A stretch of 64,000 nucleotides of DNA, taken from an uncultured Clostridia bacterium. Its GTDB lineage: Bacteria; Bacillota; Clostridia; TANB77; CAG-508. The stretch spans positions 9,367 to 73,366 of the forward strand of contig CALXWT010000002.1 in assembly GCA_944392445.1 (NCBI GenBank), read 5' to 3'. A program made the translations under genes and the position numbers. The notes below the pieces were generated by a model, which did not search any database, was not told the DNA's origin, and saw only the letters and a list, made by a program, of their open reading frames with translations. This document shows, one piece after another, positions 1 to 64,000 of the stretch (within the stretch, counting starts at the first letter, position 1; each line of letters opens with the position of its first letter).

Positions 1-768
1 GTCTAATACATTTATAAAGTTTTTAGCCACTTCTAAGCTTTTAAATTCTGGCAAATCAAATGCTTTATTGGCTCCCTCTAGATATATTTCTTCTTCTTCA
101 TTTATAGCCTTATTTAGTTGTTCCATTATTGGTTTTATTACATTTAAGCTATAATTCATGTGTGAAAAAATATATTCTTCTAATGGTTTGTCTATTTCAT
201 CTAAAGGCTTTCCTTTTAATTTATTATTAAAGATAAAATTTAGAGTTTCTACCTGTTCATTTGTAATATCTTCATCAAATTTAATAATTGTTTCCTTTAT
301 TATTCCTGAATCTGTTAATATAACTGCCATTAGCATTCTAGTTCCCAAAAGCACGAATTTTATTTCTTGTATATTTTGTAATTGTGTTTTTGGACCTATT
401 GCAACTGTTGTATAATGAGTTACTTCTGAAATAGTACTTGTAGCTATTTTAGTTAGGTCTTCCATTTCGTTTACTTTATCCATCAACTTAGCTTGAATGT
501 ATTTTATTTCTGCTAAACTAATATTTTTATCATTCAATAATTCATCTACATATAGCCTATATCCTTTAGCAGATGGAACTCTTCCACTTGAAGTATGAGT
601 TTTTTCTATATATCCTATTTTTTCTAGCTCTGCCATTTCATTTCTTATTGTAGCACTACTTAAATCTAATCCATATCTTTTAGTAATACTACCTGAACTT
701 ACTGGCTCTGCTGTATTTATATATTCTTCTATAATTGCTTGTAATATTTTCTTTTTTCTATTATCCAC
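1..768 (-). CDS. hrcA: Heat-inducible transcription repressor HrcA (3' end cut by window edge); start reassigned to GTG at 766-768
   Basis: Minus-strand translation ...VDNRKKKILQAIIEEYINTAEPVSSGSITKRYGLDLSSATIRNEMAELEKIGYIEK... matches HrcA N-terminus. RBS AGAAGGTG lies 5 nt before the GTG. The six-frame track missed this ORF because the upstream ATG lies inside the CIRCE operator. Confidence 0.85.
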   Translation of the reverse strand, partial: MDNRKKKILQAIIEEYINTAEPVSSGSITKRYGLDLSSATIRNEMAELEKIGYIEKTHTSSGRVPSAKGYRLYVDELLNDKNISLAEIKYIQAKLMDKVNEMEDLTKIATSTISEVTHYTTVAIGPKTQLQNIQEIKFVLLGTRMLMAVILTDSGIIKETIIKFDEDITNEQVETLNFIFNNKLKGKPLDEIDKPLEEYIFSHMNYSLNVIKPIMEQLNKAINEEEEIYLEGANKAFDLPEFKSLEVAKNFINVLD

Positions 769-782
769 TTTCGCACCTTCTT

Positions 783-809
783 TTAGCACTTGTTCTTTTG
801 GAGTGCTAA
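783..809 (-). promoter_or_regulatory. CIRCE operator (HrcA binding site) TTAGCACTT-N9-GAGTGCTAA
   Basis: Near-perfect inverted repeat ttagcacttgttcttttggagtgctaa, read directly from the sequence. It lies between the predicted -10 box and the hrcA start codon. Confidence 0.85.
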
Positions 810-818
810 ACTTTATAT

Positions 819-847
819 ATATTATATCCATTTTTAGCAAAAGTCAA
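819..847 (-). promoter_or_regulatory. Sigma-A-type promoter TTGACT-17-TAATAT driving hrcA
   Basis: Minus-strand reading gives TTGACT, a 17-nt spacer, then TAATAT, immediately upstream of CIRCE. Confidence 0.6.
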
Positions 848-968
848 TACTTATTGCTAATTTTAATTGTGAATTTTTTGTGAAAAGCATTAAACTTTTT
901 TAATTTTTTTTCTAAAATCTATTGACATATAGTCGAAAATGTTTTATACTTTTAATTGCGTTTGAGAT

Positions 969-1045
969 GCGCCCTTAGCTCAGTTGGTTAGAGCAACCGG
1001 CTCATAACCGGTAGGTCCAAGGTTCGAATCCTTGAGGGCGCACCA
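969..1045 (+). tRNA. tRNA-Met (anticodon CAT); could instead be the lysidine-modified tRNA-Ile2
   Basis: Cloverleaf GCGCCCT...AGGGCGC-A-CCA. Anticodon loop is ctCATaa, the T-loop is GGTTCGAATCC, and CCA is encoded. Confidence 0.85.
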
Positions 1046-1088
1046 TTTTTATTAAATAGATATTTTCTATTTAGTAATTTTATATTTT

Positions 1089-1174
1089 GGGTAGGTGGCC
1101 GAGTGGCTAAAGGCGGCAGACTGTAAATCTGTTCTCATTTGAGTACGATGGTTCGAATCCATCCCTGCCCACCA
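1089..1174 (+). tRNA. tRNA-Tyr (anticodon GTA), class II with long variable arm
   Basis: GGGTAGG acceptor stem pairs with CCTGCCC. Anticodon loop is ctGTAaa, the T-loop is GGTTCGAATCC, and CCA is encoded. Confidence 0.85.
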
Positions 1175-1177
1175 ATA

Positions 1178-1208
1178 AAGCAAGTTTCGACTTGTTTTAT
1201 TTTTTGCT
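1178..1208 (+). terminator. Rho-independent terminator after the tRNA pair
   Basis: caagt-ttcg-acttg hairpin followed by a TTTTATTTTTT tract. Confidence 0.5.
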
Positions 1209-1212
1209 GTTT

Positions 1213-1545
1213 TTACTCCACCTCAATTTCCACAATATCCCACACACTTACATTCTCTTTCCCATCTATTTGAATTCTCTTTTTTGTATAATCTATATTA
1301 GTTACAATTCCTATTTTTTCTATATATTTCTTATTTTTATAAAACTTAATCTTAGCCATTCTTCCATTTTCTAGCCTATTTAAACTGTTTTCTAGTTCTT
1401 CATAACTATCTTCTGTAAGTTCTTTTTTAGCCTCGTATTCCGTTTCTTTCTCTTTTAAGGCTTCTCTAAAACCTACTAAGGCGTCAAAAGGTAAAAATTG
1501 TTTTGCTCTACTTACTCTACTTGCCATTTTATCCTCCTTTCCCAA
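1213..1545 (-). CDS. YolD-like protein (small partner of UmuC-like Y-family polymerases)
   Basis: 110-aa ORF immediately downstream of the Y-family polymerase in the same orientation. Size and pairing fit the YolD/YqzH family. Confidence 0.5.
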   Translation of the reverse strand: MGKEDKMASRVSRAKQFLPFDALVGFREALKEKETEYEAKKELTEDSYEELENSLNRLENGRMAKIKFYKNKKYIEKIGIVTNIDYTKKRIQIDGKENVSVWDIVEIEVE

Positions 1546-1615
1546 TTCATTTTCTATTTATTTTCCATTTCATAATCCTAAATTTAGATAACTTACTAAA
1601 AGATTAGCCTTAATT

Positions 1616-2884
1616 TTACTCCCCACCATTGTGCCCACCAATAAGTGTATTTCTAACTAATGTTGTTGCACCTTCTTGTAAATCCATTCCTCTTAAGATT
1701 TTATTCTTTCCCATTTCACTTTTTATTCTATTTATTACTAATTCTAATTTTCTTTCTTTATCTAGCTTTTTTTGATCCTTAAATAAATTTAGTTGCACAT
1801 AATCATTTTCTCTTACATTTGCAAAACTAATACCTATTCGTCTTATTCCAATGTTTCTATTTGTGGTTCTGTCATAAAGCCTTAGAAAAGTACTTACTAA
1901 ATCAGAATATACATTCGTATAATTATTAGTTCTTTCTGTGCCTCCTGTTGCAGGAATAACATCTTTTGAATATCCTACATATAATTTTACTGTATCTGTA
2001 GATAAATTCTCGTCAATTAGGCGTAAGCTGCCTAATTCTACCATTTCTTTTAAAACTAATCTTGCTTTTTCAAAAGAATAATCTTCAAACAACACTTGAC
2101 TATTGCTAATGCATCTTGCTTGTGGCTTGTATTTTTTTATATCTTCAATAGTACAGCTTTCTCTTCCCCACGAATGGTCTATTAAGTATTCTGCATTAAC
2201 TCCAAATTCTTTATATAATTTCTTTGGCTCTGCATTGGCTACATCATACATATCATATAATCGTAGTTTATTTAGTCTTCTTTCTATACCATGCCCAATT
2301 TGCCAGAAGTCTGTAAGTGGCTTATGATGCCATAATTCTTTTTTATATTTTTCTTCATCTAAATATCCTATATTACTAGCACTATGCTTTGCAGTAATGT
2401 CTAACGCAACTTTTGCCAGATACATATTAGTTCCAATTCCAGCAGTAGCTGTTATCCCATAATTTTTAAATATATCTTTTATAATTGTTTTTGCGAGCTC
2501 TACTGGTGTTAATTTATACATTTTCAAATAGTTTGTAGCATCCATAAAAGCTTCATCTATAGAATATACATGAATATCTTCTTTCGAAAAATATTTTAAG
2601 TATATTGCATATACATTAGCAGAATATTCTATATATTTTTTCATTCTAGGAAGAGCTACAATGTATTGTATATTTTGTGGTATTTCATATATTCTACATC
2701 TATTTTTTACTCCAAGCATTTTCATTTTCGGACTTACTGCTAAACATATTGCGCCCTTTCCTCTGCTTGGATCTGCAACTACCAAATTAGTGTTAAATGG
2801 GTCTAATTTTCTTTCTACACATTCAACAGATGCATAAAATGTTTTTAAATCGATACATAAATATGTTCTTTGCATTTTTACCAC
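1616..2884 (-). CDS. Y-family (UmuC/DinB-like) error-prone DNA polymerase
   Basis: 422 aa. The N-terminus ...YLCIDLKTFYASVECVERKLDPFNTNLVVADPSRGKGAICLAVSPKMKMLGVK... is typical of the IMS/UmuC family. Confidence 0.85.
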   Translation of the reverse strand: MVKMQRTYLCIDLKTFYASVECVERKLDPFNTNLVVADPSRGKGAICLAVSPKMKMLGVKNRCRIYEIPQNIQYIVALPRMKKYIEYSANVYAIYLKYFSKEDIHVYSIDEAFMDATNYLKMYKLTPVELAKTIIKDIFKNYGITATAGIGTNMYLAKVALDITAKHSASNIGYLDEEKYKKELWHHKPLTDFWQIGHGIERRLNKLRLYDMYDVANAEPKKLYKEFGVNAEYLIDHSWGRESCTIEDIKKYKPQARCISNSQVLFEDYSFEKARLVLKEMVELGSLRLIDENLSTDTVKLYVGYSKDVIPATGGTERTNNYTNVYSDLVSTFLRLYDRTTNRNIGIRRIGISFANVRENDYVQLNLFKDQKKLDKERKLELVINRIKSEMGKNKILRGMDLQEGATTLVRNTLIGGHNGGE

Positions 2885-2912
2885 TATCCTTTTTGCATTT
2901 ACTCATAATCAT

Positions 2913-2950
2913 ATTATACTATTTTGTTTTCAAAATGTAAACACTTGTTT
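2913..2950 (-). promoter_or_regulatory. Promoter (TTTACA-17-TATAAT) with an overlapping imperfect LexA/Cheo-like palindrome AAACACTTGTTT
   Basis: The palindrome aaacacttgttt (2939-2950) overlaps the -35 of a good -10 TATAAT upstream of the Y-family polymerase. It resembles a GAAC-N4-GTTC SOS box with one mismatch per half-site. Confidence 0.35.
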
Positions 2951-3422
2951 GCATTTTTGATGTGGTAATTTTTTACATTATTAGATATTTTTTCCTTTTT
3001 ATTCCTATTTATTAGTTATGACTACATTTATGAAAGATCACGATAATAAGTACTTTTTTTATTCATTAGAGCATTTATTATTGTAAATATACTTATGCTA
3101 AATAAGCTATCAAAGTTTTGCTTAAGATAAAATGTAATCTTACTGAAAATTATTGATTTATGCCAATACTAAAAAGTATTGCAATTATTTTTAAAATTTT
3201 TATATTTATATTTCTCCTTTTTCGCTAGGAACTCTACATTCCCCCTTTACTATAAATCAAAAGAACATCTACTTAATTGTAAATGTTCTCATTCTATTAA
3301 TAATTTTCTTTATTTTATCTGAGATATTTGGAGTAATATTCTTTGCATTATTATTAAAATTTTCAAGTTTATTTGCAATATTTTCTTTATTAACTCTAAT
3401 TACCTTTCGCCTCTTATATAAT

Positions 3423-4055
3423 TTATTTTTTTACTTCTATCGTATATCCATCTGGTATAGCATTTGCTAATATTCCTTTTATAAGGACTTCTGACTGTTG
3501 GTTTGCTAATTCTAATATTCCTGTATTTGATGCTTCTTTTTTCGCATCTTCTTCTGCAAGTGCTAATGCTTTAGCTAAATCTTCTTTTTCATTCACATTA
3601 AATAAAGAAAATCCTGTACCATAGAATTTAAGATTATTAGGATCAACTTTAACTTCAAATATTTCTGCATCTGGTATAGTAATTAATATTTTTTTCTGTA
3701 TTGGATCTGATTCAATTTTTACATTTTCTAAATTAATTCCTGCTCTTACTGTCGCTGTAAAGCACATTGTGAAATCAGATCTATTAAAAACATATACCCC
3801 TTCATCATGATATTCTGATAGACCAGTAATCTTAAGTTTTGCAGTTGTCAATTCACTAGACTTCGTTAATATCTGTGTTAAAAAAGTTGTATCTACATCT
3901 GCTTTTTTATTTATGCCAACGGTAATAAACAAAACTATAATTACTATGATTATTGCTCCAATTATTATTTTGGCTTTTTTACTTAAATTTTTCAAAAATG
4001 TCTTAATTTCTTTTCTTTCTACAACAACTTTTTCCTTTTTTGTTTCATCGTTCAT
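3423..4055 (-). CDS. Membrane-anchored hypothetical protein (DUF4230-like)
   Basis: 210-aa ORF with an N-terminal transmembrane segment and a good RBS context. The family assignment is from memory. Confidence 0.45.
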   Translation of the reverse strand: MNDETKKEKVVVERKEIKTFLKNLSKKAKIIIGAIIIVIIVLFITVGINKKADVDTTFLTQILTKSSELTTAKLKITGLSEYHDEGVYVFNRSDFTMCFTATVRAGINLENVKIESDPIQKKILITIPDAEIFEVKVDPNNLKFYGTGFSLFNVNEKEDLAKALALAEEDAKKEASNTGILELANQQSEVLIKGILANAIPDGYTIEVKK

Positions 4056-4067
4056 ATCTTTTCCTCC

Positions 4068-4175
4068 TTAAAAAATACATATTATTAGAGCTCTAATTAT
4101 TATAAACAGCACTATAGTCCCTAATATAATTGCTAATATTTTAGATATTCCATTGTTTTTTCCTTTTTTAGACAT
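4068..4175 (-). CDS. Small hydrophobic protein (about 35 aa) directly upstream of the DUF4230 gene
   Basis: The track ORF 4068..4355 was trimmed to the internal ATG (MSKKGKNNGISKILAIILGTIVLF...), which is preceded by AGGAGGTG. The longer N-terminus has no RBS. Confidence 0.3.
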   Translation of the reverse strand: MSKKGKNNGISKILAIILGTIVLFIIIRALIICIF

Positions 4176-4510
4176 CCTTCCACCTCCTATAACAGGCATT
4201 GTTTTTTTCGCGAATTTTCTAGTCTCTAATATTGTTCTCAATACAAAGTATCTTTTTCTTCTTTTACTACTATACCACAAAAGCTGCTTTCTCGCAATTA
4301 TTCTACATATTATTTTCCCACTTAAATGATAATGTAATTTTTTTCTCATTGCCAAGCCTTTTTTATCTTGCTTTGAGAGTTGCTTTTTATATTCAATCTA
4401 AAATCTATTTAAAAAATATCTTTTTGAGACATTTCTATCGTTACTCTTTCTAATTTTACCATGTTCTACCAACAAAATTCTGTTAGAGAATTTTTCTTTT
4501 AGAAAATTAA

Positions 4511-4541
4511 GCGCCGTAACTCGATGTTACGGCGCTAACTT
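4511..4541 (-). terminator. Hairpin terminator downstream of the 71-aa membrane protein gene
   Basis: agcgccgtaac-tcgat-gttacggcgct perfect 11-bp stem. Confidence 0.45.
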
Positions 4542-4550
4542 ATGGAACGT

Positions 4551-4766
4551 TTATCGTACTCGATGTTTTTGGATAAAATCCTTCTCGCACCACTCGTGCC
4601 TCTCGTTCTCATCTGCTTTGTACGCTACAAAGCTCATGAAAACAAAGATAAGTCCTGCTACAACCAATGCTAATATAGTTCCGTCGTAGTAGAACAGATA
4701 CAGGCAAAATGCCATTGCAATGATTGAAACAATCATTGCGAGAATAAATAAAATTTTCCGTCCCAT
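4551..4766 (-). CDS. Small integral membrane protein (71 aa)
   Basis: Two predicted transmembrane helices, followed by a terminator hairpin. Confidence 0.45.
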   Translation of the reverse strand: MGRKILFILAMIVSIIAMAFCLYLFYYDGTILALVVAGLIFVFMSFVAYKADENERHEWCEKDFIQKHRVR

Positions 4767-4957
4767 TTTTGTTCCTCCTTGAATTCACAAGTAGTTTTTG
4801 TACTAATAGCTTTTGCTATCAAACTATATTATACCACAATTTACATAATTTTACAATTCTTTACGAGATTTTCTCTTGAATTATTAGAATATTTTTTTAT
4901 TTTTTGCTTATAATAATAATAGTTTTAAAATTTTAATCTGCTCATAGGGAGGAATTT

Positions 4958-5152
4958 ATGAAAATTATTGATAAAATAACTCTTGCTTTAGTTATAATTG
5001 GTGCTATTAACTGGGGATTAGTTGGGATTTTTAACTTTAATTTAGTAGATACCATATTTGGAATGATGTCTATTCTAAGTAGAATTATATATATATTAGT
5101 TGGCATTTCTGGTTTATGGACAATTAGATTATTATTTGTAGATTATGACTAA
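4958..5152 (+). CDS. DUF378 family small membrane protein
   Basis: 64 aa. The motif ...GAINWGLVGIFNFNLV... is characteristic of DUF378. RBS AGGGAGG precedes the ATG. Confidence 0.7.
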   Translation: MKIIDKITLALVIIGAINWGLVGIFNFNLVDTIFGMMSILSRIIYILVGISGLWTIRLLFVDYD

Positions 5153-5171
5153 TGTAAATAAAAAGATGGAA

Positions 5172-5206
5172 AATTTTATATAACCATCTTTTCTTTTACA
5201 TTATAT
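5172..5206. terminator. Bidirectional hairpin terminator
   Basis: aaagatgg...ccatcttt inverted repeat with flanking T/A tracts. Confidence 0.4.
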
Positions 5207-5264
5207 ATAGTTAAGTTTTTTAGCATAAATTTATATAGAATAATTTATGTTTTTATTAATATCT

Positions 5265-6125
5265 TTACTCGTCTTCTCCTCTACCTTCTGGTAATGCATT
5301 TGGTATTTCTAATACAATTCTAATCTTCATTACATATTTTATTGCTTTTACAAATTTACTGTTTTTGAAACGTTGCCACAATGAAGGTTTTACTTCTACT
5401 CTTGTTTGTTCTATATATTGCTTGTTTTCTTCTACTGTTTCTGGTAATATAGGTGCTTGAACTTCTTCTACATTTTCTTGCACTACAGTCTCCATTGGTT
5501 CTTCTGGTGTTGGAATTAATTTTAAAGCATCTGCCACTTCAATTCCTATATAGCTTAAAGCTTTTGATCTATCCTCTATCCTTTCCATATCTATTTCAAT
5601 ATGTAGGTTTGTCTCTAAATTTCCAATTCTTGCATTTATTAATTTTACTGCATCCTGATAATTTTGAGATGTTGTGCCTTTTGACCTTCCTATAACTCCA
5701 AGAGTTTCGATTATATCTTCAGAGAAGTCACTTGATATTTGTTTTACTGTATCTTTCCAATCGTCTGATTTATTTTCCACAGCGTCTAAAGCATCTTTTA
5801 AGCTAGCTGCTAATGCAATATTCTTCTCTCTTTGTCTTATTAAATCTTCTATTTTTTTAGTATTTTCTTCAAATTGATTTGTTGCATACTCAACTAACCC
5901 ATAGGCTGCCTTATATACACTTATTGGGAAATTCTTTTTCTTAGGATACTCTATTAAATATGTTTTTATAGATTCTATTAAATCTTTAAAATAGGCATCA
6001 TCTTCTAATTGGATGATTTGCTTTTTACTATTTGGATTTATTAATTTTTGTACTTTATCAATATTTGATAAAATTTTCTCTTCCGTGATTACCATTCTCA
6101 CGTTTACTATGCCAGATCTAGACAT
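5265..6125 (-). CDS. Hypothetical protein (286 aa), acidic, predicted coiled-coil
   Basis: Long clean ORF. No family recognised. Confidence 0.5.
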   Translation of the reverse strand: MSRSGIVNVRMVITEEKILSNIDKVQKLINPNSKKQIIQLEDDAYFKDLIESIKTYLIEYPKKKNFPISVYKAAYGLVEYATNQFEENTKKIEDLIRQREKNIALAASLKDALDAVENKSDDWKDTVKQISSDFSEDIIETLGVIGRSKGTTSQNYQDAVKLINARIGNLETNLHIEIDMERIEDRSKALSYIGIEVADALKLIPTPEEPMETVVQENVEEVQAPILPETVEENKQYIEQTRVEVKPSLWQRFKNSKFVKAIKYVMKIRIVLEIPNALPEGRGEDE

Positions 6126-6308
6126 TGTAAACCTAACCTCCTTTGTCCTATGTAATGCTTATTTCCGTAAGTAATTTTTATTTATAGGATTACCTCTTAC
6201 TTTACATTATCATTGTATTACAAGTTTTATTTTAAGTCAAGTACTTTTTTGTAATAATTTGTCTTTTTTGTTACTGTCTAATGTTTTTTGTAAAATTTAG
6301 GTCTTAAA

Positions 6309-6492
6309 CCTAGGTAATATGTATATTTAGAGAATTTTTGCAGTGACGCGTAAGCGACCAAACGAGCTTCTTTGAAGCGAGTGCGATTTGGAGCAAACGA
6401 GCAGAATTAAAAAATTTATTTTTTAACTCTGGTTATATGTTTGCTTTCGCCAAGGAACAAAAAAATTTGATAAATATACATATTACCTAAGG
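6309..6492. mobile_element. MITE-like element, copy 1 (terminal inverted repeats cctaggtaatatgtatattta ... taaatatacatattacctaagg)
   Basis: 184-bp element bounded by roughly 20-bp perfect terminal inverted repeats. It has a GC-rich core (tttgcagtgacgcgtaagcgaccaaacgagc...gcgagtgcgatttggagca) and is repeated at 9085-9284, with partial copies elsewhere. Confidence 0.6.
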
Positions 6493-6507
6493 TTTGTACC
6501 ATATTTC

Positions 6508-8373
6508 TTACTTATCTTTTTTTATTTCTTCATATCGTTTTATTTTCATTGTAGTTGTTTTAACGAAATCATCATGTTTGATTTCCAATTTTTTAATAGC
6601 TTTGTATGAGGTTAATTCTTTGTTTACTTCTTTTACCTTATCCCAAATTATTTTATATACTTCTTCCTCACTTAAATCTTTTCTATATTTTTCTTCTATT
6701 ACCTCATAATTTGGAATAACTTTAGCAGTAATTATTAGCTCTTTTTCTCCTTCTACTTCTTTACCATAAACCATGCATTCTTTTATTTCTGTATGTTTAG
6801 AAAGCATTAGTTCTATTTCTTCTGGATATATGTTTTTTCCGTTTTGTGTTACTATAACATTTTTACTTCTACCTGTTATATACAAGAAACCGTCATTATC
6901 CATATATCCAATGTCTCCCGAGTGGAACCATCTTTCTCCATTTTCTTCAAAAATTGCTTCTTTTGTAGCCTCTTCGTCCTCATAATATCCAAGCATTAAA
7001 GTCTTACTGCAAATTAGTACTTCTCCTTCTCCATTTTCGTTTGGATGGTCTATTCTTAATTTTGCTCCTACTACTGCTTTACCTGCAGAACCAACTTTTG
7101 TTTCAAAATCTGGTGTTAATGCAGCAATCGGTGCAGTTTCTGTTAATCCATATCCTTGTAAGAAAAGTATGCCAATATCTTCTACCCACTTTCCTATTTT
7201 AGCATCTATTGGTGCTGCTGCTGAAACTATTATTCTCAATCTTCCACCTAGATTTTCGTAAATTTCATTAAATACTTTTCTTTTTATATCCACGCCAACT
7301 ACTTTTAGTGCATTTGTTACATGAATCATTGAATTTACTAAACCGTCTTTTTTGCTCTTTTTGATGTTGGCATTTATTTTTCTATATAAGCTTTCAACAA
7401 GTAATGGCACAGTTAATAGTGCTGTTGGTTTTGTTTCTTGCAAGTCTGACACTATATGTTTTAAACCTTGGCACACACTAATAGATGCACCAATTCCGAA
7501 TGGTAGTAAAAATCCTATTGATGATTCATAAGTATGGTGTAATGGTAGTATTGACATTAACCTATCATCTGGTGTAAGTTTAACATATGCAGTTGCTGCA
7601 TTTACGTTTTGTGCTAAATTTCTATTGCATAGCATAACACCTTTTGCATTTGAAGTAGTTCCTGATGTAAATATTAAAACTTTAAACTCGTCAGGATCTA
7701 TTTCAATACTCATAAAACTATTATCTCCACCATTTACCAAAGCTTTTCCTTCTTCTATTAAATAATCTAAACCTACAAATCTTCCGTCTATTTCTTGGTC
7801 AGAATTCATTTGTATAAAATATTTCACATCTGGTAAGTTTTCTGATACTTTTTTTATAACGTCAGCTTTTTTTGTAGAAAATATTACTGCCGATGCTCTA
7901 GCTCTTTTTATAACATTTTCAATTTCATTTTCTGGTAATTCCTTATCTACAGGAACTGCAATTCCTGCACCACAAAGCATTGTCATGTATGATACATACC
8001 AATGGTGTGTGTTTTCTCCTATTATAACAATTCTTGTATCTTTTAAATTTAATTTTCTTGTTAATGCAGTTCCAAGTCCAATTACCTCATTTTTAAACTG
8101 GTTATATGTAATTTCTGTCCAATCACCTTTTGGATTAAATTTTTCTAATAAGAAAGTCCTATCTGCATATTCTTTTGAAGAATTAATAAATATTTCTTTT
8201 ACTGTTTCAAAAGAAGTTCCATCATAATTTTTAGTTCTCTTTTTCTTTTGATTTTCTTCTGCTTTCTTTACTTTTTCGTAATCCACTTTTACTTCATCGA
8301 TTTCATCAAGTTCCTTTAAATGAAACTTTGGAAATTTAAAATTTGGAACTTTAAAATCTTTTAATATTCTCAT
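6508..8373 (-). CDS. fadD: Long-chain fatty-acid--CoA ligase (AMP-binding enzyme family)
   Basis: 621 aa. AMP-binding motif FTSGTTSNAKGVML and C-terminal ...GRSKNVIVTQNGKNIYPEEIE... are present. Confidence 0.85.
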   Translation of the reverse strand: MRILKDFKVPNFKFPKFHLKELDEIDEVKVDYEKVKKAEENQKKKRTKNYDGTSFETVKEIFINSSKEYADRTFLLEKFNPKGDWTEITYNQFKNEVIGLGTALTRKLNLKDTRIVIIGENTHHWYVSYMTMLCGAGIAVPVDKELPENEIENVIKRARASAVIFSTKKADVIKKVSENLPDVKYFIQMNSDQEIDGRFVGLDYLIEEGKALVNGGDNSFMSIEIDPDEFKVLIFTSGTTSNAKGVMLCNRNLAQNVNAATAYVKLTPDDRLMSILPLHHTYESSIGFLLPFGIGASISVCQGLKHIVSDLQETKPTALLTVPLLVESLYRKINANIKKSKKDGLVNSMIHVTNALKVVGVDIKRKVFNEIYENLGGRLRIIVSAAAPIDAKIGKWVEDIGILFLQGYGLTETAPIAALTPDFETKVGSAGKAVVGAKLRIDHPNENGEGEVLICSKTLMLGYYEDEEATKEAIFEENGERWFHSGDIGYMDNDGFLYITGRSKNVIVTQNGKNIYPEEIELMLSKHTEIKECMVYGKEVEGEKELIITAKVIPNYEVIEEKYRKDLSEEEVYKIIWDKVKEVNKELTSYKAIKKLEIKHDDFVKTTTMKIKRYEEIKKDK

Positions 8374-8403
8374 TTAATATTCACTCCTATATTTTTATAT
8401 GTG

Positions 8404-8967
8404 CTATGCACGTAACTTCTTAAGAAAAGAATTGTCTACTTCTTCAAAAATTGTTTGTACATCCACTTTATTATGTCTCATTTTATATATATAACTTGAA
8501 CAAGTAAATCCAAATATTCCAGAAGCTATAATATCTGAATCTCTATCTACTATTTCGTTCTTTTGTATCCCCTTTTTTACTATCTCTTCTATCATATATA
8601 TATATTCAAACACATATTTTTTGCATAATTTACTTCTCTCGTCATTGCCCCAAATTTGGCTTAATATTATTGTTATAAAGTTTTCGTATTTGAATAGTAT
8701 TTTTATTTGTATTAAAACTATTGCTCTAATTTTATCTAGTGAATTAGTCATTTTATCTGTTTTAATAGTAATACTGTTTTTTAAAAGCTTCATTCCTTCA
8801 TCAACTAAGAAATTAAAAATTTCTTCTTTGCTTGAAAAATGATAATATAATGTTCCCTTTGCCACACCTACAGTTGCAGTTATTTCTTCTATACTAGTTG
8901 CATCATAACCTTTTTCTGCAAATAGTTGCATTGATGTTTCAAAAATCTTTCTTTTCGTTTTATTCAT
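8404..8967 (-). CDS. TetR/AcrR family transcriptional regulator
   Basis: N-terminal HTH ...IFETSMQLFAEKGYDATSIEEITATVGVAKGTLYYHFSSKEEIF... Confidence 0.85.
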   Translation of the reverse strand: MNKTKRKIFETSMQLFAEKGYDATSIEEITATVGVAKGTLYYHFSSKEEIFNFLVDEGMKLLKNSITIKTDKMTNSLDKIRAIVLIQIKILFKYENFITIILSQIWGNDERSKLCKKYVFEYIYMIEEIVKKGIQKNEIVDRDSDIIASGIFGFTCSSYIYKMRHNKVDVQTIFEEVDNSFLKKLRA

Positions 8968-9084
8968 TTACTTCACCTTTACACAAAAAACTATATTTAT
9001 TATATAATTTATTAGGAAATTATGCAAGTGTTTATTGGATTTTTGACCTTTCGTTCGTTACTAGATAATGGTTTTGTAGGAAAT

Positions 9085-9284
9085 TAGATTCTAAACCTAG
9101 GTAATATGTATATTTAGAGAATTTTTGCAGTGACGCGTAAGCGACCAAACGAGCTTCTTTGAAGCGAGTGCGATTTGGAGCACCTTTCCTGCGATAAAAA
9201 GAAAAATAAATTTTTCTTTTTATCATTAGCAGGGTGCGACATCAAGGAACAAAAAAATTTGATAAATATACATATTACCTAAGG
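9085..9284. mobile_element. MITE-like element, copy 2 (same terminal inverted repeats and GC-rich left core as 6309-6492, different internal segment)
   Basis: The first roughly 95 bp are almost identical to copy 1. The internal part differs and contains a gataaaaagaaaaa/tttttctttttatc hairpin. An outer inverted repeat (tcgttcgttactagataatggtttt ... aaaaccattatctagtaactttcgttcg at 9050-9338) flanks it. Confidence 0.6.
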
Positions 9285-9474
9285 TTTGCATCATATTATT
9301 TTATAAAAACCATTATCTAGTAACTTTCGTTCGCTATACAATAAGAAAAGTTGCTTCGCCTTATGTGCATTTCGCTTCGCGAATATGCACAGCCCAAGGA
9401 AACTTAACCTTGTTGTATAGGAAAAATCGAAGATTTTTCCTATACAATAAAATTAAGCGAGAATACTCTCGCTT

Positions 9475-10476
9475 TTACTTCTTTCCTCTATCCAAAGTAT
9501 CTAAATTATCTAATGCCTTTCCTGTTCCTAAAGCTACGCATGATATTGCTTCCTGTGCAATCATAACATTTATTCCTGTTTTTACTTGCAATAGTTTATC
9601 TAATCCATCTATTAAGCATCCTCCACCTGTCATATATATTCCTCTATCACTTATGTCTGCCGCAAGTTCTGGCGGTGTTTTCTCCAGTACAGAGTGAACA
9701 CTATCTACTATCATCATTGCTGGTTCTATAAGTGCTTCTAACATTTCGCTTGAATGAATAGTTATGTTTTTAGGTAACCCAGTAATTAAGTCTCTTCCTC
9801 TTATTTCCATCTCTGTATCTTGTATTTTTGGGTAAACACAGCCAATATTTATTTTTAAATCTTCGGCCGTTCTTTCTCCTATCATTACATTGTGCTTTCT
9901 TTTTATATATTTTACAATTGCTTCATCAAATTTATCTCCTGCAACTTTTAAAGACTCACTAACTACAGAACCTCCTAAAGATATAACTGCAATGTCTGTT
10001 GTACCTCCACCAATATCTACTACCATATTTCCGCATGGCTTAGATATATCTATTCCAGCACCTATAGCAGCTGCAATAGGTTCTTCTATTAAGAATACTT
10101 TTCTTGCTCCTGCTTGTGAAGCTGCATCTATAACAGCCTTTTTTTCTACCTCAGTTACTTGTGATGGGATGCATATCATTATTCGTGGAGAGAACACAAA
10201 TTTACCGCATATTTTATTTATAAAATATTTTAACATTTTTTCTGTAACTGTATAATTTGAAATTACTCCATCCCTTAAAGGTCTTGTTGCTACAATATTT
10301 CCTGGTGTTCTACCAAGCATTCTTCTAGCTTCTTTTCCCACAGCTAAAACCTCACCTGTATTGTTATCTACTGCAACAACAGAAGGTTCTCTTAATACTA
10401 TACCCTTTCCTTTTACATACGCAATTACAGTTGCAGTTCCCAAATCTATGCCTATGTCTTGTCCCAACTTAAACAT
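9475..10476 (-). CDS. mreB: Rod-shape-determining protein MreB/Mbl (actin homolog); start moved to second Met
   Basis: MFKLGQDIGIDLGTATVIAYV... is preceded by RBS AAAGGAAAG. The first ATG of the track ORF has no RBS. Confidence 0.9.
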   Translation of the reverse strand: MFKLGQDIGIDLGTATVIAYVKGKGIVLREPSVVAVDNNTGEVLAVGKEARRMLGRTPGNIVATRPLRDGVISNYTVTEKMLKYFINKICGKFVFSPRIMICIPSQVTEVEKKAVIDAASQAGARKVFLIEEPIAAAIGAGIDISKPCGNMVVDIGGGTTDIAVISLGGSVVSESLKVAGDKFDEAIVKYIKRKHNVMIGERTAEDLKINIGCVYPKIQDTEMEIRGRDLITGLPKNITIHSSEMLEALIEPAMMIVDSVHSVLEKTPPELAADISDRGIYMTGGGCLIDGLDKLLQVKTGINVMIAQEAISCVALGTGKALDNLDTLDRGKK

Positions 10477-10593
10477 ACTTATATCTTTCCTTTCCAATAT
10501 TTCGGATGTATTTCATTTTTATTACATTTGCGTTACAATTATATTACATTTATTATAAAATAGCAATTATTTTTTTTATTTTAAATAAAAAAA

Positions 10594-10632
10594 CTACCTT
10601 TAATATTTATATTATATTTAAAGGTAGTAATT
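10594..10632. terminator. Hairpin terminator between mreB and the downstream gene
   Basis: aactacctttaa...ttaaaggtagt inverted repeat in an AT-rich context. Confidence 0.35.
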
Positions 10633-10664
10633 TTATACATTTTTTAGCTAATTTTCTAATTATT

Positions 10665-11093
10665 TCATAACACTTTTTCTGGCAATGTTAATAAATAAAA
10701 ATGTTTTATAAAATCTCTTTTAAATTTTAACTCGTATGATTTTGTTTCACCTGCTGTTAAGTTACCTATTTCTATATACTCAATTCCTTTTTGTTCGTAA
10801 TTTTCATCAAACAATACGAAACATAAATATCCAGCATTTATCTCGCTATCGCTTTCGTTTTTTACTTCTCCTTTTATATATCCATTTACATTAGTTGCTT
10901 TAGCCTCATTAACTGTAATAATTGGGTTTCCTGAACGTATGCTATATTCTGTAATATCAGTATACATTGTTTTTACTGCAAAATATGTTCCAACAGTTAC
11001 AAATGCAAATAATAATATAAACCAAATGAGCCATCTTCTTAAGTTTCTTGTTTGTACTCTAGTGTCAATAAACCAAAAATCATCATAACTCAT
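10665..11093 (-). CDS. Hypothetical membrane-anchored protein (142 aa) downstream of lexA
   Basis: N-terminal transmembrane segment then a beta-rich domain. No family recognised. Confidence 0.5.
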   Translation of the reverse strand: MSYDDFWFIDTRVQTRNLRRWLIWFILLFAFVTVGTYFAVKTMYTDITEYSIRSGNPIITVNEAKATNVNGYIKGEVKNESDSEINAGYLCFVLFDENYEQKGIEYIEIGNLTAGETKSYELKFKRDFIKHFYLLTLPEKVL

Positions 11094-11122
11094 TCTACTT
11101 CATTCCCCTCTTCTAAAATTAT

Positions 11123-11878
11123 TTACATTTTTCTAAATACACCAATTACTTTTCCTAGTATTTGGCAATCTGGAACTATTATTGGGTCCATCGTGCTATT
11201 TTCTGGTTGTAATCTTATATGGTCTTTTTCTTTGTAGAATGTTTTTACTGTAGCTTCGTCATCAATTAGAGCTACTACTATTTGTCCGTTTTCAGCTACA
11301 TTTTGTCTTCTTACTAAAATAAGATCTCCATCTAATATTCCAGCTTCAATCATACTTTCACCACTTACTAGCAACATAAAGCATTGGCTATTTCCTGCAA
11401 AGTCAACTGGAACAGGTACAGTATCTGTTATATTTTCTACAGCAAGTATCGGAGCTCCAGCAGTAATTTTTCCTACTATTGGAACATCTACCATTTCTTT
11501 TCTATTGTAAAAAGCTTTCATTTGGTCATTGTGCTTACCTACTCTGGCTGTATCGTAAAAATCTTCTTCTTTTTTTAATACTCTTAAGGTTCTACCCTTT
11601 TGATTTTCTTTTTTAATATATTTCATTGCTTCTAGTTGTTTTAAGTATGAGTGTACTGTAGCAGTTGAGCTTAACCCTACTGCCTTTCCTATTTCTCTAA
11701 CTGATGGTGCATAGCCATTTTTTTCAATTTCTTTTGTAATATATCTTAAAATTTGTTTTTGCCTTGTTGTTAACCCTTGCGTTCTTGGTTTTTTAGTTTT
11801 TTGAGTCTTTTTTCTTTTTGCTTTAGGCTTTGGTTTTGGTTTTGTATTATACTTTTTATGCTTAATCTCATCCTCCAT
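11123..11878 (-). CDS. lexA: LexA repressor (S24 peptidase) with a roughly 35-aa Lys/Pro-rich N-terminal extension
   Basis: ...[35 protein letters not shown]... is the HTH domain. ...[18 protein letters not shown]... is the cleavage-site region, and the C-terminus is the S24 domain. The N-terminal [22 protein letters not shown] segment is atypical. Confidence 0.9.
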
Positions 11879-11909
11879 CTATTCATCCCTCCAAATTCGA
11901 TTTTACAAT

Positions 11910-11938
11910 ATAGTATCATACAAACAAAAAATTGTCAA
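11910..11938 (-). promoter_or_regulatory. Sigma-A promoter TTGACA-17-TACTAT upstream of lexA
   Basis: Consensus -35, 17-nt spacer and good -10 read on the minus strand. No canonical GAAC-N4-GTTC box is recognisable here. Confidence 0.5.
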
Positions 11939-12002
11939 ACAAATTTTTGATATTTTTATTTTTTTCCACTTGCTTGTAACAATTTACTGCTTTAAGAATA
12001 AG

Positions 12003-12151
12003 CAAAGGATGTATATTTTAATTTTTTATTGGAGTGCTTAAGGTGGGGACCGACAAGTTTACAAACTGTTAAACGAATCGTAAGTGAAGTTTTTACAGTT
12101 TGTACGTAGTTGGGGGCCGGAAATAAAAAATTAAAATATACATCCTTTGCC
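12003..12151. repeat. Palindromic element, family 2: 26-bp perfect inverted repeats flanking a GC-rich core (ggtggggaccgacaagtttacaaactgt ... tttgtacgtagttgggggccgg)
   Basis: gcaaaggatgtatattttaatttttt at 12003-12028 is reverse-complemented at 12126-12151. The core recurs at 42113-42245 (about 85% identity) and partially at 24521-24550. Confidence 0.55.
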
Positions 12152-12176
12152 AAAATAAAGCAGTAAATTGTTACCT

Positions 12177-13463
<1,287 letters not shown>

Positions 13464-13519
13464 TTACATTTATTATTTAGAATATATACTTACGTTCTTT
13501 TTGAATATATTCTATTTTT

Positions 13520-14536
13520 TTACATTTCATCAAAATAATCTAGTCTCATTGCCTTTTTTACTTTTTTCATCGTTTCTTTTGCAGCTTTTCTAGCTTTTTC
13601 AGTACCTTTTATCAACAATTCATCTACAAGTTCTGGTCTTTCTTCATAGTATTTTCTTTTTTCTCTCATTGGTTTTAAAAATTCTATTATATTATTTGCA
13701 AGCTCTTTTTTACAAGCTACACAGCCTCTTTTACCAGCTTTGCACTCTTCACATACCTTTTTGCAATCTTCTTTGCTGGTAAATAAATTGTGGTAATATG
13801 CAACCATACATACATCTGGGTTTCCTTTATCGTCCTTTCTAATTCTGTTTGGATCTGTAACAGCACTCATAACTTTTTTAGTTATTTCTTCTGGAGTATC
13901 AGAAAGATAAATGGCATTTCCTAAAGACTTACCCATTTTTTCGTTTCCATCTAGACCTTTAATCCTCTTCGTGCTTGATAAAACAGCCTCTGGCTCTGTT
14001 AAAACCTCTCCATAAATACTATTAAATTTCCTTACAATTTCTCTACATTGCTCTATTAGTGGAAGTTGGTCTTCTCCAACTGGTACTATTTTACCCTCAA
14101 AAGCAGTTATATCTGCTGCCTGACTTACAGGATAACCTAAAAATCCATAAGTAACACTCTCGCCAAAAAGCTCTCTTTTCTGTGCTATTTCAGTCTTTAC
14201 AGTAGGGTTTCTCTCAAGCCTCGCTATAGTAACCAAATTAGAATAAAATACTGTAAGTTCTGCTACTTCTGGTATCATAGATTGAATATATATAGTAGTT
14301 TTTTCTGGGTCAATTCCAACAGATAAATAGTCTAACATAACTTCTCGTACATTCTTTCTTACCTTTTCTGGATTATTAAAATTATCTGTTAAAGCTTGAA
14401 CATCAGCAATTAATATATATGGGTCATATTCACCTGAATTTTGCATCTCTACTCTAGTTTTTAATGAACCAAAATAATGCCCAATATGTAATCTTCCTGT
14501 TGGTCTATCTCCTGTTAAAATTCTTTTCTTTTCCAT
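13520..14536 (-). CDS. trpS: Tryptophan--tRNA ligase with C-terminal Cys cluster; start moved to the ATG after RBS AAGGAGG
   Basis: ...RPTGRLHIGHY... is the HIGH motif and KMGKS the KMSKS motif. The C-terminus ...CMVAYYHNLFTSKEDCKKVCEECKAGKRGCVACKK... contains a C-x6-C-x2-C cluster. Confidence 0.9.
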   Translation of the reverse strand: MEKKRILTGDRPTGRLHIGHYFGSLKTRVEMQNSGEYDPYILIADVQALTDNFNNPEKVRKNVREVMLDYLSVGIDPEKTTIYIQSMIPEVAELTVFYSNLVTIARLERNPTVKTEIAQKRELFGESVTYGFLGYPVSQAADITAFEGKIVPVGEDQLPLIEQCREIVRKFNSIYGEVLTEPEAVLSSTKRIKGLDGNEKMGKSLGNAIYLSDTPEEITKKVMSAVTDPNRIRKDDKGNPDVCMVAYYHNLFTSKEDCKKVCEECKAGKRGCVACKKELANNIIEFLKPMREKRKYYEERPELVDELLIKGTEKARKAAKETMKKVKKAMRLDYFDEM

Positions 14537-14689
14537 AAAATTCCTCCTTGTCACTTTGGCACCTTGGTGCCTGTCACAAAAATGTCATTTGGCACTTTTA
14601 AGGACAGGTCTGCTTGAGTTTTGCTTCTTTTTAGCCTGTCCCCAAACCCGACAGACTTGTCGGAAAAGAACCTGTCCCCAAACCCGACA
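14537..14689 (-). promoter_or_regulatory. Structured trpS leader with a 19-nt direct repeat (tgtcgggtttggggacagg x2) and alternative ggacagg/cctgtcc pairings; no T-box consensus
   Basis: Direct repeats and hairpins read from the sequence. The AATTAGGGTGGNACCGCG T-box motif is absent. Confidence 0.3.
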
Positions 14690-15536
14690 TTATTTTCCTT
14701 TTACCTTGCCCTTAATTCCTAGTGTAATAAAGTAAATTGCTCCTGATAATATTACTATCATTGGTCCTGTTGGTATATTATAATAGTATGATATTATTAA
14801 ACCTGCTACTCCTGAAAATAGAGAAAATATTATTGCATATAAATGGTACCATCTCATATCTTTTGCAATATTTCTACTTGATGCAGCTGGTAAAATTAGT
14901 AATGAGTTTATAAGTAGTATACCAATCCATCTTATCGAAATCATTACTACTATGGCTATTAGCACTACGAATATGTTGTCTATTTTTTTTGTTTTAACTC
15001 CTTTACTTTTAGCCAATGTAGTATTTATGCTTATCAAATGTAATTTGTTGAATGTGAAGTACCAAAATACTAGTACTACAATCGCAATTAAAAATACATA
15101 TATTATTTCTGTGTCTGTAATGCTTAATATATCTCCAACTAGATAACTAGAGTATCCATTAAAGTTTCCTGCTTGTGCTAAAATTGCCAGTCCTATTGCT
15201 ATTGCAATTGATGAAAACACACTTATTATTGTGTCAGCGCCATATGTTGTTTTATTTTTTACATAGTTTAATAAAAGTGCAAATCCTATTGCAAATATTA
15301 TCATACCAATGTTTAAATTACTTATGCCTAGTAGGCTTCCGAATAGCAATTCCTGTTAATGCTGAATGCCCAAGAGCATCAGAGAAAAATGCCATTTTGT
15401 TATTTACTATCATCGTTCCCAATATTGCAAATATTGGTGATATTAAAATTATAGCGAGTAAAGCATTTTTCATAAATTCATAATTTATAAATTCAAATGG
15501 CAATATTACTTCTAATATACTATCTATTACTTCCAT
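14690..15536 (-). pseudogene. ABC-3 family metal (Zn/Mn) transporter permease (ZnuB/MntB-like), interrupted by a 1-nt frameshift near 15341
   Basis: The N-terminal part (15318..15536 frame) ends ...DALGHSALTGIAI then RKPTRHK-stop. The body continues in another frame as ...LLFGSLLGISNLNIGMIIFA... Removing one base restores a contiguous, typical permease. Confidence 0.7.
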
Positions 15537-15654
15537 CTCTTCCTCATTTCTTTTTATTATAATTTCTTATATATCAAATTTAATTATTTAATCTTTACAA
15601 ACCTTCATTCTATTTTACATTCATTTCATATGAATATTTTCCTTTAAATTTCCA

Positions 15655-16395
15655 TTAAGACAACTCTCCAAATCTATTTTTAAACTCAAGACTTTTAAAA
15701 ACGTCATCTGGTGTCCCCTCTTTTATAACTTCTTTGTCTAGCAAAATCACTTTATCTGCGTATTTTTTTGCTAGCTCTAAATCATGTGATACTAATATTA
15801 TTGACATATCATATTCTGATTTTAATTTACTTATAATTTTATAGAATTCTTTTATTCCGTTTCTGTCAATGCCTGATACGGGCTCATCTAATATAAGTAA
15901 ATTTGGTGTAGGTTTTGTAGCTATTGCTATAAGCACTCTTTGTAATTCTCCACCTGATAAGTCCCCAATACTTTTATCTATTAATGCATCTGCTCCAAAG
16001 ATTTTTAAATGTTCTTTTACTTCATCATATATTTTCTTATCTTTTCTTAGGAATACTGGAATAAGTGTAATGCATGATGCGAACAAGTCGTAAACCGTTG
16101 TTGGCATGTGTCTTTCAATATTGATACTTTGTGGAACATATCCTATTTTTATTTTCTTAGTAACATTATCTTTTTGGTCTACGAACACAATATCTCCTGT
16201 ATGCTCTATTTCGCCCAAAATTGCTTTAAGCAATGTACTTTTTCCTGCACCATTTCTCCCTATAATAACAGTTAATTCTCCACAATGAATATGAATATTA
16301 ACGTCTTTTAATATTACATCTTTTCCTATTTTAACTCCAATATTATTTATTTTTGTACAGTGTAATCCACAAGCTTTCTCCATACACACCTCCAT
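15655..16395 (-). CDS. Metal ABC transporter ATP-binding protein (ZnuC/MntA-like)
   Basis: Walker A GRNGAGKST, signature LSGGELQRV and Walker B LLILDEP are present. Confidence 0.85.
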   Translation of the reverse strand: MEVCMEKACGLHCTKINNIGVKIGKDVILKDVNIHIHCGELTVIIGRNGAGKSTLLKAILGEIEHTGDIVFVDQKDNVTKKIKIGYVPQSINIERHMPTTVYDLFASCITLIPVFLRKDKKIYDEVKEHLKIFGADALIDKSIGDLSGGELQRVLIAIATKPTPNLLILDEPVSGIDRNGIKEFYKIISKLKSEYDMSIILVSHDLELAKKYADKVILLDKEVIKEGTPDDVFKSLEFKNRFGELS

Positions 16396-16399
16396 ACTT

Positions 16400-17446
16400 T
16401 TAGTTAACTGCTTTTAATATTTCTATATTTTCTTTCATAGCATTTATATATGCATCCTTATCTAAGCTTCCTGTTAATCCTGAATTTAGCTCATATATTT
16501 CTGCATTAGTCTCATTTGCTATAGTCTCAGCATTTGCTCTATTATCGCTTTTATCTATTATAATAATTTTTATATTTTGATTATTTGCCACATCTATTAT
16601 ATTTCTTAATGTTTCTGCAGACATTGTGCTTTCTTCGTGGTCAGTTTGAATGCTTGTAAGTTGAAGTCCAATATCTTTTGCCATATACTCAAATGATTCG
16701 TTTAAACATATCGCTCTTTCGTTTGATAATTCGTCTAGTTCTGTTTGAAATTCATTTTTTAATCTATTTAGTTTGGCAATATATGACCTCTTATTAGCCT
16801 CGTATACTGATTCGTTTTTTGGATCAAGTCTTTTTAATTCTTCTGCTATTGTTCGTACTTGATCAATATAATTACTAATACTTGTCCAAATATGTGGATT
16901 AGTTTCCTCTCCATCTAATATGGTTGTTTCTATACCTGTGCTAGAATCAATTACCGTCATATCTTCATTAGCTTCAATTAGCTTGCTAATAAAACTTTCC
17001 ATTCCCAAACCATTAGAAATAAAAATATCTGCATCTTCTACCTTTTTTATATCCTCTGTTTTTAACGTATAATCGTGTAGACACCCTACGTTTACATCAG
17101 CCATATTTTCAAGTTCTACATTGCTTGCTCCATCTACCAAATTTTCTGCAATTATATACATAGGATAAAATGAGGTTACTATTTTTGTAACTCCATCATC
17201 TCGGTTTAAATTAGTATTTCTGTTTATATTTAGTACAGCTATTAGAGTAATAACAGCTATTAGAATAATTGCAATGGACAAATATTTTATATATTTTGCA
17301 TTTGAATTTCCTTCTAAAATATTATTGCCTTTTTTAATTACGTTTGGTTTTGAAGTCTTTTTTAGTTTTTCTTCTGAGTTTACTTTTGAAGCTTTGTCTA
17401 ATTTGTTCTTTGAGTCTACCTTTGAATTTTCATTTGACTTTTTCAT
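16400..17446 (-). CDS. Metal ABC transporter substrate-binding lipoprotein (ZnuA/TroA-like) with a Lys-rich N-terminal linker
   Basis: 348 aa with an N-terminal transmembrane/lipobox region. The TroA-like fold is inferred from operon context and size. Confidence 0.75.
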   Translation of the reverse strand: MKKSNENSKVDSKNKLDKASKVNSEEKLKKTSKPNVIKKGNNILEGNSNAKYIKYLSIAIILIAVITLIAVLNINRNTNLNRDDGVTKIVTSFYPMYIIAENLVDGASNVELENMADVNVGCLHDYTLKTEDIKKVEDADIFISNGLGMESFISKLIEANEDMTVIDSSTGIETTILDGEETNPHIWTSISNYIDQVRTIAEELKRLDPKNESVYEANKRSYIAKLNRLKNEFQTELDELSNERAICLNESFEYMAKDIGLQLTSIQTDHEESTMSAETLRNIIDVANNQNIKIIIIDKSDNRANAETIANETNAEIYELNSGLTGSLDKDAYINAMKENIEILKAVN

Positions 17447-17599
17447 TATTTTTCCTCTTCTTTTATGTTTGTAATATTAAAAGTTTACAAACCTTATATT
17501 TTATACATTGTAAGTATTATAAACACTACACTATAATAATACCATTTTTTGTACAATATTTCAACATTTATATGGTATGGACTAAGATTTTTTGTTACT

Positions 17600-17680
17600 A
17601 GATATTGTTTTCGTAGAAATTTTGGTTCTAAATCTAGGTAATATGTATAAGCTTATTAAAAAAACATTATCTAGTAACAA
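17600..17680. repeat. Short variant of the MITE-like family (outer inverted repeat gttactagata ... tatctagtaac enclosing ctaggtaatatgtata)
   Basis: Shares the ttctaaa(t/c)ctaggtaatatgtata end and the outer gttactagata inverted repeat seen around copy 2. Confidence 0.4.
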
Positions 17681-17794
17681 TTATTTTGCAAAAAATATAA
17701 GTGTAATTTTATTATAATAAGTTATTAGTTTAATCTATTATAATTTCATACACTTATATTTTTATTTATATTTAATTAATAACTTCCTTTTCTA

Positions 17795-18079
17795 CTATTC
17801 AGCTGTATATGGTAATACTGCTATTTGTCTTGCTCTTTTTACTGCTAGAGTTATATCTCTTTGATGTTTTGCGCAAGCACCTGTTGCTCTTCTTGGAAGT
17901 ATTTTTCCTTTATCATTAACAAATTTTCTTATTTGATCAGCATTTTTGTAATCTAATACTAAATCTTTATCTGCACATAAAGGACATACTTTCTTTCTCA
18001 TTTTTCTGAATTTTGGATTGTAATCGCTATCAGAATTATTATTTCTATTATTTCTTCTATTCTTTTTGTTGTCTGCCAT
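17795..18079 (-). CDS. rpsR: 30S ribosomal protein S18 (with Asn/Arg-rich N-terminal extension)
   Basis: ...[60 protein letters not shown]... Confidence 0.95.
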
Positions 18080-18127
18080 TTGCTTCTACCCCCTTCTGTC
18101 TAAATTTTTCTATTTTTTTCATACACA

Positions 18128-18556
18128 TTAAAATGGTAAATCGTCTCCTGAAGATATTTCAAAATCTGAATTTCCACTAGGACTTGGCATTGCTCCAAAA
18201 GTAGCATCAAAGTTTGAAGAAGTTCCTTCTCCATCTCTTTTGCTATCTGCAAAATATGCTTCTTCTGCAACAACTTCTGTTACATAATGCTTTTGTCCTT
18301 GGTCGTCATCCCAGGTTCTAGTTTGTATTCTTCCTATTATACCAACTTGTTGACCTTTTTTGAAATATTTGCTACAAAACTCTCCAAGTTTTCCCCAAGC
18401 AACAATATTAATAAAATCTGCTTGTCTTTCTTCTCCTTGTCTTACAAATCTTCTATTAACTGCTAAACTGAAAGAAGCTACAAGTGTGTTACTTGTTTGA
18501 GTATATCTAACTTCTGGATCTCTAGTTAATCTTCCCATTAAAATTACTTTGTTCAT
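18128..18556 (-). CDS. ssb: Single-stranded DNA-binding protein
   Basis: MNKVILMGRLTRDPEVRYT... is the OB fold. The acidic tail ends DDLPF. Confidence 0.9.
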   Translation of the reverse strand: MNKVILMGRLTRDPEVRYTQTSNTLVASFSLAVNRRFVRQGEERQADFINIVAWGKLGEFCSKYFKKGQQVGIIGRIQTRTWDDDQGQKHYVTEVVAEEAYFADSKRDGEGTSSNFDATFGAMPSPSGNSDFEISSGDDLPF

Positions 18557-18612
18557 ATTTTACACCTTTTACCTTTCTTAAGGCCCCCGATTGAGTTTTA
18601 GTAATTTAATTA

Positions 18613-18891
18613 CTATTTTTTTACAACTATGAATTTGATTATTTCGTCAGTGATTCTATAGTTTCTTTCAAGTTCTGCTATTAGTTTTGGATTAGCTTCA
18701 AAGTCATATACTACATAGTATCCTTCTTTGTTTTTGTTAATTTCATAAGCTAATTTTTTCTTTCCTAATTCATTAACTTGTTCTACTTTTCCATCAGTGT
18801 TAATTAATGTTTGGAATCTTTCGATTAACTCCTTTAGAGCATTTTCCTCAACATTAGGATTAACAATGATAACACTTTCGTATTTATTCAT
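18613..18891 (-). CDS. rpsF: 30S ribosomal protein S6
   Basis: MNKYESVIIVNPNVEENALKELIERFQTLI... Operon order rpsF-ssb-rpsR is conserved. Confidence 0.9.
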   Translation of the reverse strand: MNKYESVIIVNPNVEENALKELIERFQTLINTDGKVEQVNELGKKKLAYEINKNKEGYYVVYDFEANPKLIAELERNYRITDEIIKFIVVKK

Positions 18892-19039
18892 TCTTTTACA
18901 CCTCCTCGTGGATATATAACCTATGAACTAGTCATAAGTAAGGATTAAAAAATAGCAACGCTATTTTTCTAACGCTACTATTCTATCATCTATTTGTAAA
19001 AAAATCAAGTAAAATTTGGCAAATTTACATAATTTTTAT

Positions 19040-19095
19040 TGCTGTATAATGTTTTGTAGAAATTTATATTCTAAACGTAGGTAATATGTATATTT
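19040..19095. repeat. Partial copy of the MITE-like family left end (ttttgtagaaattt...ttctaaacgtaggtaatatgtatattta)
   Basis: Matches the left terminus and flank of the 9085 copy. There is no right end. Confidence 0.4.
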
Positions 19096-19102
19096 ATCAA
19101 AT

Positions 19103-19131
19103 TTGACACATTTTCAAAAATATAGTAATAT
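19103..19131 (+). promoter_or_regulatory. Consensus sigma-A promoter TTGACA-17-TAATAT for the glmS leader
   Basis: Read directly. It lies about 65 nt upstream of the ribozyme cleavage site. Confidence 0.55.
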
Positions 19132-19196
19132 ACTATCTATAACTTTAAGAATAGCTTTACAAATAATTAAATTCTTAAGGAAAGGAGTTTTATTTT

Positions 19197-19400
19197 TTAG
19201 CGCCTGGACACAGAGTTAAGCAATGCAAATAATAGATTTGTTGTAATTCTGCTAGCTTTTAGCAAAGTTCAAAGCACCTGTGTTGACGAGGTAGAGACTT
19301 ATCGAAAGATTCGGCGGATGGTCTCTTGGTACTAGATTACTACCATAAATATTAGTCAAAACCTTGCAGTGATGCAAGTATACAAAGCTAATAGAGTAGT
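19197..19400 (+). ncRNA. glmS ribozyme (GlcN6P-dependent self-cleaving riboswitch) in the glmS 5' UTR
   Basis: A^GCGCCTGGAC at the cleavage site. The conserved core gacgaggtagagacttatcgaaagattcggcggatggtctc closely matches the Bacillus glmS ribozyme core GACGAGGATGGAGGTTATCGAATTTTCGGCGGATGCCTCC. It sits directly upstream of glmS. The end coordinate is approximate. Confidence 0.85.
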
Positions 19401-19564
19401 CTTTATTTGTAATGCTTTCTTGAAATTAAATGCTAAGAAAAGCAATCTACACGCAATAATATGAATAATTATTAGCATAGTTTTATAGTTTTTTAGCACA
19501 AAAATGTGTAACTTATTAAAGTTTATTTAATAAAGGTACATATATGTTTTAAGGAGGTATTTTT

Positions 19565-21418
19565 ATGTGTGGTATTGTAGGATACGTTGGTAGCAAAAAA
19601 GCTACACCTATATTAATTGATGGTCTTTTATGTTTGGAGTACAGAGGTTATGACTCTGCCGGAATTGCAACTATAGAAAAAGATGTAATTAAGGTTATGA
19701 AGGATAAAGGTAGAGTAAATAACTTGTATAATTTGGATGGAATAAATGATTTAGAAGGAACTGTAGGTATTGCGCATACTAGATGGGCAACACACGGTAA
19801 ACCATCTAAAGAAAATTCTCATCCTCACTTGGACAATAGCAATACATTTGCAGTTGTTCATAATGGTATTATCGAAAATTATTCTGAACTAAAAGATTTT
19901 TTAAGTTTAAAAAGATATAATTTTATTTCTCAAACAGATACAGAGGTTATTCCTAATTTAATACATTATCATTATACAAACGGACCTGAATCTGTAATTG
20001 AGGATAATTATGAAAGATTTTTAACTGCTGTAAAGTCTGCCGTACAAGATTTAAAAGGAAGCTATGCAGTTGAGGTTATTTCCCCTCTATGCCCTGATGA
20101 GGTTATTGTTGTTAGAAAAGATAGCCCACTTGTTATAGGAAAGGGCACAGATGGAAATTATATAGCATCAGATATTCCTGCTATATTAAAGTACACCAAA
20201 GATTTTTATTTATTAGATGATAATGAATTTGCAGTAGTTACAGCTGATAAAGTTAAATTTTATGATAATAGTTTAACAGAGCATAACAAAGCTATTAAAA
20301 ATATTGAATGGGATGCAAATGCAGCTGGAAAAGATGGATATGAAGATTATATGCTTAAAGAAATTTTTGAACAACCAACAGCTATACGAGAAACAATCGG
20401 TTCAAGATTTCGTTTAGGCGAAAAATGTTCTTTTGATGATATAGAAATTTCTAAAGAATATTTAAGTAAAGTAAATAAAATATACATTGTTGCTTGTGGT
20501 ACAGCAATGCATGCTGGATTAACAGGTAAAACCTTAATAGAAAAACTTTGCAAAATTCCTACTGTTGTAGATATTGCATCAGAATTTAGGTACAGAGACC
20601 CACTTATTGATGAAAATACACTATGTATATATATAAGTCAATCTGGTGAAACTGCTGATACTATTGCTGCTTTAAAGCTTGCTAAGTCTAAAGGTGCTAA
20701 AACACTTGCAATCTCTAATGTTATAGGAAGTTCAATTACAAGAGAAGCTGATTATTCTATATATACTCATGCAGGTCCAGAAATTGCCGTTGCTTCTACC
20801 AAAGCATATACCTCACAAGTTGTACTAATTGCAATTCTTGCAATGTATTTTGCAGAAATATTAGGAACATGTGATGAAGCTTGCATAGAAGAGTTAAAGG
20901 CTGATTTAATAGACTTACCTTCTAAGGTAGAACAAATATTGGATAACACAGATGTAATTAAAACTTTTGCAAATAAAGTATATACAGAAAAAGATATGTT
21001 CTTTTTAGGTAGAGGTACAGATTATAATGTTGCTCTAGAGGGCTCTTTAAAATTAAAAGAGATAACATATATTCACTCTGAAGCAAATGCAGCTGGAGAA
21101 TTAAAACATGGTCCTATTGCACTTATAGAAAATGGTGTAACAGTTATAGGAATTATTACTGACGAGAAATTAGTTGAAAAATCTATTAGTAATATTCAAG
21201 AAGTTGTTACAAGAGGAGCTAAAACTTTAATTATTACAAATCAAATATTACCTAACAGCCATTTTGATTATGTAATAAATATTCCAAAGACTCCCCCTCT
21301 AATTTCGCCAATACTTTCTGTTGTTCCAATGCAACTTTTGTCTTACTATATTGCTAAGGCTAAGGGATTAGATGTAGATAAGCCACGTAACCTTGCTAAA
21401 TCGGTTACAGTAGAGTAG
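19565..21418 (+). CDS. glmS: Glutamine--fructose-6-phosphate aminotransferase (isomerizing)
   Basis: MCGIVGYVG... is the Ntn amidotransferase start. Two SIS domains follow, and the protein ends ...VTVE. Confidence 0.95.
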   Translation: MCGIVGYVGSKKATPILIDGLLCLEYRGYDSAGIATIEKDVIKVMKDKGRVNNLYNLDGINDLEGTVGIAHTRWATHGKPSKENSHPHLDNSNTFAVVHNGIIENYSELKDFLSLKRYNFISQTDTEVIPNLIHYHYTNGPESVIEDNYERFLTAVKSAVQDLKGSYAVEVISPLCPDEVIVVRKDSPLVIGKGTDGNYIASDIPAILKYTKDFYLLDDNEFAVVTADKVKFYDNSLTEHNKAIKNIEWDANAAGKDGYEDYMLKEIFEQPTAIRETIGSRFRLGEKCSFDDIEISKEYLSKVNKIYIVACGTAMHAGLTGKTLIEKLCKIPTVVDIASEFRYRDPLIDENTLCIYISQSGETADTIAALKLAKSKGAKTLAISNVIGSSITREADYSIYTHAGPEIAVASTKAYTSQVVLIAILAMYFAEILGTCDEACIEELKADLIDLPSKVEQILDNTDVIKTFANKVYTEKDMFFLGRGTDYNVALEGSLKLKEITYIHSEANAAGELKHGPIALIENGVTVIGIITDEKLVEKSISNIQEVVTRGAKTLIITNQILPNSHFDYVINIPKTPPLISPILSVVPMQLLSYYIAKAKGLDVDKPRNLAKSVTVE

Positions 21419-21552
21419 TTTGTATTAATTGATGTTACAATAAAAATTTGAGTATAATTTTAAAAGAGGTTGATTAAAATATGCTTGAACAAAAGCACGA
21501 ACATCAGCCTCTTATCTTTGTTAAGTTTTTATATTTGTAATTATGTATATTT

Positions 21553-21849
21553 TTATGATTTATATAATAAAAATTTAATTTGATTTACCCGTAAAATTAT
21601 TTTTAAAATTATAAGTAGTAGTGCCCCTGGTAACCCCAGTAATCCTACAAGGACAGATGTTAATATATTTAGTCCAATATGGAACCCAAAATTTGCACCA
21701 ATTAAATTTATAATAAATATACACACGCCACCAAGAACGGAATTAAATACCAATTTCAAAATGTTTTTTAGTGGCCATATAAAAATTCTCCCTAAAACAA
21801 ATAAAACAATTATACAAGTTAAAAAAGTTATAATAATATTAAAATCCAA
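21553..21849 (-). CDS. bofA: Pro-sigma-K processing inhibitor BofA-like membrane protein
   Basis: 98 aa with two transmembrane helices. ...NSVLGGVCIFIINLIGANFGFHIGLNILTSVLVGLLGLPGALLLIILK... is BofA-like. It follows a yaaL-like gene, as in Bacillus. Confidence 0.65.
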   Translation of the reverse strand: MDFNIIITFLTCIIVLFVLGRIFIWPLKNILKLVFNSVLGGVCIFIINLIGANFGFHIGLNILTSVLVGLLGLPGALLLIILKIILRVNQIKFLLYKS

Positions 21850-21899
21850 AGATAACCACCTCTTTATTCATTTCTATGATTAAATTTGGACAAATATTA

Positions 21900-22181
21900 C
21901 TATGCCTTATTCTTTCTTATATAAATTTCATTTATCATATCTAAAACTATGCCCTTCTTTTGCGCTTTTTTCATTAGATAATCTAATTTTGTTTGATTTG
22001 CTTTTATTTGATACGAATAGTAATCTATTAGCCCCTCTTCTGCAAATTCAAAATTCTTTTGAGCTGAATCCAATTCATTTTTAGTTTTTATTATACTTAC
22101 AATAAGCTCTAAATTTTTCTCATCTTCTGACTTGTCCTCAATTTTATTTTCTCTAACATATTCTTGATATGACATAAGCAT
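21900..22181 (-). CDS. YaaL-like protein (DUF2508)
   Basis: 93-aa acidic protein upstream of bofA. The conserved yaaL-bofA pairing is established knowledge. Confidence 0.5.
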   Translation of the reverse strand: MLMSYQEYVRENKIEDKSEDEKNLELIVSIIKTKNELDSAQKNFEFAEEGLIDYYSYQIKANQTKLDYLMKKAQKKGIVLDMINEIYIRKNKA

Positions 22182-22245
22182 CCTCCTATTTTCATAAACT
22201 AATTATTACCATTATATGCAGTTACTGTAAAATTATTCGTTATAA

Positions 22246-22305
22246 ATTAAGTGTGTTATGTGTGTTAAATAAGCTAAAATTTTACACACATAATACACTT
22301 AATTT
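22246..22305. repeat. 18-bp inverted repeat (taagtgtgttatgtgtgt ... acacacataatacactta) in the divergent yaaL/serS intergenic region
   Basis: Read directly. One mismatch, 18-bp spacer. It is a candidate operator or bidirectional hairpin. Confidence 0.5.
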
Positions 22306-22485
22306 AGCAATAATTTTAAGCCTTATGCCAATTTTTCTTGATTTTTCCATAAAAAAATGATACTATACTTACATATATGTTTACAGTTTAAGATAAATAA
22401 AATAATATTAAACTTGTTATAAAGGTGATATTATATAATAATAAAATTATTTAAAAGCATACAAATGCTTTAGTTGGAGGTTTAT

Positions 22486-23772
22486 ATGATAGACATTAAA
22501 TTTTTAAGAGAGAATCCAGATGCAGTTAAAGAAAACATCAAGAAAAAATTTCAAAACCATAAACTAGTTTTAGTTGATGAAGTTTTAGAGCTTGACAAGA
22601 AAAACAGAGATGCAAAACTTGCAGGCGATGATTTACGTATGAAAAGGAATTCTTTAAGTTCTGAAATAGGTAACCTAATGAAAAATGGAAAAAAAGATGA
22701 AGCCGAAAAAATAAAAGCCGAAGTTCAAGAAATAAATAAAAAACTTGAAGAAAATGAAAAATTAGAGGTTGAATATTCTAGCCAAATAACTGAAAGAATG
22801 ATGAAAATTCCAAATATGATTCACGAGTCTGTTCCTATTGGCGAAGATGATAGCAAAAATGTAGAAATAGAAAAGTTTGGAGAGCCAGTAGTTCCAGATT
22901 ATGAAATTCCATATCATGCAGACATAATGGAAAGTTTTAATGGTTTAGACTTAGACTCTGCACGTAGAGTTGCAGGAAATGGATTTTACTATTTAATGGG
23001 AGATATTGCAAGACTTCATTCTGCAATTTTGTCTTATGCAAGAGACTTTATGATAAATAAAGGCTTTACTTATTGTGTGCCACCTTTTATGATTCGTAGT
23101 GACGTTGTTACTGGTGTTATGAGTTTTGAAGAGATGGACGCAATGATGTATAAAATAGAGGGTGAAGACTTATATTTAATTGGAACTAGTGAGCATTCTA
23201 TGATAGGAAAATTTAAAGGACAAATTCTAAAAAAAGAAGATATGCCATATACTATGACTTCTTATTCTCCATGTTTTAGAAAAGAAAAAGGAGCTCATGG
23301 TATAGAAGAACGTGGTGTTTACCGTATACATCAATTTGAAAAACAAGAAATGATAGTTGTTTGTGAACCAGAAGATAGCTGGAAATGGTATGACAAATTA
23401 TGGTCATATACAGTAGAACTATTTAGAAGTATGGATATACCTGTTAGAACACTTGAATGTTGCAGTGGTGACCTAGCAGATTTAAAAGCTAAAAGCTGTG
23501 ATGTTGAAGCTTGGAGCCCAAGACAAAAGAAATATTTCGAAGTTGGTAGTTGCTCTAACCTAACAGATGCACAAGCAAGACGTTTAGGAATAAGAATTAA
23601 AGGCGAAAAAGGAAACTACTATGCACATACTTTAAACAATACTGTAGTTGCTCCACCACGTATGTTAATTGCTTTCTTAGAGAACAACTATAATGAAGAT
23701 GGTAGTGTAAATATACCAGAAGTACTTCGTCCATATATGGGTGGAACAGAAAAATTAGTACCAAAGAAATAG
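22486..23772 (+). CDS. serS: Serine--tRNA ligase; start set at the ATG after GGAGG
   Basis: MIDIKFLRENPDAVKENIKKK... is the SerS N-terminal coiled coil. The class II core follows. The track ORF began at an upstream TTG. Confidence 0.9.
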   Translation: MIDIKFLRENPDAVKENIKKKFQNHKLVLVDEVLELDKKNRDAKLAGDDLRMKRNSLSSEIGNLMKNGKKDEAEKIKAEVQEINKKLEENEKLEVEYSSQITERMMKIPNMIHESVPIGEDDSKNVEIEKFGEPVVPDYEIPYHADIMESFNGLDLDSARRVAGNGFYYLMGDIARLHSAILSYARDFMINKGFTYCVPPFMIRSDVVTGVMSFEEMDAMMYKIEGEDLYLIGTSEHSMIGKFKGQILKKEDMPYTMTSYSPCFRKEKGAHGIEERGVYRIHQFEKQEMIVVCEPEDSWKWYDKLWSYTVELFRSMDIPVRTLECCSGDLADLKAKSCDVEAWSPRQKKYFEVGSCSNLTDAQARRLGIRIKGEKGNYYAHTLNNTVVAPPRMLIAFLENNYNEDGSVNIPEVLRPYMGGTEKLVPKK

Positions 23773-23775
23773 CAG

Positions 23776-23905
23776 AGTGCGTGGACAAGAGGGACTACTG
23801 CCTTTTTGTCCACACTTTTGCTTAATTTTTCTTTATAATAATAAAATATTTATTACTTCATAAGTTTGTGGACAAAAAGGCAGTAGTCCCTCTTGTCCAC
23901 GCATT
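23776..23905. repeat. Paired-hairpin (REP/MITE-like) element, family 3: two GTGGACAAAAGG-loop-CCTTTTGTCCAC hairpins in inverted orientation flanking a roughly 50-bp AT-rich spacer
   Basis: gcgtggacaagagggactactgcctttttgtccacac ... gtggacaaaaaggcagtagtccctcttgtccacgc. The same architecture recurs at 27033-27145 and 43497-43600. Confidence 0.6.
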
Positions 23906-23930
23906 TCAAAAAAGTAAGGAGTTATTTTAG

Positions 23931-24512
23931 ATGATAATTAAAAATCCAGAATTTAAGATTTCTGCAGTTAGTCCTAAGCAATATCCAAATGATGGTTTAC
24001 CTCAAATTGTTTTAGTTGGTAAATCCAATGTAGGTAAATCTTCTTTTATAAACACTATGGTAAATAGGAAAAAACTTGCTAGAACAAGTAGTGAGCCTGG
24101 AAAAACTAGACAAATAAATTTTTATAGTATGGATAACAAGTTTTATTTTGTAGATTTACCCGGATATGGATATAGTAAGATGTCTAAAGAGGAGCAAGTT
24201 CGTGTTGGTAGCTTTATAGAGGAGTATTTAAGCAAATGTAAAAACATTGCTTTAATAGTATTTTTAATTGATATTAGGCATTCTCCAACAGAAAATGATA
24301 GGCTGATGTATAATTATGTTATAAATGCAAATAAGCCTTGCATAATTATAGCAAATAAGGCAGATAAAATTGCTGTAACTAAGGTGGATGCACAAGTTAA
24401 AGCTTTGCAAGATGAACTAAATCCACTAAAAGATTTTACCTTTTTACCATTTTCAGCAGAAAGACGCATTTACAGTGAGAAAGTTTGGAAAGAGATTGAA
24501 AAATTTATTTAG
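23931..24512 (+). CDS. engB: Ribosome biogenesis GTP-binding protein YihA/EngB (YsxC)
   Basis: G1 motif GKSNVGKSS, G3 DLPGYGY and G4 NKADK are present. Confidence 0.85.
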   Translation: MIIKNPEFKISAVSPKQYPNDGLPQIVLVGKSNVGKSSFINTMVNRKKLARTSSEPGKTRQINFYSMDNKFYFVDLPGYGYSKMSKEEQVRVGSFIEEYLSKCKNIALIVFLIDIRHSPTENDRLMYNYVINANKPCIIIANKADKIAVTKVDAQVKALQDELNPLKDFTFLPFSAERRIYSEKVWKEIEKFI

Positions 24513-24520
24513 TTCTTGTA

Positions 24521-24550
24521 CAATTTGTGCGATGTTGGGGGTCGAAAAGA
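24521..24550. repeat. Fragment of the family-2 core (tgtacaatttgtgcgatgttggggg)
   Basis: Matches gtttgtacagtctgtgcgatgttggggg of the 42113-42245 copy. Confidence 0.35.
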
Positions 24551-24600
24551 AAAATTTTAAGCCTACTTTACTTGTCTAGTATATTTTTTATGTAAATCCA

Positions 24601-24629
24601 TTGACTTTACCAACTTTTTGTACTATAAT
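24601..24629 (+). promoter_or_regulatory. Perfect consensus sigma-A promoter TTGACT-17-TATAAT
   Basis: Read directly. It lies 55 nt upstream of the GC-rich small ORF. Confidence 0.55.
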
Positions 24630-24683
24630 ATATGTTATCAGGTTTAATTACTTGAAATAAATTTTCGAAAGGAGCCATATATA

Positions 24684-24941
24684 ATGGCAACAAAAAACGT
24701 AACCCGGAAGATTTTGATCTTCGTCCTGCCCAGTGATGAGGCTGGAAAATCCTTCAAGGACTATGCTTTCGAGCATGTCCACACCAACCTCGTTCAGTTC
24801 ACTGTTGCGAACAGCAAAGTGGACCGTAAAAGGGTCCTGGTTCGTGGTACTGGGTCCTTCATGTTCGATACGAACATGAAGGAAGAGCTGGTGAGTTATG
24901 CTCATCAGCTCGGTGGATATCTTGCAAAAGAAATCCACTAA
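24684..24941 (+). CDS. Small hypothetical protein (85 aa) encoded by an anomalously GC-rich (about 50%) gene
   Basis: RBS AAAGGAG precedes the ATG. A strong terminator follows immediately. GC content is far above the window's roughly 28%. The overlapping minus-strand ORF 24648..24938 is judged spurious. Confidence 0.6.
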   Translation: MATKNVTRKILIFVLPSDEAGKSFKDYAFEHVHTNLVQFTVANSKVDRKRVLVRGTGSFMFDTNMKEELVSYAHQLGGYLAKEIH

Positions 24942-24971
24942 GCCTAAACACGTTTAGTTCCTTTCAAACTA

Positions 24972-25003
24972 CCGGGAGTCCATTGGACTCCCGGTTTCTT
25001 TTA
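24972..25003 (+). terminator. Rho-independent terminator (ccgggagtcc-attg-gactcccgg + TTTCTTTT)
   Basis: Perfect 10-bp GC-rich stem followed by a T tract. Confidence 0.65.
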
Positions 25004-25079
25004 ATTTAATTATTTTTTCTTATATATTTTTATAATTTACATAACACTTTTCTAATGTGCTTTTGTAACATGTACTTAT

Positions 25080-25280
25080 TTAATTTTCAGCATCTTTCTC
25101 TTCTTTTTCCACTTTTCTTACTATCATCTTAAGTGCTTTCGGTCTTTCCAACATTATTGTATGTCCACAACCAAGGCACTTTAATTTAAAGTCTACACCT
25201 ACCCTAGTAATTTCCCATAACTTACTTCCACAAGGATGTTGCTTTTTAGTTCTTACTACATCTCCTACATTGTATTCCAT
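25080..25280 (-). CDS. DUF951-like small zinc-ribbon protein
   Basis: 66 aa with Cys-x-x-Cys-like spacing (HPCGSKLWEI...CLGCGH). Confidence 0.5.
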   Translation of the reverse strand: MEYNVGDVVRTKKQHPCGSKLWEITRVGVDFKLKCLGCGHTIMLERPKALKMIVRKVEKEEKDAEN

Positions 25281-25366
25281 TACCAGTCCTCCATTTACCT
25301 CTTTATTAAAAATATGTATGTTTACTTATTAAAAATAAACATACATACTAATTTTATTAAGTCCTA

Positions 25367-27016
25367 TTATCTCATTGCTTTTTCTAAACGTTTTGTCACA
25401 CTATCTTTGCCTATTACTTGCATTATTTCGTACATATCTGGAGTATTTGTTCTTCCTGTTAAAGCTACTCTTAATACTGTACTTACATCTCCAACATGTG
25501 CTTTGTATGCATCTGGGTTTGCTTTATATTCCTTTACCTCTTTTGCATAGCCTAGTTCTCCTGCTAATTCCTTTATTCTGTCAAACCATGCTTGCTTATC
25601 GTCATTTTCATTATAATATTTGTCTATGTACAATTTTAAAATTTTATTTATATCTTCTTTATCATTTATTACTTGGTATGGATATTCCATATCTTTATTA
25701 AAGAAAATATTATCATACATATACTCTATATTATACTTCACATCTGACCATTTTGATATGTCTTTTCTAGGCTTTTTATTTCCTCTTTCTATTCCAAATA
25801 CTTTTAGAGCATAATCTTTATCTTCCAAAATTTTCTCTAATTCTTCATCATATTCTTGTGCCCATTTAAATGAGTTTTCGTATACTTCTTCAGCTGTCAT
25901 TCTAGATATTACTGTTTTTCCTATATCTAGTAATTTAACCATATCAAATAAAGCACCACTTACACTCATTTTGTTTAATTGAAAATCAAATTCATCTAAA
26001 GACTTATCTGGATTTGCTCTTCTCCAATTTTCAAATGTAGAGTTTGCTATATTCAAAAGATATTCTTTCACAGCATCTACTGGTATTCCCTCTTCTTTGT
26101 AATAGGTTACTGCTGCTTCTGGGTCTTTTCTCTTACTTAATTTACGTTTATTTCCATTATCGTTTTTCATTATTGGTGAAATATGTGCATATTTAGGTGC
26201 TTTAAATCCTAACTCTTGGAATAATTGTAAATGTAAAGGAACAGATGATAGCCATTCATCACTACGTATTACAAGTGTTGTTCTCATTAAATGGTCATCT
26301 ACTGCATGAGCAAAATGATATGTTGGAAGGCCATCTGCTTTTATTATAACTATATCTTGGTCATTTTCTGGAAAATCTACATTTCCTTTTATTAAATCGT
26401 GATGTTTTATTTTTCTGTCTTCTCTACCTGGAGATTTAAAACGAATAATGTAATTTTCTCCATTTTTTATTTTTTCTGCTGCTTCTTCTACACTTAAGTT
26501 TCTACATTTTGCCCATACACCATAATATCCTGTCCTTACTTTGGCACTTTCTTGTTTTTTTCTTGTTTCTTCTAGCTCCTCTGTAGTACAAAAACATGGA
26601 TATGCTTTTCCTTGCTCTAACATATATTTTGCATAAGATTGGTATATTTCTTTTCTTAAAGATTGTTTATATGGTCCATAATTTCCCTTTTCTTCAGTTT
26701 CTGTAACCATTCCTTCATCTGGTAATATATCAAAATCTTTTAAGGAATTTACTATTCCTGTAACACCATTTTCTACTTCTCTTTTTTGGTCTGTATCTTC
26801 TACTCTTAAGAAAAATACACCGCCTGTTTTTTCAGTCATTTCTTTTGCAACTAAGGCTTGGTATAGTCCACCAATATGCACAAATCCTGTTGGGCTTGGT
26901 GCAAATCTAGACACAACTGCTCCCTCAGGCAAATTTCTTTCTGGATATTTTTCTTCGTAGTATGAAATGTCCTTTGCGTCTGGAAATATTAAATCTGCTA
27001 AGTCTTTATAATTCAT
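25367..27016 (-). CDS. gltX: Glutamate--tRNA ligase (long form); start moved to the ATG after AGAGGGAG
   Basis: HIGH motif ...FAPSPTGFVHIGG... and KMSKS-like KLSKR are present. The first 18 codons of the track ORF run through the family-3 hairpin and have no RBS. Confidence 0.9.
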   Translation of the reverse strand: MNYKDLADLIFPDAKDISYYEEKYPERNLPEGAVVSRFAPSPTGFVHIGGLYQALVAKEMTEKTGGVFFLRVEDTDQKREVENGVTGIVNSLKDFDILPDEGMVTETEEKGNYGPYKQSLRKEIYQSYAKYMLEQGKAYPCFCTTEELEETRKKQESAKVRTGYYGVWAKCRNLSVEEAAEKIKNGENYIIRFKSPGREDRKIKHHDLIKGNVDFPENDQDIVIIKADGLPTYHFAHAVDDHLMRTTLVIRSDEWLSSVPLHLQLFQELGFKAPKYAHISPIMKNDNGNKRKLSKRKDPEAAVTYYKEEGIPVDAVKEYLLNIANSTFENWRRANPDKSLDEFDFQLNKMSVSGALFDMVKLLDIGKTVISRMTAEEVYENSFKWAQEYDEELEKILEDKDYALKVFGIERGNKKPRKDISKWSDVKYNIEYMYDNIFFNKDMEYPYQVINDKEDINKILKLYIDKYYNENDDKQAWFDRIKELAGELGYAKEVKEYKANPDAYKAHVGDVSTVLRVALTGRTNTPDMYEIMQVIGKDSVTKRLEKAMR

Positions 27017-27032
27017 AAAATCTCCCTCTCTT

Positions 27033-27145
27033 TTAGTGTGGACAAAGGGACTACTGCCTTTTGTCCACACTTTCTAACTATAAAATTATTGATTACTTAC
27101 TTTAATCCGTGGACAAAAGGCAGTAGTCCCTTTTGTCCACACTAA
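27033..27145. repeat. Paired-hairpin element, family 3, copy 2
   Basis: agtgtggacaaagggactactgccttttgtccacact ... ccgtggacaaaaggcagtagtcccttttgtccacact. It lies between rnj and gltX. Confidence 0.6.
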
Positions 27146-29112
27146 ACTTCCATTATTATTGGAAGTATCATCGGATTACGTTTTGTTCTTTGGAATATAT
27201 AGTCTCTAAGGTCATCTTTTAATGTTGATTTTATTGTTGACCAATCTCTTACTCCCTCTTCTTCAAAAGTTCTTACTTCTTGTTTTATAACTCTTTTTAC
27301 GTCATCCATTAAAGTTTCAGATTCTCTAACATATACAAATCCTCTAGATACAACGTCTGGTCCTGACACGATTTCTCCTGTAGAACTATCCATTGTCATA
27401 ACTATTACTATTAATCCATCTTGTGATAAATGTTGTCTATCTCTTAATACTATGTTTCCAACATCTCCAACTCCTAAACCATCTACTAGTATTTTTCCTG
27501 ATGGAACTGAAGTTGTTATTTTAGCTTCTTTTTTGTTTAGTTCTAGTGTTTTTCCGTTTTCTAGTATAAATATATTTTCTGCTGGAATTCCCATTTCTTT
27601 GGCTGTTTCTGCATGTGCTCTTAGTTGTCTATATTCACCATGAACTGGCATAAAGTATTTTGGTTTTGCAAGTGAAATTATTAGTTTTTGCTCTTCTTGG
27701 CAAGCGTGTCCTGATACGTGAACATTTTCTAATGCACTATATATAACTTCTGCGCCAATTTGCATTAAGTCGTTTATTACATTTGATACCAATTTTTCGT
27801 TTCCTGGAATTGGAGTAGCAGAAATTATTACCATATCATTAGGAGTAATAACTACTTTTTTATGCTCTCCTGCTGCCATTCTTGTCAGTGCAGACATTGT
27901 TTCCCCTTGACTTCCTGTTGTTATTATTACTAATTGGTCATCTGTATAATTTTTTATCATATCTATGTCTATAAACATGTTCTCTGGTGCATCAATGTAA
28001 CCTATTTCTCTAGCAGTTTCAATCATGTTTATCATGCTTCTACCGCATACAGCTATTTTCCTACCATATTTTTCAGCAGAATTAACTATTTGTTGCACTC
28101 TGTGTACGTTCGAAGCAAAGGTTGCTACCACTATTCTTTTCTTATTATTTTGGAATAATCTATCAAACACATCTCCTATAGTTTTTTCTGACATAGTATA
28201 GCCTTTTCTTTCAGAGTTTGTACTATCTGACATTAGTGCTAATACTCCTTTGTTGCCAAGTTCAGCAATTCTTCCTAGGTCCATTATTTTGTCGTCTATT
28301 GGTGTAAAATCTACTTTAAAGTCTCCAGTGTGTAATACTACACCTACTGGTGTATGTATTGCAAGCATTACAGAGTCTGGTATACTATGGCTACTTCTAA
28401 TAAATTCTACTTTTATATTTCCAAAGTTTATAGTTTGTCCTTGTTCTACTGTAACTAGTTTTGTAGAAGCAAGTAATTTGTGCTCTTCTAGTTTGTTTTT
28501 TATTAGTCCTACTGTTAACCTAGTAGCATAAATTGGTATATTTATTTGCTTTAGCACATATGGAATTGCACCTATATGGTCTTCGTGTCCGTGTGTTACT
28601 ACTAAACCTTTTATTTTATCCTTATTTTTCTCTAAATATGTTACATCTGGTATTACTAAGTCTACACCTAACATATCATCTTCTGGGAATTCTAGTCCAC
28701 AGTCTACTAAAACTATTTCGTTTCCATATTCAAATACTGTTATATTTTTTCCTATTTCGTCTAATCCACCAAGTGGTATAATTTTTAAATTATCTTTTTT
28801 AAATTCAAATTTAGGTGTATTACCTCTTTTCTTTGATTCCATTCTTCTTGGTAGTTCTTCTCTTATTTCATTTGGGTTTTGTCTGTTTCCAACTTTCACT
28901 TCTTTTTCGCTAGGTTTGGTCTCATTTCTTAATTTTCTTTCATTATAGTTATTCTCGTTTCTTGTTTCCTTTCTAGTATGTCTATTTTCATTTTTTACTT
29001 CTTTTTTATTAGTTTGCCCTTCTTCTTTTTTACTATTTCTCCTAGGCATTCTTCTTTTTTTTGTTTCTGTTTTTACAAAAACTGTTTTCTCCATTGTATC
29101 ATTGTTCTCCAT
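27142..29112 (-). CDS. rnj: Ribonuclease J (beta-CASP metallo-beta-lactamase) with a roughly 100-aa basic N-terminal extension
   Basis: ...KIIPLGGLDEIGKNITVFEY... and the HGHEDHIGA motif identify the beta-CASP and C-terminal domains. The N-terminal K/R/E/N-rich region is low-complexity. Confidence 0.9.
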   Translation of the reverse strand: MENNDTMEKTVFVKTETKKRRMPRRNSKKEEGQTNKKEVKNENRHTRKETRNENNYNERKLRNETKPSEKEVKVGNRQNPNEIREELPRRMESKKRGNTPKFEFKKDNLKIIPLGGLDEIGKNITVFEYGNEIVLVDCGLEFPEDDMLGVDLVIPDVTYLEKNKDKIKGLVVTHGHEDHIGAIPYVLKQINIPIYATRLTVGLIKNKLEEHKLLASTKLVTVEQGQTINFGNIKVEFIRSSHSIPDSVMLAIHTPVGVVLHTGDFKVDFTPIDDKIMDLGRIAELGNKGVLALMSDSTNSERKGYTMSEKTIGDVFDRLFQNNKKRIVVATFASNVHRVQQIVNSAEKYGRKIAVCGRSMINMIETAREIGYIDAPENMFIDIDMIKNYTDDQLVIITTGSQGETMSALTRMAAGEHKKVVITPNDMVIISATPIPGNEKLVSNVINDLMQIGAEVIYSALENVHVSGHACQEEQKLIISLAKPKYFMPVHGEYRQLRAHAETAKEMGIPAENIFILENGKTLELNKKEAKITTSVPSGKILVDGLGVGDVGNIVLRDRQHLSQDGLIVIVMTMDSSTGEIVSGPDVVSRGFVYVRESETLMDDVKRVIKQEVRTFEEEGVRDWSTIKSTLKDDLRDYIFQRTKRNPMILPIIMEV

Positions 29113-29557
29113 CTAAATTTAATCTCTCCTTTTCTAATTTTTTTCGTTTTTACGTTACTAAAAAACAAATTTATATACAATTAAATAATAAAAAAATCTC
29201 TTTTATTTATAATTACATTTTATCCATATTTCTTATATGTATTCAAACTTTCTAAATCAACATATAAAAACAAAAGTAATTTATATAATATTATAAATTA
29301 CTTTTTAAAAATATTTCGCACAAAAACATTATAAAATCGTTTTACTTATAATTCTATTTTTCCACTATCTCATAAAATATGCCTATTATATTTTCCGGAC
29401 CATAAGCATATTTCTATATTATCTATAATTTTATAATCTCTATTCTAATAATTTACAATATTATATTTTTTAAACTATATATAAATCTCTTCTTTACCGT
29501 ATTTTGGTAACAACTGTAAACTATTATACTATGTTTTATTATGTTTGTCAAATCTGG

Positions 29558-30443
29558 CTACAAAATTGCGCCAATCATACCAGCATCATTCTTTAGCTCT
29601 GCTAGTACTATTTTAGGTACATCATCTTTGTTAAAGGTATATTTTCTTTTTTGCATTTCGGTTACAAGTTTTTCGTAGAATAAGTCTTTAAAATATACAA
29701 AGCTACCTCCAAAGCTAATTGCTTCTGGCTCAAAAATATCAATTACATTTGATAGTCCTATTATGAGGTTATCTATATATTCATCTATTAAATTTTTAAT
29801 TTCATAGCTATCTTTATTTCTCTTTATTTCTTCTAGTAGCTCTTCTGATGTTATATTATCTATGTTTAATATTTTTTTTGCCTTTTCTTTAAATCTTTTC
29901 ATCGCACAATAAGTCTCGAAGCATCCTTTTTTTCCGACAATTACATTGTTCTCCATTTCTCTCTATTACAAGATGTCCTAATTCAAAGCCTATATGTTTA
30001 TTTGCTTTTAAAATTTCACCATTTAAAAATACTGCTGAGCCAATTCCTGTACCTAAACAAAGAAATACAGCATCTTTATATGTTTTTAAAGAACCATATT
30101 TAAATTCTGCTAGTCCCGCTGATTTTGAATCATTTTTTAATTTTATTGGTATATTATGCTTTTGAAAAATGCCTTTAAAATCCAATTTTTCAATTCCAAG
30201 ATTAACTATGTTTGAAATACTTAAGTCATTAACTTTTGGGTTTCCTGGACTTGCTATTCCTATTAGTTCTATATTGTATTTTTCTTTAAACTTGCATATA
30301 TAAGAATCTATTATATCTAAAATCTCGGATGATATATTTTCGTTCTTTTCTATATCCACTTCAAACTTTTCTACGATTTTATCTTTATCATTTATTAAAG
30401 CAATTCCAATATGGCTTCCTCCTAAATCTATGCCTATTTTCAT
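29558..30443 (-). pseudogene. glcK: ROK-family glucokinase, split by a frameshift in a 7-nt homopolymer (plus-strand T7 at 29927-29933)
   Basis: The N-terminal ORF ends ...ELGHLVIERNGEQCNC then RKKRMLRDLLCDEKI-stop. The C-terminal ORF resumes ...GKKGCFETYCAM... One fewer A restores the ROK CxCGxxGC(F/L)E motif. Confidence 0.7.
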
Positions 30444-30550
30444 TTTTCATCATCCCTTTCTACAAAAAGATTTTAATAAATTTATGAAAATTATATCATA
30501 TTAGTAGTTATTTGAATAGCTTTTTGATTTTATTTAAAACTATTTTTTTA

Positions 30551-30608
30551 CTAGTTAATATGTATATTTAGAAAATTTTTGCAGTGACTCGTAAGCAACC
30601 AAAAAAGC
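30551..30608. repeat. Partial MITE-like copy (left terminus plus start of the GC-rich core)
   Basis: ctagttaatatgtatatttagaaaatttttgcagtgactcgtaagcaacca matches the copy-1 left half with a few substitutions. Confidence 0.4.
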
Positions 30609-30672
30609 AATACAAATTTTTTTAAATTCATATTGCTTTTTTTATTTATAAAAATTTTATTAAAAAATATAC

Positions 30673-32029
30673 CTAAATTGGCAAATCCACCGCATCAAAT
30701 ATCCAAGTACCCATATATAATTGTATACAAGGAACAATTATAACAATTACTAAGAATATTAAGAATACACCAACTATTGAGTAAACAATTTGTGGTAATA
30801 CTGCCATAACTTTTTGCATTAAGTTGTTAATATCTATTTCCATATATTCAACTAACTTTCTCATCATTTCTGGTAAGTCTGTTTGCATACCTATTTTTAA
30901 CATCTCTGTTTGCATTGATGAGCAAAGTCCTGAATTTTCAAATGGTTCTATCCACGATGCACCAATTAATATATTGTTTATTGCTGTTTCTATAATTGAA
31001 AGCATAACATAATTTTTGGCTACTGCTTTACTTACCTCCAATGAATCTTGAATTCTCATACCATTTTCTAAGTTTAAAAGCATTGCTCTCATAAATCTTG
31101 AGAAATCCATAGCAAATATTAATTTACCAAATACTGGCATTTTATATTTAAAATAGTGGAAATTATATTTTCCTCTCGGAGTATTTATATAGAATATTAT
31201 TACTCCTACAATTGCTGCTATAACTATTACTGGTATATACCATATCTGCATTAATTTATTACAGAAGTCCACAAACCACAAAGTTATTTCTGGAAGAGTT
31301 TGAGTCGTTCCTGTTTCAGCAAAAGCATCTTGTATTAACGGTATAATATATGCAACACCAAATATTATCAAAGCTATAATTGCTAGTAGTTGCAATACAT
31401 TTGGTATTATTATTTTTCTTAATCTACTCCCCGTAGAATCAACATCCTCTAAGTATTTTACTGCTTGTTCTAATGATTGTGTTAAGTTACCAGACATTTC
31501 TCCTACTTTAATCATGTTTATATATATATATGGAAATATATTAGAATAATATTCCATAGTCGTATACATATAATCTCCGCCCCTCAACTCCAGCTAAAAT
31601 ATCTTGTAAAACTCCTTTTAGAGTTAAATTATCTGTACTATCTATAATAGTGCTTAAGGCATGTATATTATTAAAACTTGCTCTTTTTAAAAGATAGAAA
31701 TTTTGAGTAAAAATTATAATATCTCTCGTTGTTATTTTTTCTTCTCTTGATAGCGCTAAATTTACTCTTTCTTTTAGCGAAGGTTTTGCAGTAGTTCTTC
31801 CGTTCATTATATTAGCGGAATTTGCTTGTTTCATAATGTCATCAATATCCATTATATTCTTTCTGTTTGCTTTAGTCTTTTTACTTCTATATCCTACTTG
31901 CACTATGCTTATTGGTAGTAAATTACTATTTTTTAGCTTCTTTATAAGAGATTTTTTACTTACGTCCTCTACTCTATTTCGTACAATTTGTCCCTTTGAA
32001 GTTACTGCTTTATAAATATATTCTGGCAT
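30673..32029 (-). pseudogene. pilC: Type IV pilus platform protein PilC (GspF family), frameshifted in a G4/C4 run at 31580-31583
   Basis: The N-terminal ORF ends ...ILAGVEG then RRLYVYDYGILF-stop. The second ORF resumes ...GGDYMYTTMEYYSNIFPYIYINMIKVGEMSGNL..., a GspF motif. One fewer G joins the two parts. Confidence 0.75.
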
Positions 32030-32052
32030 CTTTCTCTCCTTTCTACATTTTT

Positions 32053-33183
32053 TTATACACTATAACTATTGTCTGTTTGATTACTTCTTTCCCTTTTTAT
32101 TTTTAATTGCATTATAGTTCTGTTTAAAGTTTCTAAATTTTTCTCTTCTATTTGTGCCTTAGCTTGGTCTAAAGTTATTATATCATCTACAAAAAGTTCT
32201 GACAATGAATTTATTAATCCGATACTTCCTTTTTCTAGATTACTTTGTATTGCATCTTCTATTTCTGATACGCTTATTTTTTCTTTTCTTATTATACCAG
32301 ACACCACGTTATCAACTACCATTACTTCTGGAACTAATACAAGTTCCCCGTTTTTTCCTGGTAATAGTCTTTGAGAAATAACTAGCTTTAATAATGAAGC
32401 TATTAAGAATTTAACTGTTTGTTGGTCTCTTATTTCGTAGAAGTTTACCATTCTGTCGATAGTTTCAGCACAAGTTTTTGTGTGAAGTGTAGCAATAACT
32501 AGGTGTCCTGCTTCTGCTGTCTCTATAGCTGCTTCCATGGTTTCTCTATCTCTAATCTCTCCTATTACTAGTATATCGCAGTCCTCTCTTAAGCAGTTTT
32601 TTACACCATCACTATAACACAAACAGTCTCTACCTGCTCCAACTTCTTTTTGTACTATAATAGATTTTTTACTTGTATGCTTATACTCTACTGGGCTTTC
32701 TAGTGTAAGTATTTTTTTGTTTTGATGTTCATTTATTTCATTAATTAGAGCATTTAATGTTGTTGTTTTACCAGAGTTAGTTTTACCAGTAACCAGTATT
32801 AACCCTTGTGGCTGATATGTCATTCTTCTTACTATATCTGGTACCCCCAAGTCCTCATACTTTGGTAATTCGTTTTTTATAAGTCTTAGCGTAAATAGTG
32901 GTATCTCATCAGATAAAGAAATATTTACCCTTAGACGTATATCTTCAAAAACAAACGAAGTATCTAACTTTTTAGTTTCCTTAAATACCCTGTCTTTATC
33001 AATATTTCCTCTTACTAAATAGTCATATATGTCGTACATATCCTCCTCTACAAGTGGTGATGGACAATCATATTCAACTAATGTTCTTCTTATTCTTAGC
33101 ATTGGTTTCAAATTACATATAAGATGTATATCCGAAGCATCCTTTTCCATTGCTGTTTTTATAATTTTATCAATATCTATCAT
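32053..33183 (-). CDS. pilT: Type IV pilus retraction ATPase PilT
   Basis: 376 aa. Walker A GKTNSGKTTT and Asp/His boxes are present. Size and motifs fit PilT rather than PilB. Confidence 0.85.
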   Translation of the reverse strand: MIDIDKIIKTAMEKDASDIHLICNLKPMLRIRRTLVEYDCPSPLVEEDMYDIYDYLVRGNIDKDRVFKETKKLDTSFVFEDIRLRVNISLSDEIPLFTLRLIKNELPKYEDLGVPDIVRRMTYQPQGLILVTGKTNSGKTTTLNALINEINEHQNKKILTLESPVEYKHTSKKSIIVQKEVGAGRDCLCYSDGVKNCLREDCDILVIGEIRDRETMEAAIETAEAGHLVIATLHTKTCAETIDRMVNFYEIRDQQTVKFLIASLLKLVISQRLLPGKNGELVLVPEVMVVDNVVSGIIRKEKISVSEIEDAIQSNLEKGSIGLINSLSELFVDDIITLDQAKAQIEEKNLETLNRTIMQLKIKRERSNQTDNSYSV

Positions 33184-33201
33184 TGGTTACCTCCCCAATT
33201 A

Positions 33202-34827
33202 TTAATATAGTGCTAATTTATTATTTAGCTCACTCATATTTGTTGTCCCATTTATTACCTTTTTTATTCCATCTATAATTAATGGAAGATATCCTTGCTC
33301 GAGTGCAACTTTTCTAATGTCAAATGCAGATTCATCTTCAACTATTAGATTTCTCAAAGTATCATTTATCAATAGGATTTCAAACATACCAACTCTTCCG
33401 TAATATCCAGTATTATTACAATTCTTACATCCTACAGCATCGAATGTTTTCTTACCGTTTAAGTCAAATTTAACATTATATTTATCTCCTATTTTCTTTA
33501 TAAATTCTTTTTCTTGTTCATTAAAATCTCTTTCTTTTGCACAATGTGGACATAATTTTCTTACCAATCTTTGTGATACTGAAGTTGCAAGGGTACTAGA
33601 AATATCATAATTAGATACTCCCATTTTTCTAAGCCTTGTAATAACTTCTATTGCATCAATGGTGTGTATTGTTGATAAAACATAGTGACCTGTTTGTCCA
33701 GCTTGCATTGCAATTTCTGCAGTTTCCTGATCTCTTATTTCTCCAACAAGTATAATATCTGGGTCTTGTCTTAAAACTGTTCTTAATGAATCGGCAAATG
33801 TAATTTTTGGGTCAACCTCTATTTGGTTTAATCCGTTAATTCTTATTTCAACTGGATCTTCAATAGTGGTTATATTTATTTCCGGTCTATTCAAATAATC
33901 TATAATACTATATAAGGTAGTAGTTTTACCTTCTCCCGTTGGTGCTGCTATAACAGTTATACTATTTTTCTTGTTAAAAGCTTCTTTTACTAATTTATCA
34001 TCTTTTGGAAAACCTAAATCGAATATTGACCTTATATCCTCATTTTTCTTTAATAGCCTTAAAACAAATTTCTCTCCATATATATTCTTTTGAGAAGATA
34101 CACGAATGTTATAATCAGGATACATTATAATTCTACCATCCTGTGATTCTTGCTTTTCTTGATGCATATTTGATATTGCTTTTAGTCTACCAATTATTTG
34201 AGCTTGTTTTTCTTTTCCTATGTTAGCTTCATTTATTAAAACACCATCTATTCTATATCTAACTCTCATTCCATCTTGCATTGGTTCAATGTGAATATCA
34301 CTTGCTCTTTTTTCCATAGCTGTTTTTATAATACTATCTACAAATCCTGATGCATCTGTATTTAAATCAATTGTATCTGATGTAGATGAAAACGAGTTTA
34401 GTATTAAATCAATGTTTGTTTCAAAAGTAATATATTTTTCCATTACAAGACCTTTATTTAAAAGCAAAAGTCTAATTGTCTCAACAGCTCTTCTATTAGA
34501 AGTATCTGCAAAACATACTTTAATTTTTCCTCCTATTTCTTCAAAGGGTACTGCCTTATATTGTCTTGCTATATCTATTGATAAATAGTCTGCCAAATTT
34601 ACTTTTATATCTGCCTCTCTTAAATATATAGCTTTTTCTTCTAGAATTTCTCCCATCGCATCTATTAATACATAAGGGTCGCATAGTCTTAATATATTTA
34701 GAATATCACCTATTTTTTTATTAGGTTCTGCTTTTTGATAGTCTAATGCTCTTTCGATATCCTCTTCAGTTACAATTCCTCTTTTTACTAGCTCTATTCC
34801 TAATGGTTGTCTTTTTTTTGAATCCAT
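33202..34827 (-). CDS. pilB: Type IV pilus assembly ATPase PilB (GspE family) with N-terminal GSPII domain and tetracysteine motif
   Basis: 541 aa. Walker A APTGEGKTTT and CPHC...CKNC zinc motif are present. Confidence 0.9.
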   Translation of the reverse strand: MDSKKRQPLGIELVKRGIVTEEDIERALDYQKAEPNKKIGDILNILRLCDPYVLIDAMGEILEEKAIYLREADIKVNLADYLSIDIARQYKAVPFEEIGGKIKVCFADTSNRRAVETIRLLLLNKGLVMEKYITFETNIDLILNSFSSTSDTIDLNTDASGFVDSIIKTAMEKRASDIHIEPMQDGMRVRYRIDGVLINEANIGKEKQAQIIGRLKAISNMHQEKQESQDGRIIMYPDYNIRVSSQKNIYGEKFVLRLLKKNEDIRSIFDLGFPKDDKLVKEAFNKKNSITVIAAPTGEGKTTTLYSIIDYLNRPEINITTIEDPVEIRINGLNQIEVDPKITFADSLRTVLRQDPDIILVGEIRDQETAEIAMQAGQTGHYVLSTIHTIDAIEVITRLRKMGVSNYDISSTLATSVSQRLVRKLCPHCAKERDFNEQEKEFIKKIGDKYNVKFDLNGKKTFDAVGCKNCNNTGYYGRVGMFEILLINDTLRNLIVEDESAFDIRKVALEQGYLPLIIDGIKKVINGTTNMSELNNKLALY

Positions 34828-34887
34828 AAATCTTCTCCTTTCATTTGTTTTATATATTATATATTATCTACATTTTATAAAAATTTA

Positions 34888-35334
34888 TTACCAATATTTT
34901 AGGGTAAAATCAATGTCTTGTGTCAAAGATTCTTCTTCATCTTCACCAATTTTTAGATTTACAGTAATTATATTTTTTGAAAATGAATTAACAGTGTATG
35001 GCCACATTGTAAAATTACAATCCATTACATATTCTGCAATTATTAAATCATCTCTATATATTACTCCATCTTGATATTTATAAGTTGGACCATTTTCAAA
35101 TTCTATAGTATCACTAGTAACAGTTGCTGAACTATAATCTTTTACATCTGTAACAAAAAACATATTAAACTTATTAAATTCTGCAAGGTACTTAGGTGTA
35201 TGTAATACTCCACCTATATTTGTATAAAAATAAGTACTTATTGTAGTCATAATTGCTATAACTATAGTAAGAGCTATAACATACAATACAAGAGAAACTA
35301 AAGTAACACCTTTTTGATTAGTTTTCATTTGCAT
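34888..35334 (-). CDS. Minor pilin-like protein (class III signal MQMKTNQKG^VTLVS..., no Glu at +5)
   Basis: Prepilin-type leader with Gly then hydrophobic helix. 148 aa. Confidence 0.5.
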   Translation of the reverse strand: MQMKTNQKGVTLVSLVLYVIALTIVIAIMTTISTYFYTNIGGVLHTPKYLAEFNKFNMFFVTDVKDYSSATVTSDTIEFENGPTYKYQDGVIYRDDLIIAEYVMDCNFTMWPYTVNSFSKNIITVNLKIGEDEEESLTQDIDFTLKYW

Positions 35335-35378
35335 TATTCTTCAGCACTCCTTTCTTTTTTGTTCTCACTACTTTTTTA

Positions 35379-35810
35379 TTAGTCACTCTCTGTTTCTTTA
35401 ATTTTTAGTTTTTGCACTTCATATTCATTTGTCTCTCCTTGTAGTGTATATGCAATTCTTAAATTTACTATTTTTATTAAATCTTCCTCGCCATCTTCAT
35501 AATCGTTAAACTCCAAACTTATGTCAAACCCTTCTGGTATAGAGAATAGTCCTCTATAATACTCACCGGTTTTAGTTTGAGCTTCCTCATAAGAAACCTT
35601 ATCAATATCTTCTAAAATTTCTACTGCATAAATTGCCATTCTTGCTGTTAATCTCGTTTCCATGTTTGTTTTATATACATAAGTCATTAATGCTGATATT
35701 GTACCAACAAATATTGTAATCATTATGCAAGCTCCAATTATATCTTGCATCGTAAAGCCTTTTTCAGATTTAAGTTTAATTTTTATATTTTCAACAATTT
35801 TTTTCATCAT
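35379..35810 (-). CDS. Minor pilin-like protein (leader ...KSEKG^FTMQD, Asp at +5)
   Basis: Prepilin-type N-terminus. 143 aa. Confidence 0.5.
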   Translation of the reverse strand: MMKKIVENIKIKLKSEKGFTMQDIIGACIMITIFVGTISALMTYVYKTNMETRLTARMAIYAVEILEDIDKVSYEEAQTKTGEYYRGLFSIPEGFDISLEFNDYEDGEEDLIKIVNLRIAYTLQGETNEYEVQKLKIKETESD

Positions 35811-35821
35811 ATCACCTAAAA

Positions 35822-36637
35822 TTATCTATAAAATACTATAAAATTTGTTGCAAGTAGAACAATTATGTTAGAAACACACATATAAAAGCCAATAGGAACT
35901 TTTGGATTTTCTATTTTTACCTTTTTTACTACTTTACTCTGTTTCTTTTGTAATTTGCATATTAACAATTGAATTGATATAGCAAGTAAAGTAATTATAA
36001 CTGTATAAATATATACTGTTTCATAAGTAAATAAAACCATAAGCATAGACAATATTAAAGTATCTATAGTATAGCTATCTTTTCCTTTATTTCGCAGATA
36101 AGCAATACTAAATAGAAGTAATAAGCAAGCTAATATTAAATAAATAACATATCTATAAATATTAGTATTATTTTCTACTATATATAGATATATCATATAT
36201 AGTGTAACACAAATAAAGCCAAATAATAGAACTGGCTTTTCTATTTCTATTCTTTCTTTATCTATTCCTGCTATAATAAACAATGTTGCTATATATAAAG
36301 CTCCAACTACTAAATAAATTATTGTTTGGGCATTAAGTGTAAATAAGCTTAACTTAATAGAAAGAGCAAAAAACACAAAGACTAATCCAGATAATATTTC
36401 TAATAATAAATATCTTATTCTAATTTTTTTTCCACAATACCTACACTTTCCACCTAAAAAAGTATAGCTTAATATTGGTATCATATCTAGAAATGTTAAT
36501 TTATGCTTACAATTTGGACAATATGAACGAGTGTGTGTTATATCTTGTCCTAACGGAATTCTATAAACTGCTAATGTAAAAAAGCTACCAAATAATGCTC
36601 CTATACAAAATATAAGTAAATACAATATATAGTCCAT
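35822..36637 (-). CDS. pilD: Prepilin peptidase PilD (A24 family)
   Basis: N-terminal CPNC...CRYC zinc motif is present. The transmembrane core has ...IAGIDKER... The C-terminal second Asp motif is divergent. Confidence 0.7.
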   Translation of the reverse strand: MDYILYLLIFCIGALFGSFFTLAVYRIPLGQDITHTRSYCPNCKHKLTFLDMIPILSYTFLGGKCRYCGKKIRIRYLLLEILSGLVFVFFALSIKLSLFTLNAQTIIYLVVGALYIATLFIIAGIDKERIEIEKPVLLFGFICVTLYMIYLYIVENNTNIYRYVIYLILACLLLLFSIAYLRNKGKDSYTIDTLILSMLMVLFTYETVYIYTVIITLLAISIQLLICKLQKKQSKVVKKVKIENPKVPIGFYMCVSNIIVLLATNFIVFYR

Positions 36638-36794
36638 ACGCCCTCCTTATTTTAAAATAGAGATTATACTTAAAATATAATTATATATTTTAAATTATAT
36701 TTGAATAGTATAATCTCTTTTATTTTAGTTTAAAGAAATTTTAAACCGTTTAAAATCTTTTAAAAATTTTTAATTAGCTATTTTATGTGATTAC

Positions 36795-37019
36795 TCAGTT
36801 TAATGCATTTTCAGATAATTGTTGCAATAAATTATCTATATTTGTAAGATGATCAGATTCTTCTTTTGATGCATTTGAGTATAACTCTGAACCTTGTTGT
36901 GCTCTTCCAAATAAGTTACCACCTATAGCAAAGTTGATTGATACTGTTGCTAATATAATTAAAACAACTATTGTTATAACTAATGCAACTAAAGTAATAC
37001 CTTTTTGATTCTTAAACAT
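36795..37019 (-). CDS. Very short pilin-like protein (74 aa; leader MFKNQKG^ITLVALV, Ala at +5) with strong RBS AGGAGGAG
   Basis: Class III signal-peptide architecture with the strongest RBS in the cluster. It lacks the conserved Glu5. Confidence 0.5.
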   Translation of the reverse strand: MFKNQKGITLVALVITIVVLIILATVSINFAIGGNLFGRAQQGSELYSNASKEESDHLTNIDNLLQQLSENALN

Positions 37020-37101
37020 AAAAAACTCCTCCTTTAAATTTTTTTGTGTATATCTATATAAAATAAATATAACCTAAGTTACTTATGAATTAAATATTTT
37101 A

Positions 37102-37542
37102 CTATTTAATTCCTTCTTCATTAAAAAATGTGCCTGTTGAATTTTCATCTACTGTTCCTGAACCACTATTATTGCTGTTGTTATTTGTATTGGTGTTTTG
37201 ACCACCATTTCCATCATTTGTGTTTGTATTATTTTCATCTGTTGTACTCTCTAAAGAGAATGGATTTGCTTTACCTTCTGTATAGCTTCCAGTTTGTTTA
37301 TATATATTTAAGTCTGCATCTGTAACTTCATAAGTTACCTCTACCTTTTCTGTTTCTGTTATGTCTTCATTTATTTCATTCTTAACTTCGTCAGGCGTAG
37401 TATATGCTTCTCTTTCTGGTACAACTTTATTTATAGGAATATAGTCATAAAACAGTATTCCTAAAATTAGTAATATAGCTATACTTAAAAGTAATATTAT
37501 AAAAATTTCTTTTATTACTGATTTTAGCATATTTACCTCCAT
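37102..37542 (-). CDS. Membrane-anchored protein with Asn/Thr-rich C-terminus (pilus-cluster protein of unknown role)
   Basis: 146 aa. N-terminal transmembrane segment, then low-complexity NTNTNDGNGGQNTNTNNNSNNSGSG. Confidence 0.45.
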   Translation of the reverse strand: MEVNMLKSVIKEIFIILLLSIAILLILGILFYDYIPINKVVPEREAYTTPDEVKNEINEDITETEKVEVTYEVTDADLNIYKQTGSYTEGKANPFSLESTTDENNTNTNDGNGGQNTNTNNNSNNSGSGTVDENSTGTFFNEEGIK

Positions 37543-37547
37543 TTCTT

Positions 37548-38276
37548 TTATTGTGCAACTACGTTTGTATTAGTATTATCTGTACTATTAGTATTATCTG
37601 TACTATTAGTATTGTCTGTACTATCTGCAGTGTCGTTAGTACCATCAGTTGTATTTTCATCTTCAGTTGTTCCACCAACAGTTGCTGTTGTATCTTCTAT
37701 ATTGATTCTAATTCCTTCTACAGTAAATGTTGCTTGTAAGTTATCTTCAGTACTAGGTGTTAAATGAAAATCATCTATTCTAAAATTAAGTTCACTATCT
37801 TCTTCTAATGCTGATACGAAGTCCATAATTGCTAGATATTGTCCTACTACTGTAAAGTCTAAATTCTTTGTAACTGAATCTCCAGCATCTCCAGTTAGAA
37901 CCTCCATTCTCATATTTACGCCTTCAGTTCTTGCATGTCTTCCAACTCTTACCCACAAATATTCAATGTTATATGTTTCTTGTGTACTTGCGGCAGTTAT
38001 TTCACTTTCGGTACTTACATTTGCCAAGTTATAATAGCTTGTTTTATTTGCTAATAATACCTCTATGTTTTCTTTTAATTCTGATTCTTTTGATTGTAAA
38101 TCACTTTTAATCTTTCTATTGGTCTCTTCTATTTCTGTTGTTAAATTATCATTTAGTTCAAAAATTCCTCCTACACTTAAAACATTAAGTGAACCTATTG
38201 ATAACCCTTGGGCGATGGTGAAATATGCCAGTACAATTAATAAGACTAATAAAATTGTAATTAATAATTTTCTCAT
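37548..38276 (-). CDS. pilO: PilO-like type IV pilus assembly protein with C-terminal (S/T)DNTN repeats
   Basis: N-terminal transmembrane segment then coiled coil, typical of PilO. The C-terminus is ...DTADSTDNTNSTDNTNSTDNTNTN. Confidence 0.55.
   Translation of the reverse strand: MRKLLITILLVLLIVLAYFTIAQGLSIGSLNVLSVGGIFELNDNLTTEIEETNRKIKSDLQSKESELKENIEVLLANKTSYYNLANVSTESEITAASTQETYNIEYLWVRVGRHARTEGVNMRMEVLTGDAGDSVTKNLDFTVVGQYLAIMDFVSALEEDSELNFRIDDFHLTPSTEDNLQATFTVEGIRINIEDTTATVGGTTEDENTTDGTNDTADSTDNTNSTDNTNSTDNTNTNVVAQ
37568..37630. repeat. 18-bp tandem repeat x3 (agtattatctgtactatt) encoding the STDNTN repeats
   Basis: Read directly from the sequence. Confidence 0.7.
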
Positions 38277-39892
38277 GGCAAATCCCCCTCTATAACTATT
38301 TTAACAAAGTCGCCTTGTTTTTCACCTTGTGTTGATACAACATTATCTAATATTCCATCTTCACTTAGTCTAGCTTTAAAATATCCAAGTTCATCATAGT
38401 ATTGTGATTGAGCATAAATTATAATGTGTCTATTATTATTGCTTGAAGTATTTTCTATTTCTGTTATTTGTACTGCTTGTGGTATACTAGAGGCAATTTG
38501 CATTAATAATGTTGGAATTGTTCCCTTTAAGCTTAAGTTGTCCTCTATTTGTGTATTAATATTTCTTAAATTATTCTCCATCTCTTGGTATTCGTTTGCT
38601 TTTTGTTTTACTCTATTTATATCGCTTTCCGCCATTGCAATTTGTGTATCTGTATATTGACTTACCGATTCTGTTTCTGCTATTTTTTCGCTTATTCTGT
38701 TATCCAAATATATAGCAAAGCCAGAATACAATATTGTAAGCATTAATACTCCAATAGTTCCTCTAAGTAGCCATCTTTCTGTTGCATCTAATTTACCTTT
38801 TAAGCTAACATCAATATTTAATTTTTTCTTGCTTTCTTTTTTGCCAGACCCTATATCTATTTTTAGCCAGTCTGGTATTTGGTCCGAAAAGCTTGGCTTT
38901 TTAAAGTTCATATTTTTTATTCCATAGCCCAATCCTTGCATTGCAACTGCTATAGCTGAATTTACTTCTATATAATCTTTAATGTTTATTTTTAAACTTT
39001 CTTTAATAAAATATGGCTTTAATATTTCACATTTTTTTCCTTGGAAAAATTCTTGGAAATATAAATCTATATTATTTACAACTGACATTGTTCCAGTTAT
39101 ATATATTTTTGAAAATTTTACTGTAGATGTAGTTACATAATCTTGAAGTTTTGTAACTATTTTGTATAATGTTGGCATTATATATTCTAAATACTCATTT
39201 TCTTCGTCCTGTAATTCTTTTCCCTCCATAGTATATATTGTTGTATTTTTGCAAATTTCATAAGCTTTTGAAAATGAATTTTCTTTTTTAGCAATTTTGT
39301 CTAAAATTTCCTCTGCGCCTTCTTCTAATTTGGTTACATTATATACTTTTTGATTAGTAATGGTTGTAATAGTTGTTTTATTTTCAATATTTACTATTAT
39401 TATATTTTCTTTTGGCTTTATTTCTGCAACATTTGCAATGCTCATACCAATCGGAGTAATCATAGATACTTTATTATCGCCTAATACCTGTAGTGATTTT
39501 GTAATTGATGATTTGTTTGAAGAAACATGAATTGCTTTCACTCTATCTTTGTCTTCAATTTCATTAGAAATAGCAAATCTAGTTTCAAAAGCATTTTTAT
39601 TTAGTTTTCTATCATAGCAATAAGATTCAAATTCAGTATCTACTGCTTTTTTTAAATCATTCTTATTTAATAGACTAAACATGTAAAAATAGTTGTATAT
39701 TTCTTCTGCCAAATTGATACTAATTGGTATATTGTAACTAAATGTTTCTGATACTATTTGTTCTATTGCCTCTCCAATTTTTTCATAAAATTTAACACCG
39801 AAAGCCTCTACTTTTAGATTCTCTCGATCTTTAGTTACTTTTGCATATTTAATTACATTGTTTTCTATAAATAATCCTAAACAGCTTGACAT
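38273..39892 (-). CDS. pilMN: PilM-PilN fusion protein (actin-like PilM domain + transmembrane/coiled-coil PilN domain); start at the ATG after AAGGAG
   Basis: MSSCLGLFIENNVIKYAKV... starts the PilM-like ATPase fold (about 330 aa). Then ...RWLLRGTIGVLMLTILYSGFAIYLDNRISEKIAE... is the transmembrane plus coiled-coil PilN part. Confidence 0.75.
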   Translation of the reverse strand: MSSCLGLFIENNVIKYAKVTKDRENLKVEAFGVKFYEKIGEAIEQIVSETFSYNIPISINLAEEIYNYFYMFSLLNKNDLKKAVDTEFESYCYDRKLNKNAFETRFAISNEIEDKDRVKAIHVSSNKSSITKSLQVLGDNKVSMITPIGMSIANVAEIKPKENIIIVNIENKTTITTITNQKVYNVTKLEEGAEEILDKIAKKENSFSKAYEICKNTTIYTMEGKELQDEENEYLEYIMPTLYKIVTKLQDYVTTSTVKFSKIYITGTMSVVNNIDLYFQEFFQGKKCEILKPYFIKESLKINIKDYIEVNSAIAVAMQGLGYGIKNMNFKKPSFSDQIPDWLKIDIGSGKKESKKKLNIDVSLKGKLDATERWLLRGTIGVLMLTILYSGFAIYLDNRISEKIAETESVSQYTDTQIAMAESDINRVKQKANEYQEMENNLRNINTQIEDNLSLKGTIPTLLMQIASSIPQAVQITEIENTSSNNNRHIIIYAQSQYYDELGYFKARLSEDGILDNVVSTQGEKQGDFVKIVIEGDLP

Positions 39893-40147
39893 TTTATTCT
39901 CCTTCGTTTTTATTTGCACCATTATTATATTTTGCAAAATGTAACAAAATAATACTTGTATTTTTTTCCTTTTTTAAAATTTTCTACAATATAATCACAG
40001 TTCTGTTATTATTTTATCTTTTTTTATAAAAAAGTCAATATAAATCATTATAATTTAATATAAATGTAATATTTTCGTAATATTTTTGTAATATTTGTTT
40101 TTAAATTTTATAAAAAAAAAGAATATAATCCTTTTTTCGACATTCTA

Positions 40148-40999
40148 TTATACTAAAGAAAAATATAATAGAACTATTATTCCTAATATAATTCTGTAGT
40201 ATCCAAATACTTTAAAGTCATGTTTTTTAATATAATCCATTAAAAATTTAATTACAAACATTGATATAATAAAGGATACTAACATTCCTACTATTAATAT
40301 TGCTATCTCTGCAGTTGTAAATGCTAATCCAAATTTCAATAATTTTAATAAACTTGCTCCAAGCATTGTTGGAATTGCTAAGTAAAATGTAAATTCTGCT
40401 GCATTTGGTCTTGATAGTCCAATTAATAAGCCTCCAATAATTGTTGCACCTGAACGTGAAGTTCCTGGGAATATTGCAGCTAATAATTGGAATATTCCTA
40501 TTATTACCGCATCTTTATATGTAATTTCAGAGCTTTTATCTTTACCACCTTTTTTATTTTTATTCCAGTTCTCTATTACAATAAAAGCTACTCCAAAAAC
40601 AATTAAAGCAATTGCTATGCATATTGGATTATAAAATAATGCTTCAAAAACATCATCAAACAATATTCCTATAATAGCTGCAGGTATGCATGCAACCAAT
40701 ATTTTGCCCCACAAATTCATAATGTTTTTATCAAAAAAAGATAAAACTCCTTTTGATTTAATTGCTTTTTCTTTATTTTTTGTAAATGGCCATATTTGCT
40801 TAAAATATATTAAAATAACAGCAAAAATTGCTCCTAACTGAATAACTACTTGAAACATTGACCAGAACTCTGGTGAAACATTTTCAAATTTTATAAATTG
40901 CTCTGCTAAAATTAAATGTCCCGTACTACTAATAGGTAACCATTCTGTTATACCTTCTATTATTCCAAATATAATAGATTTTATAATGTCTAAAAACAT
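40148..40999 (-). CDS. uppP: Undecaprenyl-diphosphatase
   Basis: ...EGITEWLPISSTGHLIL... and ...PGTSRSGATIIGGLLIG... are UppP/BacA motifs. Confidence 0.9.
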   Translation of the reverse strand: MFLDIIKSIIFGIIEGITEWLPISSTGHLILAEQFIKFENVSPEFWSMFQVVIQLGAIFAVILIYFKQIWPFTKNKEKAIKSKGVLSFFDKNIMNLWGKILVACIPAAIIGILFDDVFEALFYNPICIAIALIVFGVAFIVIENWNKNKKGGKDKSSEITYKDAVIIGIFQLLAAIFPGTSRSGATIIGGLLIGLSRPNAAEFTFYLAIPTMLGASLLKLLKFGLAFTTAEIAILIVGMLVSFIISMFVIKFLMDYIKKHDFKVFGYYRIILGIIVLLYFSLV

Positions 41000-41096
41000 A
41001 TCTTTCTTGTATGATATATTTAATAACTTAAATAACCATACGACTCCTTTCTTTTTTTGCTTTTTATATTATATCATATATTATTTATATAATATA

Positions 41097-42053
41097 TTAA
41101 ATTTTTATTAATTTATCAATTGTTTCTTTTATATACTTTCCTGCTGTTCTTGGCATTTCTTTTCCCGGAATTCCTAGAGCAGTTATTACTTTTAGTCCAA
41201 GCTTATTTGCACTTTCTTTGTTAATTCCTCCTGGAGCAGATGCCACATCTATTATTAAAACATTTTTATTAAATAATTTTAGTTGTTCTTCTTCTAATAT
41301 TATTTGTGGTACTGTATTAATTAATATATCAATCTTGTCTGCAAAATTTGATATTTCCGTATATCGTAATGGTATATATCTTTTTTCTCTTATCCAAGCT
41401 AAATCGCTTTCTTTTCGAGCTACGCAATACACATTGGCTCCTAATTTATTAAATCTGTCACATAATATCTTGCCAATTCTTCCAAAACCACATACAAGCA
41501 CATTGCTTTCATGTATTGTTTCTTCTCTTTCTTCTATTGCGAGCTTAATTGTGCCTTCAACCGTTGGAATTGCATTTAAAATAGTAAGTTCTTCTACTTT
41601 TAGCAAATCTACTAAATCTATATTTTCTATTTTTTTTGTTTCTTTTTCGATATAGTAGTTTTTTGGAATTCCACCCGCAAAAAATATTTTACTTGAAGTT
41701 TCATTAAAAAGTTTGTTTTTTAATTCTTCCAGTTTAATTTCTTCATTTGCAAATGGAGCATTTACAGTAATTTTGTCTTTTGTAAAAGGCATGCCACTTA
41801 CAATACAATTTGAATTTGCAATAACTTCTTCTAAGCTGTTGCATAAAAAAATGTTGTTAAACTTTTCATTGCTTCTATGTACTTCATCATTTATATTTTT
41901 ATTATGTACTTTTGCCTCTGTCTGTTTGCTATAGCCTTTTTCTTTATCAAAATATTTTTCTAAACCATAAGTATATACGTTATAGTTATCTTTTGCATAC
42001 ATTTCTGCTAATCTTATAATACGCAAATCTCCACCTATTATAGATATATTCAT
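41097..42053 (-). CDS. dpaA: Dipicolinate synthase subunit A (SpoVFA/DpaA)
   Basis: ...NAIPTVEGTIKLAIEE...VCGFGRIGK...LGANVYCVARK...IDILINTVP...LIIDVASAPGG...ALGIPGKEMPRTAG... aligns block-by-block with B. subtilis SpoVFA (match recalled from memory). Confidence 0.75.
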   Translation of the reverse strand: MNISIIGGDLRIIRLAEMYAKDNYNVYTYGLEKYFDKEKGYSKQTEAKVHNKNINDEVHRSNEKFNNIFLCNSLEEVIANSNCIVSGMPFTKDKITVNAPFANEEIKLEELKNKLFNETSSKIFFAGGIPKNYYIEKETKKIENIDLVDLLKVEELTILNAIPTVEGTIKLAIEEREETIHESNVLVCGFGRIGKILCDRFNKLGANVYCVARKESDLAWIREKRYIPLRYTEISNFADKIDILINTVPQIILEEEQLKLFNKNVLIIDVASAPGGINKESANKLGLKVITALGIPGKEMPRTAGKYIKETIDKLIKI

Positions 42054-42112
42054 AAACTCATCAGCCTCCTATAATTTTATTATATGACGGAGGTTTTATT
42101 TAAGACTAAGTG

Positions 42113-42245
42113 AAGTGTGTATTTTTTACTTTGGGTTTACGTTCCCCCAACATCGCACAGACTGTACAAACTTCTTTTTTACAATTTGTAAGCTTGTCGG
42201 TCCCCACCTTAAGAACTTCAACCCAAAGTAAAAAATACAGATGTT
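42113..42245. repeat. Palindromic element family 2, copy 2 (terminal inverted repeats gtattttttactttgggtt / aacccaaagtaaaaaatac; core ggtggggaccgacaagcttacaaattgt...gtttgtacagtctgtgcgatgttggggg, opposite orientation)
   Basis: The core is about 85% identical to 12040-12125 in reverse complement. Different terminal inverted repeats bound it. Confidence 0.5.
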
Positions 42246-42269
42246 GCTCGGTCTTGATTAAAATAGATA

Positions 42270-43475
42270 CTAACCTCTTTGCTTTTCGTTCTTTTCTATT
42301 TCTTTTTCCTTCAAATTTTTCATCATTTTTAAATCATCATTATTTAGTTCACTAATCAGCGAACAAGTTTTAGATAAATGGTTTAATGCTTTACGTTCTT
42401 TTAACAATAATTTAGTTTGTTTCTTTTCCTCCATTTTTTCTTTTTCTGGTTTTTTTATTTCATTTTTTATCGGAGTAAATACTGTCTCCTTTTGAGCTTT
42501 TTTATATATTTTAGGGTCTAATTCTACAGCAATGTTCATATAGTTTGTTGCTTTTTCTTTATCACCTTTTAGCATAGCTACTTGTGATAAATAATAATAT
42601 GAACCTGCTTCTACATCTTCTCCCTTTAAACTTTCTTTAAAATATTGTTCTGCTTCGTCTAAGTCACCTGCAATTAGGGCAATCTGCCCTATGCTTAGTT
42701 TTGCATTATATAATAATGAATTTATCTCTGCAGCTTTCTCATAAAACTCTTTCGCTCTTTGGAAGTCATTTGTCATTGTAAATACCATTCCCAAGTTATA
42801 GTATAAATCATAATTTCCCGGATTGTATCTTAGTGCATTCATATATACATTTATTGCCTCTTTGTACCTTTCGTTTGCACATAAAACTTCTCCAAGTAAA
42901 TTAGTTGCTTCATAATATTCTGGATTCTTTTTTAGTATATCTTGCAGTACTGTAATAGCCTCTTCTGACCTCTCTGTTTTACTCAAAAGTCTTGCTATAT
43001 TGTAATTTAATTTAATGTCTTTATTGTTTATCTCTGTAGCACGTATGTATTCATCTACTGCTACTGAATATTTTTCTTCTTTTTCATATACCTCTGCTAA
43101 GGTTTTATGGCCTATATAGCTTTCTGGGTATTTATTTATTAGCTTAAACAAATAATCTTTTGCTTTTTCTGTATTTCCAGAATGTAATGCAATTTTTGCT
43201 AAAATAATATTTAGCATCTCTGGAAAATCCATTTTTGTTTTATATTCAGCTAATAGTATAATTCCTGGTATTGCTATTGCAAGAATATACATTATTATTT
43301 TAAAGAAAATATTAAAGGTAACATTTGAAAGTAGTTCTATAAAATTTATTACTATTCCTATAAATTCTAATACTAAAATGTATATATAGCTTGTATCATT
43401 TTTCTTAATAAATCTTCCAAAAACTATTATAAAAATAGCAAAAGCTAATAAATTAAAAATTATCTTTTCTATCAC
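42270..43475 (-). CDS. Membrane-anchored TPR-repeat protein
   Basis: 401 aa. N-terminal transmembrane helices, then multiple TPR-like repeats and a Lys/Glu-rich tail. Confidence 0.7.
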   Translation of the reverse strand: MIEKIIFNLLAFAIFIIVFGRFIKKNDTSYIYILVLEFIGIVINFIELLSNVTFNIFFKIIMYILAIAIPGIILLAEYKTKMDFPEMLNIILAKIALHSGNTEKAKDYLFKLINKYPESYIGHKTLAEVYEKEEKYSVAVDEYIRATEINNKDIKLNYNIARLLSKTERSEEAITVLQDILKKNPEYYEATNLLGEVLCANERYKEAINVYMNALRYNPGNYDLYYNLGMVFTMTNDFQRAKEFYEKAAEINSLLYNAKLSIGQIALIAGDLDEAEQYFKESLKGEDVEAGSYYYLSQVAMLKGDKEKATNYMNIAVELDPKIYKKAQKETVFTPIKNEIKKPEKEKMEEKKQTKLLLKERKALNHLSKTCSLISELNNDDLKMMKNLKEKEIEKNEKQRG

Positions 43476-43496
43476 ATCTTTTCACCACCTTGCCTA

Positions 43497-43600
43497 CGTG
43501 GACAAAAGGGTCATTCCTTTTTGTCCACATTTATTTTTGCATATTCTTTTTTCAGTTCACTATTTAATCGTGTGAACAAAAGGCAGTAGTCCCTTTGTCC
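43497..43600. repeat. Paired-hairpin element, family 3, copy 3 (more degenerate)
   Basis: cgtggacaaaagggtcattcctttttgtccacat ... cgtgtgaacaaaaggcagtagtccctttgtccatgg. It overlaps the 3' end of the ppa ORF. Confidence 0.55.
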
Positions 43601-44130
43601 ATGGTTGCAAATTTTTCGTCATATTTTTTCATACATTTTTCTATTATCTTTTCTGCTTCTTCTCTTCCAAGCATTCTGTCAACTGTAGTTGTTTTTCCTT
43701 CTAGTTGTTTATACACCTCAAAGAAATGCTTTATTTCGTCTGAAATATGGTTTGGAAGTGCAGATATATCATTATATACATTTAAGTATGGGTCTCTTTT
43801 AGAAATAGCAATTATTTTTTCATCCTCTTCACCACTATCATTCATTATTAAAACTCCTATTGGATAGCATTCAACTAGAGTTAGTGGTACTATTTGCTCA
43901 TTACATAAGATTAATACATCCAATGGGTCATTATCTTCTGCGTAAGTGCGTGGAATAAAGCCATAATTTGTTGGATAATGTGTTGATGTGTATAGAACCC
44001 TATCTAGTTTTAACATTCCTGTTTCTTTATCAAGTTCGTATTTTACTTCTCCTCTTTTTGGTATTTCCACAACTCCTATAAAGTCTGTTTTTGTTATTCT
44101 TTCTTTACTTATATCGTGCCAAATGTTCAT
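43564..44130 (-). CDS. ppa: Inorganic pyrophosphatase (family I)
   Basis: ...YPTNYGFIPRTYAEDNDPLDVLIL... is the family I signature. Confidence 0.9.
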   Translation of the reverse strand: MNIWHDISKERITKTDFIGVVEIPKRGEVKYELDKETGMLKLDRVLYTSTHYPTNYGFIPRTYAEDNDPLDVLILCNEQIVPLTLVECYPIGVLIMNDSGEEDEKIIAISKRDPYLNVYNDISALPNHISDEIKHFFEVYKQLEGKTTTVDRMLGREEAEKIIEKCMKKYDEKFATMDKGTTAFCSHD

Positions 44131-44261
44131 TCGTTATCTCCTCCTATGCGTGTGACAGTTGTGTGTCAGATTACTCATTATCTACGTCACATTTTCAAAC
44201 AATATTGTAAAACAAATATGGAAAAATGTCTAGTAGTATGTTTTATATTATGTGCTTTATT

Positions 44262-44400
44262 TGTTACAATATAATGGTTTTATGCTGTATAATTTAAATC
44301 GACATATTTGAAATACTTTTTTTAGAAGTTTACTCTACCCATATAAACAGATAACAAGAATTATTTAAATTATATAGCATAAAACCATTATATTGTAACC
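44262..44400. repeat. Single-copy 38-bp inverted repeat element (ttgttacaatataatggttttatgctgtataatttaaat ... atttaaattatatagcataaaaccattatattgtaacc) with roughly 60-bp spacer
   Basis: Read directly. It lies in the ppa upstream region. Confidence 0.5.
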
Positions 44401-44468
44401 TTAATTTTTAACAAGCTAGTTTGCTTTTATATAATTGTAATGTTCACTCAGAAAACTGCGTGCAAAGG

Positions 44469-44495
44469 GGAGCCGAGACTCTCGGCTCCCCCACA
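44469..44495 (-). terminator. GC-rich hairpin terminator (gggagccgag-a-ctctcggctccc)
   Basis: It sits immediately downstream of the stop of the 117-aa secreted protein gene. Confidence 0.5.
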
Positions 44496-44511
44496 ACCTT
44501 CTACAGGAGTT

Positions 44512-44865
44512 TTATCTCTGTATCAGAGTTGTAACGGCTTCTCGGATGAACTTCTTAAAGTTCTGCCATTTCTGGCAAAACTCCTTCCATTCCTCCTTTG
44601 CCATTGCGTCTTGCCTTAGCTCCTCACGGTATGCCTGAGGATCGTCTTCACCTGTTGTTTGGTCCTCTTCTTTCTCCTCTGGCACCTCATCGATTGGCTC
44701 TGTCTCATATACCTCTTCGGTATATGCTGCGTCACCAATCTTGGTCGGAGATTCTGCATACGCAGTTGCTCCACAGGCGAAGCTCACACTGAACAGTGTA
44801 ATTGCCATTATCAAAATGGTCAACACCTTTTTTGCGAAGAGCTTCCGTTTTTCGTCTTTTCTCAT
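44512..44865 (-). CDS. Small secreted acidic protein (Sec signal peptide, AYA-ES cleavage) in a GC-rich (about 47%) patch
   Basis: MRKDEKRKLFAKKVLTILIMAITLFSVSFACGATAYA^ESPTK...; local GC is far above background. Confidence 0.55.
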   Translation of the reverse strand: MRKDEKRKLFAKKVLTILIMAITLFSVSFACGATAYAESPTKIGDAAYTEEVYETEPIDEVPEEKEEDQTTGEDDPQAYREELRQDAMAKEEWKEFCQKWQNFKKFIREAVTTLIQR

Positions 44866-45058
44866 GTTTTTTTACCTCCTGTCTCAGTAGGTTGTTTTTA
44901 CTAAGTGAAACTTTTCCACTTAGTATCGTACCGAATGCACTTTTGCATTCAACTATATTATACCATAAAACAGTGAAAATATCAAAAGAAGAAAAGCTCT
45001 AACTCTAAGCTAAAACCTTCCTTCTTTATATTTTTATTTATGTTATTATTGAACCAAT

Positions 45059-47398
45059 TTAATTATTTTTCATCAACTTTTCTTCTGCTCTTTGCACTGC
45101 TTCTCTCTCATCCCAGAAGTATTGCACTCCTTTTATTTCTTGATATTGTTCGTGTCCTTTGCCTATTAAAAGTATAATATCTCCCTCTTGTGCATTTTTC
45201 ATTGCATATTCTATTGCTTCCTGTCTATCATCTATTGTTATATATTTTCCATTGCTTCTATTTAAGCCTGTTATAATATCGTTATTTATAGATTCCATTT
45301 CTTCAAAACGTGGGTTGTCCTCTGTAAGGATAGTAAGACCTGCATATTTTCCAGATATTTCTCCCATATCAAATCTTCTATCTCTTGCTCTGTTTCCTCC
45401 ACCACCAAAGATGCATACTATTCTTTTTGGCTTGTACTCCATAATTGTTTCCATCAAATTTGTCATCTCATCTTCATTATGAGCATAATCTATAATTAAC
45501 TTGTACTTATCGTTTGAAACTGCAAGCTCCATTCTTCCTTTTACGTATGCTGTTTCTAATGCTTTTTTCATTGAATCTACCTTTAGCCCCAATTCATTTG
45601 CTATTGTTACAGCACATAAGGCATTATATACAGAGAATCTACCTGGGATTGCGACTTCAAATTTATCATTTACTTTTCCTGTTACATCAAAGCCCATTCC
45701 TAAGAACTTGTCTGTCATAATAAATTTGATGTTTTCTGCTCTTAAGTCTACATTTTCTGAATTTATACCAAACTTTATTATATCGCAAGTATGGTTTTTA
45801 GTAACGTTTTCCCAATTCTTATCATCTACATTTATTATTCCAGTTTTGCATTTTTGGAATAACAAACTTTTGCAATACATATATTCTTCAAAGCTTTTGT
45901 GCTCATTTGGTCCTATATGCTCTTTAGAAATATTTGTAAATACCCCATAGTCAAATGTAAATCCATCTACTCTATGCATTTTTAGTCCTTGTGAAGACAC
46001 TTCCATTATTGCATATTTGCAACCCTCTTCTACCATTTCTCTAAATAGCTTTTGGATTTCATAATTTTCTGGTGTAGTATTATGAAGAGTTATTTTTCTC
46101 TTTCCTATAAATGCACCAATTGTGCCAATTAGCCCAGCCTTTTCCCCATTTTCTTCAATCATTTTCTTTAAAATAGTTGAAGTTGAAGTTTTTCCTGCTG
46201 TTCCTGTAATTCCTACAACAGTTAGCTCTTTTGCTGGATATTTAAAATATGCTGATGAGATTTCTGCCATTGCTTCTCTTGAAGATTTTACCTTTATTAC
46301 TGTAACATCTTCATTAGGAATATCTATGTCTTTTTCTACCACTAATACTTTTGCACCCTTTTCTATTACATCCGGTATATATTTATGTGAGTCTGATGTA
46401 GAACCAACTTTTGCTATATACATATCGTTTGGCTCTACTTTTCTAGAATCGTCTTTAATGTCTGAAATATCTACATCTAGGCTTCCTTTTACAAGCTCAT
46501 AATCCACATTTTGTAACAAATCTTGCAATTTTGTAGTTCTATATTTGTTTATTATATCGTCTACATCAATTTCTGACTCGAATACTGTATGTGATGGGCC
46601 TTTCATAAACATTTTTCCTGTTTCTTCGTCCCAGTTAGTTTCTAGTATTCCACCTATTTGGTGAACACTTACTTTTCTATCGCATCTACCTGTTAAAACT
46701 GCTGCAACTGTAGCAGTACAACAACCTGTACCACAACCTATTGTTTCTCCTGTTCCTCTTTCCCATTCTCTCATTTTTATATTGTTTCTATCTATTACTT
46801 GGGCAAAAGTTACATTTGTTTTGTTTGGGAACAAGTCTATTTTATACTCAATAGCTTTTCCGTATTTTTCTACATCAAAATTATCTACATCATCTATAAA
46901 CATTACACAATGAGGATTTCCCCACGATACTGCAGTAATTTTAAAAGTTCTGTCTAGTATTTTTACCTCTTGCTCTACAAATTCTTTCAAGTTTGTATTT
47001 ACTGGTATTAATTTTGTATCTAATACTGGCTTTCCAATATTTGCTTCAATATTAACTGCTTTTCCATTTTCTACAGTTAATTTAACATGTTGAATTCCAC
47101 CAAGTGTTTCTATTTTTAGTTCTGTTTTATCTGTTAGTTTGTGGTCATATACATATTTACTTAAAGACCTTAAAGCATTGCCACACATTTCTCCTTCTGT
47201 TCCGTCTGGATTGAACATTCTCATTCTAAAATCTGCCACATCTGATTTGCAAATTAGCACTAGTCCATCTGAACCTACTCCAAAGTGCCTGTTGCTTATA
47301 TATTTTGCAAGCTCGTGCACATTATTTATTTTTTGATTTATTGCATCTATATATACGTAGTCATTGCCATAGGCTTGCATTTTTGTAAATCTTGTCAC
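45059..47398 (-). CDS. Fusion of diaminopimelate epimerase (DapF, N-terminal) with a MurE-type Mur ligase (C-terminal; carries the DNPR meso-DAP specificity motif)
   Basis: N-terminus MTRFTKMQAYGNDYVYID...GNPHCVMF...GTGCCTA... is DapF. C-terminus ...VVGITGTAGKTSTS...DYAHNEDEM...ILTEDNPRFE...GGGGNRARD... has Mur ligase motifs. Single 779-aa ORF. Confidence 0.8.
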   Translation of the reverse strand: MTRFTKMQAYGNDYVYIDAINQKINNVHELAKYISNRHFGVGSDGLVLICKSDVADFRMRMFNPDGTEGEMCGNALRSLSKYVYDHKLTDKTELKIETLGGIQHVKLTVENGKAVNIEANIGKPVLDTKLIPVNTNLKEFVEQEVKILDRTFKITAVSWGNPHCVMFIDDVDNFDVEKYGKAIEYKIDLFPNKTNVTFAQVIDRNNIKMREWERGTGETIGCGTGCCTATVAAVLTGRCDRKVSVHQIGGILETNWDEETGKMFMKGPSHTVFESEIDVDDIINKYRTTKLQDLLQNVDYELVKGSLDVDISDIKDDSRKVEPNDMYIAKVGSTSDSHKYIPDVIEKGAKVLVVEKDIDIPNEDVTVIKVKSSREAMAEISSAYFKYPAKELTVVGITGTAGKTSTSTILKKMIEENGEKAGLIGTIGAFIGKRKITLHNTTPENYEIQKLFREMVEEGCKYAIMEVSSQGLKMHRVDGFTFDYGVFTNISKEHIGPNEHKSFEEYMYCKSLLFQKCKTGIINVDDKNWENVTKNHTCDIIKFGINSENVDLRAENIKFIMTDKFLGMGFDVTGKVNDKFEVAIPGRFSVYNALCAVTIANELGLKVDSMKKALETAYVKGRMELAVSNDKYKLIIDYAHNEDEMTNLMETIMEYKPKRIVCIFGGGGNRARDRRFDMGEISGKYAGLTILTEDNPRFEEMESINNDIITGLNRSNGKYITIDDRQEAIEYAMKNAQEGDIILLIGKGHEQYQEIKGVQYFWDEREAVQRAEEKLMKNN

Positions 47399-47456
47399 TG
47401 TTAATTCCTCCTATTTATGTTTACTAACGTAGAAATTGGGGACTGTCCCCAATTTC

Positions 47457-48635
47457 CTATTCCATAGCTTGTTTCAAATCTGCAATAATATCATCTGCAT
47501 CTTCTATTCCTACAGATAATCTAAGTAATGTATCTGTAATTCCTAAAGCATTTCGTTTCTCTTCCGAAATTTCTGTATGTGTTCTACTTACAGGGTGAGT
47601 GATTAAACTTTCTACTCCACCTAAGCTTTCTGCAAATGTTATTAGTTTTAGGTTTGCCAATATTTTATTTACAGTTTCCATACTGTCTACTCTAAATGAT
47701 ATCATACCACCAAAGCCTGTGGTTTGTTTTTTAGTTACTGCATAGTCTTTATGGTCCTCAAAACCTACATAATATACTTGCTCAACCTTTGGTTCTTTAC
47801 GAAGCCAATTTGCTACCTTCATTGCATTTTCTGCGTGCTTGTCCATTCTTAATGCAAGTGTTTTTAGTCCTCTTAGCATTAGCCAAGAGTCCATTGGTCC
47901 TAAACCTGCTCCATAAATATACATTTGAATTTCTAGCTTTTCTCCAATTTGACTATCTTTTACAACAACTATTCCTCCTAATACATCATTATGACCTGCT
48001 AGGTATTTTGTTCCACTATGAATTACAATATCTGCACCTAATGTAAGTGGTCTTTGGAAGTATGGTGTTAAGAATGTATTATCTACAACAACTAGTGCAC
48101 CTATTTCGTGTCCTATTTTAGATATTTTTTCAATATCTGCAACTTTCATCATTGGGTTTGTTGGAGTTTCTATAAATATCATTTTTGTATTTTTCTTTAT
48201 AGTCTTTTTTAGTAAGTCTAAATCTGATAAATCTATGCTATCATATTCTACTCCATTTACAGTTAATACTTCGTTTACCTCTCTAAAAGTTCCACCATAT
48301 ATATCGTCTGACATAATTATGTGGTCGCCTGGTTTAAGTAGTGAAAATACTAGTGTAGTTGCTGCCATACCAGAATTTACAGCAAATGCTCTTGTTCCTT
48401 CCTCTAAAATTGTCATTGTTTTCTCCAATTCTTCACGAGTTGGGTTTATGCATCTAGCATAATTGTATGGGTCTTTTTTCTCAATTCCACTATGCTTAAA
48501 GGTAGCAGTTTGGTATATTGGGAAGCTTATTGAACCAGTTACTGGATCTACACCTAATGCACCGTGTACTACTTTTGATGCTAATTTTAAATTTTCCTTT
48601 CTGTCAAAATTTTGATAATCTTTTGAATCTTTCAT
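47457..48635 (-). CDS. Cys/Met-metabolism PLP-dependent enzyme (cystathionine beta-lyase / methionine gamma-lyase family)
   Basis: ...PIYQTATF... N-terminus and the ...SGTKYLAGHNDVLGG... PLP-lysine region are present. Confidence 0.8.
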   Translation of the reverse strand: MKDSKDYQNFDRKENLKLASKVVHGALGVDPVTGSISFPIYQTATFKHSGIEKKDPYNYARCINPTREELEKTMTILEEGTRAFAVNSGMAATTLVFSLLKPGDHIIMSDDIYGGTFREVNEVLTVNGVEYDSIDLSDLDLLKKTIKKNTKMIFIETPTNPMMKVADIEKISKIGHEIGALVVVDNTFLTPYFQRPLTLGADIVIHSGTKYLAGHNDVLGGIVVVKDSQIGEKLEIQMYIYGAGLGPMDSWLMLRGLKTLALRMDKHAENAMKVANWLRKEPKVEQVYYVGFEDHKDYAVTKKQTTGFGGMISFRVDSMETVNKILANLKLITFAESLGGVESLITHPVSRTHTEISEEKRNALGITDTLLRLSVGIEDADDIIADLKQAME

Positions 48636-48867
48636 GTTTATTCCCTCAGTTTCTATAATATTGTAACAGTATACTCTTAATTAAGAATATAAGCCTGTTG
48701 GTTTAAACACGCTATTATTATATACTATTTTTTTTAATTAGTACAGAGTTTTTGAGGATTTATTTTTTGACAATTATGTTAATGTGTGATATGATAATTA
48801 TCGTATAAGTAATATGCTTTGTATTACTTTTTTCGTCCTAACACATAATAATAAGGAGGAAAACATT

Positions 48868-49155
48868 ATGAAACGGAAAGCTTTGGCAATTTTGATTAAG
48901 GAGATTATAAAGAGGAATTTAGCTATAATACTAACTTTTGCTCCTTCAGCCATAGGATTTGTAGTTACATTGGCTATCGGAATAATCAGTGGTAATGACA
49001 TCGTCGCAACTATTTTTATAGCAATTGTGATTGCTATAATGTGCTTATTTCCATATGGTCTGATAATTTGTGTAATTGAAACATTCCTTCAATGGAGAAA
49101 AGAATACAATAACATTTTAGACAATTTAAATAATTGTCACGACGAAAACAAATAA
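48868..49155 (+). CDS. Small membrane protein (95 aa); start at the ATG after AAGGAGG
   Basis: MKRKALAILIKEIIKRNLAIILTFAPSAIGF... with three hydrophobic segments. A terminator follows. Confidence 0.5.
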   Translation: MKRKALAILIKEIIKRNLAIILTFAPSAIGFVVTLAIGIISGNDIVATIFIAIVIAIMCLFPYGLIICVIETFLQWRKEYNNILDNLNNCHDENK

Positions 49156-49164
49156 GCACACGTT

Positions 49165-49203
49165 TCTCCCCCCACAGCACATTTTGCCGTGGGGGCTTTT
49201 TAT
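49165..49203 (+). terminator. Rho-independent terminator (ccccac...gtgggggc + TTTTTATTT)
   Basis: Read directly. Confidence 0.5.
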
Positions 49204-49389
49204 TTCTTAAATATTAAATTCACTAAAATGCTATTAAGGAATCACTTCAATTATCTATATAGAAGAAGTGCAACTTTTTACGCACTCAAAAAGAAGGCTA
49301 CCTGATTTACAAGTGCCTTCTTTTTGATGAATAGATTTTTTGGCCAATATTGTTTAAAAGTACTGCTGTTTTATGCTTTCCCATTGTTC

Positions 49390-49542
49390 CTACCTTACCC
49401 ACAGGTAGGCAAAAACGAAAACCAGTATTCCTAAAACCACCAATGCAATGGCAGTTTTCCTGTCCTTTTCCATAAAACGCCGTATTCCCGCACTTACTAA
49501 TATAAGTGCAAGAGCAATAAATGGAAACCAATGCATTTTCAT
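49390..49542 (-). CDS. Possible 50-aa two-helix membrane peptide (MKMHWFPFIALALILVSAGIRRFMEKDRKTAIALVVLGILVFVFAYLWVR) in a GC-richer patch
   Basis: Found by hand translation. It is below the 60-aa cutoff of the ORF track and seems more plausible than the overlapping 100-aa Cys-rich ORF 49307..49609. Confidence 0.25.
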   Translation of the reverse strand: MKMHWFPFIALALILVSAGIRRFMEKDRKTAIALVVLGILVFVFAYLWVR

Positions 49543-49687
49543 ATTCTTGCCATCCTTTCTCTAGTTTAGAGTGTAAGTATTTCATATATGTAAACTCTGC
49601 CCTATTCATAACAGAGATGTTTTAAAGGATTTATACAAATTGTATGCATATACTGTATCACAAAATTTACATAAAGTCAATTTAATT

Positions 49688-52252
49688 TTACTCAGTTCTC
49701 AATGCTTCTACCGGATCCTTTTTGCTTGCCATTCTTGCTGGTATTAAGCCTGCAATTATTGTAAGTACCATACTAATTACTACAAGTATTATTGCTCCTG
49801 CAGTTGGTAATTTTGCTATTCCAGAAATATCTGTTACTGCTTTTATTATCATATTTATTGGTATATTTAGTAAAAGTGTAACTCCTATTCCTAAAAGACC
49901 TGCGCATAATCCTATTATAAATGTTTCGGCATTAAATACTCTCGAGATGTCTTTTTTAGAAGCACCAATACTTCTTAGTATTCCTATTTCTTTTGTTCTT
50001 TCTAGAACTGAAATGTAGGTTATAATTCCAATCATTATAGATGATACTACAAGTGATATTGCCACAAATGCTATTAAAATATAGCTTATTGCGTCTATTA
50101 TAGTAGATACAGAATTCATCATTGTTCCTACTATGTCTGTGTAAGTTATTACGTTTTCTTCTTTTCCATCATCACGTTGTTTTTGGTTGTAGTTTTCTAT
50201 TTCTGTCGCAATTTGCTCTTTTGACTCAAAATCTTTTGGATATATGCTTATTGAGCTTGGGCTTTCTAAATCTACTACTCCCATTTTTTCTAGGTTGCCC
50301 TCATACGTAGCATTTGCATTTTCTGTGTATTGTTGCATTAAGTTTGCAAGTTCTTCTTCACTTAGCGATGCCATATACATTCTTTGCTCTTCTGTTAAAC
50401 TAGAAAAATCGAATTTGGCATCCGTGTCTTCTGGAAATTCTATTCCTGTAAATATATTTATGTCTGGACTTTCTTTTTGTTCCTTTACTATTTCAGAATT
50501 ATTTACTTCGTTTATTACATACTCTTTAAGTTCTTTTGTGTATCCAACAGTTGCGGACATTGCAGTCGCAACTGTTCCCTCTTTTGGTCTTATAATTCCT
50601 GCTATGCTTATTTCTTCTGCATCTTTTAATTTTTCTTTTATATAATCCTCATTTTCAGTATTATCTATCCAGATGTCTCCATCCTTTTCAAAATAATCAG
50701 TGTTTAATAATACCTTAAATTTAGTATTTAGTAAGTCATCATACGTATATGACTTAACATCTTCATCTTCTACTTCTTCGCCATCTAATATTTTTTGATA
50801 TTTTTCTTCTAATTCGTCTTGGTCAAGTATTCCTAATGCATATAAGGTATAGTCATATATTTCGTTGTTTTCGTCAACAATTAGCACAACCTCGTTATAG
50901 TTTTCTGGCCATTTTCCTACAATTACATCATATTGTGAATGCAATAATTCGTCATTATCCAAAAGTTCTTGCCATACATCAGTCTCTGCAAGCATCATAT
51001 TGCTCATACCCTCCATACCGAGTTTAGAAAAAATTTGGCTTGGATTTACTTGAACTACCCTGTCGTCATCTTCTTTATAAATGTTTAAGTCTAGGTTGTA
51101 ACTATATTGAACTGCATTTATATAGTCCCTTATTGGGCTATTTTCGTCATCTAAATATTTTTTAAACTCTTCTAAATTGTTGCTTTGAATTTTGGTAGAT
51201 ATTGTACTTAACATATCGTTTACTATGTTTTTTGAGTATACTTTTCCCTCTTCGTGCTCGGTCTCTTCTGTTTCTCCCATAAGAGAGGTCATCATACTTG
51301 CCATATCAATGGTTTCTTCTTGCACGGTTATTGGATAAGATGAAAGAGTGTCTTCTTCTACCCTATTTATATATGCTTGCATACCACTAGATAGCGATAA
51401 TATCAGTGCAATTCCTATAATTCCAATACTTCCTGCAAATGAGGTTAATATAGTTCTTCCTTTTTTGGTCATTAAGTTATTTAAGCTAAGTGATAGTGCA
51501 GTTAGAAAATTCATTGAGACTTTGCTATTTGCTTTTGAAGTTCTGTCCTCTTTTTCTTCCTCTTCTACACTATATGGATTAGAATCATCAGTTATTTTTC
51601 CATCCAGTATTTTTATAATTCTTGATGAGTATTTTTCTGCCAAGTCAGGGTTGTGAGTAACCATAATAATTAGTCTGTCTTTAGAAATCTTTTTTAGTAT
51701 TTCCATTATTTGCACACTTGTTTTTGTGTCTAGTGCACCAGTTGGCTCATCTGCTAAAATTATTTCTGGGTCGTTTACTAATGCTCTTGCTATTGCAACC
51801 CTTTGCATTTGCCCACCTGATAATTGGTTTGGCTTTTTGTTTAGTTGGTCGCCTAGTCCAACTTGCTTTAAAGCTTCTACTGCTCTTTTTCTTCTTTCCT
51901 TTTTGCTTACTCCTGATAGCGTAAGTGCAAGCTCTACATTTGAAAGTATGTTTTGGTGTGGTATTAAATTGTATGATTGAAATACAAAACCAACGCTATG
52001 GTTTCTATAAGAATCCCAATCTCTATCTTTAAACTCTTTTGTAGACTTTCCATTTATAACTAGGTCGCCTGTTGTGTATTTGTCAAGCCCACCTATTATA
52101 TTTAGAAGAGTGGTTTTACCACAACCACTTTGCCCTAAAATTGATACAAACTCGCTTTTTCTGAATTGTAGCGATATTCCTTTTAGAGCCTCAACCTTGC
52201 TATCTCCTGTGATGTACTCTTTAGTAATTTTTTCTAGTCTTAACATATACAA
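49688..52252 (-). CDS. MacB-like ABC transporter: fused ATP-binding domain + FtsX-family permease with large extracytoplasmic domain
   Basis: N-terminal Walker [10 protein letters not shown], signature LSGGQMQRV and Walker B ILADEPT are present. The C-terminus has four transmembrane segments around a roughly 400-aa periplasmic-type domain. Confidence 0.85.
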
Positions 52253-52389
52253 ATTCCTTTCTATCGATTTATATTTTATTCTATTTACTTTATAGTGTAT
52301 TTGTTGTTAATATTAAAAATACGTTAAATTGTTATACTGTTAAATAATACCATTTTGTTGATTTTTATTCAATAATTTTCACAATTTGT

Positions 52390-52812
52390 TCACAAAATTC
52401 ATCGTCTATATTTCATTATGAATTCGTATTTATTCACCCATTTCACGATGGTAATGGAAGAAAGGCAAGATTATGGCAAACTATAATTCTTGCACATTGG
52501 GAAAAAGCTTTTACTTATTTACCTATTGAAAGTATGATAAAGAAAAATCAGGAAGAATATTATACTGCTATTCAAAATTGTAATAATGCTGGAAATTCAA
52601 CTGAATTTATAGAGTTTATGTTAAAAGTTATTGACGAGTCAATAAATGATATGATGTTGGAGCAAAAAGAGACTACACAAGAAACTGCACAAGAAACTAC
52701 ACAAGAAAAAATACTTAATCTAATTAGGAAAAATCCAAGTATAACTCAAGTCGAAATGGCAAAAGCTCTTGATTTAACAAGAGATGGAATATCTTATAAT
52801 ATAAAAAAATAA
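52390..52812 (+). pseudogene. Fic/DOC family protein remnant (retains HPFxDGNGR motif, lacks N-terminal part)
   Basis: Frame containing ...FIHPFHDGNGRKARLWQTIILAHWEKAFTYLPIESMIKKNQEEYYTAIQNC... There is no upstream start or N-terminal region. The start coordinate is approximate. Confidence 0.55.
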
Positions 52813-52875
52813 AGGTATTATTGAGAGAGTTGGTCCTACAAAAAATGGTATATGGAAAATAGTAAAATAGTAAGT

Positions 52876-52910
52876 AAAAATCCCACGACGTAATTGTCGT
52901 GGGATTTTTA
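52876..52910. terminator. Bidirectional hairpin terminator (aaaaatcccacgacg-taatt-gtcgtgggattttt)
   Basis: Perfect 15-bp stem including A/T tails. Confidence 0.55.
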
Positions 52911-52992
52911 CTATTTGTAAGCTTTCGGATATGCCGAGAATAATTACTTACTGTAATTTACAATTTGAGCCCGTCCCCTTTTGCAAATTACT

Positions 52993-53667
52993 TTACATAA
53001 CATACAATAAAATACAAAAGAATTGTAATAGGCTACCTAATAAAATAAACAAATGAAATACGGAATGCATCCATTTATGTTTTTTACCTACGCCATAAAG
53101 AATTGCACCTATTGTATATGCAATTCCTCCTGCTACAAGTAGTACAAGTGCACTAGTAGGCAAAAGTACAGGAAGCAAGTTTGCTTTAAATATTATTGCC
53201 CAACCCATTCCAAGGTAGCAAATCATTGAGAATTTTTTGTATTTTTTTAAGTCTATAGCATTAAGTACAATACCTATTATTGCCATAGCCCATATTATAC
53301 CAAATATTATCCAGCCTGTTGCCGTATCATATTCTCTAAAAGTGCAAAGTGCAAATGGTGTATACGAACCTGCTATTAGCAAAAATATTGTGCAATGGTC
53401 TAGCACCTGTAAAACTTTTTTGCCTTTACATTTTGGACTAAGCCCGTGATATATGCTAGACATAGTGTATAAAATAAGCATTGTTGTTCCATAAATTGCT
53501 CCACTTACCACACCATATCCATTTCCGTGAACTGCTGCCATAACCACACAAAGCACTATTGCAACAATTCCTAAAACTGCCCCCACTATGTGAGAAGTCA
53601 TATTAAATATTTCTTCCCCTTTAGTGTATGTAGGCAAAATTCTATCTTTTAATTTTGTTCTTGTCAT
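52993..53667 (-). CDS. Hemolysin III family (PAQR/YqfA-like) membrane protein
   Basis: Seven transmembrane segments. Motifs ...NMTSHIVGA... and ...SSIYHG... are present. Confidence 0.8.
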   Translation of the reverse strand: MTRTKLKDRILPTYTKGEEIFNMTSHIVGAVLGIVAIVLCVVMAAVHGNGYGVVSGAIYGTTMLILYTMSSIYHGLSPKCKGKKVLQVLDHCTIFLLIAGSYTPFALCTFREYDTATGWIIFGIIWAMAIIGIVLNAIDLKKYKKFSMICYLGMGWAIIFKANLLPVLLPTSALVLLVAGGIAYTIGAILYGVGKKHKWMHSVFHLFILLGSLLQFFCILLYVM

Positions 53668-53752
53668 TTACAAACTCCTTAACTTTATGTTTTTATATAA
53701 TACTTTAGTATTATGAAATCTGTGTGAAATTACTGTATAGAGTATGTGCAAT

Positions 53753-54709
53753 TTATTCATTTATTATTTTATCAATTGAATTCTCTCTCATTTCCTTTAT
53801 AATTCTACAACTATTATCTAGCTTTTCTTGTTCTTCTTTATCTAGGTCTAAGTCTAGCAATTCTCTTACACCATTTGAATTTATAATTGCTGGAATTCCA
53901 ATGTAAATGTCATCTTGTCCATAAGCACCATCTTTTAAATATGTTGATACTGTAAGTATTGAGTTTTCGTTATCTAATACTGCTCTTACTATTCTATTTA
54001 GTGCCATACCTATTCCATAGTATGTTGCTTTTTTCTTTTCTATAATCTCATAAGCTGCATCAACTACACCTTTATGAATTTTGTTTAAATCAGATATGTC
54101 GTGGTTGTTATCTTTCATAACATCAACTATTTTTTTGCAACCCACATAAGCGTGTTTCCAAGGTACAAAAGAAGAATCTCCGTGTTCTCCCATTATATAT
54201 GCATGAATATTTTTGCTAGATATTTTTAAATAGTCTCCTAATAAGTATCTAAGTCTTGCTGTATCTAGAACTGTACCTGAACCTATTACTTGATTTTTAG
54301 GCAAGTCAGACACTTTTGCTACAACATAAGTCATTAAATCTACTGGGTTTGTAGCTACTATTATAATTCCATTAAAGCCACTTGCCATAATTTGCTGAGT
54401 AATGCTTTTCATTATTTTTGTGTTTGTTTCTGCAAGTTCCAATCTAGTTTGTCCTGGTTTTTGAGCAGCACCAGCTGTTATAACTACTATTTGTGCATCT
54501 TTGCAATCACTATAGTCTCCTGCTTTTATTACCATTTTTTGTGGTGCATAAGGAAGACCGTGTGATAAATCCATTTCTTCTCCTATTGTTTTATCTTTAT
54601 CCAAATCTACTAAAACTAGTTCGTTTATTCCACCTCTATTTAGCATTGAGTATGCCATACTCATACCAACAAAACCTGTTCCTACTAAAACTATTTTTCC
54701 TTTTTTCAT
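53753..54709 (-). CDS. ldh: L-lactate dehydrogenase
   Basis: GTGFVGMS is the NAD-binding motif. ...IVVITAGAAQKPGQTRLEL... and the catalytic ...IMGEHGDS... follow. Confidence 0.9.
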   Translation of the reverse strand: MKKGKIVLVGTGFVGMSMAYSMLNRGGINELVLVDLDKDKTIGEEMDLSHGLPYAPQKMVIKAGDYSDCKDAQIVVITAGAAQKPGQTRLELAETNTKIMKSITQQIMASGFNGIIIVATNPVDLMTYVVAKVSDLPKNQVIGSGTVLDTARLRYLLGDYLKISSKNIHAYIMGEHGDSSFVPWKHAYVGCKKIVDVMKDNNHDISDLNKIHKGVVDAAYEIIEKKKATYYGIGMALNRIVRAVLDNENSILTVSTYLKDGAYGQDDIYIGIPAIINSNGVRELLDLDLDKEEQEKLDNSCRIIKEMRENSIDKIINE

Positions 54710-54774
54710 AAAATCAATCCTTTCTTTGTAATCGTTTTAATAATCTAACATATTATACCACATTTTTTGAATTT

Positions 54775-55128
54775 TTAAACAGTATGTAGAAAATTTTTGG
54801 CAGTAGCTATTGCTTTTTTTCTGCTATCTCCATTTTGTGCAATTAAATAACACGCGTAACGAGTAAGTTTTATGTCATCAATTATTTTCTTCGCTCCCTT
54901 TGGCATTTTTATCGTTTTGCCGACGTCGGCAAAATGTTCCCAAATATTGATATTACTGTTTTTACAAGATTCTTTTGCTTTATCAATTACTTTCCCAAAA
55001 TTTCCCCATTTACTATATTCTAACATTGTCATTAGTTCTCTAGCATACCAGAATTCAACCCCGTTTTCATCTAGATGTTTAATACTCTCAAAATCTTTTT
55101 CGGTTTTGTTTACTAAATTATTTGTCAT
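54775..55128 (-). CDS. DinD-like DNA-damage-inducible protein
   Basis: ...GVEFWYARELMTMLEYSKWGNFGKVIDKAKESC... and ...LTRYACYLIAQNGDSRKKAIA... resemble E. coli DinD (match recalled from memory). Confidence 0.6.
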   Translation of the reverse strand: MTNNLVNKTEKDFESIKHLDENGVEFWYARELMTMLEYSKWGNFGKVIDKAKESCKNSNINIWEHFADVGKTIKMPKGAKKIIDDIKLTRYACYLIAQNGDSRKKAIATAKNFLHTV

Positions 55129-55366
55129 ACTTTCTTCATCTCCTTTACTCTTTTTTGGATTTCAACCAAAAATTTGTTTTATTGCTTCTATTTATATCAT
55201 ATTTCCGAGGTGTTTTCAATATTTTTGCGAAAGTTTGTTCAGTTTTTCTTTTGTTTTATAGCTTATTTACTTATAAGATTTTGCAATGAATATATAATTT
55301 TTAAACATACCCAAAAGCAAGTAATTCATTTATCACAATAAATTACTTGCCTTTTAGTTTTATTCA

Positions 55367-55828
55367 TCATCTTTTAATAAACAAACTCTTTATCTTATTT
55401 AATATTCTTTTAAAGATATTCTCTTTATATTCTACAATTTGTTTTTCATTATTATTTGTCTTTACTTCATTCTCATTTAATTTTGTTGTTTTGTTTATGC
55501 TTTTATTTGCAAATACATCAGTATTATACATCTGCTGTTTTTTTAGTTCGTTTTTCTGTCTCGCTTCATTTTGCATTTTTATAATTTTCGTTCTTTGCTC
55601 TGGTGTTGCTAGATAATCTCTAAACAAATTAAATAGTATTGCTTTTGTTTCTGGAAGCATTGGTTGGTCTTTTAATTCTAATTCATCATCTAAGAAATAC
55701 TCATATTCCTTATTTCTGTTAGTATCTAATGTTTCTATTACTTCGGGAGGAATTTTATTGTACTCTTCTTCATCTAAATCTTGCAAAATTGTATAAACTT
55801 CTGTATATGCATTTCTACGGTTGTTCAC
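55367..55828 (-). CDS. Hypothetical protein (153 aa) immediately downstream of, and overlapping, the giant helicase gene
   Basis: Clean ORF. A 5' remnant of a paralog sits after the second helicase gene (61800-61936). Confidence 0.5.
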   Translation of the reverse strand: MNNRRNAYTEVYTILQDLDEEEYNKIPPEVIETLDTNRNKEYEYFLDDELELKDQPMLPETKAILFNLFRDYLATPEQRTKIIKMQNEARQKNELKKQQMYNTDVFANKSINKTTKLNENEVKTNNNEKQIVEYKENIFKRILNKIKSLFIKR

Positions 55829-58800
55829 CTATATCCTCCCCTCTCTTTTGTTCTCTTTGCTTTACTAATTCTTGTAATTCTGTATATGCTCTATCTGCAT
55901 TTTCCTGGTCTGTTAATGAACTAATTGAAGCTTCTACTATTTCTTTTGCTGTGCGATTTCTTTTTGGTTTTGGCTCTATTCCATATTGTCTCAATGTAGC
56001 TATTTTTTCTCTGTATTCTTCTGGTACATTTTCTATTGGTTTCCCTACATATTCTTGTAATATTTTATATTCGTTTGATTTTATCCACCTATTGTACAAA
56101 TTCACTTCTTCTTTTTGCTCTTCGGTCATTTGGTCTACTGTTAAGTTTTTCCTTTTTCCATTTTCTCCTTTTTCAGAGAAAGCACCTTTCATTATTCGTC
56201 CATTTGCTTCTATAAATTCTATTACCTGTTCATATGTTGTTTTTTTCGGTTCTAATCCATGGTCTCTCAATGTTGCTATTTTTTCTCTATATTCTTCTGG
56301 CACATTTTCTATTGGTTGCCCTGCATATTCTTGCAATATTTTATATTCGTCTGAAATATGCCACCTTTTGCACAACTTTGCTTCTTTTTTTTGCTCTTCG
56401 GTCATTTGATCTCTTGTTAATTGTTTCCTTTTTCCATTTTCTCCTTTCTCATAGAAAGCACTGTTCACTATTCGTCCATGTTCTTCTATAAATTCTATTA
56501 CCTGTTCATATATTGGTTTTTCTGGTTCTAAGCCATATTGCCTCAATGTAGCTATTTTTTCTCTGTATTCTTCTGGCACATTTTCTATTGGTTGCCCTGC
56601 ATATTCTTGCAATATTTTATATTCGTTTGAGTTCAGCCACCTTTTGTACAATCTTACTTCTTCTTTTTGCTCTTCGGTCATTTGGTCTACTGTTAATTTT
56701 TTTCTTTTTCCATTTTCTTCTTTTTCAGAGAAATAGCCGTTCATTATTCGTCCATTTGCTTCTATAAATTCTATTACCTGTTCATATATTGGCTTTTCTG
56801 GTTCCAATCCATATTCTCTTAATATAGTTATTTTGTCTCTGTATTCTTCTGGCACATTTTCTATCGATTGTCCTGCATATTCTTGCAATATTTTATATTC
56901 GCCTGAATGAATCCACCTTTTGTACAATCTTGCTTCTTCTTTTTGCTCTTCGGTCATTTGGTCTACTGTTAATTGTTTCATTTTTCCATCTTCTCCTTTT
57001 TCAGAGAAATAGCTTTTCATTATTCGTCCATTTGCTTCTATAAATTCTATTACCTGTTCATATGTTGGTTTTTCTGGTTCTAAGCCATATTGCCTCAATG
57101 TAGCTATTTTTTCTCTGTATTCTTCTGGCACATTTTCTATAGGTTGCCCTGCATATTCTTGCAATATTTTATATTCGTCTGATTTATACCACCTAGCATA
57201 TAAATTTACTTCTTCTTTTTGCTCGTCAGTCATTTGGTCTACTACTAATCTTTTGCCATCTATTTTGAATGAACTTCTCATTATTTGCCCATGTTTTTTT
57301 ATAAATTCTATTACCTGTTCATATGTTGTCTTTTTCGGTTTACCATCAACTTCATCTTCTAACTCCACAAAATCTTTCAATAGCCCTATAAGTTCAAATG
57401 GTCCAACACTTTTTCCTGAAAAAACTCTTTCTTGTGTTTCTCCACTCCTTACTATTCTGTCTGGTAAATCTATCTGCCATAAATCTATTTGACTTCCTAG
57501 TCTTATTATTTGCTCTATCTCTTCTACTTGCTTTTCATTTAATCCTTCAAATTCTTGTTCTAAATATCCTTTGTATTTATTTTGTATTTCTTTTAATACT
57601 CTCGCATATCCTGTTTCTTCTTTATCTGTGCTATTTATGTCTGGTAAAACTCCATCATGTCTTTGCGTCCAATCTAATATAAGACCTAACATTTGTATGT
57701 CGTCTTTCTCTGTTATTTCATTATCCCAATTTACTTTTATTGTGTTGTTTACTAAGTCTATTACTACTGGCCTATCCTCATCTTTTGTTGGTTTATCTGG
57801 GTTTTCTGAATATATTACTCTTCCTAGTTGTTGCAAGTATAGTATTCGTGAATTTTCATCTAGTGGTCTTAGCCATATTATTCCATCTAGCTTATCTAAA
57901 TGTAACCCTTCATTTGCTTTATTCATCACTAGCATAAATTCTGTTTCTTCTGTATTGCTATTTTTGAATTCTTCTAACCTTCTAGCATTTTCTTTGTCTC
58001 CATATTCTCCAAGCATTGAATGAAAATTAGGCTTTATCCCTGAACCTTTAAAGTATTCTGCTATTTGTTTTTCATAATCTTCTATTTTTGTTTTTCCTTT
58101 TTTTCTTCCTATTACATTTCCATCTTCATCTTCCAAATCTTCTAAAACCGGTAAAAATACTATATATTTGCCACCTTTTTTCACATTTGCTTGTAGAATT
58201 TGAGGTATTCCCTCTGCATTTTCTACATTTCTTCTCAAAGACTCATATTCTTCTAATTTTTCGTTTCTATCTTGTATATCTTCTAATTGGTCTATTTTAT
58301 CTTTTAATTCATCTAAACTTCCATCCATCTTTAAACTATATGCGCAACTTACAAGCTTAGGATTTACCACTAACCCCATTCTTATTGCATTTGTTAAACT
58401 CATATTCATTGCAATGTGTTTTCCATTTACTGCTTCTCTATTTGTGTAACCTAGCCTTTGTGCTATTTCATTTGCCATATCTATTCCGTCTGCATCTCTT
58501 CTTGGGGTTGCTGTTAGTCCTAATACTTTCGTACTTTCTGGTTGATTATCTAGTAATGTGTTTAATCTATCTCCCCATTCTTTTGCTCCTGTTCTATGTA
58601 ACTCATCTAGTACTACAAAGCCATATTGTTTGTTTATTGTGGCTTTTCCACCTCTTGCAAGTAAACTCGAGTATGTTGCAAATTTTAGTTTTGGAAATAC
58701 ATCTTTTATTATATCATCTTTACTTCTTCGAATTGTATTTACTGGTCCGTGAATATATTTTATAATATTGTCTTTCATTTGCTCTAATATCTCATTTTGT

Positions 58801-60878
58801 GGTGCTAAGTATAATATTTCTTCATTTTGGTGTTCCATCATTTCGGCTAAAGCAACAAAACTCTTTCCTCCACCTGTTGGTACTATTACTGATGTAAATC
58901 TGTTTTCTTGCAATATTTCATCTGCTCTGTCTTTTGCTCTTTGTTGGTATGGTCGTAGTTGTATTCCTGTTCCTTGTACATCATAATATCCTAAAAATCT
59001 TTCTATTCTCTCTATTGATAAATTTTGACTATAGATTGATTCATTTTGTATTTGTCTATTTTTACTTATGTTTTCTTCATTTATGCCTCTTGTATTTCTT
59101 GCATCATCTCTATTTCCAGTTTGTCTATTATTTTCACCAATACTATTAACATATTCTGCTATCATTCTGTCATATTGTTCTAATCTTTTTGCTTTTACTG
59201 TTTCTGGTGTGTCATTTTCGGTAATTTCAAAATCATTACTTCTTGTTACCATATTTAGTAGAATTGTTGGAATAGCTTCTCTTGTGATGCCTTGTGCTTC
59301 TAATTTTTGATATAGCTCTACACAATATTCTGCTTGTATACGGTTAATTAAGTTATTCCTTTCTGCTGGTGTAAATTCTTCTATTCCTATTTTTGACCAG
59401 TCATATAGTGAAAATATTGCTTCTGCATAATATTCTTCTTTGCTTATTTGCTCATTTCTTTGTGTTTTTGAAAATGTGCTACTCATTATATCTCTTACAT
59501 TTGATAGCCCACCATTTTCCATTATTTCTATTTGCTCTGCTTCTGTTAAGTCTTTTATTTTGTTTATTAGTTCTGCTTCTTCTCCTCTTAAATCCAATGA
59601 AATTGACTCACTAAGTTTAACTCCCCTATTGCTTTGCCTTGTAAGTATTTCTGGCTCTATTCTAAAACCATTGTCTGATATATATTGTATAATTTCTCTG
59701 TATCTTGGATTATTTCCTGTTATTTGCTCCAATATTCTTGCTAGTTCTTTTGCATTTGACTGCGACCTTGCTAAATAGAACAAATTCTTTACTATCGAAT
59801 TTGCTTGTCCATATTCCACTTTTCCGTCTGTTAAGTTATACATTTCTTCTATGCTTATGTTGTCTCGTAAGCTATATTCTCTTTCAAGTATGCTGTTTGC
59901 TGGTATTTCTATTGTTGCATCTGTTCCAGCTATTCCTATTGTTTTACCTTCACTCGCGAAGTTAATTACTTCTTTTTTTAGATCATCTACTATCTGCCTA
60001 TCTTGCCCATCAACCTGTTGCAATAGTGCAAATATATCTACTATTTCTTTTGGTACATCTATTATCTCGTCTCCTTCTATATCTCCATAGTGAACTACCT
60101 CTAATGATGAAAACGCATTTCCTATTGTTTGCACCAATAAATTATTATTTGCTGTATGTGGAATTACAGGCGCCATTCCTCCTACTCTTTCAAGCAATGT
60201 TAGTTTTGCAATTATCTTATTCTTCTCTAATGATTGTTCCCCGTTTAATGCTTGATAACTACTAATTCTCGCAATTGGTGCCCTATATGTTATTCCTTTT
60301 CTTAATTTTGCTTTACTTGGGTCTATTGGCTCTGCTGATGTATACCTTGTCTCTATTGCTCTTTTTAATTCTTCTTCTGTTTTACTATTATCTATTTCAC
60401 TTAGTGTTTCTTTCAATTTGCTATCAGCTGGCATTAAAGAAATGTATTCTTCTATTCTCTTTGCCACTTCTTCTAGCATATATTGCCCTGCATTTATGGT
60501 CTTTTCGCCCAATTCTCTTTTTGGCACTTTTACCATTATATATCTATCTTTATAACTTCCTCTTCCATAGGAAATAGACACATTACTATTGCTTGAAAGT
60601 GATATACAGTTTGTATCCTTTCTGTAATGCATCTTTATGTGGTCATATACTTGCTCTAAACTTATTTCTGAATCTTTATTATATTTTGGTGCTTCATTTT
60701 CTGGTTTTTCTTCATATCTTTCTCTATCTGTTCTTATTCGTGCAATATTTCCGTTTTCATCTAGCACTGTTCCGTTTTCTATATCTTCATTATCTGCCAT
60801 ATTTAGTGCACGAATAAAGTAATAGTTTTCTTCATCTTCTATTATATTAAAATTTTCTATACCTAATACATTTTCCAT
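55815..60878 (-). CDS. Giant (1687 aa) multidomain protein: roughly 600-aa N-terminal region of unknown function, central SF2 DExH helicase, and six C-terminal ~92-aa tandem repeats (helicase-associated-domain-like)
   Basis: Helicase motifs VPTGGGKSF (I), VVLDELHR (II), LGLTATP (III) and QQLGRV (VI) are present. Six in-frame repeats of TYEQVIEFIEANGRIM...EYAGQPIENVPEEYREKIATLRQYGLEPEKP follow. Confidence 0.8.
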   Translation of the reverse strand: MENVLGIENFNIIEDEENYYFIRALNMADNEDIENGTVLDENGNIARIRTDRERYEEKPENEAPKYNKDSEISLEQVYDHIKMHYRKDTNCISLSSNSNVSISYGRGSYKDRYIMVKVPKRELGEKTINAGQYMLEEVAKRIEEYISLMPADSKLKETLSEIDNSKTEEELKRAIETRYTSAEPIDPSKAKLRKGITYRAPIARISSYQALNGEQSLEKNKIIAKLTLLERVGGMAPVIPHTANNNLLVQTIGNAFSSLEVVHYGDIEGDEIIDVPKEIVDIFALLQQVDGQDRQIVDDLKKEVINFASEGKTIGIAGTDATIEIPANSILEREYSLRDNISIEEMYNLTDGKVEYGQANSIVKNLFYLARSQSNAKELARILEQITGNNPRYREIIQYISDNGFRIEPEILTRQSNRGVKLSESISLDLRGEEAELINKIKDLTEAEQIEIMENGGLSNVRDIMSSTFSKTQRNEQISKEEYYAEAIFSLYDWSKIGIEEFTPAERNNLINRIQAEYCVELYQKLEAQGITREAIPTILLNMVTRSNDFEITENDTPETVKAKRLEQYDRMIAEYVNSIGENNRQTGNRDDARNTRGINEENISKNRQIQNESIYSQNLSIERIERFLGYYDVQGTGIQLRPYQQRAKDRADEILQENRFTSVIVPTGGGKSFVALAEMMEHQNEEILYLAPQNEILEQMKDNIIKYIHGPVNTIRRSKDDIIKDVFPKLKFATYSSLLARGGKATINKQYGFVVLDELHRTGAKEWGDRLNTLLDNQPESTKVLGLTATPRRDADGIDMANEIAQRLGYTNREAVNGKHIAMNMSLTNAIRMGLVVNPKLVSCAYSLKMDGSLDELKDKIDQLEDIQDRNEKLEEYESLRRNVENAEGIPQILQANVKKGGKYIVFLPVLEDLEDEDGNVIGRKKGKTKIEDYEKQIAEYFKGSGIKPNFHSMLGEYGDKENARRLEEFKNSNTEETEFMLVMNKANEGLHLDKLDGIIWLRPLDENSRILYLQQLGRVIYSENPDKPTKDEDRPVVIDLVNNTIKVNWDNEITEKDDIQMLGLILDWTQRHDGVLPDINSTDKEETGYARVLKEIQNKYKGYLEQEFEGLNEKQVEEIEQIIRLGSQIDLWQIDLPDRIVRSGETQERVFSGKSVGPFELIGLLKDFVELEDEVDGKPKKTTYEQVIEFIKKHGQIMRSSFKIDGKRLVVDQMTDEQKEEVNLYARWYKSDEYKILQEYAGQPIENVPEEYREKIATLRQYGLEPEKPTYEQVIEFIEANGRIMKSYFSEKGEDGKMKQLTVDQMTEEQKEEARLYKRWIHSGEYKILQEYAGQSIENVPEEYRDKITILREYGLEPEKPIYEQVIEFIEANGRIMNGYFSEKEENGKRKKLTVDQMTEEQKEEVRLYKRWLNSNEYKILQEYAGQPIENVPEEYREKIATLRQYGLEPEKPIYEQVIEFIEEHGRIVNSAFYEKGENGKRKQLTRDQMTEEQKKEAKLCKRWHISDEYKILQEYAGQPIENVPEEYREKIATLRDHGLEPKKTTYEQVIEFIEANGRIMKGAFSEKGENGKRKNLTVDQMTEEQKEEVNLYNRWIKSNEYKILQEYVGKPIENVPEEYREKIATLRQYGIEPKPKRNRTAKEIVEASISSLTDQENADRAYTELQELVKQREQKRGEDIGEQP
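55960..57340. repeat. In-frame tandem array, about 276 bp x 6, within the giant helicase gene
   Basis: ctattacctgttcatat recurs near 56221, 56491, 56771, 57041 and 57311. Protein repeats are 85-95% identical. Confidence 0.8.
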
Positions 60879-61063
60879 CTTTTTATTCCTTGGTTTATGG
60901 TTTTATTTATGAAATATTTTATCATATATATAAACAAAATTATACCTTTTTAATCATCGTGAACTTGTTTTTTCGTCGTTTAATTCTTGAAATCTTAGAA
61001 TTTTTAAAAGTAATAAGTATTTCTTATTAGTTCAATTTGCAAGTGTTTATTACAAGTTCATTT

Positions 61064-64000: not shown

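Follow-up and report, generated by a model that had tools for sequence, protein, structure and literature searches.

The repeats dispersed between the genes of this 64-kb stretch of clostridial DNA, which is referred to below as the window, very probably belong to a MITE, a non-autonomous DNA transposon whose full length is about 268 bp and for which a DDE-type transposase acting in trans is the most likely agent of movement. The MITE family is genuine, recently active, and apparently undescribed: its copies insert with an 8-bp target-site duplication, vary in presence between strains, have spread through several genomes, decay by internal deletion, and have no coding capacity, as they contain only short open reading frames (ORFs) that are not conserved between copies, and no ORF conserved among the copies was found. 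An earlier note, made from the window alone, had described a MITE-like mobile repeat, and that description is correct, with the family present in several genomes, target-site duplications at its ends, an unoccupied site in related strains, and no match in Rfam.

Both full copies that the earlier note had located, at 6309–6492 and 9085–9284, were borne out on reading the sequence, and so were three partial copies, which lie at 17594–17678, 19041–19104, and 30551–30608. The 21-nt repeat CCTAGGTAATATGTATATTTA has six matches in the window at three mismatches or fewer (at 6309, 6471 on the minus strand, 9096, 9263 on the minus strand, 19076, and 30550), against 0.01 expected from shuffled sequences, and the two full copies hold in common an identical GC-rich core of 59 nt (6337–6395 = 9124–9182), for which the chance expectation is 0. 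This core had been singled out as striking for a low-GC genome, and it is indeed unusual in a window that averages 27–33% GC; the right halves of the two copies do differ, since they contain two different central hairpins. When an nhmmer profile was built from the full copies, it recovered exactly the five sites already known in the window and no others (6270–6517, 9057–9323, 17594–17649, 19041–19104, and 30551–30608). The claim that all copies are intergenic does not strictly hold, because the right end of the copy at 6270–6514 completes a 621-aa gene at 6508–8373.

The complete element has a nested organization, the coordinates of which are collected in Table 1. From the outside inward, it consists of an outer arm, a non-complementary spacer of ~17 nt, and an inner inverted repeat of 34–45 nt, inside which lie the asymmetric GC-rich core and then a long AT-rich hairpin closed by GCA...TGC; after the central hairpin come a short junction (GACAC or TTTCGC), CCAAGGAAC, and a run of seven A residues. 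The passenger module enclosed by the terminal arms measures ~155 nt. The termini, GTTAC...GTAAC, are situated on each side ~38 bp outside the 20-bp repeat of the earlier note and are themselves flanked by the 8-bp duplication. Between the two sides, the subterminal spacers of ~17 nt differ consistently, left from right, so that the ends may be non-equivalent. This layout revises the original description of perfect terminal inverted repeats of ~20 bp: the repeat in question is real, but its arms match at 20 of 21 positions (CCTAGG vs CCTTAGG) and are therefore not perfect, and its position is inner or subterminal, as the true ends are marked by the outer repeat, whose 19-nt arms finish at the insertion boundaries set by the unoccupied site. 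The inner repeat is also longer than the 20 bp first proposed and reaches ~34–45 nt. No direct repeats were found flanking it when the inner module was considered as a separate nested MITE. In the copy at 6270–6514, the inner repeat arms occupy 6306–6339 and 6461–6494, the core occupies 6337–6395, and a candidate duplication, TCTTTTTT, is found at 6262–6269 and 6515–6522.

Table 1. Positions in the window of the MITE copies, their constituent parts, and a related element
Feature	Position	Strand	Basis or remark
Complete MITE copy, 268 bp, family A, central hairpin type alpha	9057..9324	+	nhmmer full-length match; precisely missing from strain contigs L020 and L021
Outer (true terminal) inverted repeat, left arm, GTTACTAGATAATGGTTTT	9057..9075	+	19 nt, 100% complementary to 9306-9324
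Outer terminal inverted repeat, right arm, AAAACCATTATCTAGTAAC	9306..9324	-	Complement of 9057-9075
Target-site duplication, left copy, 8 bp, TTTCGTTC	9049..9056	.	Sequence read directly; single in L020 unoccupied site
Target-site duplication, right copy, 8 bp, TTTCGTTC	9325..9332	.	Sequence read and strain alignment
Inner inverted repeat, left arm; holds the repeat of the earlier note at 9096-9116	9082..9126	+	
Inner inverted repeat, right arm; holds the repeat of the earlier note at 9263-9283	9253..9297	-	
Conserved asymmetric GC-rich core with small hairpin GCTTC-TTT-GAAGC, GA/GA on its flanks	9124..9182	+	Identical in both full window copies
Central long AT-rich hairpin, type alpha	9180..9237	+	Hairpin sequence differs in other copies, position unchanged
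Second copy, central hairpin type beta (6393-6444), degenerate outer ends	about 6270..6514	+	nhmmer and inverted-repeat search
Copy with internal deletion, 85 bp; both outer ends and left arm retained, core missing	17594..17678	+	
Solo left arm: degenerate outer end and complete inner-repeat left arm, cut off shortly before the glmS promoter and ribozyme	19041..19104	+	
Truncated inner module: left inner arm and first 38 nt of core, without outer arm	30551..30608	+	
137-bp relative, near-identical termini GTTACAATATAATGGTTTT, unrelated interior	44263..44399	+	7/8 flanking duplication CTTTATTT / CTTAATTT

Insertion of the complete copy can be read from contigs L020 and L021, which are 94–99% identical to the window at the nucleotide level. 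The spacer between mreB and the TetR-family gene is 126 nt long in these contigs, as against 507 nt in the window; their unoccupied site reads ...TATAGC GAACGAAA GGTC..., with one copy of the octamer, while the occupied site in the window reads ...GC GAACGAAA (GTTAC...268 bp...GTAAC) GAACGAAA GGTC..., with two. The check for target-site duplications that the earlier note had advised therefore yielded both the duplications and an unoccupied site with a single octamer. Among 13 copies with readable ends, perfect 8/8 duplications occur at six independent insertions (w9096, L002, L009, L016, L017, and L010a), and their sequences are six different ones (TTTCGTTC, CACTTATT, TACTAAAC, TATAAACT, TTTTTTAT, and ATATAATT); of the remaining copies, two match at 7/8 positions, two at 6/8, and one at 5/8, and no duplication was recognizable in two full, old-looking copies (L006 and L019). 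Both full window copies are missing from the commonest lineages of the species (L045–L047 and L037–L044, with 98% and 96% protein identity, respectively) and from the sister species (L022–L026; 91% protein identity), and the copy at 6270–6514 is present in L020. Insertion with duplication, polymorphism, and spread are together the standard marks of a MITE, which is why the family is assigned to this class. The fixed length of the duplication leads us to infer a transposase of the DDE type, and it is solely from the duplication that both the enzyme and its family are proposed.

The family is not confined to a single genome. An exact-pattern scan of one genome per species detected 12 loci in four species-representative metagenome-assembled genomes (MAGs), namely the uncultured Clostridia BRZ_DL bin12, BRZ_LR bin51, and BRZ_HM bin72, plus one "Bacilli" bin, the element-bearing contig of which is identical to a bin51 contig. 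When metagenomes were scanned with the 21-mer of highest conservation, three further real copies emerged, on three contigs; a fourth match was discarded as a chance occurrence inside a coding region. Profile searches of the same loci revealed extra copies, including one inserted into the arm of another copy, and brought the number in the loci of BRZ_DL bin12 to at least nine, with five in the 64-kb window. The copies sit in unrelated gene contexts in several genomes, and the loci compared between the window species and bin12 have no orthologous genes in common. The host species (the window itself corresponds to ENA scaffold ONAT22-1_SAMEA6814623 scaffold_444) is common in public assemblies, as gauged by homologues of the 621-aa AMP-binding protein encoded next to the element. 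The arms vary among copies, both in the outer repeat (GTTACTAGATAATGG vs GTTACTGTTTAGTGTAG) and in the inner repeat (CCTAGGTAATA, GTCTTAGTAGTA, and AAATCCAGAATAGA). In subfamily B, the outer arms, inner arms, and central hairpin are all different, yet the tips are still GTTAC...GTAAC and the core is nearly unchanged, and a third kind of arm is found in the copy at 2539–2731 of L005.

Several loci record how individual copies decay. At 17594, strains L027, L033, and L034 carry an allele that is 114–115 nt longer and includes the core; in the window allele, the stretch between two TGTATA direct repeats is gone, and in the longer allele the central hairpin is in turn missing through a deletion between two GTGCGA repeats, so that the short copy is, to judge from these alleles, a recent internal deletion. 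The copy at 30551 is truncated in the window, but in the orthologous BRZ_LR contig (L007; 95% identical flank) the core is intact as far as that contig extends. At the 6270 locus, which the window and L020 share, 7 of 238 element positions (2.9%) differ between them, two of these in the core, as do 5 of 144 positions (3.5%) of the flanking spacer. With the core diverging as fast as the flanking spacer, single insertions look neutral, although the numbers are small and come from one orthologous locus. The same insertion touches the end of the adjacent AMP-binding gene (window 6500–6524), whose last codons and stop, GAT AAG TAA, come from the degenerate right end of the element. In lineages without the element (L045 and L037), this site reads GAT AAG TAG, followed by a 20-nt remnant, GTTATGCATTTTCGACTTCT (window plus strand), which sits between the duplicated target sequence, and the sister species has the undisturbed ...AAAGACAAATAA; the 3' end of the gene looks like the product of an old insertion, subsequent repair of the C-terminus, and later deletion. 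The solo arm at 19041–19104 stops 10 nt before a promoter-like site, TTGACA-17-TAATAT, which precedes a glmS ribozyme (Rfam RF00234, 89 bits, 19188–19403) and then the glmS gene.

The conservation of the family is inverted with respect to ordinary MITEs, in that the GC-rich center exceeds the arms in conservation. In 16 copies from at least four genomes, and across subfamilies, the 3' two-thirds of the core (CCAAACGAGCTT...AAGCGAGTGCGATTTGGAGCA) is invariant or nearly so, a pattern which hints that the core does something. Since single loci seem to drift, it is at the level of source copies that this conservation must operate: propagation may depend on the core, or the core may have been exchanged recently among all subfamilies. 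A protein-coding role was set aside, as the 64-aa ORF of the 9096 copy is not common to the 6309 copy, and a 28-aa frame in the common core is disrupted non-conservatively by a compensatory variant of the small hairpin.

In that variant, GCTTC-TTT-GAAGC is replaced by GCTTT-GTA-AAAGC. Both strands of the element fold far better than shuffled versions (z about -8.5), a result dominated by the inverted repeats. Across the 16 copies, 98% of cells pair and changes on both sides are seen in 16 pairs, compared with 5.6 in shuffles, none of 500 of which reached 16, whereas register-shifted controls pair at 33–53% only. The inner arms change together (CATGTAAT with ATTACATG, TTAAT with ATTAA, and GGTTATATG with CATATAACC); read from the alignment, such concerted change shows that pairing matters or else that the arms correct each other. 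The central hairpin has three unrelated sequences at one position, which are freely combined with two junction variants. The covariation analysis suggested in the earlier note thus finds covarying stems, but these fit RNA and single-stranded or cruciform DNA alike and cannot separate the two. We likewise rejected a strand call from the ratio of G-U to A-C pairs, as the excess of 27 vs 5 rests on a few doubtful columns and shrinks to 5 vs 4 in the clean stem.

The most likely of the alternatives is that the 155-nt module is a functional structured RNA, either the gene of a small RNA or an element working in cis (for instance a one-directional terminator or insulator, or an RNase III substrate), which the MITE spreads and whose action on neighboring genes would account for the conservation of both core and orientation; we regard this as unlikely. 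Across subfamilies and genomes the core hardly varies although the arms do, and the stems covary well beyond the shuffled controls, but DNA inverted repeats would covary with or without an RNA, and the G-U excess over A-C comes from the doubtful columns just mentioned. A hairpin capped by GUAA and a tandem G-A/A-G motif beside the GCUUC hairpin are formed on the core strand only, and the GUAA hairpin is not retained in subfamily B. The orientation relative to genes and the more T-rich tail that follows the stem on the core strand, both described below, would also suit an RNA; against them stand the orthologous locus at which the core diverges as fast as its flanks and the deletion or truncation of copies in some strains despite near-identical flanking sequence. 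Rfam (version 15) gives no match to the element at the gathering score anywhere in the window and, over 8950–9500, nothing but weak hairpin-type noise at E ≤ 10, so the element does not belong to any Rfam family, as the earlier note had allowed that its core might. In a consensus scan, no promoter or canonical terminator was detected inside the element, its left arm included, and the mreB terminator and the promoter of the TetR-family gene fall outside it. Neither a promoter and terminator of its own nor, at the orthologous locus compared between the window and L020, above-neutral conservation, the features that would mark an independent small-RNA gene, was found.

The orientation of the copies is strikingly uniform. 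All 10 of 10 independent insertions between co-directional genes have the same orientation, with the core strand antisense to the genes, and the insertions other than these ten lie between convergent or divergent genes. The symmetric tips should permit either orientation, and this bias is therefore one for which a transposon with symmetric ends requires an extra assumption; selection after insertion is the one that we infer. A mechanism of insertion linked to the direction of replication is the alternative reason. The five copies of the window all point the same way, in DNA of uniform GC skew, but the window genes and the GC skew run in the same direction, so the window cannot separate orientation linked to transcription from orientation linked to replication. 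The two strands also differ in what follows the inner stem: the first 8 nt, summed over 15 copies, contain 66 T residues on the core strand vs 42 on the other, and the T-rich tract on the core strand is very marked in bin12.

A link between orientation and strand or replication, together with the extensive nested hairpins, is what would be explained if the element were a hairpin-dependent repeat moved as single-stranded DNA by HUH/Y1 enzymes (REP/BIME with RAYT, or an IS200/IS605 derivative), and the single orientation of the five window copies on their uniformly skewed stretch fits this. REP/BIME and IS200/IS605-type elements, however, insert without target duplication and lack terminal inverted repeats, and the fixed 8-bp duplications of varied sequence and the clean unoccupied site described here largely refute the idea, which, with no Y1 transposase seen nearby, we consider highly improbable. 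The idea that the copies arose by segmental duplication on a local scale or by chance in AT-rich intergenic DNA, as might be imagined from only two full window copies placed 2.8 kb apart, is refuted by the 0.01 and 0 matches expected from shuffles, the unrelated gene contexts in several genomes, and the strain-level presence and absence with duplications, and its probability is negligible.

Taking the repeats as a MITE mobilized in trans, the following course of events can be proposed. A DDE-type transposase would make 8-bp staggered cuts in AT-rich intergenic DNA, acting in trans on the 19-bp terminal inverted repeat (5'-GTTACTAGATAATGGTTTT), the arms of which enclose a passenger module of ~155 nt. 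A second long inverted repeat closes the domain of this module, in which the asymmetric, conserved GC-rich core is accompanied by a long AT-rich hairpin of a sequence that is interchangeable between copies. Individual insertions would be neutral passengers, and conservation of the core would stem from selection acting on active source copies, or from recent descent from these, and not from a function at each locus. The strict antisense orientation would result from selection against the other orientation, for which one possible reason is that the giant inner hairpin and more U-rich tract of the core strand would act as a polar terminator on downstream genes. More speculatively, and in our estimation improbably, the 155-nt module could be an undescribed structured nucleic-acid element that is spread by several MITE backbones, either as a strand-specific RNA or as a cis-acting DNA or RNA structure serving its own mobilization. 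Any strand-specific RNA activity may be that of a one-directional terminator or insulator or of a processing site, and activity of the module would explain both the greater conservation of the center over the ends and the 10/10 orientation.

No autonomous element or transposase with matching ends was found in the window, in ~300 kb of loci, in viral contigs, or in plasmids. Neither the core nor the outer repeat gave an exact-pattern match in the viral contigs, plasmids searched by BLAST with the element or its left arm yielded either nothing or chance matches of 25–30 nt only, and no long-range inverted repeats enclosing an ORF were found in the window. Three candidates were set aside. Weak outer-repeat matches at 55605 and 58543 are chance occurrences inside a 1687-aa ORF, and the 142-aa ORF that follows a solo arm in L002 does not, by eye, look like a transposase. 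The third is an IS110-family transposase gene of the sister species (L022 9398–10681; DEDD_Tnp_IS110, Transposase_20), which lies ~2.5 kb downstream of the syntenic region and is missing from another contig of that species, L023; the IS110 family makes no target duplication and is thereby rejected as the parent. Duplications of 8 bp are also generated by ISL3, IS256, IS66, and IS1595, and the ends of IS66 start with GTAA, to which the GTTAC termini of the present family do not correspond. The IS6/IS26 family, including a long clostridial group (ISCpe7, ISCbo1), is another with an 8-bp target duplication (PMC6807381); the long IS6-like group has clostridial hosts on record and ends that rarely begin with GG (PMC6807381), but the GTTAC termini have no match to the IS6 consensus GGTTCTGTTGCAAA (PMC6807381). 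Families with 8-bp duplications, the long clostridial IS6-like elements among them, are candidate parents as a lead only.

Comparison with known bacterial repeats helps to place the family. Like the Correia elements of Neisseria and the RUP elements of Streptococcus pneumoniae, its members are short (100–300 bp), non-coding, dispersed, and mostly intergenic, with terminal inverted repeats, a target duplication of fixed length, variation between strains, and a long hairpin if transcribed. Correia and RUP elements, however, duplicate TA, whereas this family duplicates 8 bp, has its most conserved part at the center and not at the ends, and contains a further long inverted repeat within its terminal pair. 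Mobile insertion cassettes of the MIC231 type, known from the Bacillus cereus group, resemble it in that ends recognized by a transposase surround cargo unrelated to transposition, and the same ends around different interiors can be seen in the window on comparing 9057–9324 with 44263–44399; those cassettes, though, have protein-coding passengers between IS231 ends and make duplications of 10–12 bp, while the cargo here is a non-coding structured module of 155 nt. The ERIC/IRU and BOX repeats are likewise imperfect palindromes with interchangeable internal modules, and they are transcribed with neighboring genes, with effects of orientation and on RNA stability having been reported. To our knowledge, they have no clear terminal repeats with target duplications and no demonstrated transposition footprint, in contrast to the present family, which has both.

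The window and its relatives contain other repeats besides the MITE. Adjoining the 9096 copy, at 9334–9450, is a member of a second, unrelated family with a GTGCATTTCGCTTCGCGAATATGCAC...CCCAAGGAAAC...TTGTATAGGAAAAATC hairpin, consisting of a 106-bp segment between 11-bp direct repeats, CTATACAATAA (9334–9344 and 9440–9450); it is missing from L020, which keeps one copy of the 11-mer, and the family is also found beside family-A elements in L005 and L010. At 11976–12174 lies a third nested-repeat element of the same design, with the outer repeat GTAACAATTTACTGCTTTA, an inner repeat with GGATGTATATTTTAATTTTTTATT, and a different GC-rich core, GGAGTGCTTAAGGTGGGGACCGAC...GTTGGGGGCCGG; it is present in L020 and in part in MAG bin12 (L002 3566–3614), and the sister species has other sequence at the site. 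A palindromic intergenic family, GTGGACAAAAGGCAGTAGTCCC..., with arms of 25–37 nt that are 100% complementary, occurs at 23778–23903, 27032–27146, and 43578–43603, and two long imperfect intergenic palindromes unrelated to the MITE family lie at 42094–42263 (51-nt arms, 78% complementarity) and 22243–22306 (28-nt arms, 93% complementarity). Tandem repeats of 276 nt (five copies, 55931–57334) and 282 nt (three copies, 62008–62853), with 69–88% identity, are located in large minus-strand ORFs of 1687 aa (55815–60878) and at least 690 aa (61923–63995), and the blocks that flank them are duplicated 5.6 kb apart; these ORFs probably encode paralogous repeat-containing surface proteins.

For the family as it occurs in this uncultured low-GC Clostridia species, the analysis provides exact ends, a duplication length, and strain-level insertion polymorphisms, and these polymorphisms can be used as strain markers and explain contig breaks in MAGs. 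The conserved center and the strict orientation go beyond what is routine for such repeats, yet they do not, as yet, amount to a new kind of system. Should these two features stem from a strand-specific activity of the cargo, the family would show, in nature, a transposon that distributes an RNA module of regulatory or structural kind across a small genome.

Follow-up and report, generated by a model that had tools for sequence, protein, structure and literature searches.

Positions 39937..30673 on the minus strand of the 64-kb window (the whole stretch of DNA analysed, from an uncultured gut Clostridia bacterium) contain a type IV pilus cluster; all features given with coordinates below lie on this strand. 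As read from the ORFs, the genes are ordered PilM-N fusion, PilO-like protein, small membrane protein, 74-aa prepilin, PilD-like protein, 143-aa prepilin, 148-aa prepilin, PilB, PilT and PilC, which is the order given in a preliminary description of this DNA. The same gene order was found in about 35 uncultured gut Clostridia MAG loci.

The fusion of PilM to PilN, also claimed in that description, was borne out for the PilN half and tentatively for the PilM half. Its ORF (38273..39937) opens with TTG at 39937, with the likely start being the ATG at 39892, which gives a protein of 539 aa, a length also found in public gene calls. The PilN half was recognized through Pfam PF05137, matched by 21 of 28 orthologues, and the PilM half is supported by a partial fold match, residues 160–320 of the AF2 model (poor, pLDDT 49.8) having the PilM structures 5eou, 2ych and 3jc8 as top Foldseek matches (E ~2e-6). 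In the model, the C-terminus consists of a TM helix, a long helix and a ferredoxin-like domain. A PilM-N fusion is already known in C. difficile (PMC6916266). The adjacent PilO-like bitopic protein (37548..38276, 242 aa) was assigned only by position and topology, namely an N-terminal TM followed by a coiled coil, and had no Pfam, PDB-profile or HofO match; it carries a low-complexity Thr/Asn/Asp tail and is kept in every orthologous cluster. The small bitopic membrane protein X (37102..37542, 146/142 aa) is conserved at the same position in ~40 loci, with no family match in Pfam/NCBIfam-type searches.

Motor, platform and PilD-like proteins

The PilB extension ATPase (33202..34827), which has an MshEN-type N-terminal domain, matches PF00437 at 7e-102 and PF05157 at 31.6 bits. 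TIGR02538 was its best-scoring model, yet the score of 415 bits is below the equivalog cutoff, and the c-di-GMP motif NF053729 scored 32 bits, under its cutoff. The product of the next gene (32053..33183, 376 aa) was assigned to the PilT family on a full-length alignment to TIGR01420, with 312 bits against a cutoff of 319.

In this species pilC is divided into two ORFs by a +1 frameshift, the G run at 31580..31583 being one base longer than in six relatives. The N-terminal fragment (31541..32029, 162 aa) gives a weak match to T2SSF_N and ends just past the frameshift, and the C-terminal fragment (30673..31587, 304/298 aa) matches PF00482 and aligns with GspF positions 111–397 of 401. In most relatives PilC is intact, being encoded by a single ORF of 446–457 aa, and that of the sister species has 451 aa; an intact PilC with two T2SSF domains was not found in the present species. 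The preliminary description had missed this frameshift. It had also stated that the system is retractile since PilT is present; the PilT-family ATPase stands by TIGR01420, but retractility may fail here because pilC is frameshifted.

As a result of the frameshift, the machine may be inactive in this species. It is conceivable, although we lean against it, that the locus is a decaying relic here, with pilC broken in the first cytoplasmic domain and no filament formed, which would be compatible with either of the family-level readings considered below. The extra G was present in all six sampled contigs of the species, which come from six samples and two projects; a neighbouring ROK kinase gene is split in this species and intact in the sister species, and in strain L005 PilM-N is split as well. 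In contrast, every other gene of the cluster is intact, and many contigs have the same or almost the same pilin, PilD and PilB, suggesting that constraint persists or that the event is recent. Slippage on the G4 run could, moreover, bypass the frameshift. Two-piece platform proteins are found in Tad systems, but the split there falls between domains (PMC10191384).

The PilD-like protein (35822..36637, 271 aa) has a conserved N-terminal methylase zinc finger and a highly diverged C-terminal membrane domain. It matches PF06750 (the A24_N_bact domain) at 1e-29 and gave no match to PF01478, the A24 peptidase domain of Pfam. With hhalign, it was related to E. coli PppA at 99% probability, but only its residues 11–93 were aligned, the peptidase half being left out. 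The best 120 family members likewise matched PF06750 only, and PF01478 was weakly matched by one of 31 members (E 0.005). Among 154 members, C40, C43, C65 and C68 are invariant, save for one member at C40, and a G-K-C motif is near-invariant. D126 and D192 are separated by 66 positions, compared with 65 and 64 for E. coli PppA and GspO, but are not in a GxGD context; Asp occupies position 126 in 147 of the 154 members, and at position 192 there is Asp in 100, Glu in 30 and neither in 24. A Foldseek search of the PDB with the model (pLDDT 80.7) gave no match. Since the peptidase half was not recognized and position 192 is non-acidic in 24 of the 154 members, prepilin processing by this protein is uncertain. 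The atypical peptidase half is a point absent from the preliminary description.

Prepilins and the residue at +5

Class III signal features, i.e. a short hydrophilic leader ending in Gly followed by ~21 hydrophobic residues, are present in three ORFs, and a six-frame scan detected no further class-III-like prepilin ORF in the 64-kb window. Their N-termini, with a slash marking the predicted cleavage site, read MFKNQKG/ITLVA (74 aa), ...SEKG/FTMQD (143 aa) and MQMKTNQKG/VTLVS (148 aa). Position +5 is thus occupied by Ala, Asp and Ser, respectively, and by Glu in none, so that direct reading confirms the absence of Glu5 from all three prepilins reported earlier. Against a Pfam N_methyl (PF07963) cutoff of 21.2 bits, the 74-aa and 148-aa proteins both scored below (20.2 and 12.9 bits) and the 143-aa protein had no match; the NCBIfam prepilin models did not match any of the three at E <= 0.1.

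The 74-aa prepilin, MFKNQKG/ITLVALVITIVVLIILAT... (36795..37019), is the candidate major pilin. Its predicted mature form of 67 aa has Thr2 and Ala5 and lacks Gly14 and Pro22. The N-terminus is invariant in its 473 close homologues, and invariance that includes Ala5 was seen in 120 close homologues and 144 distant representatives. Gly-1 is essentially invariant in the pilin family, which argues for cleavage of the leader. The PDB sequences matched by the pilin profile were type IV pilin N-termini, the best being Geobacter PilA-N, MshA and PilA, with Geobacter PilA-N (9egp_A, E 1.3e-4) at the top.

The gene of this small pilin is flanked by elements of its own. In the upstream region (37020..37101), an invariant 10-mer, GGTTATATTT, begins at 37074 and is followed by ATATA(C/T)ACAAAAA and a strong ribosome-binding site, AAAGGAGGAG. 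In 32 loci the 10-mer precedes the small-pilin ATG by 52–68 nt; it was never found upstream of the genes for large Ala5 proteins (see below). Between the pilin gene and pilD, an AU-rich stem-loop followed by a U-run (36650..36718) resembles a terminator or attenuator; the fold of this intergenic region has an MFE of -27.4 kcal/mol (z = -3.7), and a strong hairpin occurs at the same place in the clusters of nearly all of ~30 related species, its position being kept and its sequence differing. The layout of promoter element, ribosome-binding site and terminator thus shows signs of a highly expressed subunit.

The other two prepilins, both with class III-like N-termini, are putative minor pilins. 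In the family of the 143-aa protein (35379..35810, 143/142 aa, ...KG/FTMQD), Gly-1 and Asp at +5 are invariant in 26 species at 23–67% identity, with Glu found in two further orthologues. Glu5 is missing from this pilin, as was reported, but the charge is not lost, Asp5 being a conserved acidic residue. In the family of the 148-aa protein (34888..35334, ...KG/VTLVS), Gly-1 is invariant and +5 varies among orthologues (S, A, T, I or G).

A pilin family with Ala5

Among the 169 prepilin-like ORFs counted over 1.37 Mb of related loci, +5 is Ala in 91, Asp in 33, Ser in 19 and Glu in 2. No E5 pilin adjoined the orthologous clusters at about 35 loci, and further pilin-like genes at other places in these MAGs were found to carry Ala5 too. 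Matches to the pilin profile were obtained for 29,267 protein clusters, whose members are either short pilins or large proteins in which adhesin-type domains follow the shared N-terminus; the small pilin is homologous over its full length to the N-terminal ~70 aa of the large Ala5 proteins. The latter carry GLUG, BspA-LRR, FGE-sulfatase-like and DUF6273 domains, and several are encoded per MAG. As judged from these sequences, the missing E5 is not due to chance and is kept across the whole pilin family.

The three prepilins could be ordinary minor or initiator pilins, with a canonical Glu5 major pilin, perhaps together with a canonical peptidase, encoded elsewhere in the genome and using this machine. 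The cluster's own peptidase domain looks degenerate, tip subunits without Glu5 are normal in well-studied systems (PMC10191384), and the search for an E5 pilin covered 64 kb of this genome plus about 1.37 Mb of related loci. We nevertheless consider this explanation very unlikely, because the orthologous clusters are free of adjoining E5 pilins, the additional pilin-like genes of the same MAGs are all of the Ala5 type, the invariance of Ala5 over a huge family is more in line with a structural constraint than with a handful of tip proteins, and the small gene has the elements expected of a highly expressed subunit. These same points favour pilins that truly lack E5.

We therefore regard it as somewhat probable that this is a T4a-style locus with a 67-aa Ala5 major pilin in a low-GC gut Clostridia lineage, pilC being frameshifted in the present species. 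A broader proposal, that uncultured gut Clostridia have a very large distinct class of bacterial type IV filaments with Ala5 in the major and modular pilins, assembly and retraction by a T4a-type motor set and no Glu5 salt bridge, is a serious possibility that falls slightly short of probable; as part of it, helix packing would probably be Tad/archaeal-like, and the PilD variant would keep the methylase domain without GxGD. On the reading as a T4a-style locus with an Ala5 major pilin, the pilins of the lineage would have given up Glu5. The 74-aa protein, whose mature form is predicted to be essentially one long helix, would be the major subunit, and the Asp5 and Ser5 proteins would serve as the two core minor pilins, priming or capping the filament. 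The many large G/ITL(V/I)A proteins encoded outside the cluster may be modular pilins, built into or presented by the filament and displaying adhesin-like domains. With invariant Thr2 and no Glu5, Gly14 or Pro22, the helices would probably stay continuous on packing, in the manner of Tad and archaeal type IV pili; in such packing the salt bridge between Glu5 and the N-terminus would be unused, and Thr2 would form a hydrogen bond with the neighbouring N-terminus.

The many large Ala5 proteins bearing binding-type domains, of which a MAG has several, and the absence of a globular head from the 67-aa subunit would also suit a device that makes no long pili, i.e. a pseudopilus-type machine for secretion or surface display, like the T2SS or the archaeal bindosome, in which the short Ala5 protein forms a short piston and the large ones act as cargo or are anchored by their N-terminal helix. 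PilB and PilT have distant matches to BasE, the ATPase of the bindosome, as well as to many other ATPase models, and C. perfringens is proposed to use T4P genes for secretion (10.1101/2024.11.04.621531). This seems unlikely, since a PilT-family ATPase together with a PilM-N/O-like set is typical of dynamic T4a pili and not of known secretion pseudopili, and headless pilins such as those of Tad form long filaments (PMC10710030).

What we infer is that the 74-aa protein acts as major pilin, that filaments form and pack as described, that the PilD-like protein processes the prepilins and that the system serves adhesion; several consequences would follow if this holds. Glu5, viewed as a defining residue of bacterial type IV pilins that is essential to their mechanism, is credited with neutralizing charge in the core of the filament and docking subunits, and in Pseudomonas with a part in N-methylation. 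It was stated to be absolutely conserved in bacteria in a structural paper of 2023 (PMC10710030), and this rule for bacterial type IV pili would be broken. A Glu5-less T4a pilin set spread over dozens of species and tens of thousands of clusters would represent a natural experiment on the need for Glu5, and would tie bacterial T4a machines to Tad/archaeal-style packing. The standard prepilin models (Pfam N_methyl, NCBIfam) miss the Ala5 family, so annotations of gut Clostridia probably include too few T4P and modular-pilin adhesins. Modular Ala5 proteins whose domains are of the GLUG, BspA-LRR or lectin-like type are candidate factors for gut colonization.

Comparison with known type IV filaments

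The monoderm T4a pili of Clostridia and Streptococcus sanguinis (the C. difficile pilA1 cluster, C. perfringens and S. sanguinis pil) have PilB, PilT, PilC, PilD, PilM, PilN and PilO encoded in one cluster, a set that the present locus resembles with a PilO-like protein placed by position and topology, and their PilB has an MshEN-type N-terminal domain, as here. In C. difficile, PilM-N is fused in the same manner, and PilO departs from the canonical type (PMC6916266). Monoderms commonly encode modular pilins, and adhesive domains are carried by PilB and PilC of S. sanguinis, as by the putative modular pilins here (PMC6916266). The present locus differs from these systems in having no Glu5 pilin, a candidate major pilin that is only 67 aa long and headless, and a PilD whose peptidase half is unrecognizable.

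Geobacter PilA-N, a truncated type IVa pilin of 61–65 aa, is similar in length to the small pilin and consists of the alpha-1 helix only. Geobacter PilA-N, however, keeps Glu5 and pairs with PilA-C, and the small pilin gene has no PilA-C-like gene after it, pilD coming next. In the systems known, Glu5 is missing from only one low-abundance subunit, whereas its lack here spans every pilin and a paralogous family of thousands. Tip minor pilins without Glu5 (the GspK and PilK/PilX class) are likewise encoded inside type IV filament clusters (PMC10191384), and by analogy the 148-aa protein, with its variable +5, may take a GspK-like capping role.

Assignment to the Tad/Flp systems was rejected, as the ATPases score as PilB and PilT, with TadA-type models far lower, and the PilC-type platform is a single two-domain protein. 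The cluster lacks an Flp motif (G/xxxxEY, compared with G/ITLVAL here) and TadA, TadB, TadC or TadV-type genes, and it contains PilT; the PilD-like protein has the bacterial methylase domain, which TadV does not (PMC10191384). In terms of the pilin itself, the likeness is closer: the pilins of Tad/Flp (type IVc) and archaeal pili are, like the small pilin, very short, all-helical and headless, without Pro22 and with conserved Thr2. Glu5 is absent from archaeal pilins, and the Tad pilus has continuous helices, with Glu5 outside the salt bridge and Thr2 bonding the N-terminus (PMC10710030). By analogy with these filaments, Tad/archaeal packing is the most likely model for an Ala5 filament.

Gene content of the pilus cluster

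The pilus cluster lies at 30673..39937 on the minus strand, the GC content of the window being 27–33%. In the order of transcription it encodes PilM-N (554/539 aa), a bitopic PilO-like protein (242 aa), a small bitopic membrane protein, X (146 aa), a 74-aa prepilin (MFKNQKG|ITLVA, the bar marking the predicted cleavage site after Gly-1), a 271-aa PilD-like protein (A24_N_bact), prepilins of 143 aa (...SEKG|FTMQD) and 148 aa (MQMKTNQKG|VTLVS), PilB (541 aa; T2SSE at 7e-102 and an MshEN domain), PilT (376 aa; pilT_fam, 312 bits) and PilC, split between ORFs of 162 and 304 aa (T2SSF/GspF). PilB, PilT, PilC and the N-terminal domain of PilD were identified using Pfam and NCBIfam. Since the prepilin N-termini carry Ala, Asp and Ser at position +5 of the mature proteins and a six-frame scan of the 64-kb window found no further class-III-like ORF, the preliminary description was correct in its gene order and in reporting that none of the three has Glu5.

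The window PilM-N has no Pfam match, and 21 of 28 orthologues match PilN (PF05137) in the C-terminal half, with a best value of 5e-6. Its AlphaFold2 model was poor (pLDDT 49.8, from a shallow alignment with 75–100% identity); in this low-confidence model, the better predicted residues 160–320 gave PilM of P. aeruginosa, T. thermophilus and M. xanthus as top Foldseek matches (E ~2e-6), and the C-terminus consists of a TM helix, a long helix and a ferredoxin-like domain. The fusion pointed out earlier is real but not novel, as PilM and PilN were already known to be fused in C. difficile (PMC6916266). The 242-aa protein is putatively PilO-like by position and topology; monoderm PilO has been termed non-canonical (review, PMC6916266). 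The PilO-like protein and X both end in tails of low-complexity Thr/Asn/Asp/Gly repeats (37548..37700 and 37102..37230, respectively, minus strand; e.g. TDNTNSTDNTNSTDNTN), and the tail lengths vary between strains of one species, the PilO-like protein having 242 aa in one sampled contig (L001) and 236 aa in five others (L002–L006). Profiles of the PilM-N, PilO-like, PilD-like, Asp5 (143-aa) and Ser5 (148-aa) families gave nothing significant against PDB sequences, only coiled-coil/zinc-finger noise; hhalign produced no significant alignment with E. coli HofM, HofN, HofO or GspO, and no database name for any cluster protein was found in the sources looked up. The N-terminal ~60 residues of PilB (33202..34827, minus strand) match MshEN (PF05157, 31.6 bits) and score 32.4 bits against the MshE-related c-di-GMP-binding motif NF053729, under its cutoff of 38; these matches suggest that assembly may be regulated by c-di-GMP.

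In the PilD-like family (154 members), the methylase zinc finger (C40, C43, C65, C68) and a G-K-C motif vary little or not at all, and the zinc-finger region aligns with E. coli PppA at 99% probability (hhalign). The membrane half gave no hhalign alignment with PppA, and a forced global alignment of the C-terminal half with PppA and GspO was meaningless. PF01478 gave no match among the 120 top-ranking family members and one weak match among 31 orthologues. The spacing of D126 and D192 in the window protein is 66, versus 65 in PppA and 64 in GspO, with the motifs GIDKE and YTID, which are not the canonical contexts. Of the 154 members, 147 have Asp at position 126. At position 192, 100 have Asp, 30 have Glu and 24 have some other residue; in 11, neither 187 nor 192 is acidic. 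The AF2 model was good (pLDDT 80.7), and Foldseek found no match to it in the PDB. The invariance of Gly-1 argues that the Ala5 prepilins are cleaved, and the PilD-like protein may or may not be the enzyme that does so.

The small Ala5 prepilin as candidate major pilin

The 74-aa prepilin (67 aa when mature) is a candidate for the major pilin. Its close homologues listed (n=120) are 45–98 aa long, mostly 70–83 aa, and all 120 share the N-terminus M(F/L)K..(K/R)G|ITLVALV(I/V)TI(V/I)(V/I)LIILAT. The first ~30 mature positions of the family are free of acidic residues and lack both Gly14 and Pro22, and Thr2 is invariant. Exhaustive HMMER searching of 1.84 billion cluster representatives with its profile gave 29,267 clusters at E <=1e-3 and 9,935 at <=1e-10, Glu5 being absent from all 144 of the best-scoring new representatives. 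Among PDB sequences, the profile matched type IV pilin N-termini best, led by the truncated Geobacter PilA-N; the window protein fell slightly under the threshold of Pfam N_methyl and matched no NCBIfam prepilin model. The family is unnamed in the sources looked up, and no prior description of its N-terminal motif or of Glu5-less major pilins was found in the literature.

The small pilin gene has a strong ribosome-binding site, and in 32 loci the exact 10-mer GGTTATATTT precedes its ATG by 52–68 nt, never being found upstream of the large Ala5 genes described below. A sigma-E/K-type sporulation promoter was considered for the conserved upstream element and dropped because the spacing of its two conserved blocks differs by several bases among the aligned species. 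Between the small pilin gene and pilD, a strong hairpin of differing sequence is present in almost every species; that of the window (z = -3.7, followed by a U run) is AU-rich, being overlooked by a G+C-based terminator scan and detected by folding of the region. Major pilin genes with high expression are usually arranged in this way, their promoter element, ribosome-binding site and terminator lying inside the operon. The machine might instead be a pseudopilus-type secretion or display device that makes no long pili, a reading we consider unlikely.

If the small pilin is the major subunit, it would be a headless 67-aa Ala5 protein polymerised by a T4a-type machine, with the Asp5 and Ser5 minor pilins priming the filament. 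All 26 species compared keep Gly-1 and Asp+5 in the 143-aa family, at identities of only 23–67%, and therefore one acidic +5 residue is retained in the system. The 148-aa family varies at +5 (S/A/T/I/G), which would fit a capping subunit; in known tip complexes, the cap is a subunit without Glu5 (PMC10191384).

The full length of the 74-aa prepilin corresponds to the module common to all paralogues, a further indirect argument for its candidacy as major pilin. The other ~40 loci encode large proteins (170–630 mature residues) with a G|ITL(V/I)A N-terminus, the same ~70-aa helical module, and C-terminal domains of GLUG, BspA-type LRR, FGE-sulfatase-like or DUF6273 type. Their genes often occur 2–3 in tandem away from the machinery (in L010, L015, L018, L021, L023-L026, L032, L037, L039, L043, L044, L051, L055-L058, L063, L064, L069-L073, L075, L079, L080, L083 and L084, loci from the pilin-alignment scan), and one MAG can own several loci (e.g. 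RGIG5862, Lapin-005 bin70 and BRZ_FC bin61). Such modular Ala5 adhesins might be incorporated into, or presented by, the filament.

Frameshifts and neighbouring genes in the species of the window

The G run at 31580..31583 in pilC is one base longer than in six relatives, and this breaks the frame within the first cytoplasmic domain. The same split was found in all 6 sampled contigs of the species (six samples, two projects), whereas a sister species has an intact PilC of 451 aa in the same neighbourhood. A second fixed frameshift adjoins it: the ROK-family sugar kinase gene (29558..30443, minus strand) is split into ORFs of 184 and 132/114 aa, identically in 6/6 contigs, versus one intact 294-aa gene at the same place in the sister species. 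Sequencing error was rejected as the origin of both splits because six independent assemblies agree. In L005, one of these contigs, gene calling divides PilM-N (777..2395) into ORFs of 290 and 222 aa, versus one of 539 aa, which may be further strain-level decay. These splits, taken with the pilC frameshift, mean that the machine may be inactive in this species, and the claim that the presence of PilT makes the system retractile is therefore not safe for this genome. That the locus is decaying here is a serious possibility, if somewhat short of an even chance.

Directly upstream of the cluster, a dipicolinate synthase subunit A gene (DpaA_N) and uppP (BacA) occupy 41097..42053 (minus strand), a neighbourhood retained in the sister species; the former suggests that the organism may form spores. 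A glmS ribozyme/riboswitch (19188..19403, plus strand; 89 bits, E 3e-19) falls in the only stretch of positive GC skew in the window (~20–24 kb).

Distribution and comparison with known pili

Identical copies of the window PilB were found on 21 metagenome contigs. The pilin-alignment scan, with one genome per GTDB species, gave 80 loci. With few exceptions these belong to MAGs of uncultured gut Clostridia or 'Clostridium sp.', whose hosts include human, chicken, rabbit, sheep and mouse. About 35 share the order PilMN, PilO-like, X, small G|ITLVA pilin, PilD-like, xxxxD pilin, xTLTx pilin, PilB, PilT, PilC; judged by these sequences, the locus is a conserved lineage feature. Among 169 class-III-like ORFs in all 86 loci (1.37 Mb), position +5 is Ala in 91, Asp in 33, Ser in 19, Ile in 10, Thr in 7 and Glu in 2, both Glu5 cases occupying the position of the Asp5 gene. 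Against this census, which covers those loci and the 64-kb window, a canonical E5 pilin at another site in the genome, which would make the three of the window ordinary minor pilins, seems improbable. The preliminary description had called a Glu5-less major pilin mechanistically notable; its +5 observation was confirmed, and the Ala5 reading is favoured, with the small pilin still a candidate.

According to PMC10710030, the type IV pili of bacteria conserve Glu5 absolutely, a rule that this broadly distributed and unannotated putative Ala5 pilin system would contradict. Since the small pilin lacks Glu5, Gly14 and Pro22 and its Thr2 is invariant, its closest structural precedents are the Tad pilus and archaeal type IV pili, which have continuous helices, either lack Glu5 or do not use it in the salt bridge, and have Thr2 hydrogen-bonded to the N-terminus of a neighbour (PMC10710030). 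However, the gene set of the window is not Tad-like. The large Ala5 proteins resemble the modular pilins of S. sanguinis (PMC6916266), but carry Ala5.

Follow-up and report, generated by a model that had tools for sequence, protein, structure and literature searches.

The window, meaning the whole 64-kb stretch of DNA that was analyzed, contains a single gene for a 779-aa protein in which diaminopimelate epimerase (DapF) is joined to the meso-diaminopimelate-adding ligase MurE. Taking all the evidence together, we consider it quite likely that this is a genuine bifunctional DapF-MurE enzyme, which originated from a gene merger, has a housekeeping role, and acts by proximity. The metabolite that links the two halves, meso-diaminopimelate (meso-DAP), is where the routes to lysine and to peptidoglycan part, and the fusion provides a natural construct with which a transfer of meso-DAP from the enzyme that makes it to the wall ligase can be studied. 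The event itself is of an ordinary kind, in which two neighboring pathway genes were merged; since the merging of consecutive pathway genes is common, the fusion overturns nothing. For annotation and metabolic reconstruction of these abundant uncultured gut Clostridia, the gene should be counted as both dapF and murE.

Reading frame and domain content of the fused gene

The fused gene and its parts are located as follows:

45059..47398, (-) strand: dapF-murE fused ORF, 779 aa, GTG start (ORF listing, Pfam and NCBIfam)
47407..47412, (-) strand: Shine-Dalgarno sequence AGGAGG, 8 nt 5' of the GTG of the fusion (read from the sequence)
46568..47398, (-) strand: DapF half, residues 1-277, two DAP_epimerase-fold domains (TIGR00652)
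47183-47185, (-) strand: codon of catalytic Cys72, CGN motif at residue 72
46733-46735, (-) strand: codon of catalytic Cys222, CGTG motif at residue 222
46529..46567, (-) strand: linker, residues 278-290, DDIINKYRTTKLQ (junction alignments)
45059..46528, (-) strand: MurE half, residues 291-779 plus stop, Mur ligase N, M and C domains (NF001126)
46187-46204, (-) strand: P-loop GTAGKT, residues 399-404 (motif search; fits GxxGKT/S)
45308-45319, (-) strand: DNPR motif, residues 694-697 (motif search and alignment)

Searching the 779-aa protein with Pfam returned DAP_epimerase in two stretches (1.1e-52), as well as the N, M and C domains of Mur ligases. Chance cannot plausibly account for an ORF of 2.3 kb in DNA of ~30-34% GC whose domains reach E-values of 1e-53 to 1e-151, and these matches support the view that DapF and MurE are truly fused in this protein, with both halves complete.

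The N-terminal half was recognized by the DapF model TIGR00652 with 263.5 bits (cut-off 114.65) over residues 3-277, covering profile positions 2-268 of 270. It contains two PF01678 stretches with one catalytic cysteine each, in other words the thiol/thiolate pair of the family, and both Cys72 and Cys222 align with the cysteines of Bacillus anthracis DapF (2otn). Among 25 fused proteins, 90 residues of this half are invariant, including N12, N63, C72-G73-N74, N161, N195, E213, R214 and C222. A fold search against the PDB matched it to DapF structures (TM to target 0.84-0.90); as a separate protein, DapF usually forms dimers. The half thus has the hallmarks of the DapF family, and is predicted to epimerize LL-DAP to meso-DAP.

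The C-terminal half scored 502.9 bits against the meso-DAP MurE model NF001126 (cut-off 373; residues 290-771) and 441.1 bits against TIGR01085 (cut-off 257.3), with PF01225, PF08245 and PF02875 all present. In the P-loop region, T398-G399-T400, G402 and K403 are invariant, and the fold matches MurE structures in the PDB search with a TM to target of ~0.8. The DNPR motif, invariant in 29 sequences, aligns with DNPR of Mycobacterium tuberculosis MurE, at a site that reads DNPA in Staphylococcus aureus and DDPR in Thermotoga maritima. Enzymes that add L-Lys depart from the meso-DAP class at this motif. ATP-dependent meso-DAP ligase activity is therefore the predicted function of this half, judging from its profile matches and motifs.

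The first-pass annotation, which was made from the DNA alone, had described a single 779-aa ORF joining a complete DapF with two cysteine active-site regions to a MurE-type ligase carrying DNPR, so that the maker of meso-DAP would be physically coupled to its consumer in wall synthesis. Our analysis bears this out: both enzymes lie in one polypeptide with intact catalytic motifs, TIGR00652 matches over nearly its full length, and the junction, which it had placed near 46550-46600, agrees with nt 46529-46567. Its statement that DNPR determines meso-DAP specificity holds only in part. The motif does mark the meso-DAP class, but the DNPR-type MurE enzymes of Escherichia coli and Anabaena also accept D,L-lanthionine, according to PMC12681378, and DNPR in the fusion is compatible with meso-lanthionine as a substrate too.

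Proposed mode of action and cellular role

In the mechanism that we propose, the N-terminal half would convert LL-diaminopimelate to meso-diaminopimelate by a two-base mechanism using Cys72 and Cys222, and the C-terminal half would join meso-DAP to UDP-MurNAc-L-Ala-D-Glu in an ATP-dependent reaction. The tether between the halves would be a short linker (~10 residues) of poor conservation and probable flexibility. Given such a linker, the fusion most likely acts by enforcing 1:1 co-expression and by keeping the producer of meso-DAP beside its wall consumer, through proximity rather than a sealed channel; flux at the meso-DAP branch point would then tilt toward peptidoglycan.

A closer coupling, in which a fixed interface would hold DapF against MurE and meso-DAP would pass directly between the active sites, is unlikely in our judgment, although several observations fit it. 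One reaction follows directly on the other, the halves are separated by a short linker, an interaction of the two enzymes was reported in M. tuberculosis (PMC3605390), and the MurE-MurF chimera does have a fixed hydrophobic interface (PMC10214165). However, AlphaFold (AF2) assigned the full-length protein a pTM of 0.66, whereas MurE alone, modeled with the same homologues, reached 0.88, and linker pLDDT values were only 63-72. The predicted models thus point to a flexible tether and not to a fixed DapF-MurE interface. This comparison used a shallow alignment of 29 sequences and was judged by pTM only, without PAE or coordinates, so that a real interface could have been missed. The linker is also the least conserved segment (mean column identity 0.56, versus 0.71-0.83 in the domains) and varies in length, and, by sequence position, DapF joins MurE at domain 1, while the diamino-acid site with DNPR belongs to domain 3. 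With the fusion as its query, the PDB fold search recovered only structures of MurE or of DapF, each on its own.

The tethered enzyme most likely serves as the housekeeping MurE and DapF of the organism. The first-pass annotation had raised the alternative of a paralogous ligase, for example for a secondary polymer; a specialized wall such as the spore cortex would be another such role, and either would require a separate housekeeping murE elsewhere. A DpaA-like sporulation gene and bacA do lie a few kb from the fusion, but the remaining evidence makes this alternative disfavored and, to our minds, quite improbable. The MurE half lies above the cut-off of the meso-DAP MurE equivalog, it shares synteny and orthology with the dapF-murE pair, a single one, that lies adjacent in many Lachnospiraceae and other Clostridia, and the unfused proteins related to it at 70% identity are typical MurE enzymes of ~490 aa. 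A tblastn search of the 64-kb window and of 390 kb flanking the 32 fused loci (~450 kb together) found no second dapF or Mur ligase. Complete contigs or genomes with the fusion are moreover only ~1.57-1.75 Mb, a small size that makes paralogues less likely.

The upstream PLP enzyme gene and the probable transcription unit

Three further features flank the fused gene:

47457..48635, (-) strand: gene for a Cys/Met-metabolism PLP enzyme, 392 aa (Pfam PF01053, 507 bits), 58 nt upstream of the fusion
47432..47456, (-) strand: intergenic hairpin GAAATTGGGGAC-AGT-CCCCAATTTC in the spacer between the PLP gene and the fusion, without a T tail
44985..45027, (-) strand: terminator-like hairpin with a 20-pair stem and a T-rich tail, 32 nt past the stop of the fusion

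The PLP gene and the fusion probably share an operon. No terminator-like site was found between them, and in related loci a PLP gene is found directly upstream of dapF in ~73 of 79 cases, across distant lineages and often with a gap of only 2-30 nt. The hairpin in the spacer is not conserved, with relatives showing different hairpins or none at this position, while the hairpin at 44985..45027 marks the probable end of the transcription unit. Upstream of the unit, no riboswitch or leader RNA had an Rfam match nearby; the only Rfam matches in the window are a glmS ribozyme and two tRNAs. A promoter scan gave 27 matches where 28.3 were expected from shuffled sequence, and we therefore do not claim a promoter.

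The conserved position of the PLP gene invites a reading in which the PLP enzyme, DapF and MurE form a module that handles lanthionine or cystathionine and thereby controls the diamino acid at position 3 of the stem peptide: the PLP enzyme would make lanthionine (meso-lanthionine for the wall), to be epimerized by DapF and incorporated by MurE, or it would degrade cystathionine and lanthionine, thioether analogues of DAP, and so prevent their misincorporation by a promiscuous DNPR-type MurE. In addition to the synteny, this reading draws on the PLP enzyme reaching no specific equivalog cut-off in NCBIfam (the best match, an MccB-like cystathionine gamma-lyase, gave 487.7 against 594), and on the acceptance of D,L-lanthionine by DNPR-type MurE noted in PMC12681378. 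If it were true, the making of peptidoglycan precursors in many gut Clostridia would include a step of its own for handling thioethers. We nevertheless regard it as highly improbable. Conserved synteny by itself is no proof of a common pathway, and the DapF half is a strong DapF equivalog. In addition, the sole “DapF” once proposed as a lanthionine epimerase, FN1732 of Fusobacterium nucleatum, is a histidine racemase (PMC11602996), which weakens the analogy with that organism. A protein combining MurE with a PatB-like C-S lyase (P0283) was considered as a link between C-S lyases and MurE but rejected, as it is a singleton on one 3.9-kb contig without a homologue of the same architecture.

Distribution, origin and relation to known chimeras

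The DapF-MurE fusion recurs widely within its lineage. An uninterrupted fused ORF was found in 32 loci from GTDB species representatives, two of them from HiFi assemblies that are complete MAGs (OZ007016.1, circular and 1.57 Mb long, and OZ006978.1), and the fused architecture occurs in more than 100 protein clusters at 90% identity, which share 53-96% identity. Only one of 1.84 billion 50%-identity representatives spans both halves, indicating that the architecture is lineage-restricted. As to whether it is common among annotated Clostridia, a point raised by the first-pass annotation, it is absent from the cultured or named Clostridia recovered (Diplocloster agilis and Lachnospiraceae bacterium G11), which carry the trio with dapF and murE as two genes; in its own clade, however, it is not rare, and with more than 100 clusters it already sits, unnamed, in public databases. 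The two genes are separate in Clostridioides difficile as well, according to an essential-gene paper.

Comparison with unfused relatives shows that the fusion originated from adjacent dapF and murE genes, as read from gene order and junction alignments. Separate, adjacent genes in the order dapF->murE were found in 44 related loci; in many of these the two genes share a reading frame that only one stop codon interrupts. The unfused orthologues of Lachnospiraceae and other Clostridia share 45-84% identity per half, an identical gene order and the same upstream PLP gene, and their MurE N-termini (MKxLKxIL) align with the fused ...TKLQDLL. The linker is made up of the old C-terminal tail of DapF, remnants of the spacer, and the old N-terminus of MurE minus its Met. 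In the proposed course of events, dapF and murE would once have been adjacent and co-oriented in a conserved PLP enzyme-dapF-murE unit, and the loss of the stop codon and the short spacer would have led to the fusion.

Both halves are under purifying selection, with omega (dN/dS) across fused lineages at 0.03-0.10 in DapF and 0.07-0.19 in MurE. In a neighbor-joining gene tree, which is only indicative, one clade is mostly fused, and separate junction types are seen in three proteins (P0105, P0107 and P0092). An unfused subclade (L024, L026, L052, L054-56 and L061) is nested among the fused members; the fused state is therefore dispensable or reversible, and its selective benefit may be small. 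With fused and split forms within one clade and many relatives one stop codon away from the fused state, the group is of interest for how such fusions arise.

An assembly or sequencing artefact, in which a lost stop or a frameshift falsely merged two genes, is effectively refuted. Some isolated fused proteins do come from a single contig each and have odd junctions (in P0105 the C-terminus of DapF is aberrant, and P0107 is a singleton). However, nt 46529-46567 of the window read straight through with neither a stop nor a frame change, and neither was found at the junction in any of the 32 independent species-level assemblies including the two HiFi long-read ones. The same type of junction was seen in dozens of assemblies made independently, from various studies and hosts. 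Among fused proteins the linker differs in sequence and, by up to 3 aa, in length, yet is always free of stop codons, and both halves are under purifying selection.

We consider the fusion a genuine, conserved and apparently undescribed new type among Mur-pathway chimeras, having the features by which these are recognized: an uninterrupted ORF, two complete enzymes, and presence in independent genomes (32 loci, more than 100 clusters). A 2023 survey lists MurE-MurF, MurC-Ddl, MurC-MurB, MurG-MurC, MurD-FtsW and MraY-MurG as chimera types (PMC10214165). DapF-MurE is absent from it, and its text contains neither “DapF” nor “epimerase”, although the survey excluded unidentified species. A literature search for the string “DapF-MurE” returned no paper, in agreement with the earlier impression that this architecture had not been described. 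The list of peptidoglycan-precursor chimeras is thereby extended to an enzyme outside the Mur/Ddl set.

A close parallel is the MurE-MurF chimera (for example in Bordetella pertussis, PDB 8F5D; NF008896), likewise a natural single polypeptide that joins MurE to the enzyme of an adjacent step and derives from neighboring genes; it has been interpreted as a sign that peptidoglycan-precursor enzymes form a complex in the cytoplasm (PMC10214165). There, however, the partner is a Mur ligase at the C-terminus of MurE with a fixed hydrophobic interface (PMC10214165), whereas here it is a cofactor-independent epimerase at the N-terminus, with no fixed interface predicted by modeling. With 400.7 against a cut-off of 1023 on NF008896, the fusion is not a MurE-MurF member, and it also falls below the cut-off of the MurF-alanine racemase model NF008897. 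MurC-Ddl (Chlamydiae, Firmicutes) and MurF-alanine racemase resemble it in pairing a Mur-pathway ligase with the maker of a building block containing a D-center. While MurC-Ddl joins non-consecutive steps (PMC10214165), the ligase of DapF-MurE directly uses what its fused epimerase makes.

The stand-alone DapF (TIGR00652) and MurE (NF001126) of Lachnospiraceae and other Clostridia remain two polypeptides, in many loci one in-frame stop apart. In a protein-fragment complementation assay, M. tuberculosis DapF interacted with MurE and with no other Mur synthetase tested (PMC3605390). The same enzyme pair is associated there, but as separate proteins from separate loci; as the two are covalently joined here, the fusion acts as a “Rosetta stone” for this interaction, adding a natural counterpart to a link known so far only from that two-hybrid-type assay. 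A DapF fold with an extra role in peptidoglycan-precursor synthesis is also found in the chlamydial bifunctional DapF/glutamate racemase (NF038284; PMC5885031). The fusion scores 98.1 bits on that model, below its cut-off of 350, and, unlike DapF-MurE, the chlamydial enzyme is not a fusion but one domain set with two activities.

Architecture and conservation of the fused gene

In the window, DapF and MurE are encoded by a single gene, with a terminator-like hairpin beyond it:

45059..47398, minus strand: DapF-MurE fusion ORF, 779 aa, GTG start
45027..44985: terminator-like hairpin, 32 nt past the fusion stop codon

The GTG is preceded, at a distance of 8 nt, by a Shine-Dalgarno sequence, AGGAGG. 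The Pfam domain order is two DAP_epimerase domains followed by Mur ligase N, M and C, and both NCBIfam equivalog cut-offs are passed: residues 3-277 match DapF (TIGR00652, 263.5 bits, cut-off 114.65) and residues 290-771 match the meso-DAP MurE (NF001126, 502.9 bits, cut-off 373), confirming the single joined ORF proposed in the first-pass annotation. The two cysteine regions and the DNPR motif named there were all found (CGN at Cys72, CGTG at Cys222 and DNPR at 694), together with a P-loop, GTAGKT, at 399. In a residue-level alignment to solved structures, Cys72 and Cys222 match cysteines of B. anthracis DapF (2otn), and DNPR lies opposite that of M. tuberculosis MurE (2wtz), a position occupied by DNPA in the S. 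aureus L-Lys enzyme and by DDPR in the T. maritima enzyme.

The junction DNA was inspected for a stop or frame change and is open throughout. Among 5.8 billion protein clusters searched, over 100 share the four Pfam domains, with identities of 53-96%; in a set with one genome for each GTDB species, a relative is encoded by 272 stretches. Reading frames were re-derived in all 79 loci retained from these stretches: 32 have one ORF across both halves, 44 have separate, adjacent dapF and murE in that order, and 3 have murE without dapF. The fused loci were sequenced in many independent studies (human, chicken, rabbit and mouse hosts), and two HiFi assemblies, OZ007016.1 (1.57 Mb, circular) and OZ006978.1, are among their sources. 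Compared pairwise with fused relatives, the window gene has a dN/dS of 0.03-0.10 in its DapF half and 0.07-0.19 in its MurE half; 90 residues of the DapF half, catalytic motifs among them, are invariant in 25 fused proteins, and DNPR and the P-loop are invariant across 29 sequences. Given its recurrence in independent assemblies, the low dN/dS and the invariant motifs, the fusion is therefore a real gene under selection.

Distribution and origin of the fusion

Searched exhaustively with HMMER, 1.84 billion 50%-identity representatives yielded 57,434 relatives at E ≤ 0.001. Among the best 150 of these matches, only P0092 (a related protein of 776 aa, 1268 bits) covers both halves; the others consist of MurE or DapF by itself or are longer proteins. 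The architecture is thus limited to a single lineage and close relatives of it. No DapF was present in the longer proteins scanned, which were of MurE-MurF type, MurE-FemAB, or MurE with an aminotransferase-fold domain. The representative search also contained P0175, a 933-aa protein combining MurE with a FemAB-family domain. As for whether the fusion is common in annotated Clostridia, those organisms recovered that are cultured or named, Diplocloster agilis and Lachnospiraceae bacterium G11, retain two separate genes.

No solved structure covers both halves, by sequence or by fold, and full-text searches returned no paper describing the fusion, nor the string “DapF-MurE”. The first-pass impression of an undescribed architecture thus holds within the literature that could be searched, and its reading of the ORF is supported, the fusion being real, conserved and lineage-restricted. 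The broadest survey of Mur chimeras lists MurE-MurF, MurC-Ddl, MurC-MurB, MurG-MurC, MurD-FtsW and MraY-MurG and nowhere mentions DapF; DapF-MurE is missing from it because sequences of unidentified species were left out (PMC10214165). The fusion is best regarded as a new type among the known peptidoglycan-precursor chimeras, and as a Rosetta stone for the specific DapF-MurE interaction that a protein-fragment complementation study reported for M. tuberculosis (PMC3605390). Events of this kind are well known, and nothing about the fusion is paradoxical.

In two-gene relatives, dapF and murE have the same order and orientation as in the fusion, and at many such loci (L035, L036, L037, L043, L044, L048, L059, L062 and others; junction at about 6830-6900) they are in frame, parted by a single stop codon plus a few codons of spacer. 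These in-frame, Lachnospiraceae-type pairs need only one point mutation to become a read-through fusion. Where unfused MurE begins MK(N/K)LK(E)IL, the fusion has ...TTKLQDLL, following the DapF tail ...FESEIDVDDIINK. The linker, of ~10 residues, differs in length among fused proteins by as many as 3 residues and is the least conserved segment (mean column identity 0.56 vs 0.71-0.83 in the domains).

A tree built by neighbour joining from the concatenated halves has one clade of uncultured Clostridia in which the fused state predominates, with an unfused subclade nested inside it. The isolated fused proteins P0092, P0105 and P0107 have other junctions and are placed beside unfused neighbours, with caution due for P0105 and P0107, each from one contig only. 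The nested subclade and the differing junctions therefore indicate that the boundary between fused and unfused states was crossed more than once.

Mechanism and cellular role

AlphaFold2 modelled the full fusion with confidence in both halves (mean pLDDT 86.8; linker 63-72) and a pTM of 0.66, compared with 0.88 for the MurE half alone, in a comparison judged on pTM and pLDDT from the same shallow alignment of 29 homologues. The uncertainty therefore lies mostly in the placement of DapF relative to MurE, so the models favour a flexible tether rather than a fixed interface for channelling, leaving a sealed channel as a minority possibility. With a flexible tether favoured, the preferred benefit would be 1:1 co-expression and retention of the meso-DAP producer near its wall-building consumer.

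The first-pass annotation had also considered a paralogous ligase. The window is ordinary chromosomal sequence, carrying MreB, LexA, Obg, GlmS with its ribozyme, several aminoacyl-tRNA synthetases, RNase J, type IV pilus genes, BacA, pyrophosphatase and LDH. No second DapF or Mur ligase was found within its 64 kb or in 390 kb around the 32 fused loci, relatives have their single dapF-murE pair in the position syntenic with the fused gene, and small complete contigs or genomes (about 1.57-1.75 Mb) bear the fusion. Together these observations favour a housekeeping role and make a paralogue improbable.

The upstream PLP enzyme gene and other window features

Directly 5' of the fusion lies a further gene:

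47457..48635, minus strand: Cys/Met-metabolism PLP enzyme gene (PF01053, 507 bits)

Its product falls under every NCBIfam equivalog cut-off (top, MccB-like cystathionine gamma-lyase, 487.7 bits vs 594), and its nearest solved relatives are cystathionine gamma-lyase, gamma-synthase and beta-lyase. A homologue with 57-99% identity lies directly 5' of dapF in about 73 of the 79 loci, an adjacency seen both in distant Lachnospiraceae whose genes are unfused and in each of the three independently fused lineages; the spacer is often just 2-30 nt. D,L-lanthionine is accepted by DNPR-type MurE enzymes (PMC12681378), so a thioether role is conceivable, but that the PLP enzyme makes or removes thioether DAP analogues with DapF-MurE is very unlikely: the precedent, a DapF-like “lanthionine epimerase” of F. 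nucleatum, is now classed as a histidine racemase (PMC11602996), and the sole fusion found of MurE to a PatB-like C-S lyase/aminotransferase-fold domain, P0283 (849 aa), is a singleton on a 3.9-kb contig. The conserved trio of PLP enzyme, dapF and murE is the part most deserving of further attention.

Long, near-perfect hairpins occupy the PLP-dapF spacer in the window (47432-47456) and at the related loci L004, L005, L008, L009, L015, L020 and L025, with the longest stems (about 28 bp) in L004 and L025. Their sequence is lineage-specific and many loci have none; they may be terminators, attenuators or inserted palindromic elements.

Other features of the window are as follows:

55815-60878, minus strand: 1687-aa protein, ResIII/DEAD helicase domains, weak TarS-linker match
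61923-63995, minus strand: 690-aa ORF, no Pfam family at E <= 1e-8
38273-39937, minus strand: 554-aa ORF, no Pfam or NCBIfam family
41097-42053, minus strand: DpaA-like gene (dipicolinate synthase subunit A; NF006162, 270 bits, cut-off 261)
40148-40999, minus strand: bacA, directly after the DpaA-like gene
19188-19403, plus strand: glmS ribozyme (89 bits), 5' of glmS
19565-21418, plus strand: glmS (SIS and GATase domains)

No dpaB adjoins the DpaA-like gene in the window; the DpaA-like/bacA pair is kept 3' of the fusion in many relatives. The ribozyme 5' of glmS is the standard arrangement.

Follow-up and report, generated by a model that had tools for sequence, protein, structure and literature searches.

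Tandem helical 'helicase-associated' (HA) repeats are widespread and, to our knowledge, almost unstudied. Tandem-repeat arrays that bind nucleic acids include those of the TALE, PUF, PPR and mTERF proteins. A different kind of array is found in alpha C/Rib, Esp and Bap, which are secreted, wall-anchored antigens of Gram-positive bacteria, and their repeats are about 100% identical and vary under immune pressure. The title of Mills et al. (2013; cited in PMC12191111) reports the HA domain as DNA-binding, and the solved example named there is BVU_0683(627-691) of Bacteroides vulgatus. In this study, we analysed a tandem array in a 64,000-nucleotide stretch of DNA from an uncultured Clostridia bacterium (the window). 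The array lies in the 1687-aa product of one gene, which is composed of an N-terminal domain, an SF2 helicase, a linker, a five-unit array and a conserved C-terminal peptide, in this order. The features of this gene are as follows.

55815..60878, minus strand: repeat-bearing gene, 1687 aa (ORF list, translation, Pfam)
58980..60878, minus strand: N-terminal domain, aa 1-633, highly conserved and without family match
57744..58964, minus strand: SF2 helicase core, aa 639-1045, with Walker A 'PTGGGKS', motif II 'DELH' and motif III 'TATP' from the translation
57339..57743, minus strand: conserved linker ending '...LKDFVELEDEVD', the same linker standing before other repeat families
57078..57338, minus strand: unit R1, aa 1181-1267, 87 aa, 261 nt, with a 5-codon (15-nt) deletion
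56802..57077, minus strand: unit R2, aa 1268-1359, 92 aa, 276 nt
56526..56801, minus strand: unit R3, aa 1360-1451, 92 aa, 276 nt
56250..56525, minus strand: unit R4, aa 1452-1543, 92 aa, 276 nt
55974..56249, minus strand: unit R5, aa 1544-1635, 92 aa, 276 nt
55815..55973, minus strand: C-terminal peptide, aa 1636-1687, 'KEIVEASISSLTD...GEDIGEQP', and stop codon, conserved in family members with other repeats

Tandem Repeats Finder (TRF) detected a 276-nt period with 4.6 copies, 87% matches and a score of 1921 at 55971..57243, and a second repeat search of the window gave a spacing of exactly 276 nt for five copies. In the minus-strand translation, R1-R5 occupy aa 1181-1635 (window 55974..57338). 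A first-pass annotation of this DNA had described six tandem copies of about 276 bp. The 276-bp in-frame tandem array is real, but the units number five, the 1380-nt span being equal to 5.0 units. Identity between the repeats had been put at 85-95%, whereas the measured pairwise values among R1-R5 are 80-90% for nucleotides and 71-85% for amino acids, and runs identical between units are 29-63 nt long. The same annotation had placed the repeats in frame within the C-terminal tail of a helicase, which agrees with the translation and Pfam, and it had correctly read the motifs LY.RW, EYKILQEY and ENVPEEYREKI, the last of which is the most conserved part family-wide. The array far exceeds what chance would produce, and independent assemblies of related strains hold the same array. 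The antisense ORFs that overlap the repeats, such as 55729..56409 on the plus strand, were rejected as coding candidates; conservation and dN/dS favour the minus-strand frame.

In the helicase core, ResIII (8e-20, 71.8 bits) and DEAD (1e-15, 57.9 bits) of Pfam both pass their cut-offs at aa 639-796, and Helicase_C at aa 937-1021 scores 18.1 bits, under its 23.5-bit cut-off, which relatives pass. Judging from Walker A, DExH, motif III and a C-terminal RecA-like lobe, the window protein is assigned to the SF2 helicases (ResIII/DEAD superfamily). In NCBIfam, the core matches RadD (1.4e-15) and XPB (9e-8), both far under the equivalog cut-offs, and its nearest plasmid-borne relatives bear the annotation 'Helicase associated domain protein'. 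The whole protein has 702 homologs at E<=1e-5, the best of which is 94% identical. A phage origin was unsupported: IMG/VR gave no relatives, and a phage database gave matches to the core alone at about 24% identity. The N-domain (about 630 aa) matched nothing in Pfam, PHROG, PADLOC, NCBIfam or PDB sequences. It has many invariant columns across relatives that are 41-91% identical, and its AF2 model is of low confidence (mean pLDDT 61.7). Our first guess, an ADP-ribosyltransferase-like domain suggested by 'YYFIRAL' and 'CISLSSN', was abandoned, since pLDDT was <50 at residues 1-130 and Pfam and PDB gave no matches.

The AF2 model of a single unit reaches a pLDDT of 94.9 and consists of a helix, a beta-hairpin and three helices. 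Each unit is therefore predicted to be a conserved, confidently folding domain of a previously unclassified family. The unit had no Pfam match, and Foldseek retrieved no solved or viral structure at E<=0.001; the HA NMR structure was absent among the 50 PDB Foldseek matches listed for it. Across proteins with an overall identity of only 45-50%, the unit consensus is kept: L51, P76 and R80 never vary, and W55, Y67 and Y79 are conserved at >=90%. The C-terminal half, EYKILQEY..PIENVPEEYREKIA.LR.YGL, is the invariant scaffold of the unit. Between units, the overall dN/dS is 0.33-0.69; the C-half has a value of 0.21 and the N-half one of 0.65. The first-pass annotation had suspected a nucleic-acid or protein interaction module in the repeats, and this suits units that are folded in the AF2 model and under purifying selection by dN/dS; the binding itself is what we infer. 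Each unit of the window carries a mildly acidic net charge of -1 to -6, with a pI of 5.25 for the array, and across the family the mean is close to 0. Such acidity is unlike the expectation for a non-specific DNA-binding array and counts against the binding platform considered below.

The unit is rare: a search with its profile against cluster representatives of 1.84 billion proteins gave 200 matches, many of which are short fragments. In the longer matches whose flanks were inspected, the array mostly lies C-terminal to this helicase or to a different SF2 helicase of the ResIII type, whether the N-domain is present or not, and three inspected proteins have no visible helicase. When the unit and the whole protein were scanned against family models, Pfam gave sub-threshold TarS_linker and YggL, PHROGs nothing significant and PADLOC a weak Cas3 core. 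Two candidate kinships were rejected. The NCBIfam 'CD1375 family' (a 34-residue model) on 'IENVPEEYREKI' exceeded its cut-off with a summed 33.9 bits, but it had no single significant stretch and bears a function-less name. Searched against PDB sequences, the unit profile had a composite weak match to TFIIH p52/Tfb2 (E 0.0015) with no significant stretch, which was taken as chance; p52 binds XPB.

Alignment of the repeats to the HA model had been proposed as a check. Its direct result is negative, and an indirect link appears through a bridging sequence, P0227. PF03457 matched neither the whole protein (E<=1), nor a single unit or the linker plus R1 (E<=10), nor any of 36 diverse units (E<=1); its gathering score is 28.4 bits, and the positive controls P0115, P0119, P0120 and P0252 scored 86-202 bits. 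The unit profile, on the other hand, matches the repeats of P0227 (whole-library E 5e-20; hhalign probability 95.8%, E 6.6e-9, columns 6-58), and P0227 itself exceeds the HA gathering score (39.2 vs 28.4 bits). The position of the repeats is also that of HA: tandem copies lie C-terminal to a bacterial SF2 helicase here (five, after ResIII/DEAD/Helicase_C) and in relatives. With hhalign, the match of the unit profile to the canonical HA of P0252 was weak (probability 42%, E 2.6e-4, 23 columns), and that to the HA units of P0115, P0119 and P0120 (15 columns, P 0.096) was not significant and was discarded. When two canonical HA units were searched against PDB sequences, the NMR entry of HA was not recovered.

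A second bridge is P0069, whose related units are recognised by the window-unit HMM. They pass the Myb_DNA-binding cut-off with 69.5 bits, the match running from helix 4 of one unit into helix 1 of the following unit, and they score 24.8 bits with HNH_repeat (helix 1, hairpin and helix 2), just under the 26-bit cut-off. The window protein and its units had no HNH_repeat, Myb_DNA-binding or HTH match in Pfam. Taken together, the profiles suggest a distant relationship between the N-half of the unit and helical modules of the HA and HNH-repeat class. The linker may also contain a degenerate HA-like sixth unit at aa 1067-1118, 'ILDWTQRHDGVLPD', where the profile match is weak (5 bits).

The array sits in a fixed slot between the conserved linker and the conserved C-terminal peptide, and cassettes are exchanged in this slot. 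The window itself holds a second example.

61923..63995, minus strand: tandem paralog fragment (C-lobe and tail) with a different repeat cassette (tblastn, translation)
62087..62885, minus strand: second tandem array, in the paralog tail, of 94-aa HTH-like units (TRF: 282 nt x 2.8 copies, 88% matches)

By tblastn, the ORF at 61923..63995 matches inside helicase genes at 40+ loci. The fragment carries the same linker and C-terminal peptide as the window helicase, and its units have PHROG transcriptional-regulator and HTH matches down to 5e-6 and a weak Pfam HTH_3 match. The window linker also precedes another repeat family in P0011, and a recognisably related linker is present in P0115 and P0090. 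Despite other repeat types, the same C-terminal peptide ends the paralog, P0115, P0011, P0029, P0031, P0032 and P0090. In relatives, the slot is occupied by canonical HA, HTH-like or 84-90-aa type arrays; true HA units, five or six in number, stand there in the sister proteins P0115, P0119 and P0120. Tail lengths in the family are 158-850 aa. The tails were compared by per-protein period analysis, single-linkage clustering of them being uninformative.

The gene is adjacent to a small partner gene and to toxin-antitoxin-like genes.

55367..55828, minus strand: partner gene, 153 aa, the start of which overlaps the helicase stop by 14 nt (ORF list)
61064..61731, minus strand: toxin-antitoxin-like pair between the two helicase genes (Pfam, NCBIfam)
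61294..61731, minus strand: DUF4258 protein of this pair (Pfam, NCBIfam)
61064..61330, minus strand: YgiT/MqsA-type zinc-finger protein of this pair (Pfam, NCBIfam)

From the overlap, the helicase and partner genes are predicted to be a translationally coupled two-gene operon. The partner had no match in Pfam, PADLOC, NCBIfam or PHROG. Its homologs lie directly downstream of the helicase at many loci, irrespective of the tail type, and its N-half is acidic (net -10) and its C-half basic (net +10). In other strains, an MNT/HEPN pair is found at the position of the DUF4258-YgiT/MqsA pair. The reading frame had been called essential-looking in the first-pass annotation. The gene is instead inside a strain-variable island between toxin-antitoxin modules, is limited to a narrow group of uncultured gut Clostridia, occurs with tandem paralogs and carries a frameshift in some of the assemblies. 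In the '887-aa' cluster members, a +1 insertion follows codon ~717, and it is the same in both tandem copies of one contig. Our first impression that these members are plain pseudogenes was given up; the frameshift is either genuine or produced by a systematic error of assembly. In PADLOC-DB v2.0.0, the helicase gave weak local Cas3-core matches only (27 bits or less), and no described defence system was matched. Since the operon lies in a strain-variable, toxin-antitoxin-rich chromosomal island, its setting suggests a conflict or defence role of the locus.

Among close strains, most alleles have five units, and others have four, in three different structures, or three. The structures are ABCDE, A-[B/C]-D-E (two independent assemblies), A-B-[C/D]-E, A-D'-D-E and A-D-E. 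Four variant sequences were found, and the mappable crossovers fall in the conserved C-half. The hybrid units in the three- and four-unit alleles indicate unequal crossing-over. These alleles come from short-read metagenome assemblies, and P0004 (four units) alone is confirmed by two independent assemblies, which have SPAdes-style and MEGAHIT-style contig names and are from different samples. The order ABCDE is the same in every full-length member listed of a 61-sequence cluster, with unit-for-unit identity of 92-100%, mostly 98-100%; three sequences of this cluster are on 20, 16 and 12 contigs, and the contigs that carry the cluster include one of 529 kb. The dS between paralogous units is ~0.27-0.32, and thus the array is old and mostly stable. 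Relatives have 2-10 units. In distant orthologs, units are more similar within a protein than between proteins, and adjacent-unit identity is up to 0.96 in some relatives, so that concerted evolution of the units is family-wide.

These alleles agree with the expectation that the helicase can stay intact when the copy number changes: natural five-, four- and three-unit forms exist, and their hybrid units map the crossovers. The locus had further been regarded as one of phase or length variation. Length polymorphism among strains is supported, but phase variation is not, as 276 nt is 3 x 92 and the frame never switches. All natural three-, four- and five-unit alleles remain in frame and retain the C-terminal peptide, and an on/off frame switch is impossible with a unit length that is a multiple of three. 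The array is slowly length-polymorphic and, as we infer, of a binding type; it is not a phase-variation switch.

We consider it reasonably probable that the array is a multivalent binding platform of an unclassified domain on an SF2 helicase, with occasional unequal crossing-over, encoded by an operon in a strain-variable, toxin-antitoxin-rich island. Such a platform would bind a substrate or target and would position or recruit the helicase motor. The target would most likely be nucleic acid and possibly protein, and the more variable N-half of each unit (the hairpin and the Trp helix) would give a unit-specific contact surface. The DNA repeats would persist because every unit is selected as protein, and the identical stretches of 29-63 nt would permit occasional crossing-over of the RecA type. 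This would yield in-frame alleles of three, four and five units within a species and 2-10 units across the family, with concerted evolution.

The island setting, which resembles a conflict locus, would also suit a protein-recruitment scaffold, in which the units bind protein, namely the 153-aa partner, the N-domain of the helicase itself or an invader protein of phage or plasmid, and diversification of the N-half tracks the targets. The other cassettes of the slot (HA, HTH-like and Myb-like), however, all belong to types that bind nucleic acid. The units are neutral to acidic, and the N-half is far less constrained than the C-half (dN/dS 0.65 vs 0.21), as expected of such a scaffold, but dN/dS below 1 gives no sign of positive selection. 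A translationally coupled small partner with oppositely charged halves is present at most loci and would be a candidate ligand; because it is unchanged while the cassette type changes, the units are unlikely to have it as their specific ligand. We regard a scaffold of this kind as possible but rather unlikely.

A more far-reaching version of the platform is that the helicase, the N-domain and the partner constitute a new two-gene anti-phage or anti-plasmid conflict system, with the exchangeable repeat cassette as the specificity determinant. The variable N-half of each unit would then read part of a nucleic-acid or protein target, and specificity would be re-tuned by shuffling, gain or loss of units and by whole-cassette swaps between paralogs. 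We hold this to be unlikely at present.

It is improbable that the array is a contingency locus, at which units would be gained and lost often enough in a population to switch or tune function quickly. The order ABCDE dominates the 61-member cluster on dozens of contigs, which argues against high rates, and the dS values mark the units as old. Three-, four- and five-unit alleles do occur among close strains, and the identical runs are able to support recombination; nevertheless, the variant sequences are four in all, and a unit length that is a multiple of three provides no on/off switch. Still less probable is a passive spacer or ruler, which would set the distance between the motor and the C-terminal peptide, the peptide being the functional element and the identity of the units irrelevant. 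The linker and peptide are indeed conserved while array type and length vary (tails of 158-850 aa), but a spacer would need neither the well-defined fold predicted for the unit nor a unit sequence strongly conserved at a distance (L, P and R invariant, W and Y conserved, and C-half dN/dS of 0.21). Mis-assembly of the array or of its copy number is hardly credible: tandem repeats tend to collapse in short-read assemblies and few contigs are behind each three- or four-copy allele, but the five distinguishable units recur in many independent assemblies, the frame is intact with the units under purifying selection, and the four-unit allele of P0004 came from two different assemblies of different samples.

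Taken alone, the array of the window is a domain-repeat tail with ordinary repeat dynamics and no switch. The family provides a natural series, in which a single slot of one helicase scaffold is filled by no fewer than four different repeat families, together with identifiable three-, four- and five-unit recombinants and a high-confidence predicted fold for a previously unclassified family. If the array sets substrate or target specificity as a binding platform, the series would show how an SF2 motor is retargeted by swapping and resizing a repeat cassette, and a new defence-type module in uncultured gut Clostridia would be possible.

Compared with known systems, the motor resembles the SF2 helicases of defence and repair of the XPB, RadD and ResIII types in its ResIII/DEAD core and its sub-threshold RadD, XPB and Cas3-core matches. 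It differs from them in that the scores are far under equivalog cut-offs and that the N-domain and partner match no family searched. Like the repeats of alpha C/Rib, Esp and Bap, those of the window are in frame, a few hundred nt long and whole domains, and the copy number differs among strains by unequal homologous recombination. Here, in contrast, the protein is a cytoplasmic helicase, the units are 80-90% identical and individually recognisable, and their count is mostly fixed. Both HA (PF03457) and the window units are short helical modules that follow bacterial SF2 helicases on the C-terminal side as several tandem copies, and their N-halves have in common an aromatic-x3-hydrophobic helix, 'G-R-x-P' and then 'L-x-x-W'. 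The window units are about 25 aa longer than HA, with a beta-hairpin insertion containing 'MTEEQKEE' and an extra helix, and have an invariant C-half of their own, 'PIENVPEEYREKIA.LR.YGL'. Kinship with HNH_repeat (PF18780, the homing-endonuclease-associated repeat) and Myb/SANT reaches the window units by transitivity alone, via P0069. The units are much longer (92 aa) than those of TALE, PUF, PPR and mTERF, number 2-10 in the family and, as known here from sequence and the single-unit model, have no code-like hypervariable residues. By functional analogy, the array is like those of TALE, PUF, PPR and mTERF in that near-identical helical units combine a conserved scaffold with a more variable part and vary in number via recombination.

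The dominant array of the region has a period of 276 nt, with 4.6 copies, 87% matches and no indels (Tandem Repeats Finder, score 1921, 55971..57243), and a separate repeat search of the window gave five copies at exact 276-nt spacing. The sole long ORF spanning the array is a helicase gene on the minus strand (55815..60878, 1687 aa), and its translation contains five protein units head-to-tail. Unit borders were set by an HMM built from the window's own five units:

57078..57338, minus strand, unit A (R1), aa 1181-1267, five codons missing
56802..57077, minus strand, unit B (R2), aa 1268-1359
56526..56801, minus strand, unit C (R3), aa 1360-1451
56250..56525, minus strand, unit D (R4), aa 1452-1543
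55974..56249, minus strand, unit E (R5), aa 1544-1635

The array is a real feature, which the first-pass annotation partly mis-described. Its placement of the array agrees with Tandem Repeats Finder and the translation, the units lie in frame within one ORF, and the unit motifs that it quoted are found in the translation. Its count of six repeats was somewhat overstated, there being five, as was its identity of 85-95%: compared pairwise, the window units are 80-90% identical at the nucleotide level and 71-85% identical as proteins.

The SF2 core of the helicase protein (ResIII/DEAD and Helicase_C in Pfam) is located at aa 639-1045, and the motifs PTGGGKS, DELH and TATP were read in the translation. 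A conserved linker ending LKDFVELEDEVD leads from the core to the repeat array, and the protein closes with a 52-aa C-terminal peptide (KEIVEASISSL...DIGEQP). The linker (57339..57743, minus strand) contains 'ILDWTQRHDGVLPD...' at aa 1067-1118, which the first half of the repeat profile matches weakly (5 bits); this segment may represent an HA-like 'zeroth' unit, degenerate and fixed, in all family members (HA being the Pfam "helicase associated" domain, PF03457). The region preceding the core, aa 1-633 (58980..60878, minus strand), had no match in Pfam, PHROGs, PADLOC, NCBIfam or PDB sequences. It is very conserved among relatives, for example at 'NYYFFRALNMADN', 'IRTDRERYE' and 'YDHIKMHYRKDTNCISLSSN', and gave a low-confidence AF2 model (mean pLDDT 61.7). 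The effector activity of the protein could reside in this N-terminal domain.

Units collected from homologs and made non-redundant (36-91 of them) show a strong consensus, ..KTtYEeVIEFLE.hnGrlP...F..nGK.L...EMTeEe..E.NLY.RW..S.E.KIL..Y.G.PIE.VPEEYREKI..LR.yGLG., in which L51, P76 and R80 are invariant. AF2 modelled a single unit as a helix, a beta-hairpin and three helices (pLDDT 94.9), and Foldseek gave no match in PDB or BFVD at E<=0.001. Searched exhaustively with HMMER against 1.84 billion cluster representatives, the unit profile matched only 200 proteins at E<=0.001, many of them short fragments. In most of the longer matches examined, the array is C-terminal to a window-type helicase or another ResIII-type SF2 helicase, with the 630-aa N-domain present in some and absent in others; no helicase was found in three of them (P0205, P0246 and P0251). 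The motif IENVPEEYREKI occurs in each unit (55974..57338, minus strand), and the 34-residue NCBIfam model NF040910 ('CD1375 family protein') scored 33.9 bits summed over the units (cut-off 22.5 bits), which hints that free-standing mini-proteins have the motif too.

The slot of the array can hold other repeats. The sister proteins P0115, P0119 and P0120 share the N-domain, helicase, linker and C-terminal peptide of the window protein, and their slot is filled by 5-6 canonical HA units. A second member of the family lies in the window itself:

61923..63995, minus strand, tandem-paralog fragment of the helicase family, an ORF with the linker and C-terminal peptide of the main gene
62087..62885, minus strand, the paralog's own tandem array (282 nt x 2.8 copies), different from the main array

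The paralog's 94-aa units resemble HTH regulators. Among the 120 best of 702 homologs, 56 have the window-type unit, as does the window protein itself (2-10 copies each), and the rest have HA, an HTH-like type of 92-110 aa or a type of 84-90 aa; identity of adjacent units reaches 0.96 in some relatives.

The best-supported reading is that HA-related helical modules would form a multivalent binding platform that targets or anchors the SF2 motor, with recombination tuning unit number and type over evolutionary time. The interchangeable cassette types and the reported binding of DNA by the HA domain (Mills et al. 2013, as cited in PMC12191111) indirectly suggest nucleic acid as the ligand. The charge of the units is near-neutral to acidic, which weakens this case, and protein recruitment is therefore a serious rival.

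Between strains, all listed full-length members of a 61-sequence cluster have the order ABCDE, with unit-for-unit identity of 92-100% (mostly 98-100%), as do the related-strain loci L005 and L006 and one copy on a 529-kb contig (L045). Four homologs have other alleles: A-[B/C]-D-E (P0004, recovered from two independent assemblies), A-B-[C/D]-E (P0003), A-D'-D-E (P0002) and A-D-E (P0005). Hybrid units show a clean change of parent, and the switch falls within the conserved C-half, where identical runs of 29-63 nt between units are located. Among the window units, synonymous divergence is about 0.27-0.32, with dN/dS at 0.21 for the C-half against 0.65 for the N-half. The shared order, the hybrid alleles, the synonymous divergence and the dN/dS values together indicate that the array is old, mostly stable and selected as a protein, with occasional unequal crossovers. 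In distant orthologs a unit is closer to its neighbours than to its positional counterparts, which points to concerted evolution. The repeat dynamics are ordinary, though nicely documented. The proposal of a length-variation locus holds in that P0002-P0005 have fewer units, but the array is mostly stable and crossovers are only occasional. Phase variation is not supported, and the array cannot work as a frame-shifting switch, since with a unit of 276 nt (3 x 92) a change of copy number leaves the frame intact.

Both tandem helicase copies of L045 have the same +1 insertion (9730..9790 and 15864..15924), which reads CGGAAGAAGAAAAGATGAC against CGAAGAAGTAAAGATGAT in the window and lies after codon ~717 (about 58690..58750 of the window). 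Each gene is thereby divided into a 746-aa and an 887/898-aa piece, and the 887-aa product occurs on 10 contigs. The insertion may be a genuine frameshift, may have passed from one copy to the other by gene conversion, or may reflect a systematic error of assembly.

The window derives from the chromosome of a Firmicute (30% G+C) and contains a glmS ribozyme, tRNAs, ldh and Mur ligase genes; its strand bias changes around 18-24 kb. Species-representative genomes with relatives are all metagenome-assembled or uncultured and almost all labelled Clostridia or Clostridium, and many relative-bearing genomes are from gut or faecal samples. No relative was found in IMG/VR, and phage and plasmid databases had only the helicase core in common with the window protein. 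The following features were noted:

61064..61731, minus strand, toxin-antitoxin-like pair located between the two helicase genes, made up of a DUF4258 protein and a YgiT/MqsA-type zinc-finger protein
55367..55828, minus strand, partner ORF of 153 aa, its start overlapping the helicase stop by 14 nt
54775..55128, minus strand, Bro-N/DinD-like ORF of only 117 aa, matching PADLOC PDC-S13 and the N-terminus of a type I specificity-subunit model
45059..47398, minus strand, single 779-aa ORF with DAP epimerase (DapF) domains and a complete Mur ligase (MurE-like) module
19188..19403, plus strand, glmS ribozyme (89 bits) upstream of ORF 19565..21418
969..1174, plus strand, tRNA-Met/tRNA-Tyr pair

In same-species strains the helicase gene is at the same site, adjoining ldh, with one extra paralog, intact or broken, upstream. 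The upstream neighbours vary between a DUF4258 and MqsA-like pair and MNT plus HEPN, the latter replacing the former in the related-strain loci L003 and L045. The partner ORF matched no known family; it has an acidic N-half and a basic C-half and is kept downstream of the helicase in many loci. Most loci have a small ORF of 118-153 aa overlapping the helicase stop by 11-14 nt, and some distant loci have a different partner of 118-144 aa with a shared 'YKENIF.KI..FFKK' motif. In L003 and L004 the Bro-N/DinD-like gene encodes 265 aa, which makes the copy in the window look truncated. The setting is consistent with a variable conflict or defence island, but no PADLOC model matched the helicase beyond weak Cas3-core similarity, and none matched the partner ORF. 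The 779-aa ORF looks like a fusion of DapF with a Mur ligase, and in L001 too it is called as a single gene.

With regard to known repeats, 36 diverse units matched no Pfam model at a meaningful level, and PF03457, to whose HMM the first-pass annotation had proposed aligning the units, was absent altogether from the results. The weaker unit-profile matches include proteins with bona fide or borderline Pfam HA repeats, such as P0252 (1.3e-60) and P0227 (39.2 bits, cut-off 28.4 bits). By hhalign, the unit profile matched the P0227 repeats over columns 6-58 with 95.8% probability (E 6.6e-9), canonical HA with only 42%, and the HA units of the sister proteins not at all. The related units of P0069, another homolog, passed for Pfam Myb_DNA-binding and were just under the cut-off for HNH_repeat. 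We read the unit as a new family whose N-half would lie in the HA/HNH-repeat neighbourhood, and do not place it in HA proper. Among helicase-associated repeat tails, the array represents a variant not yet classified.
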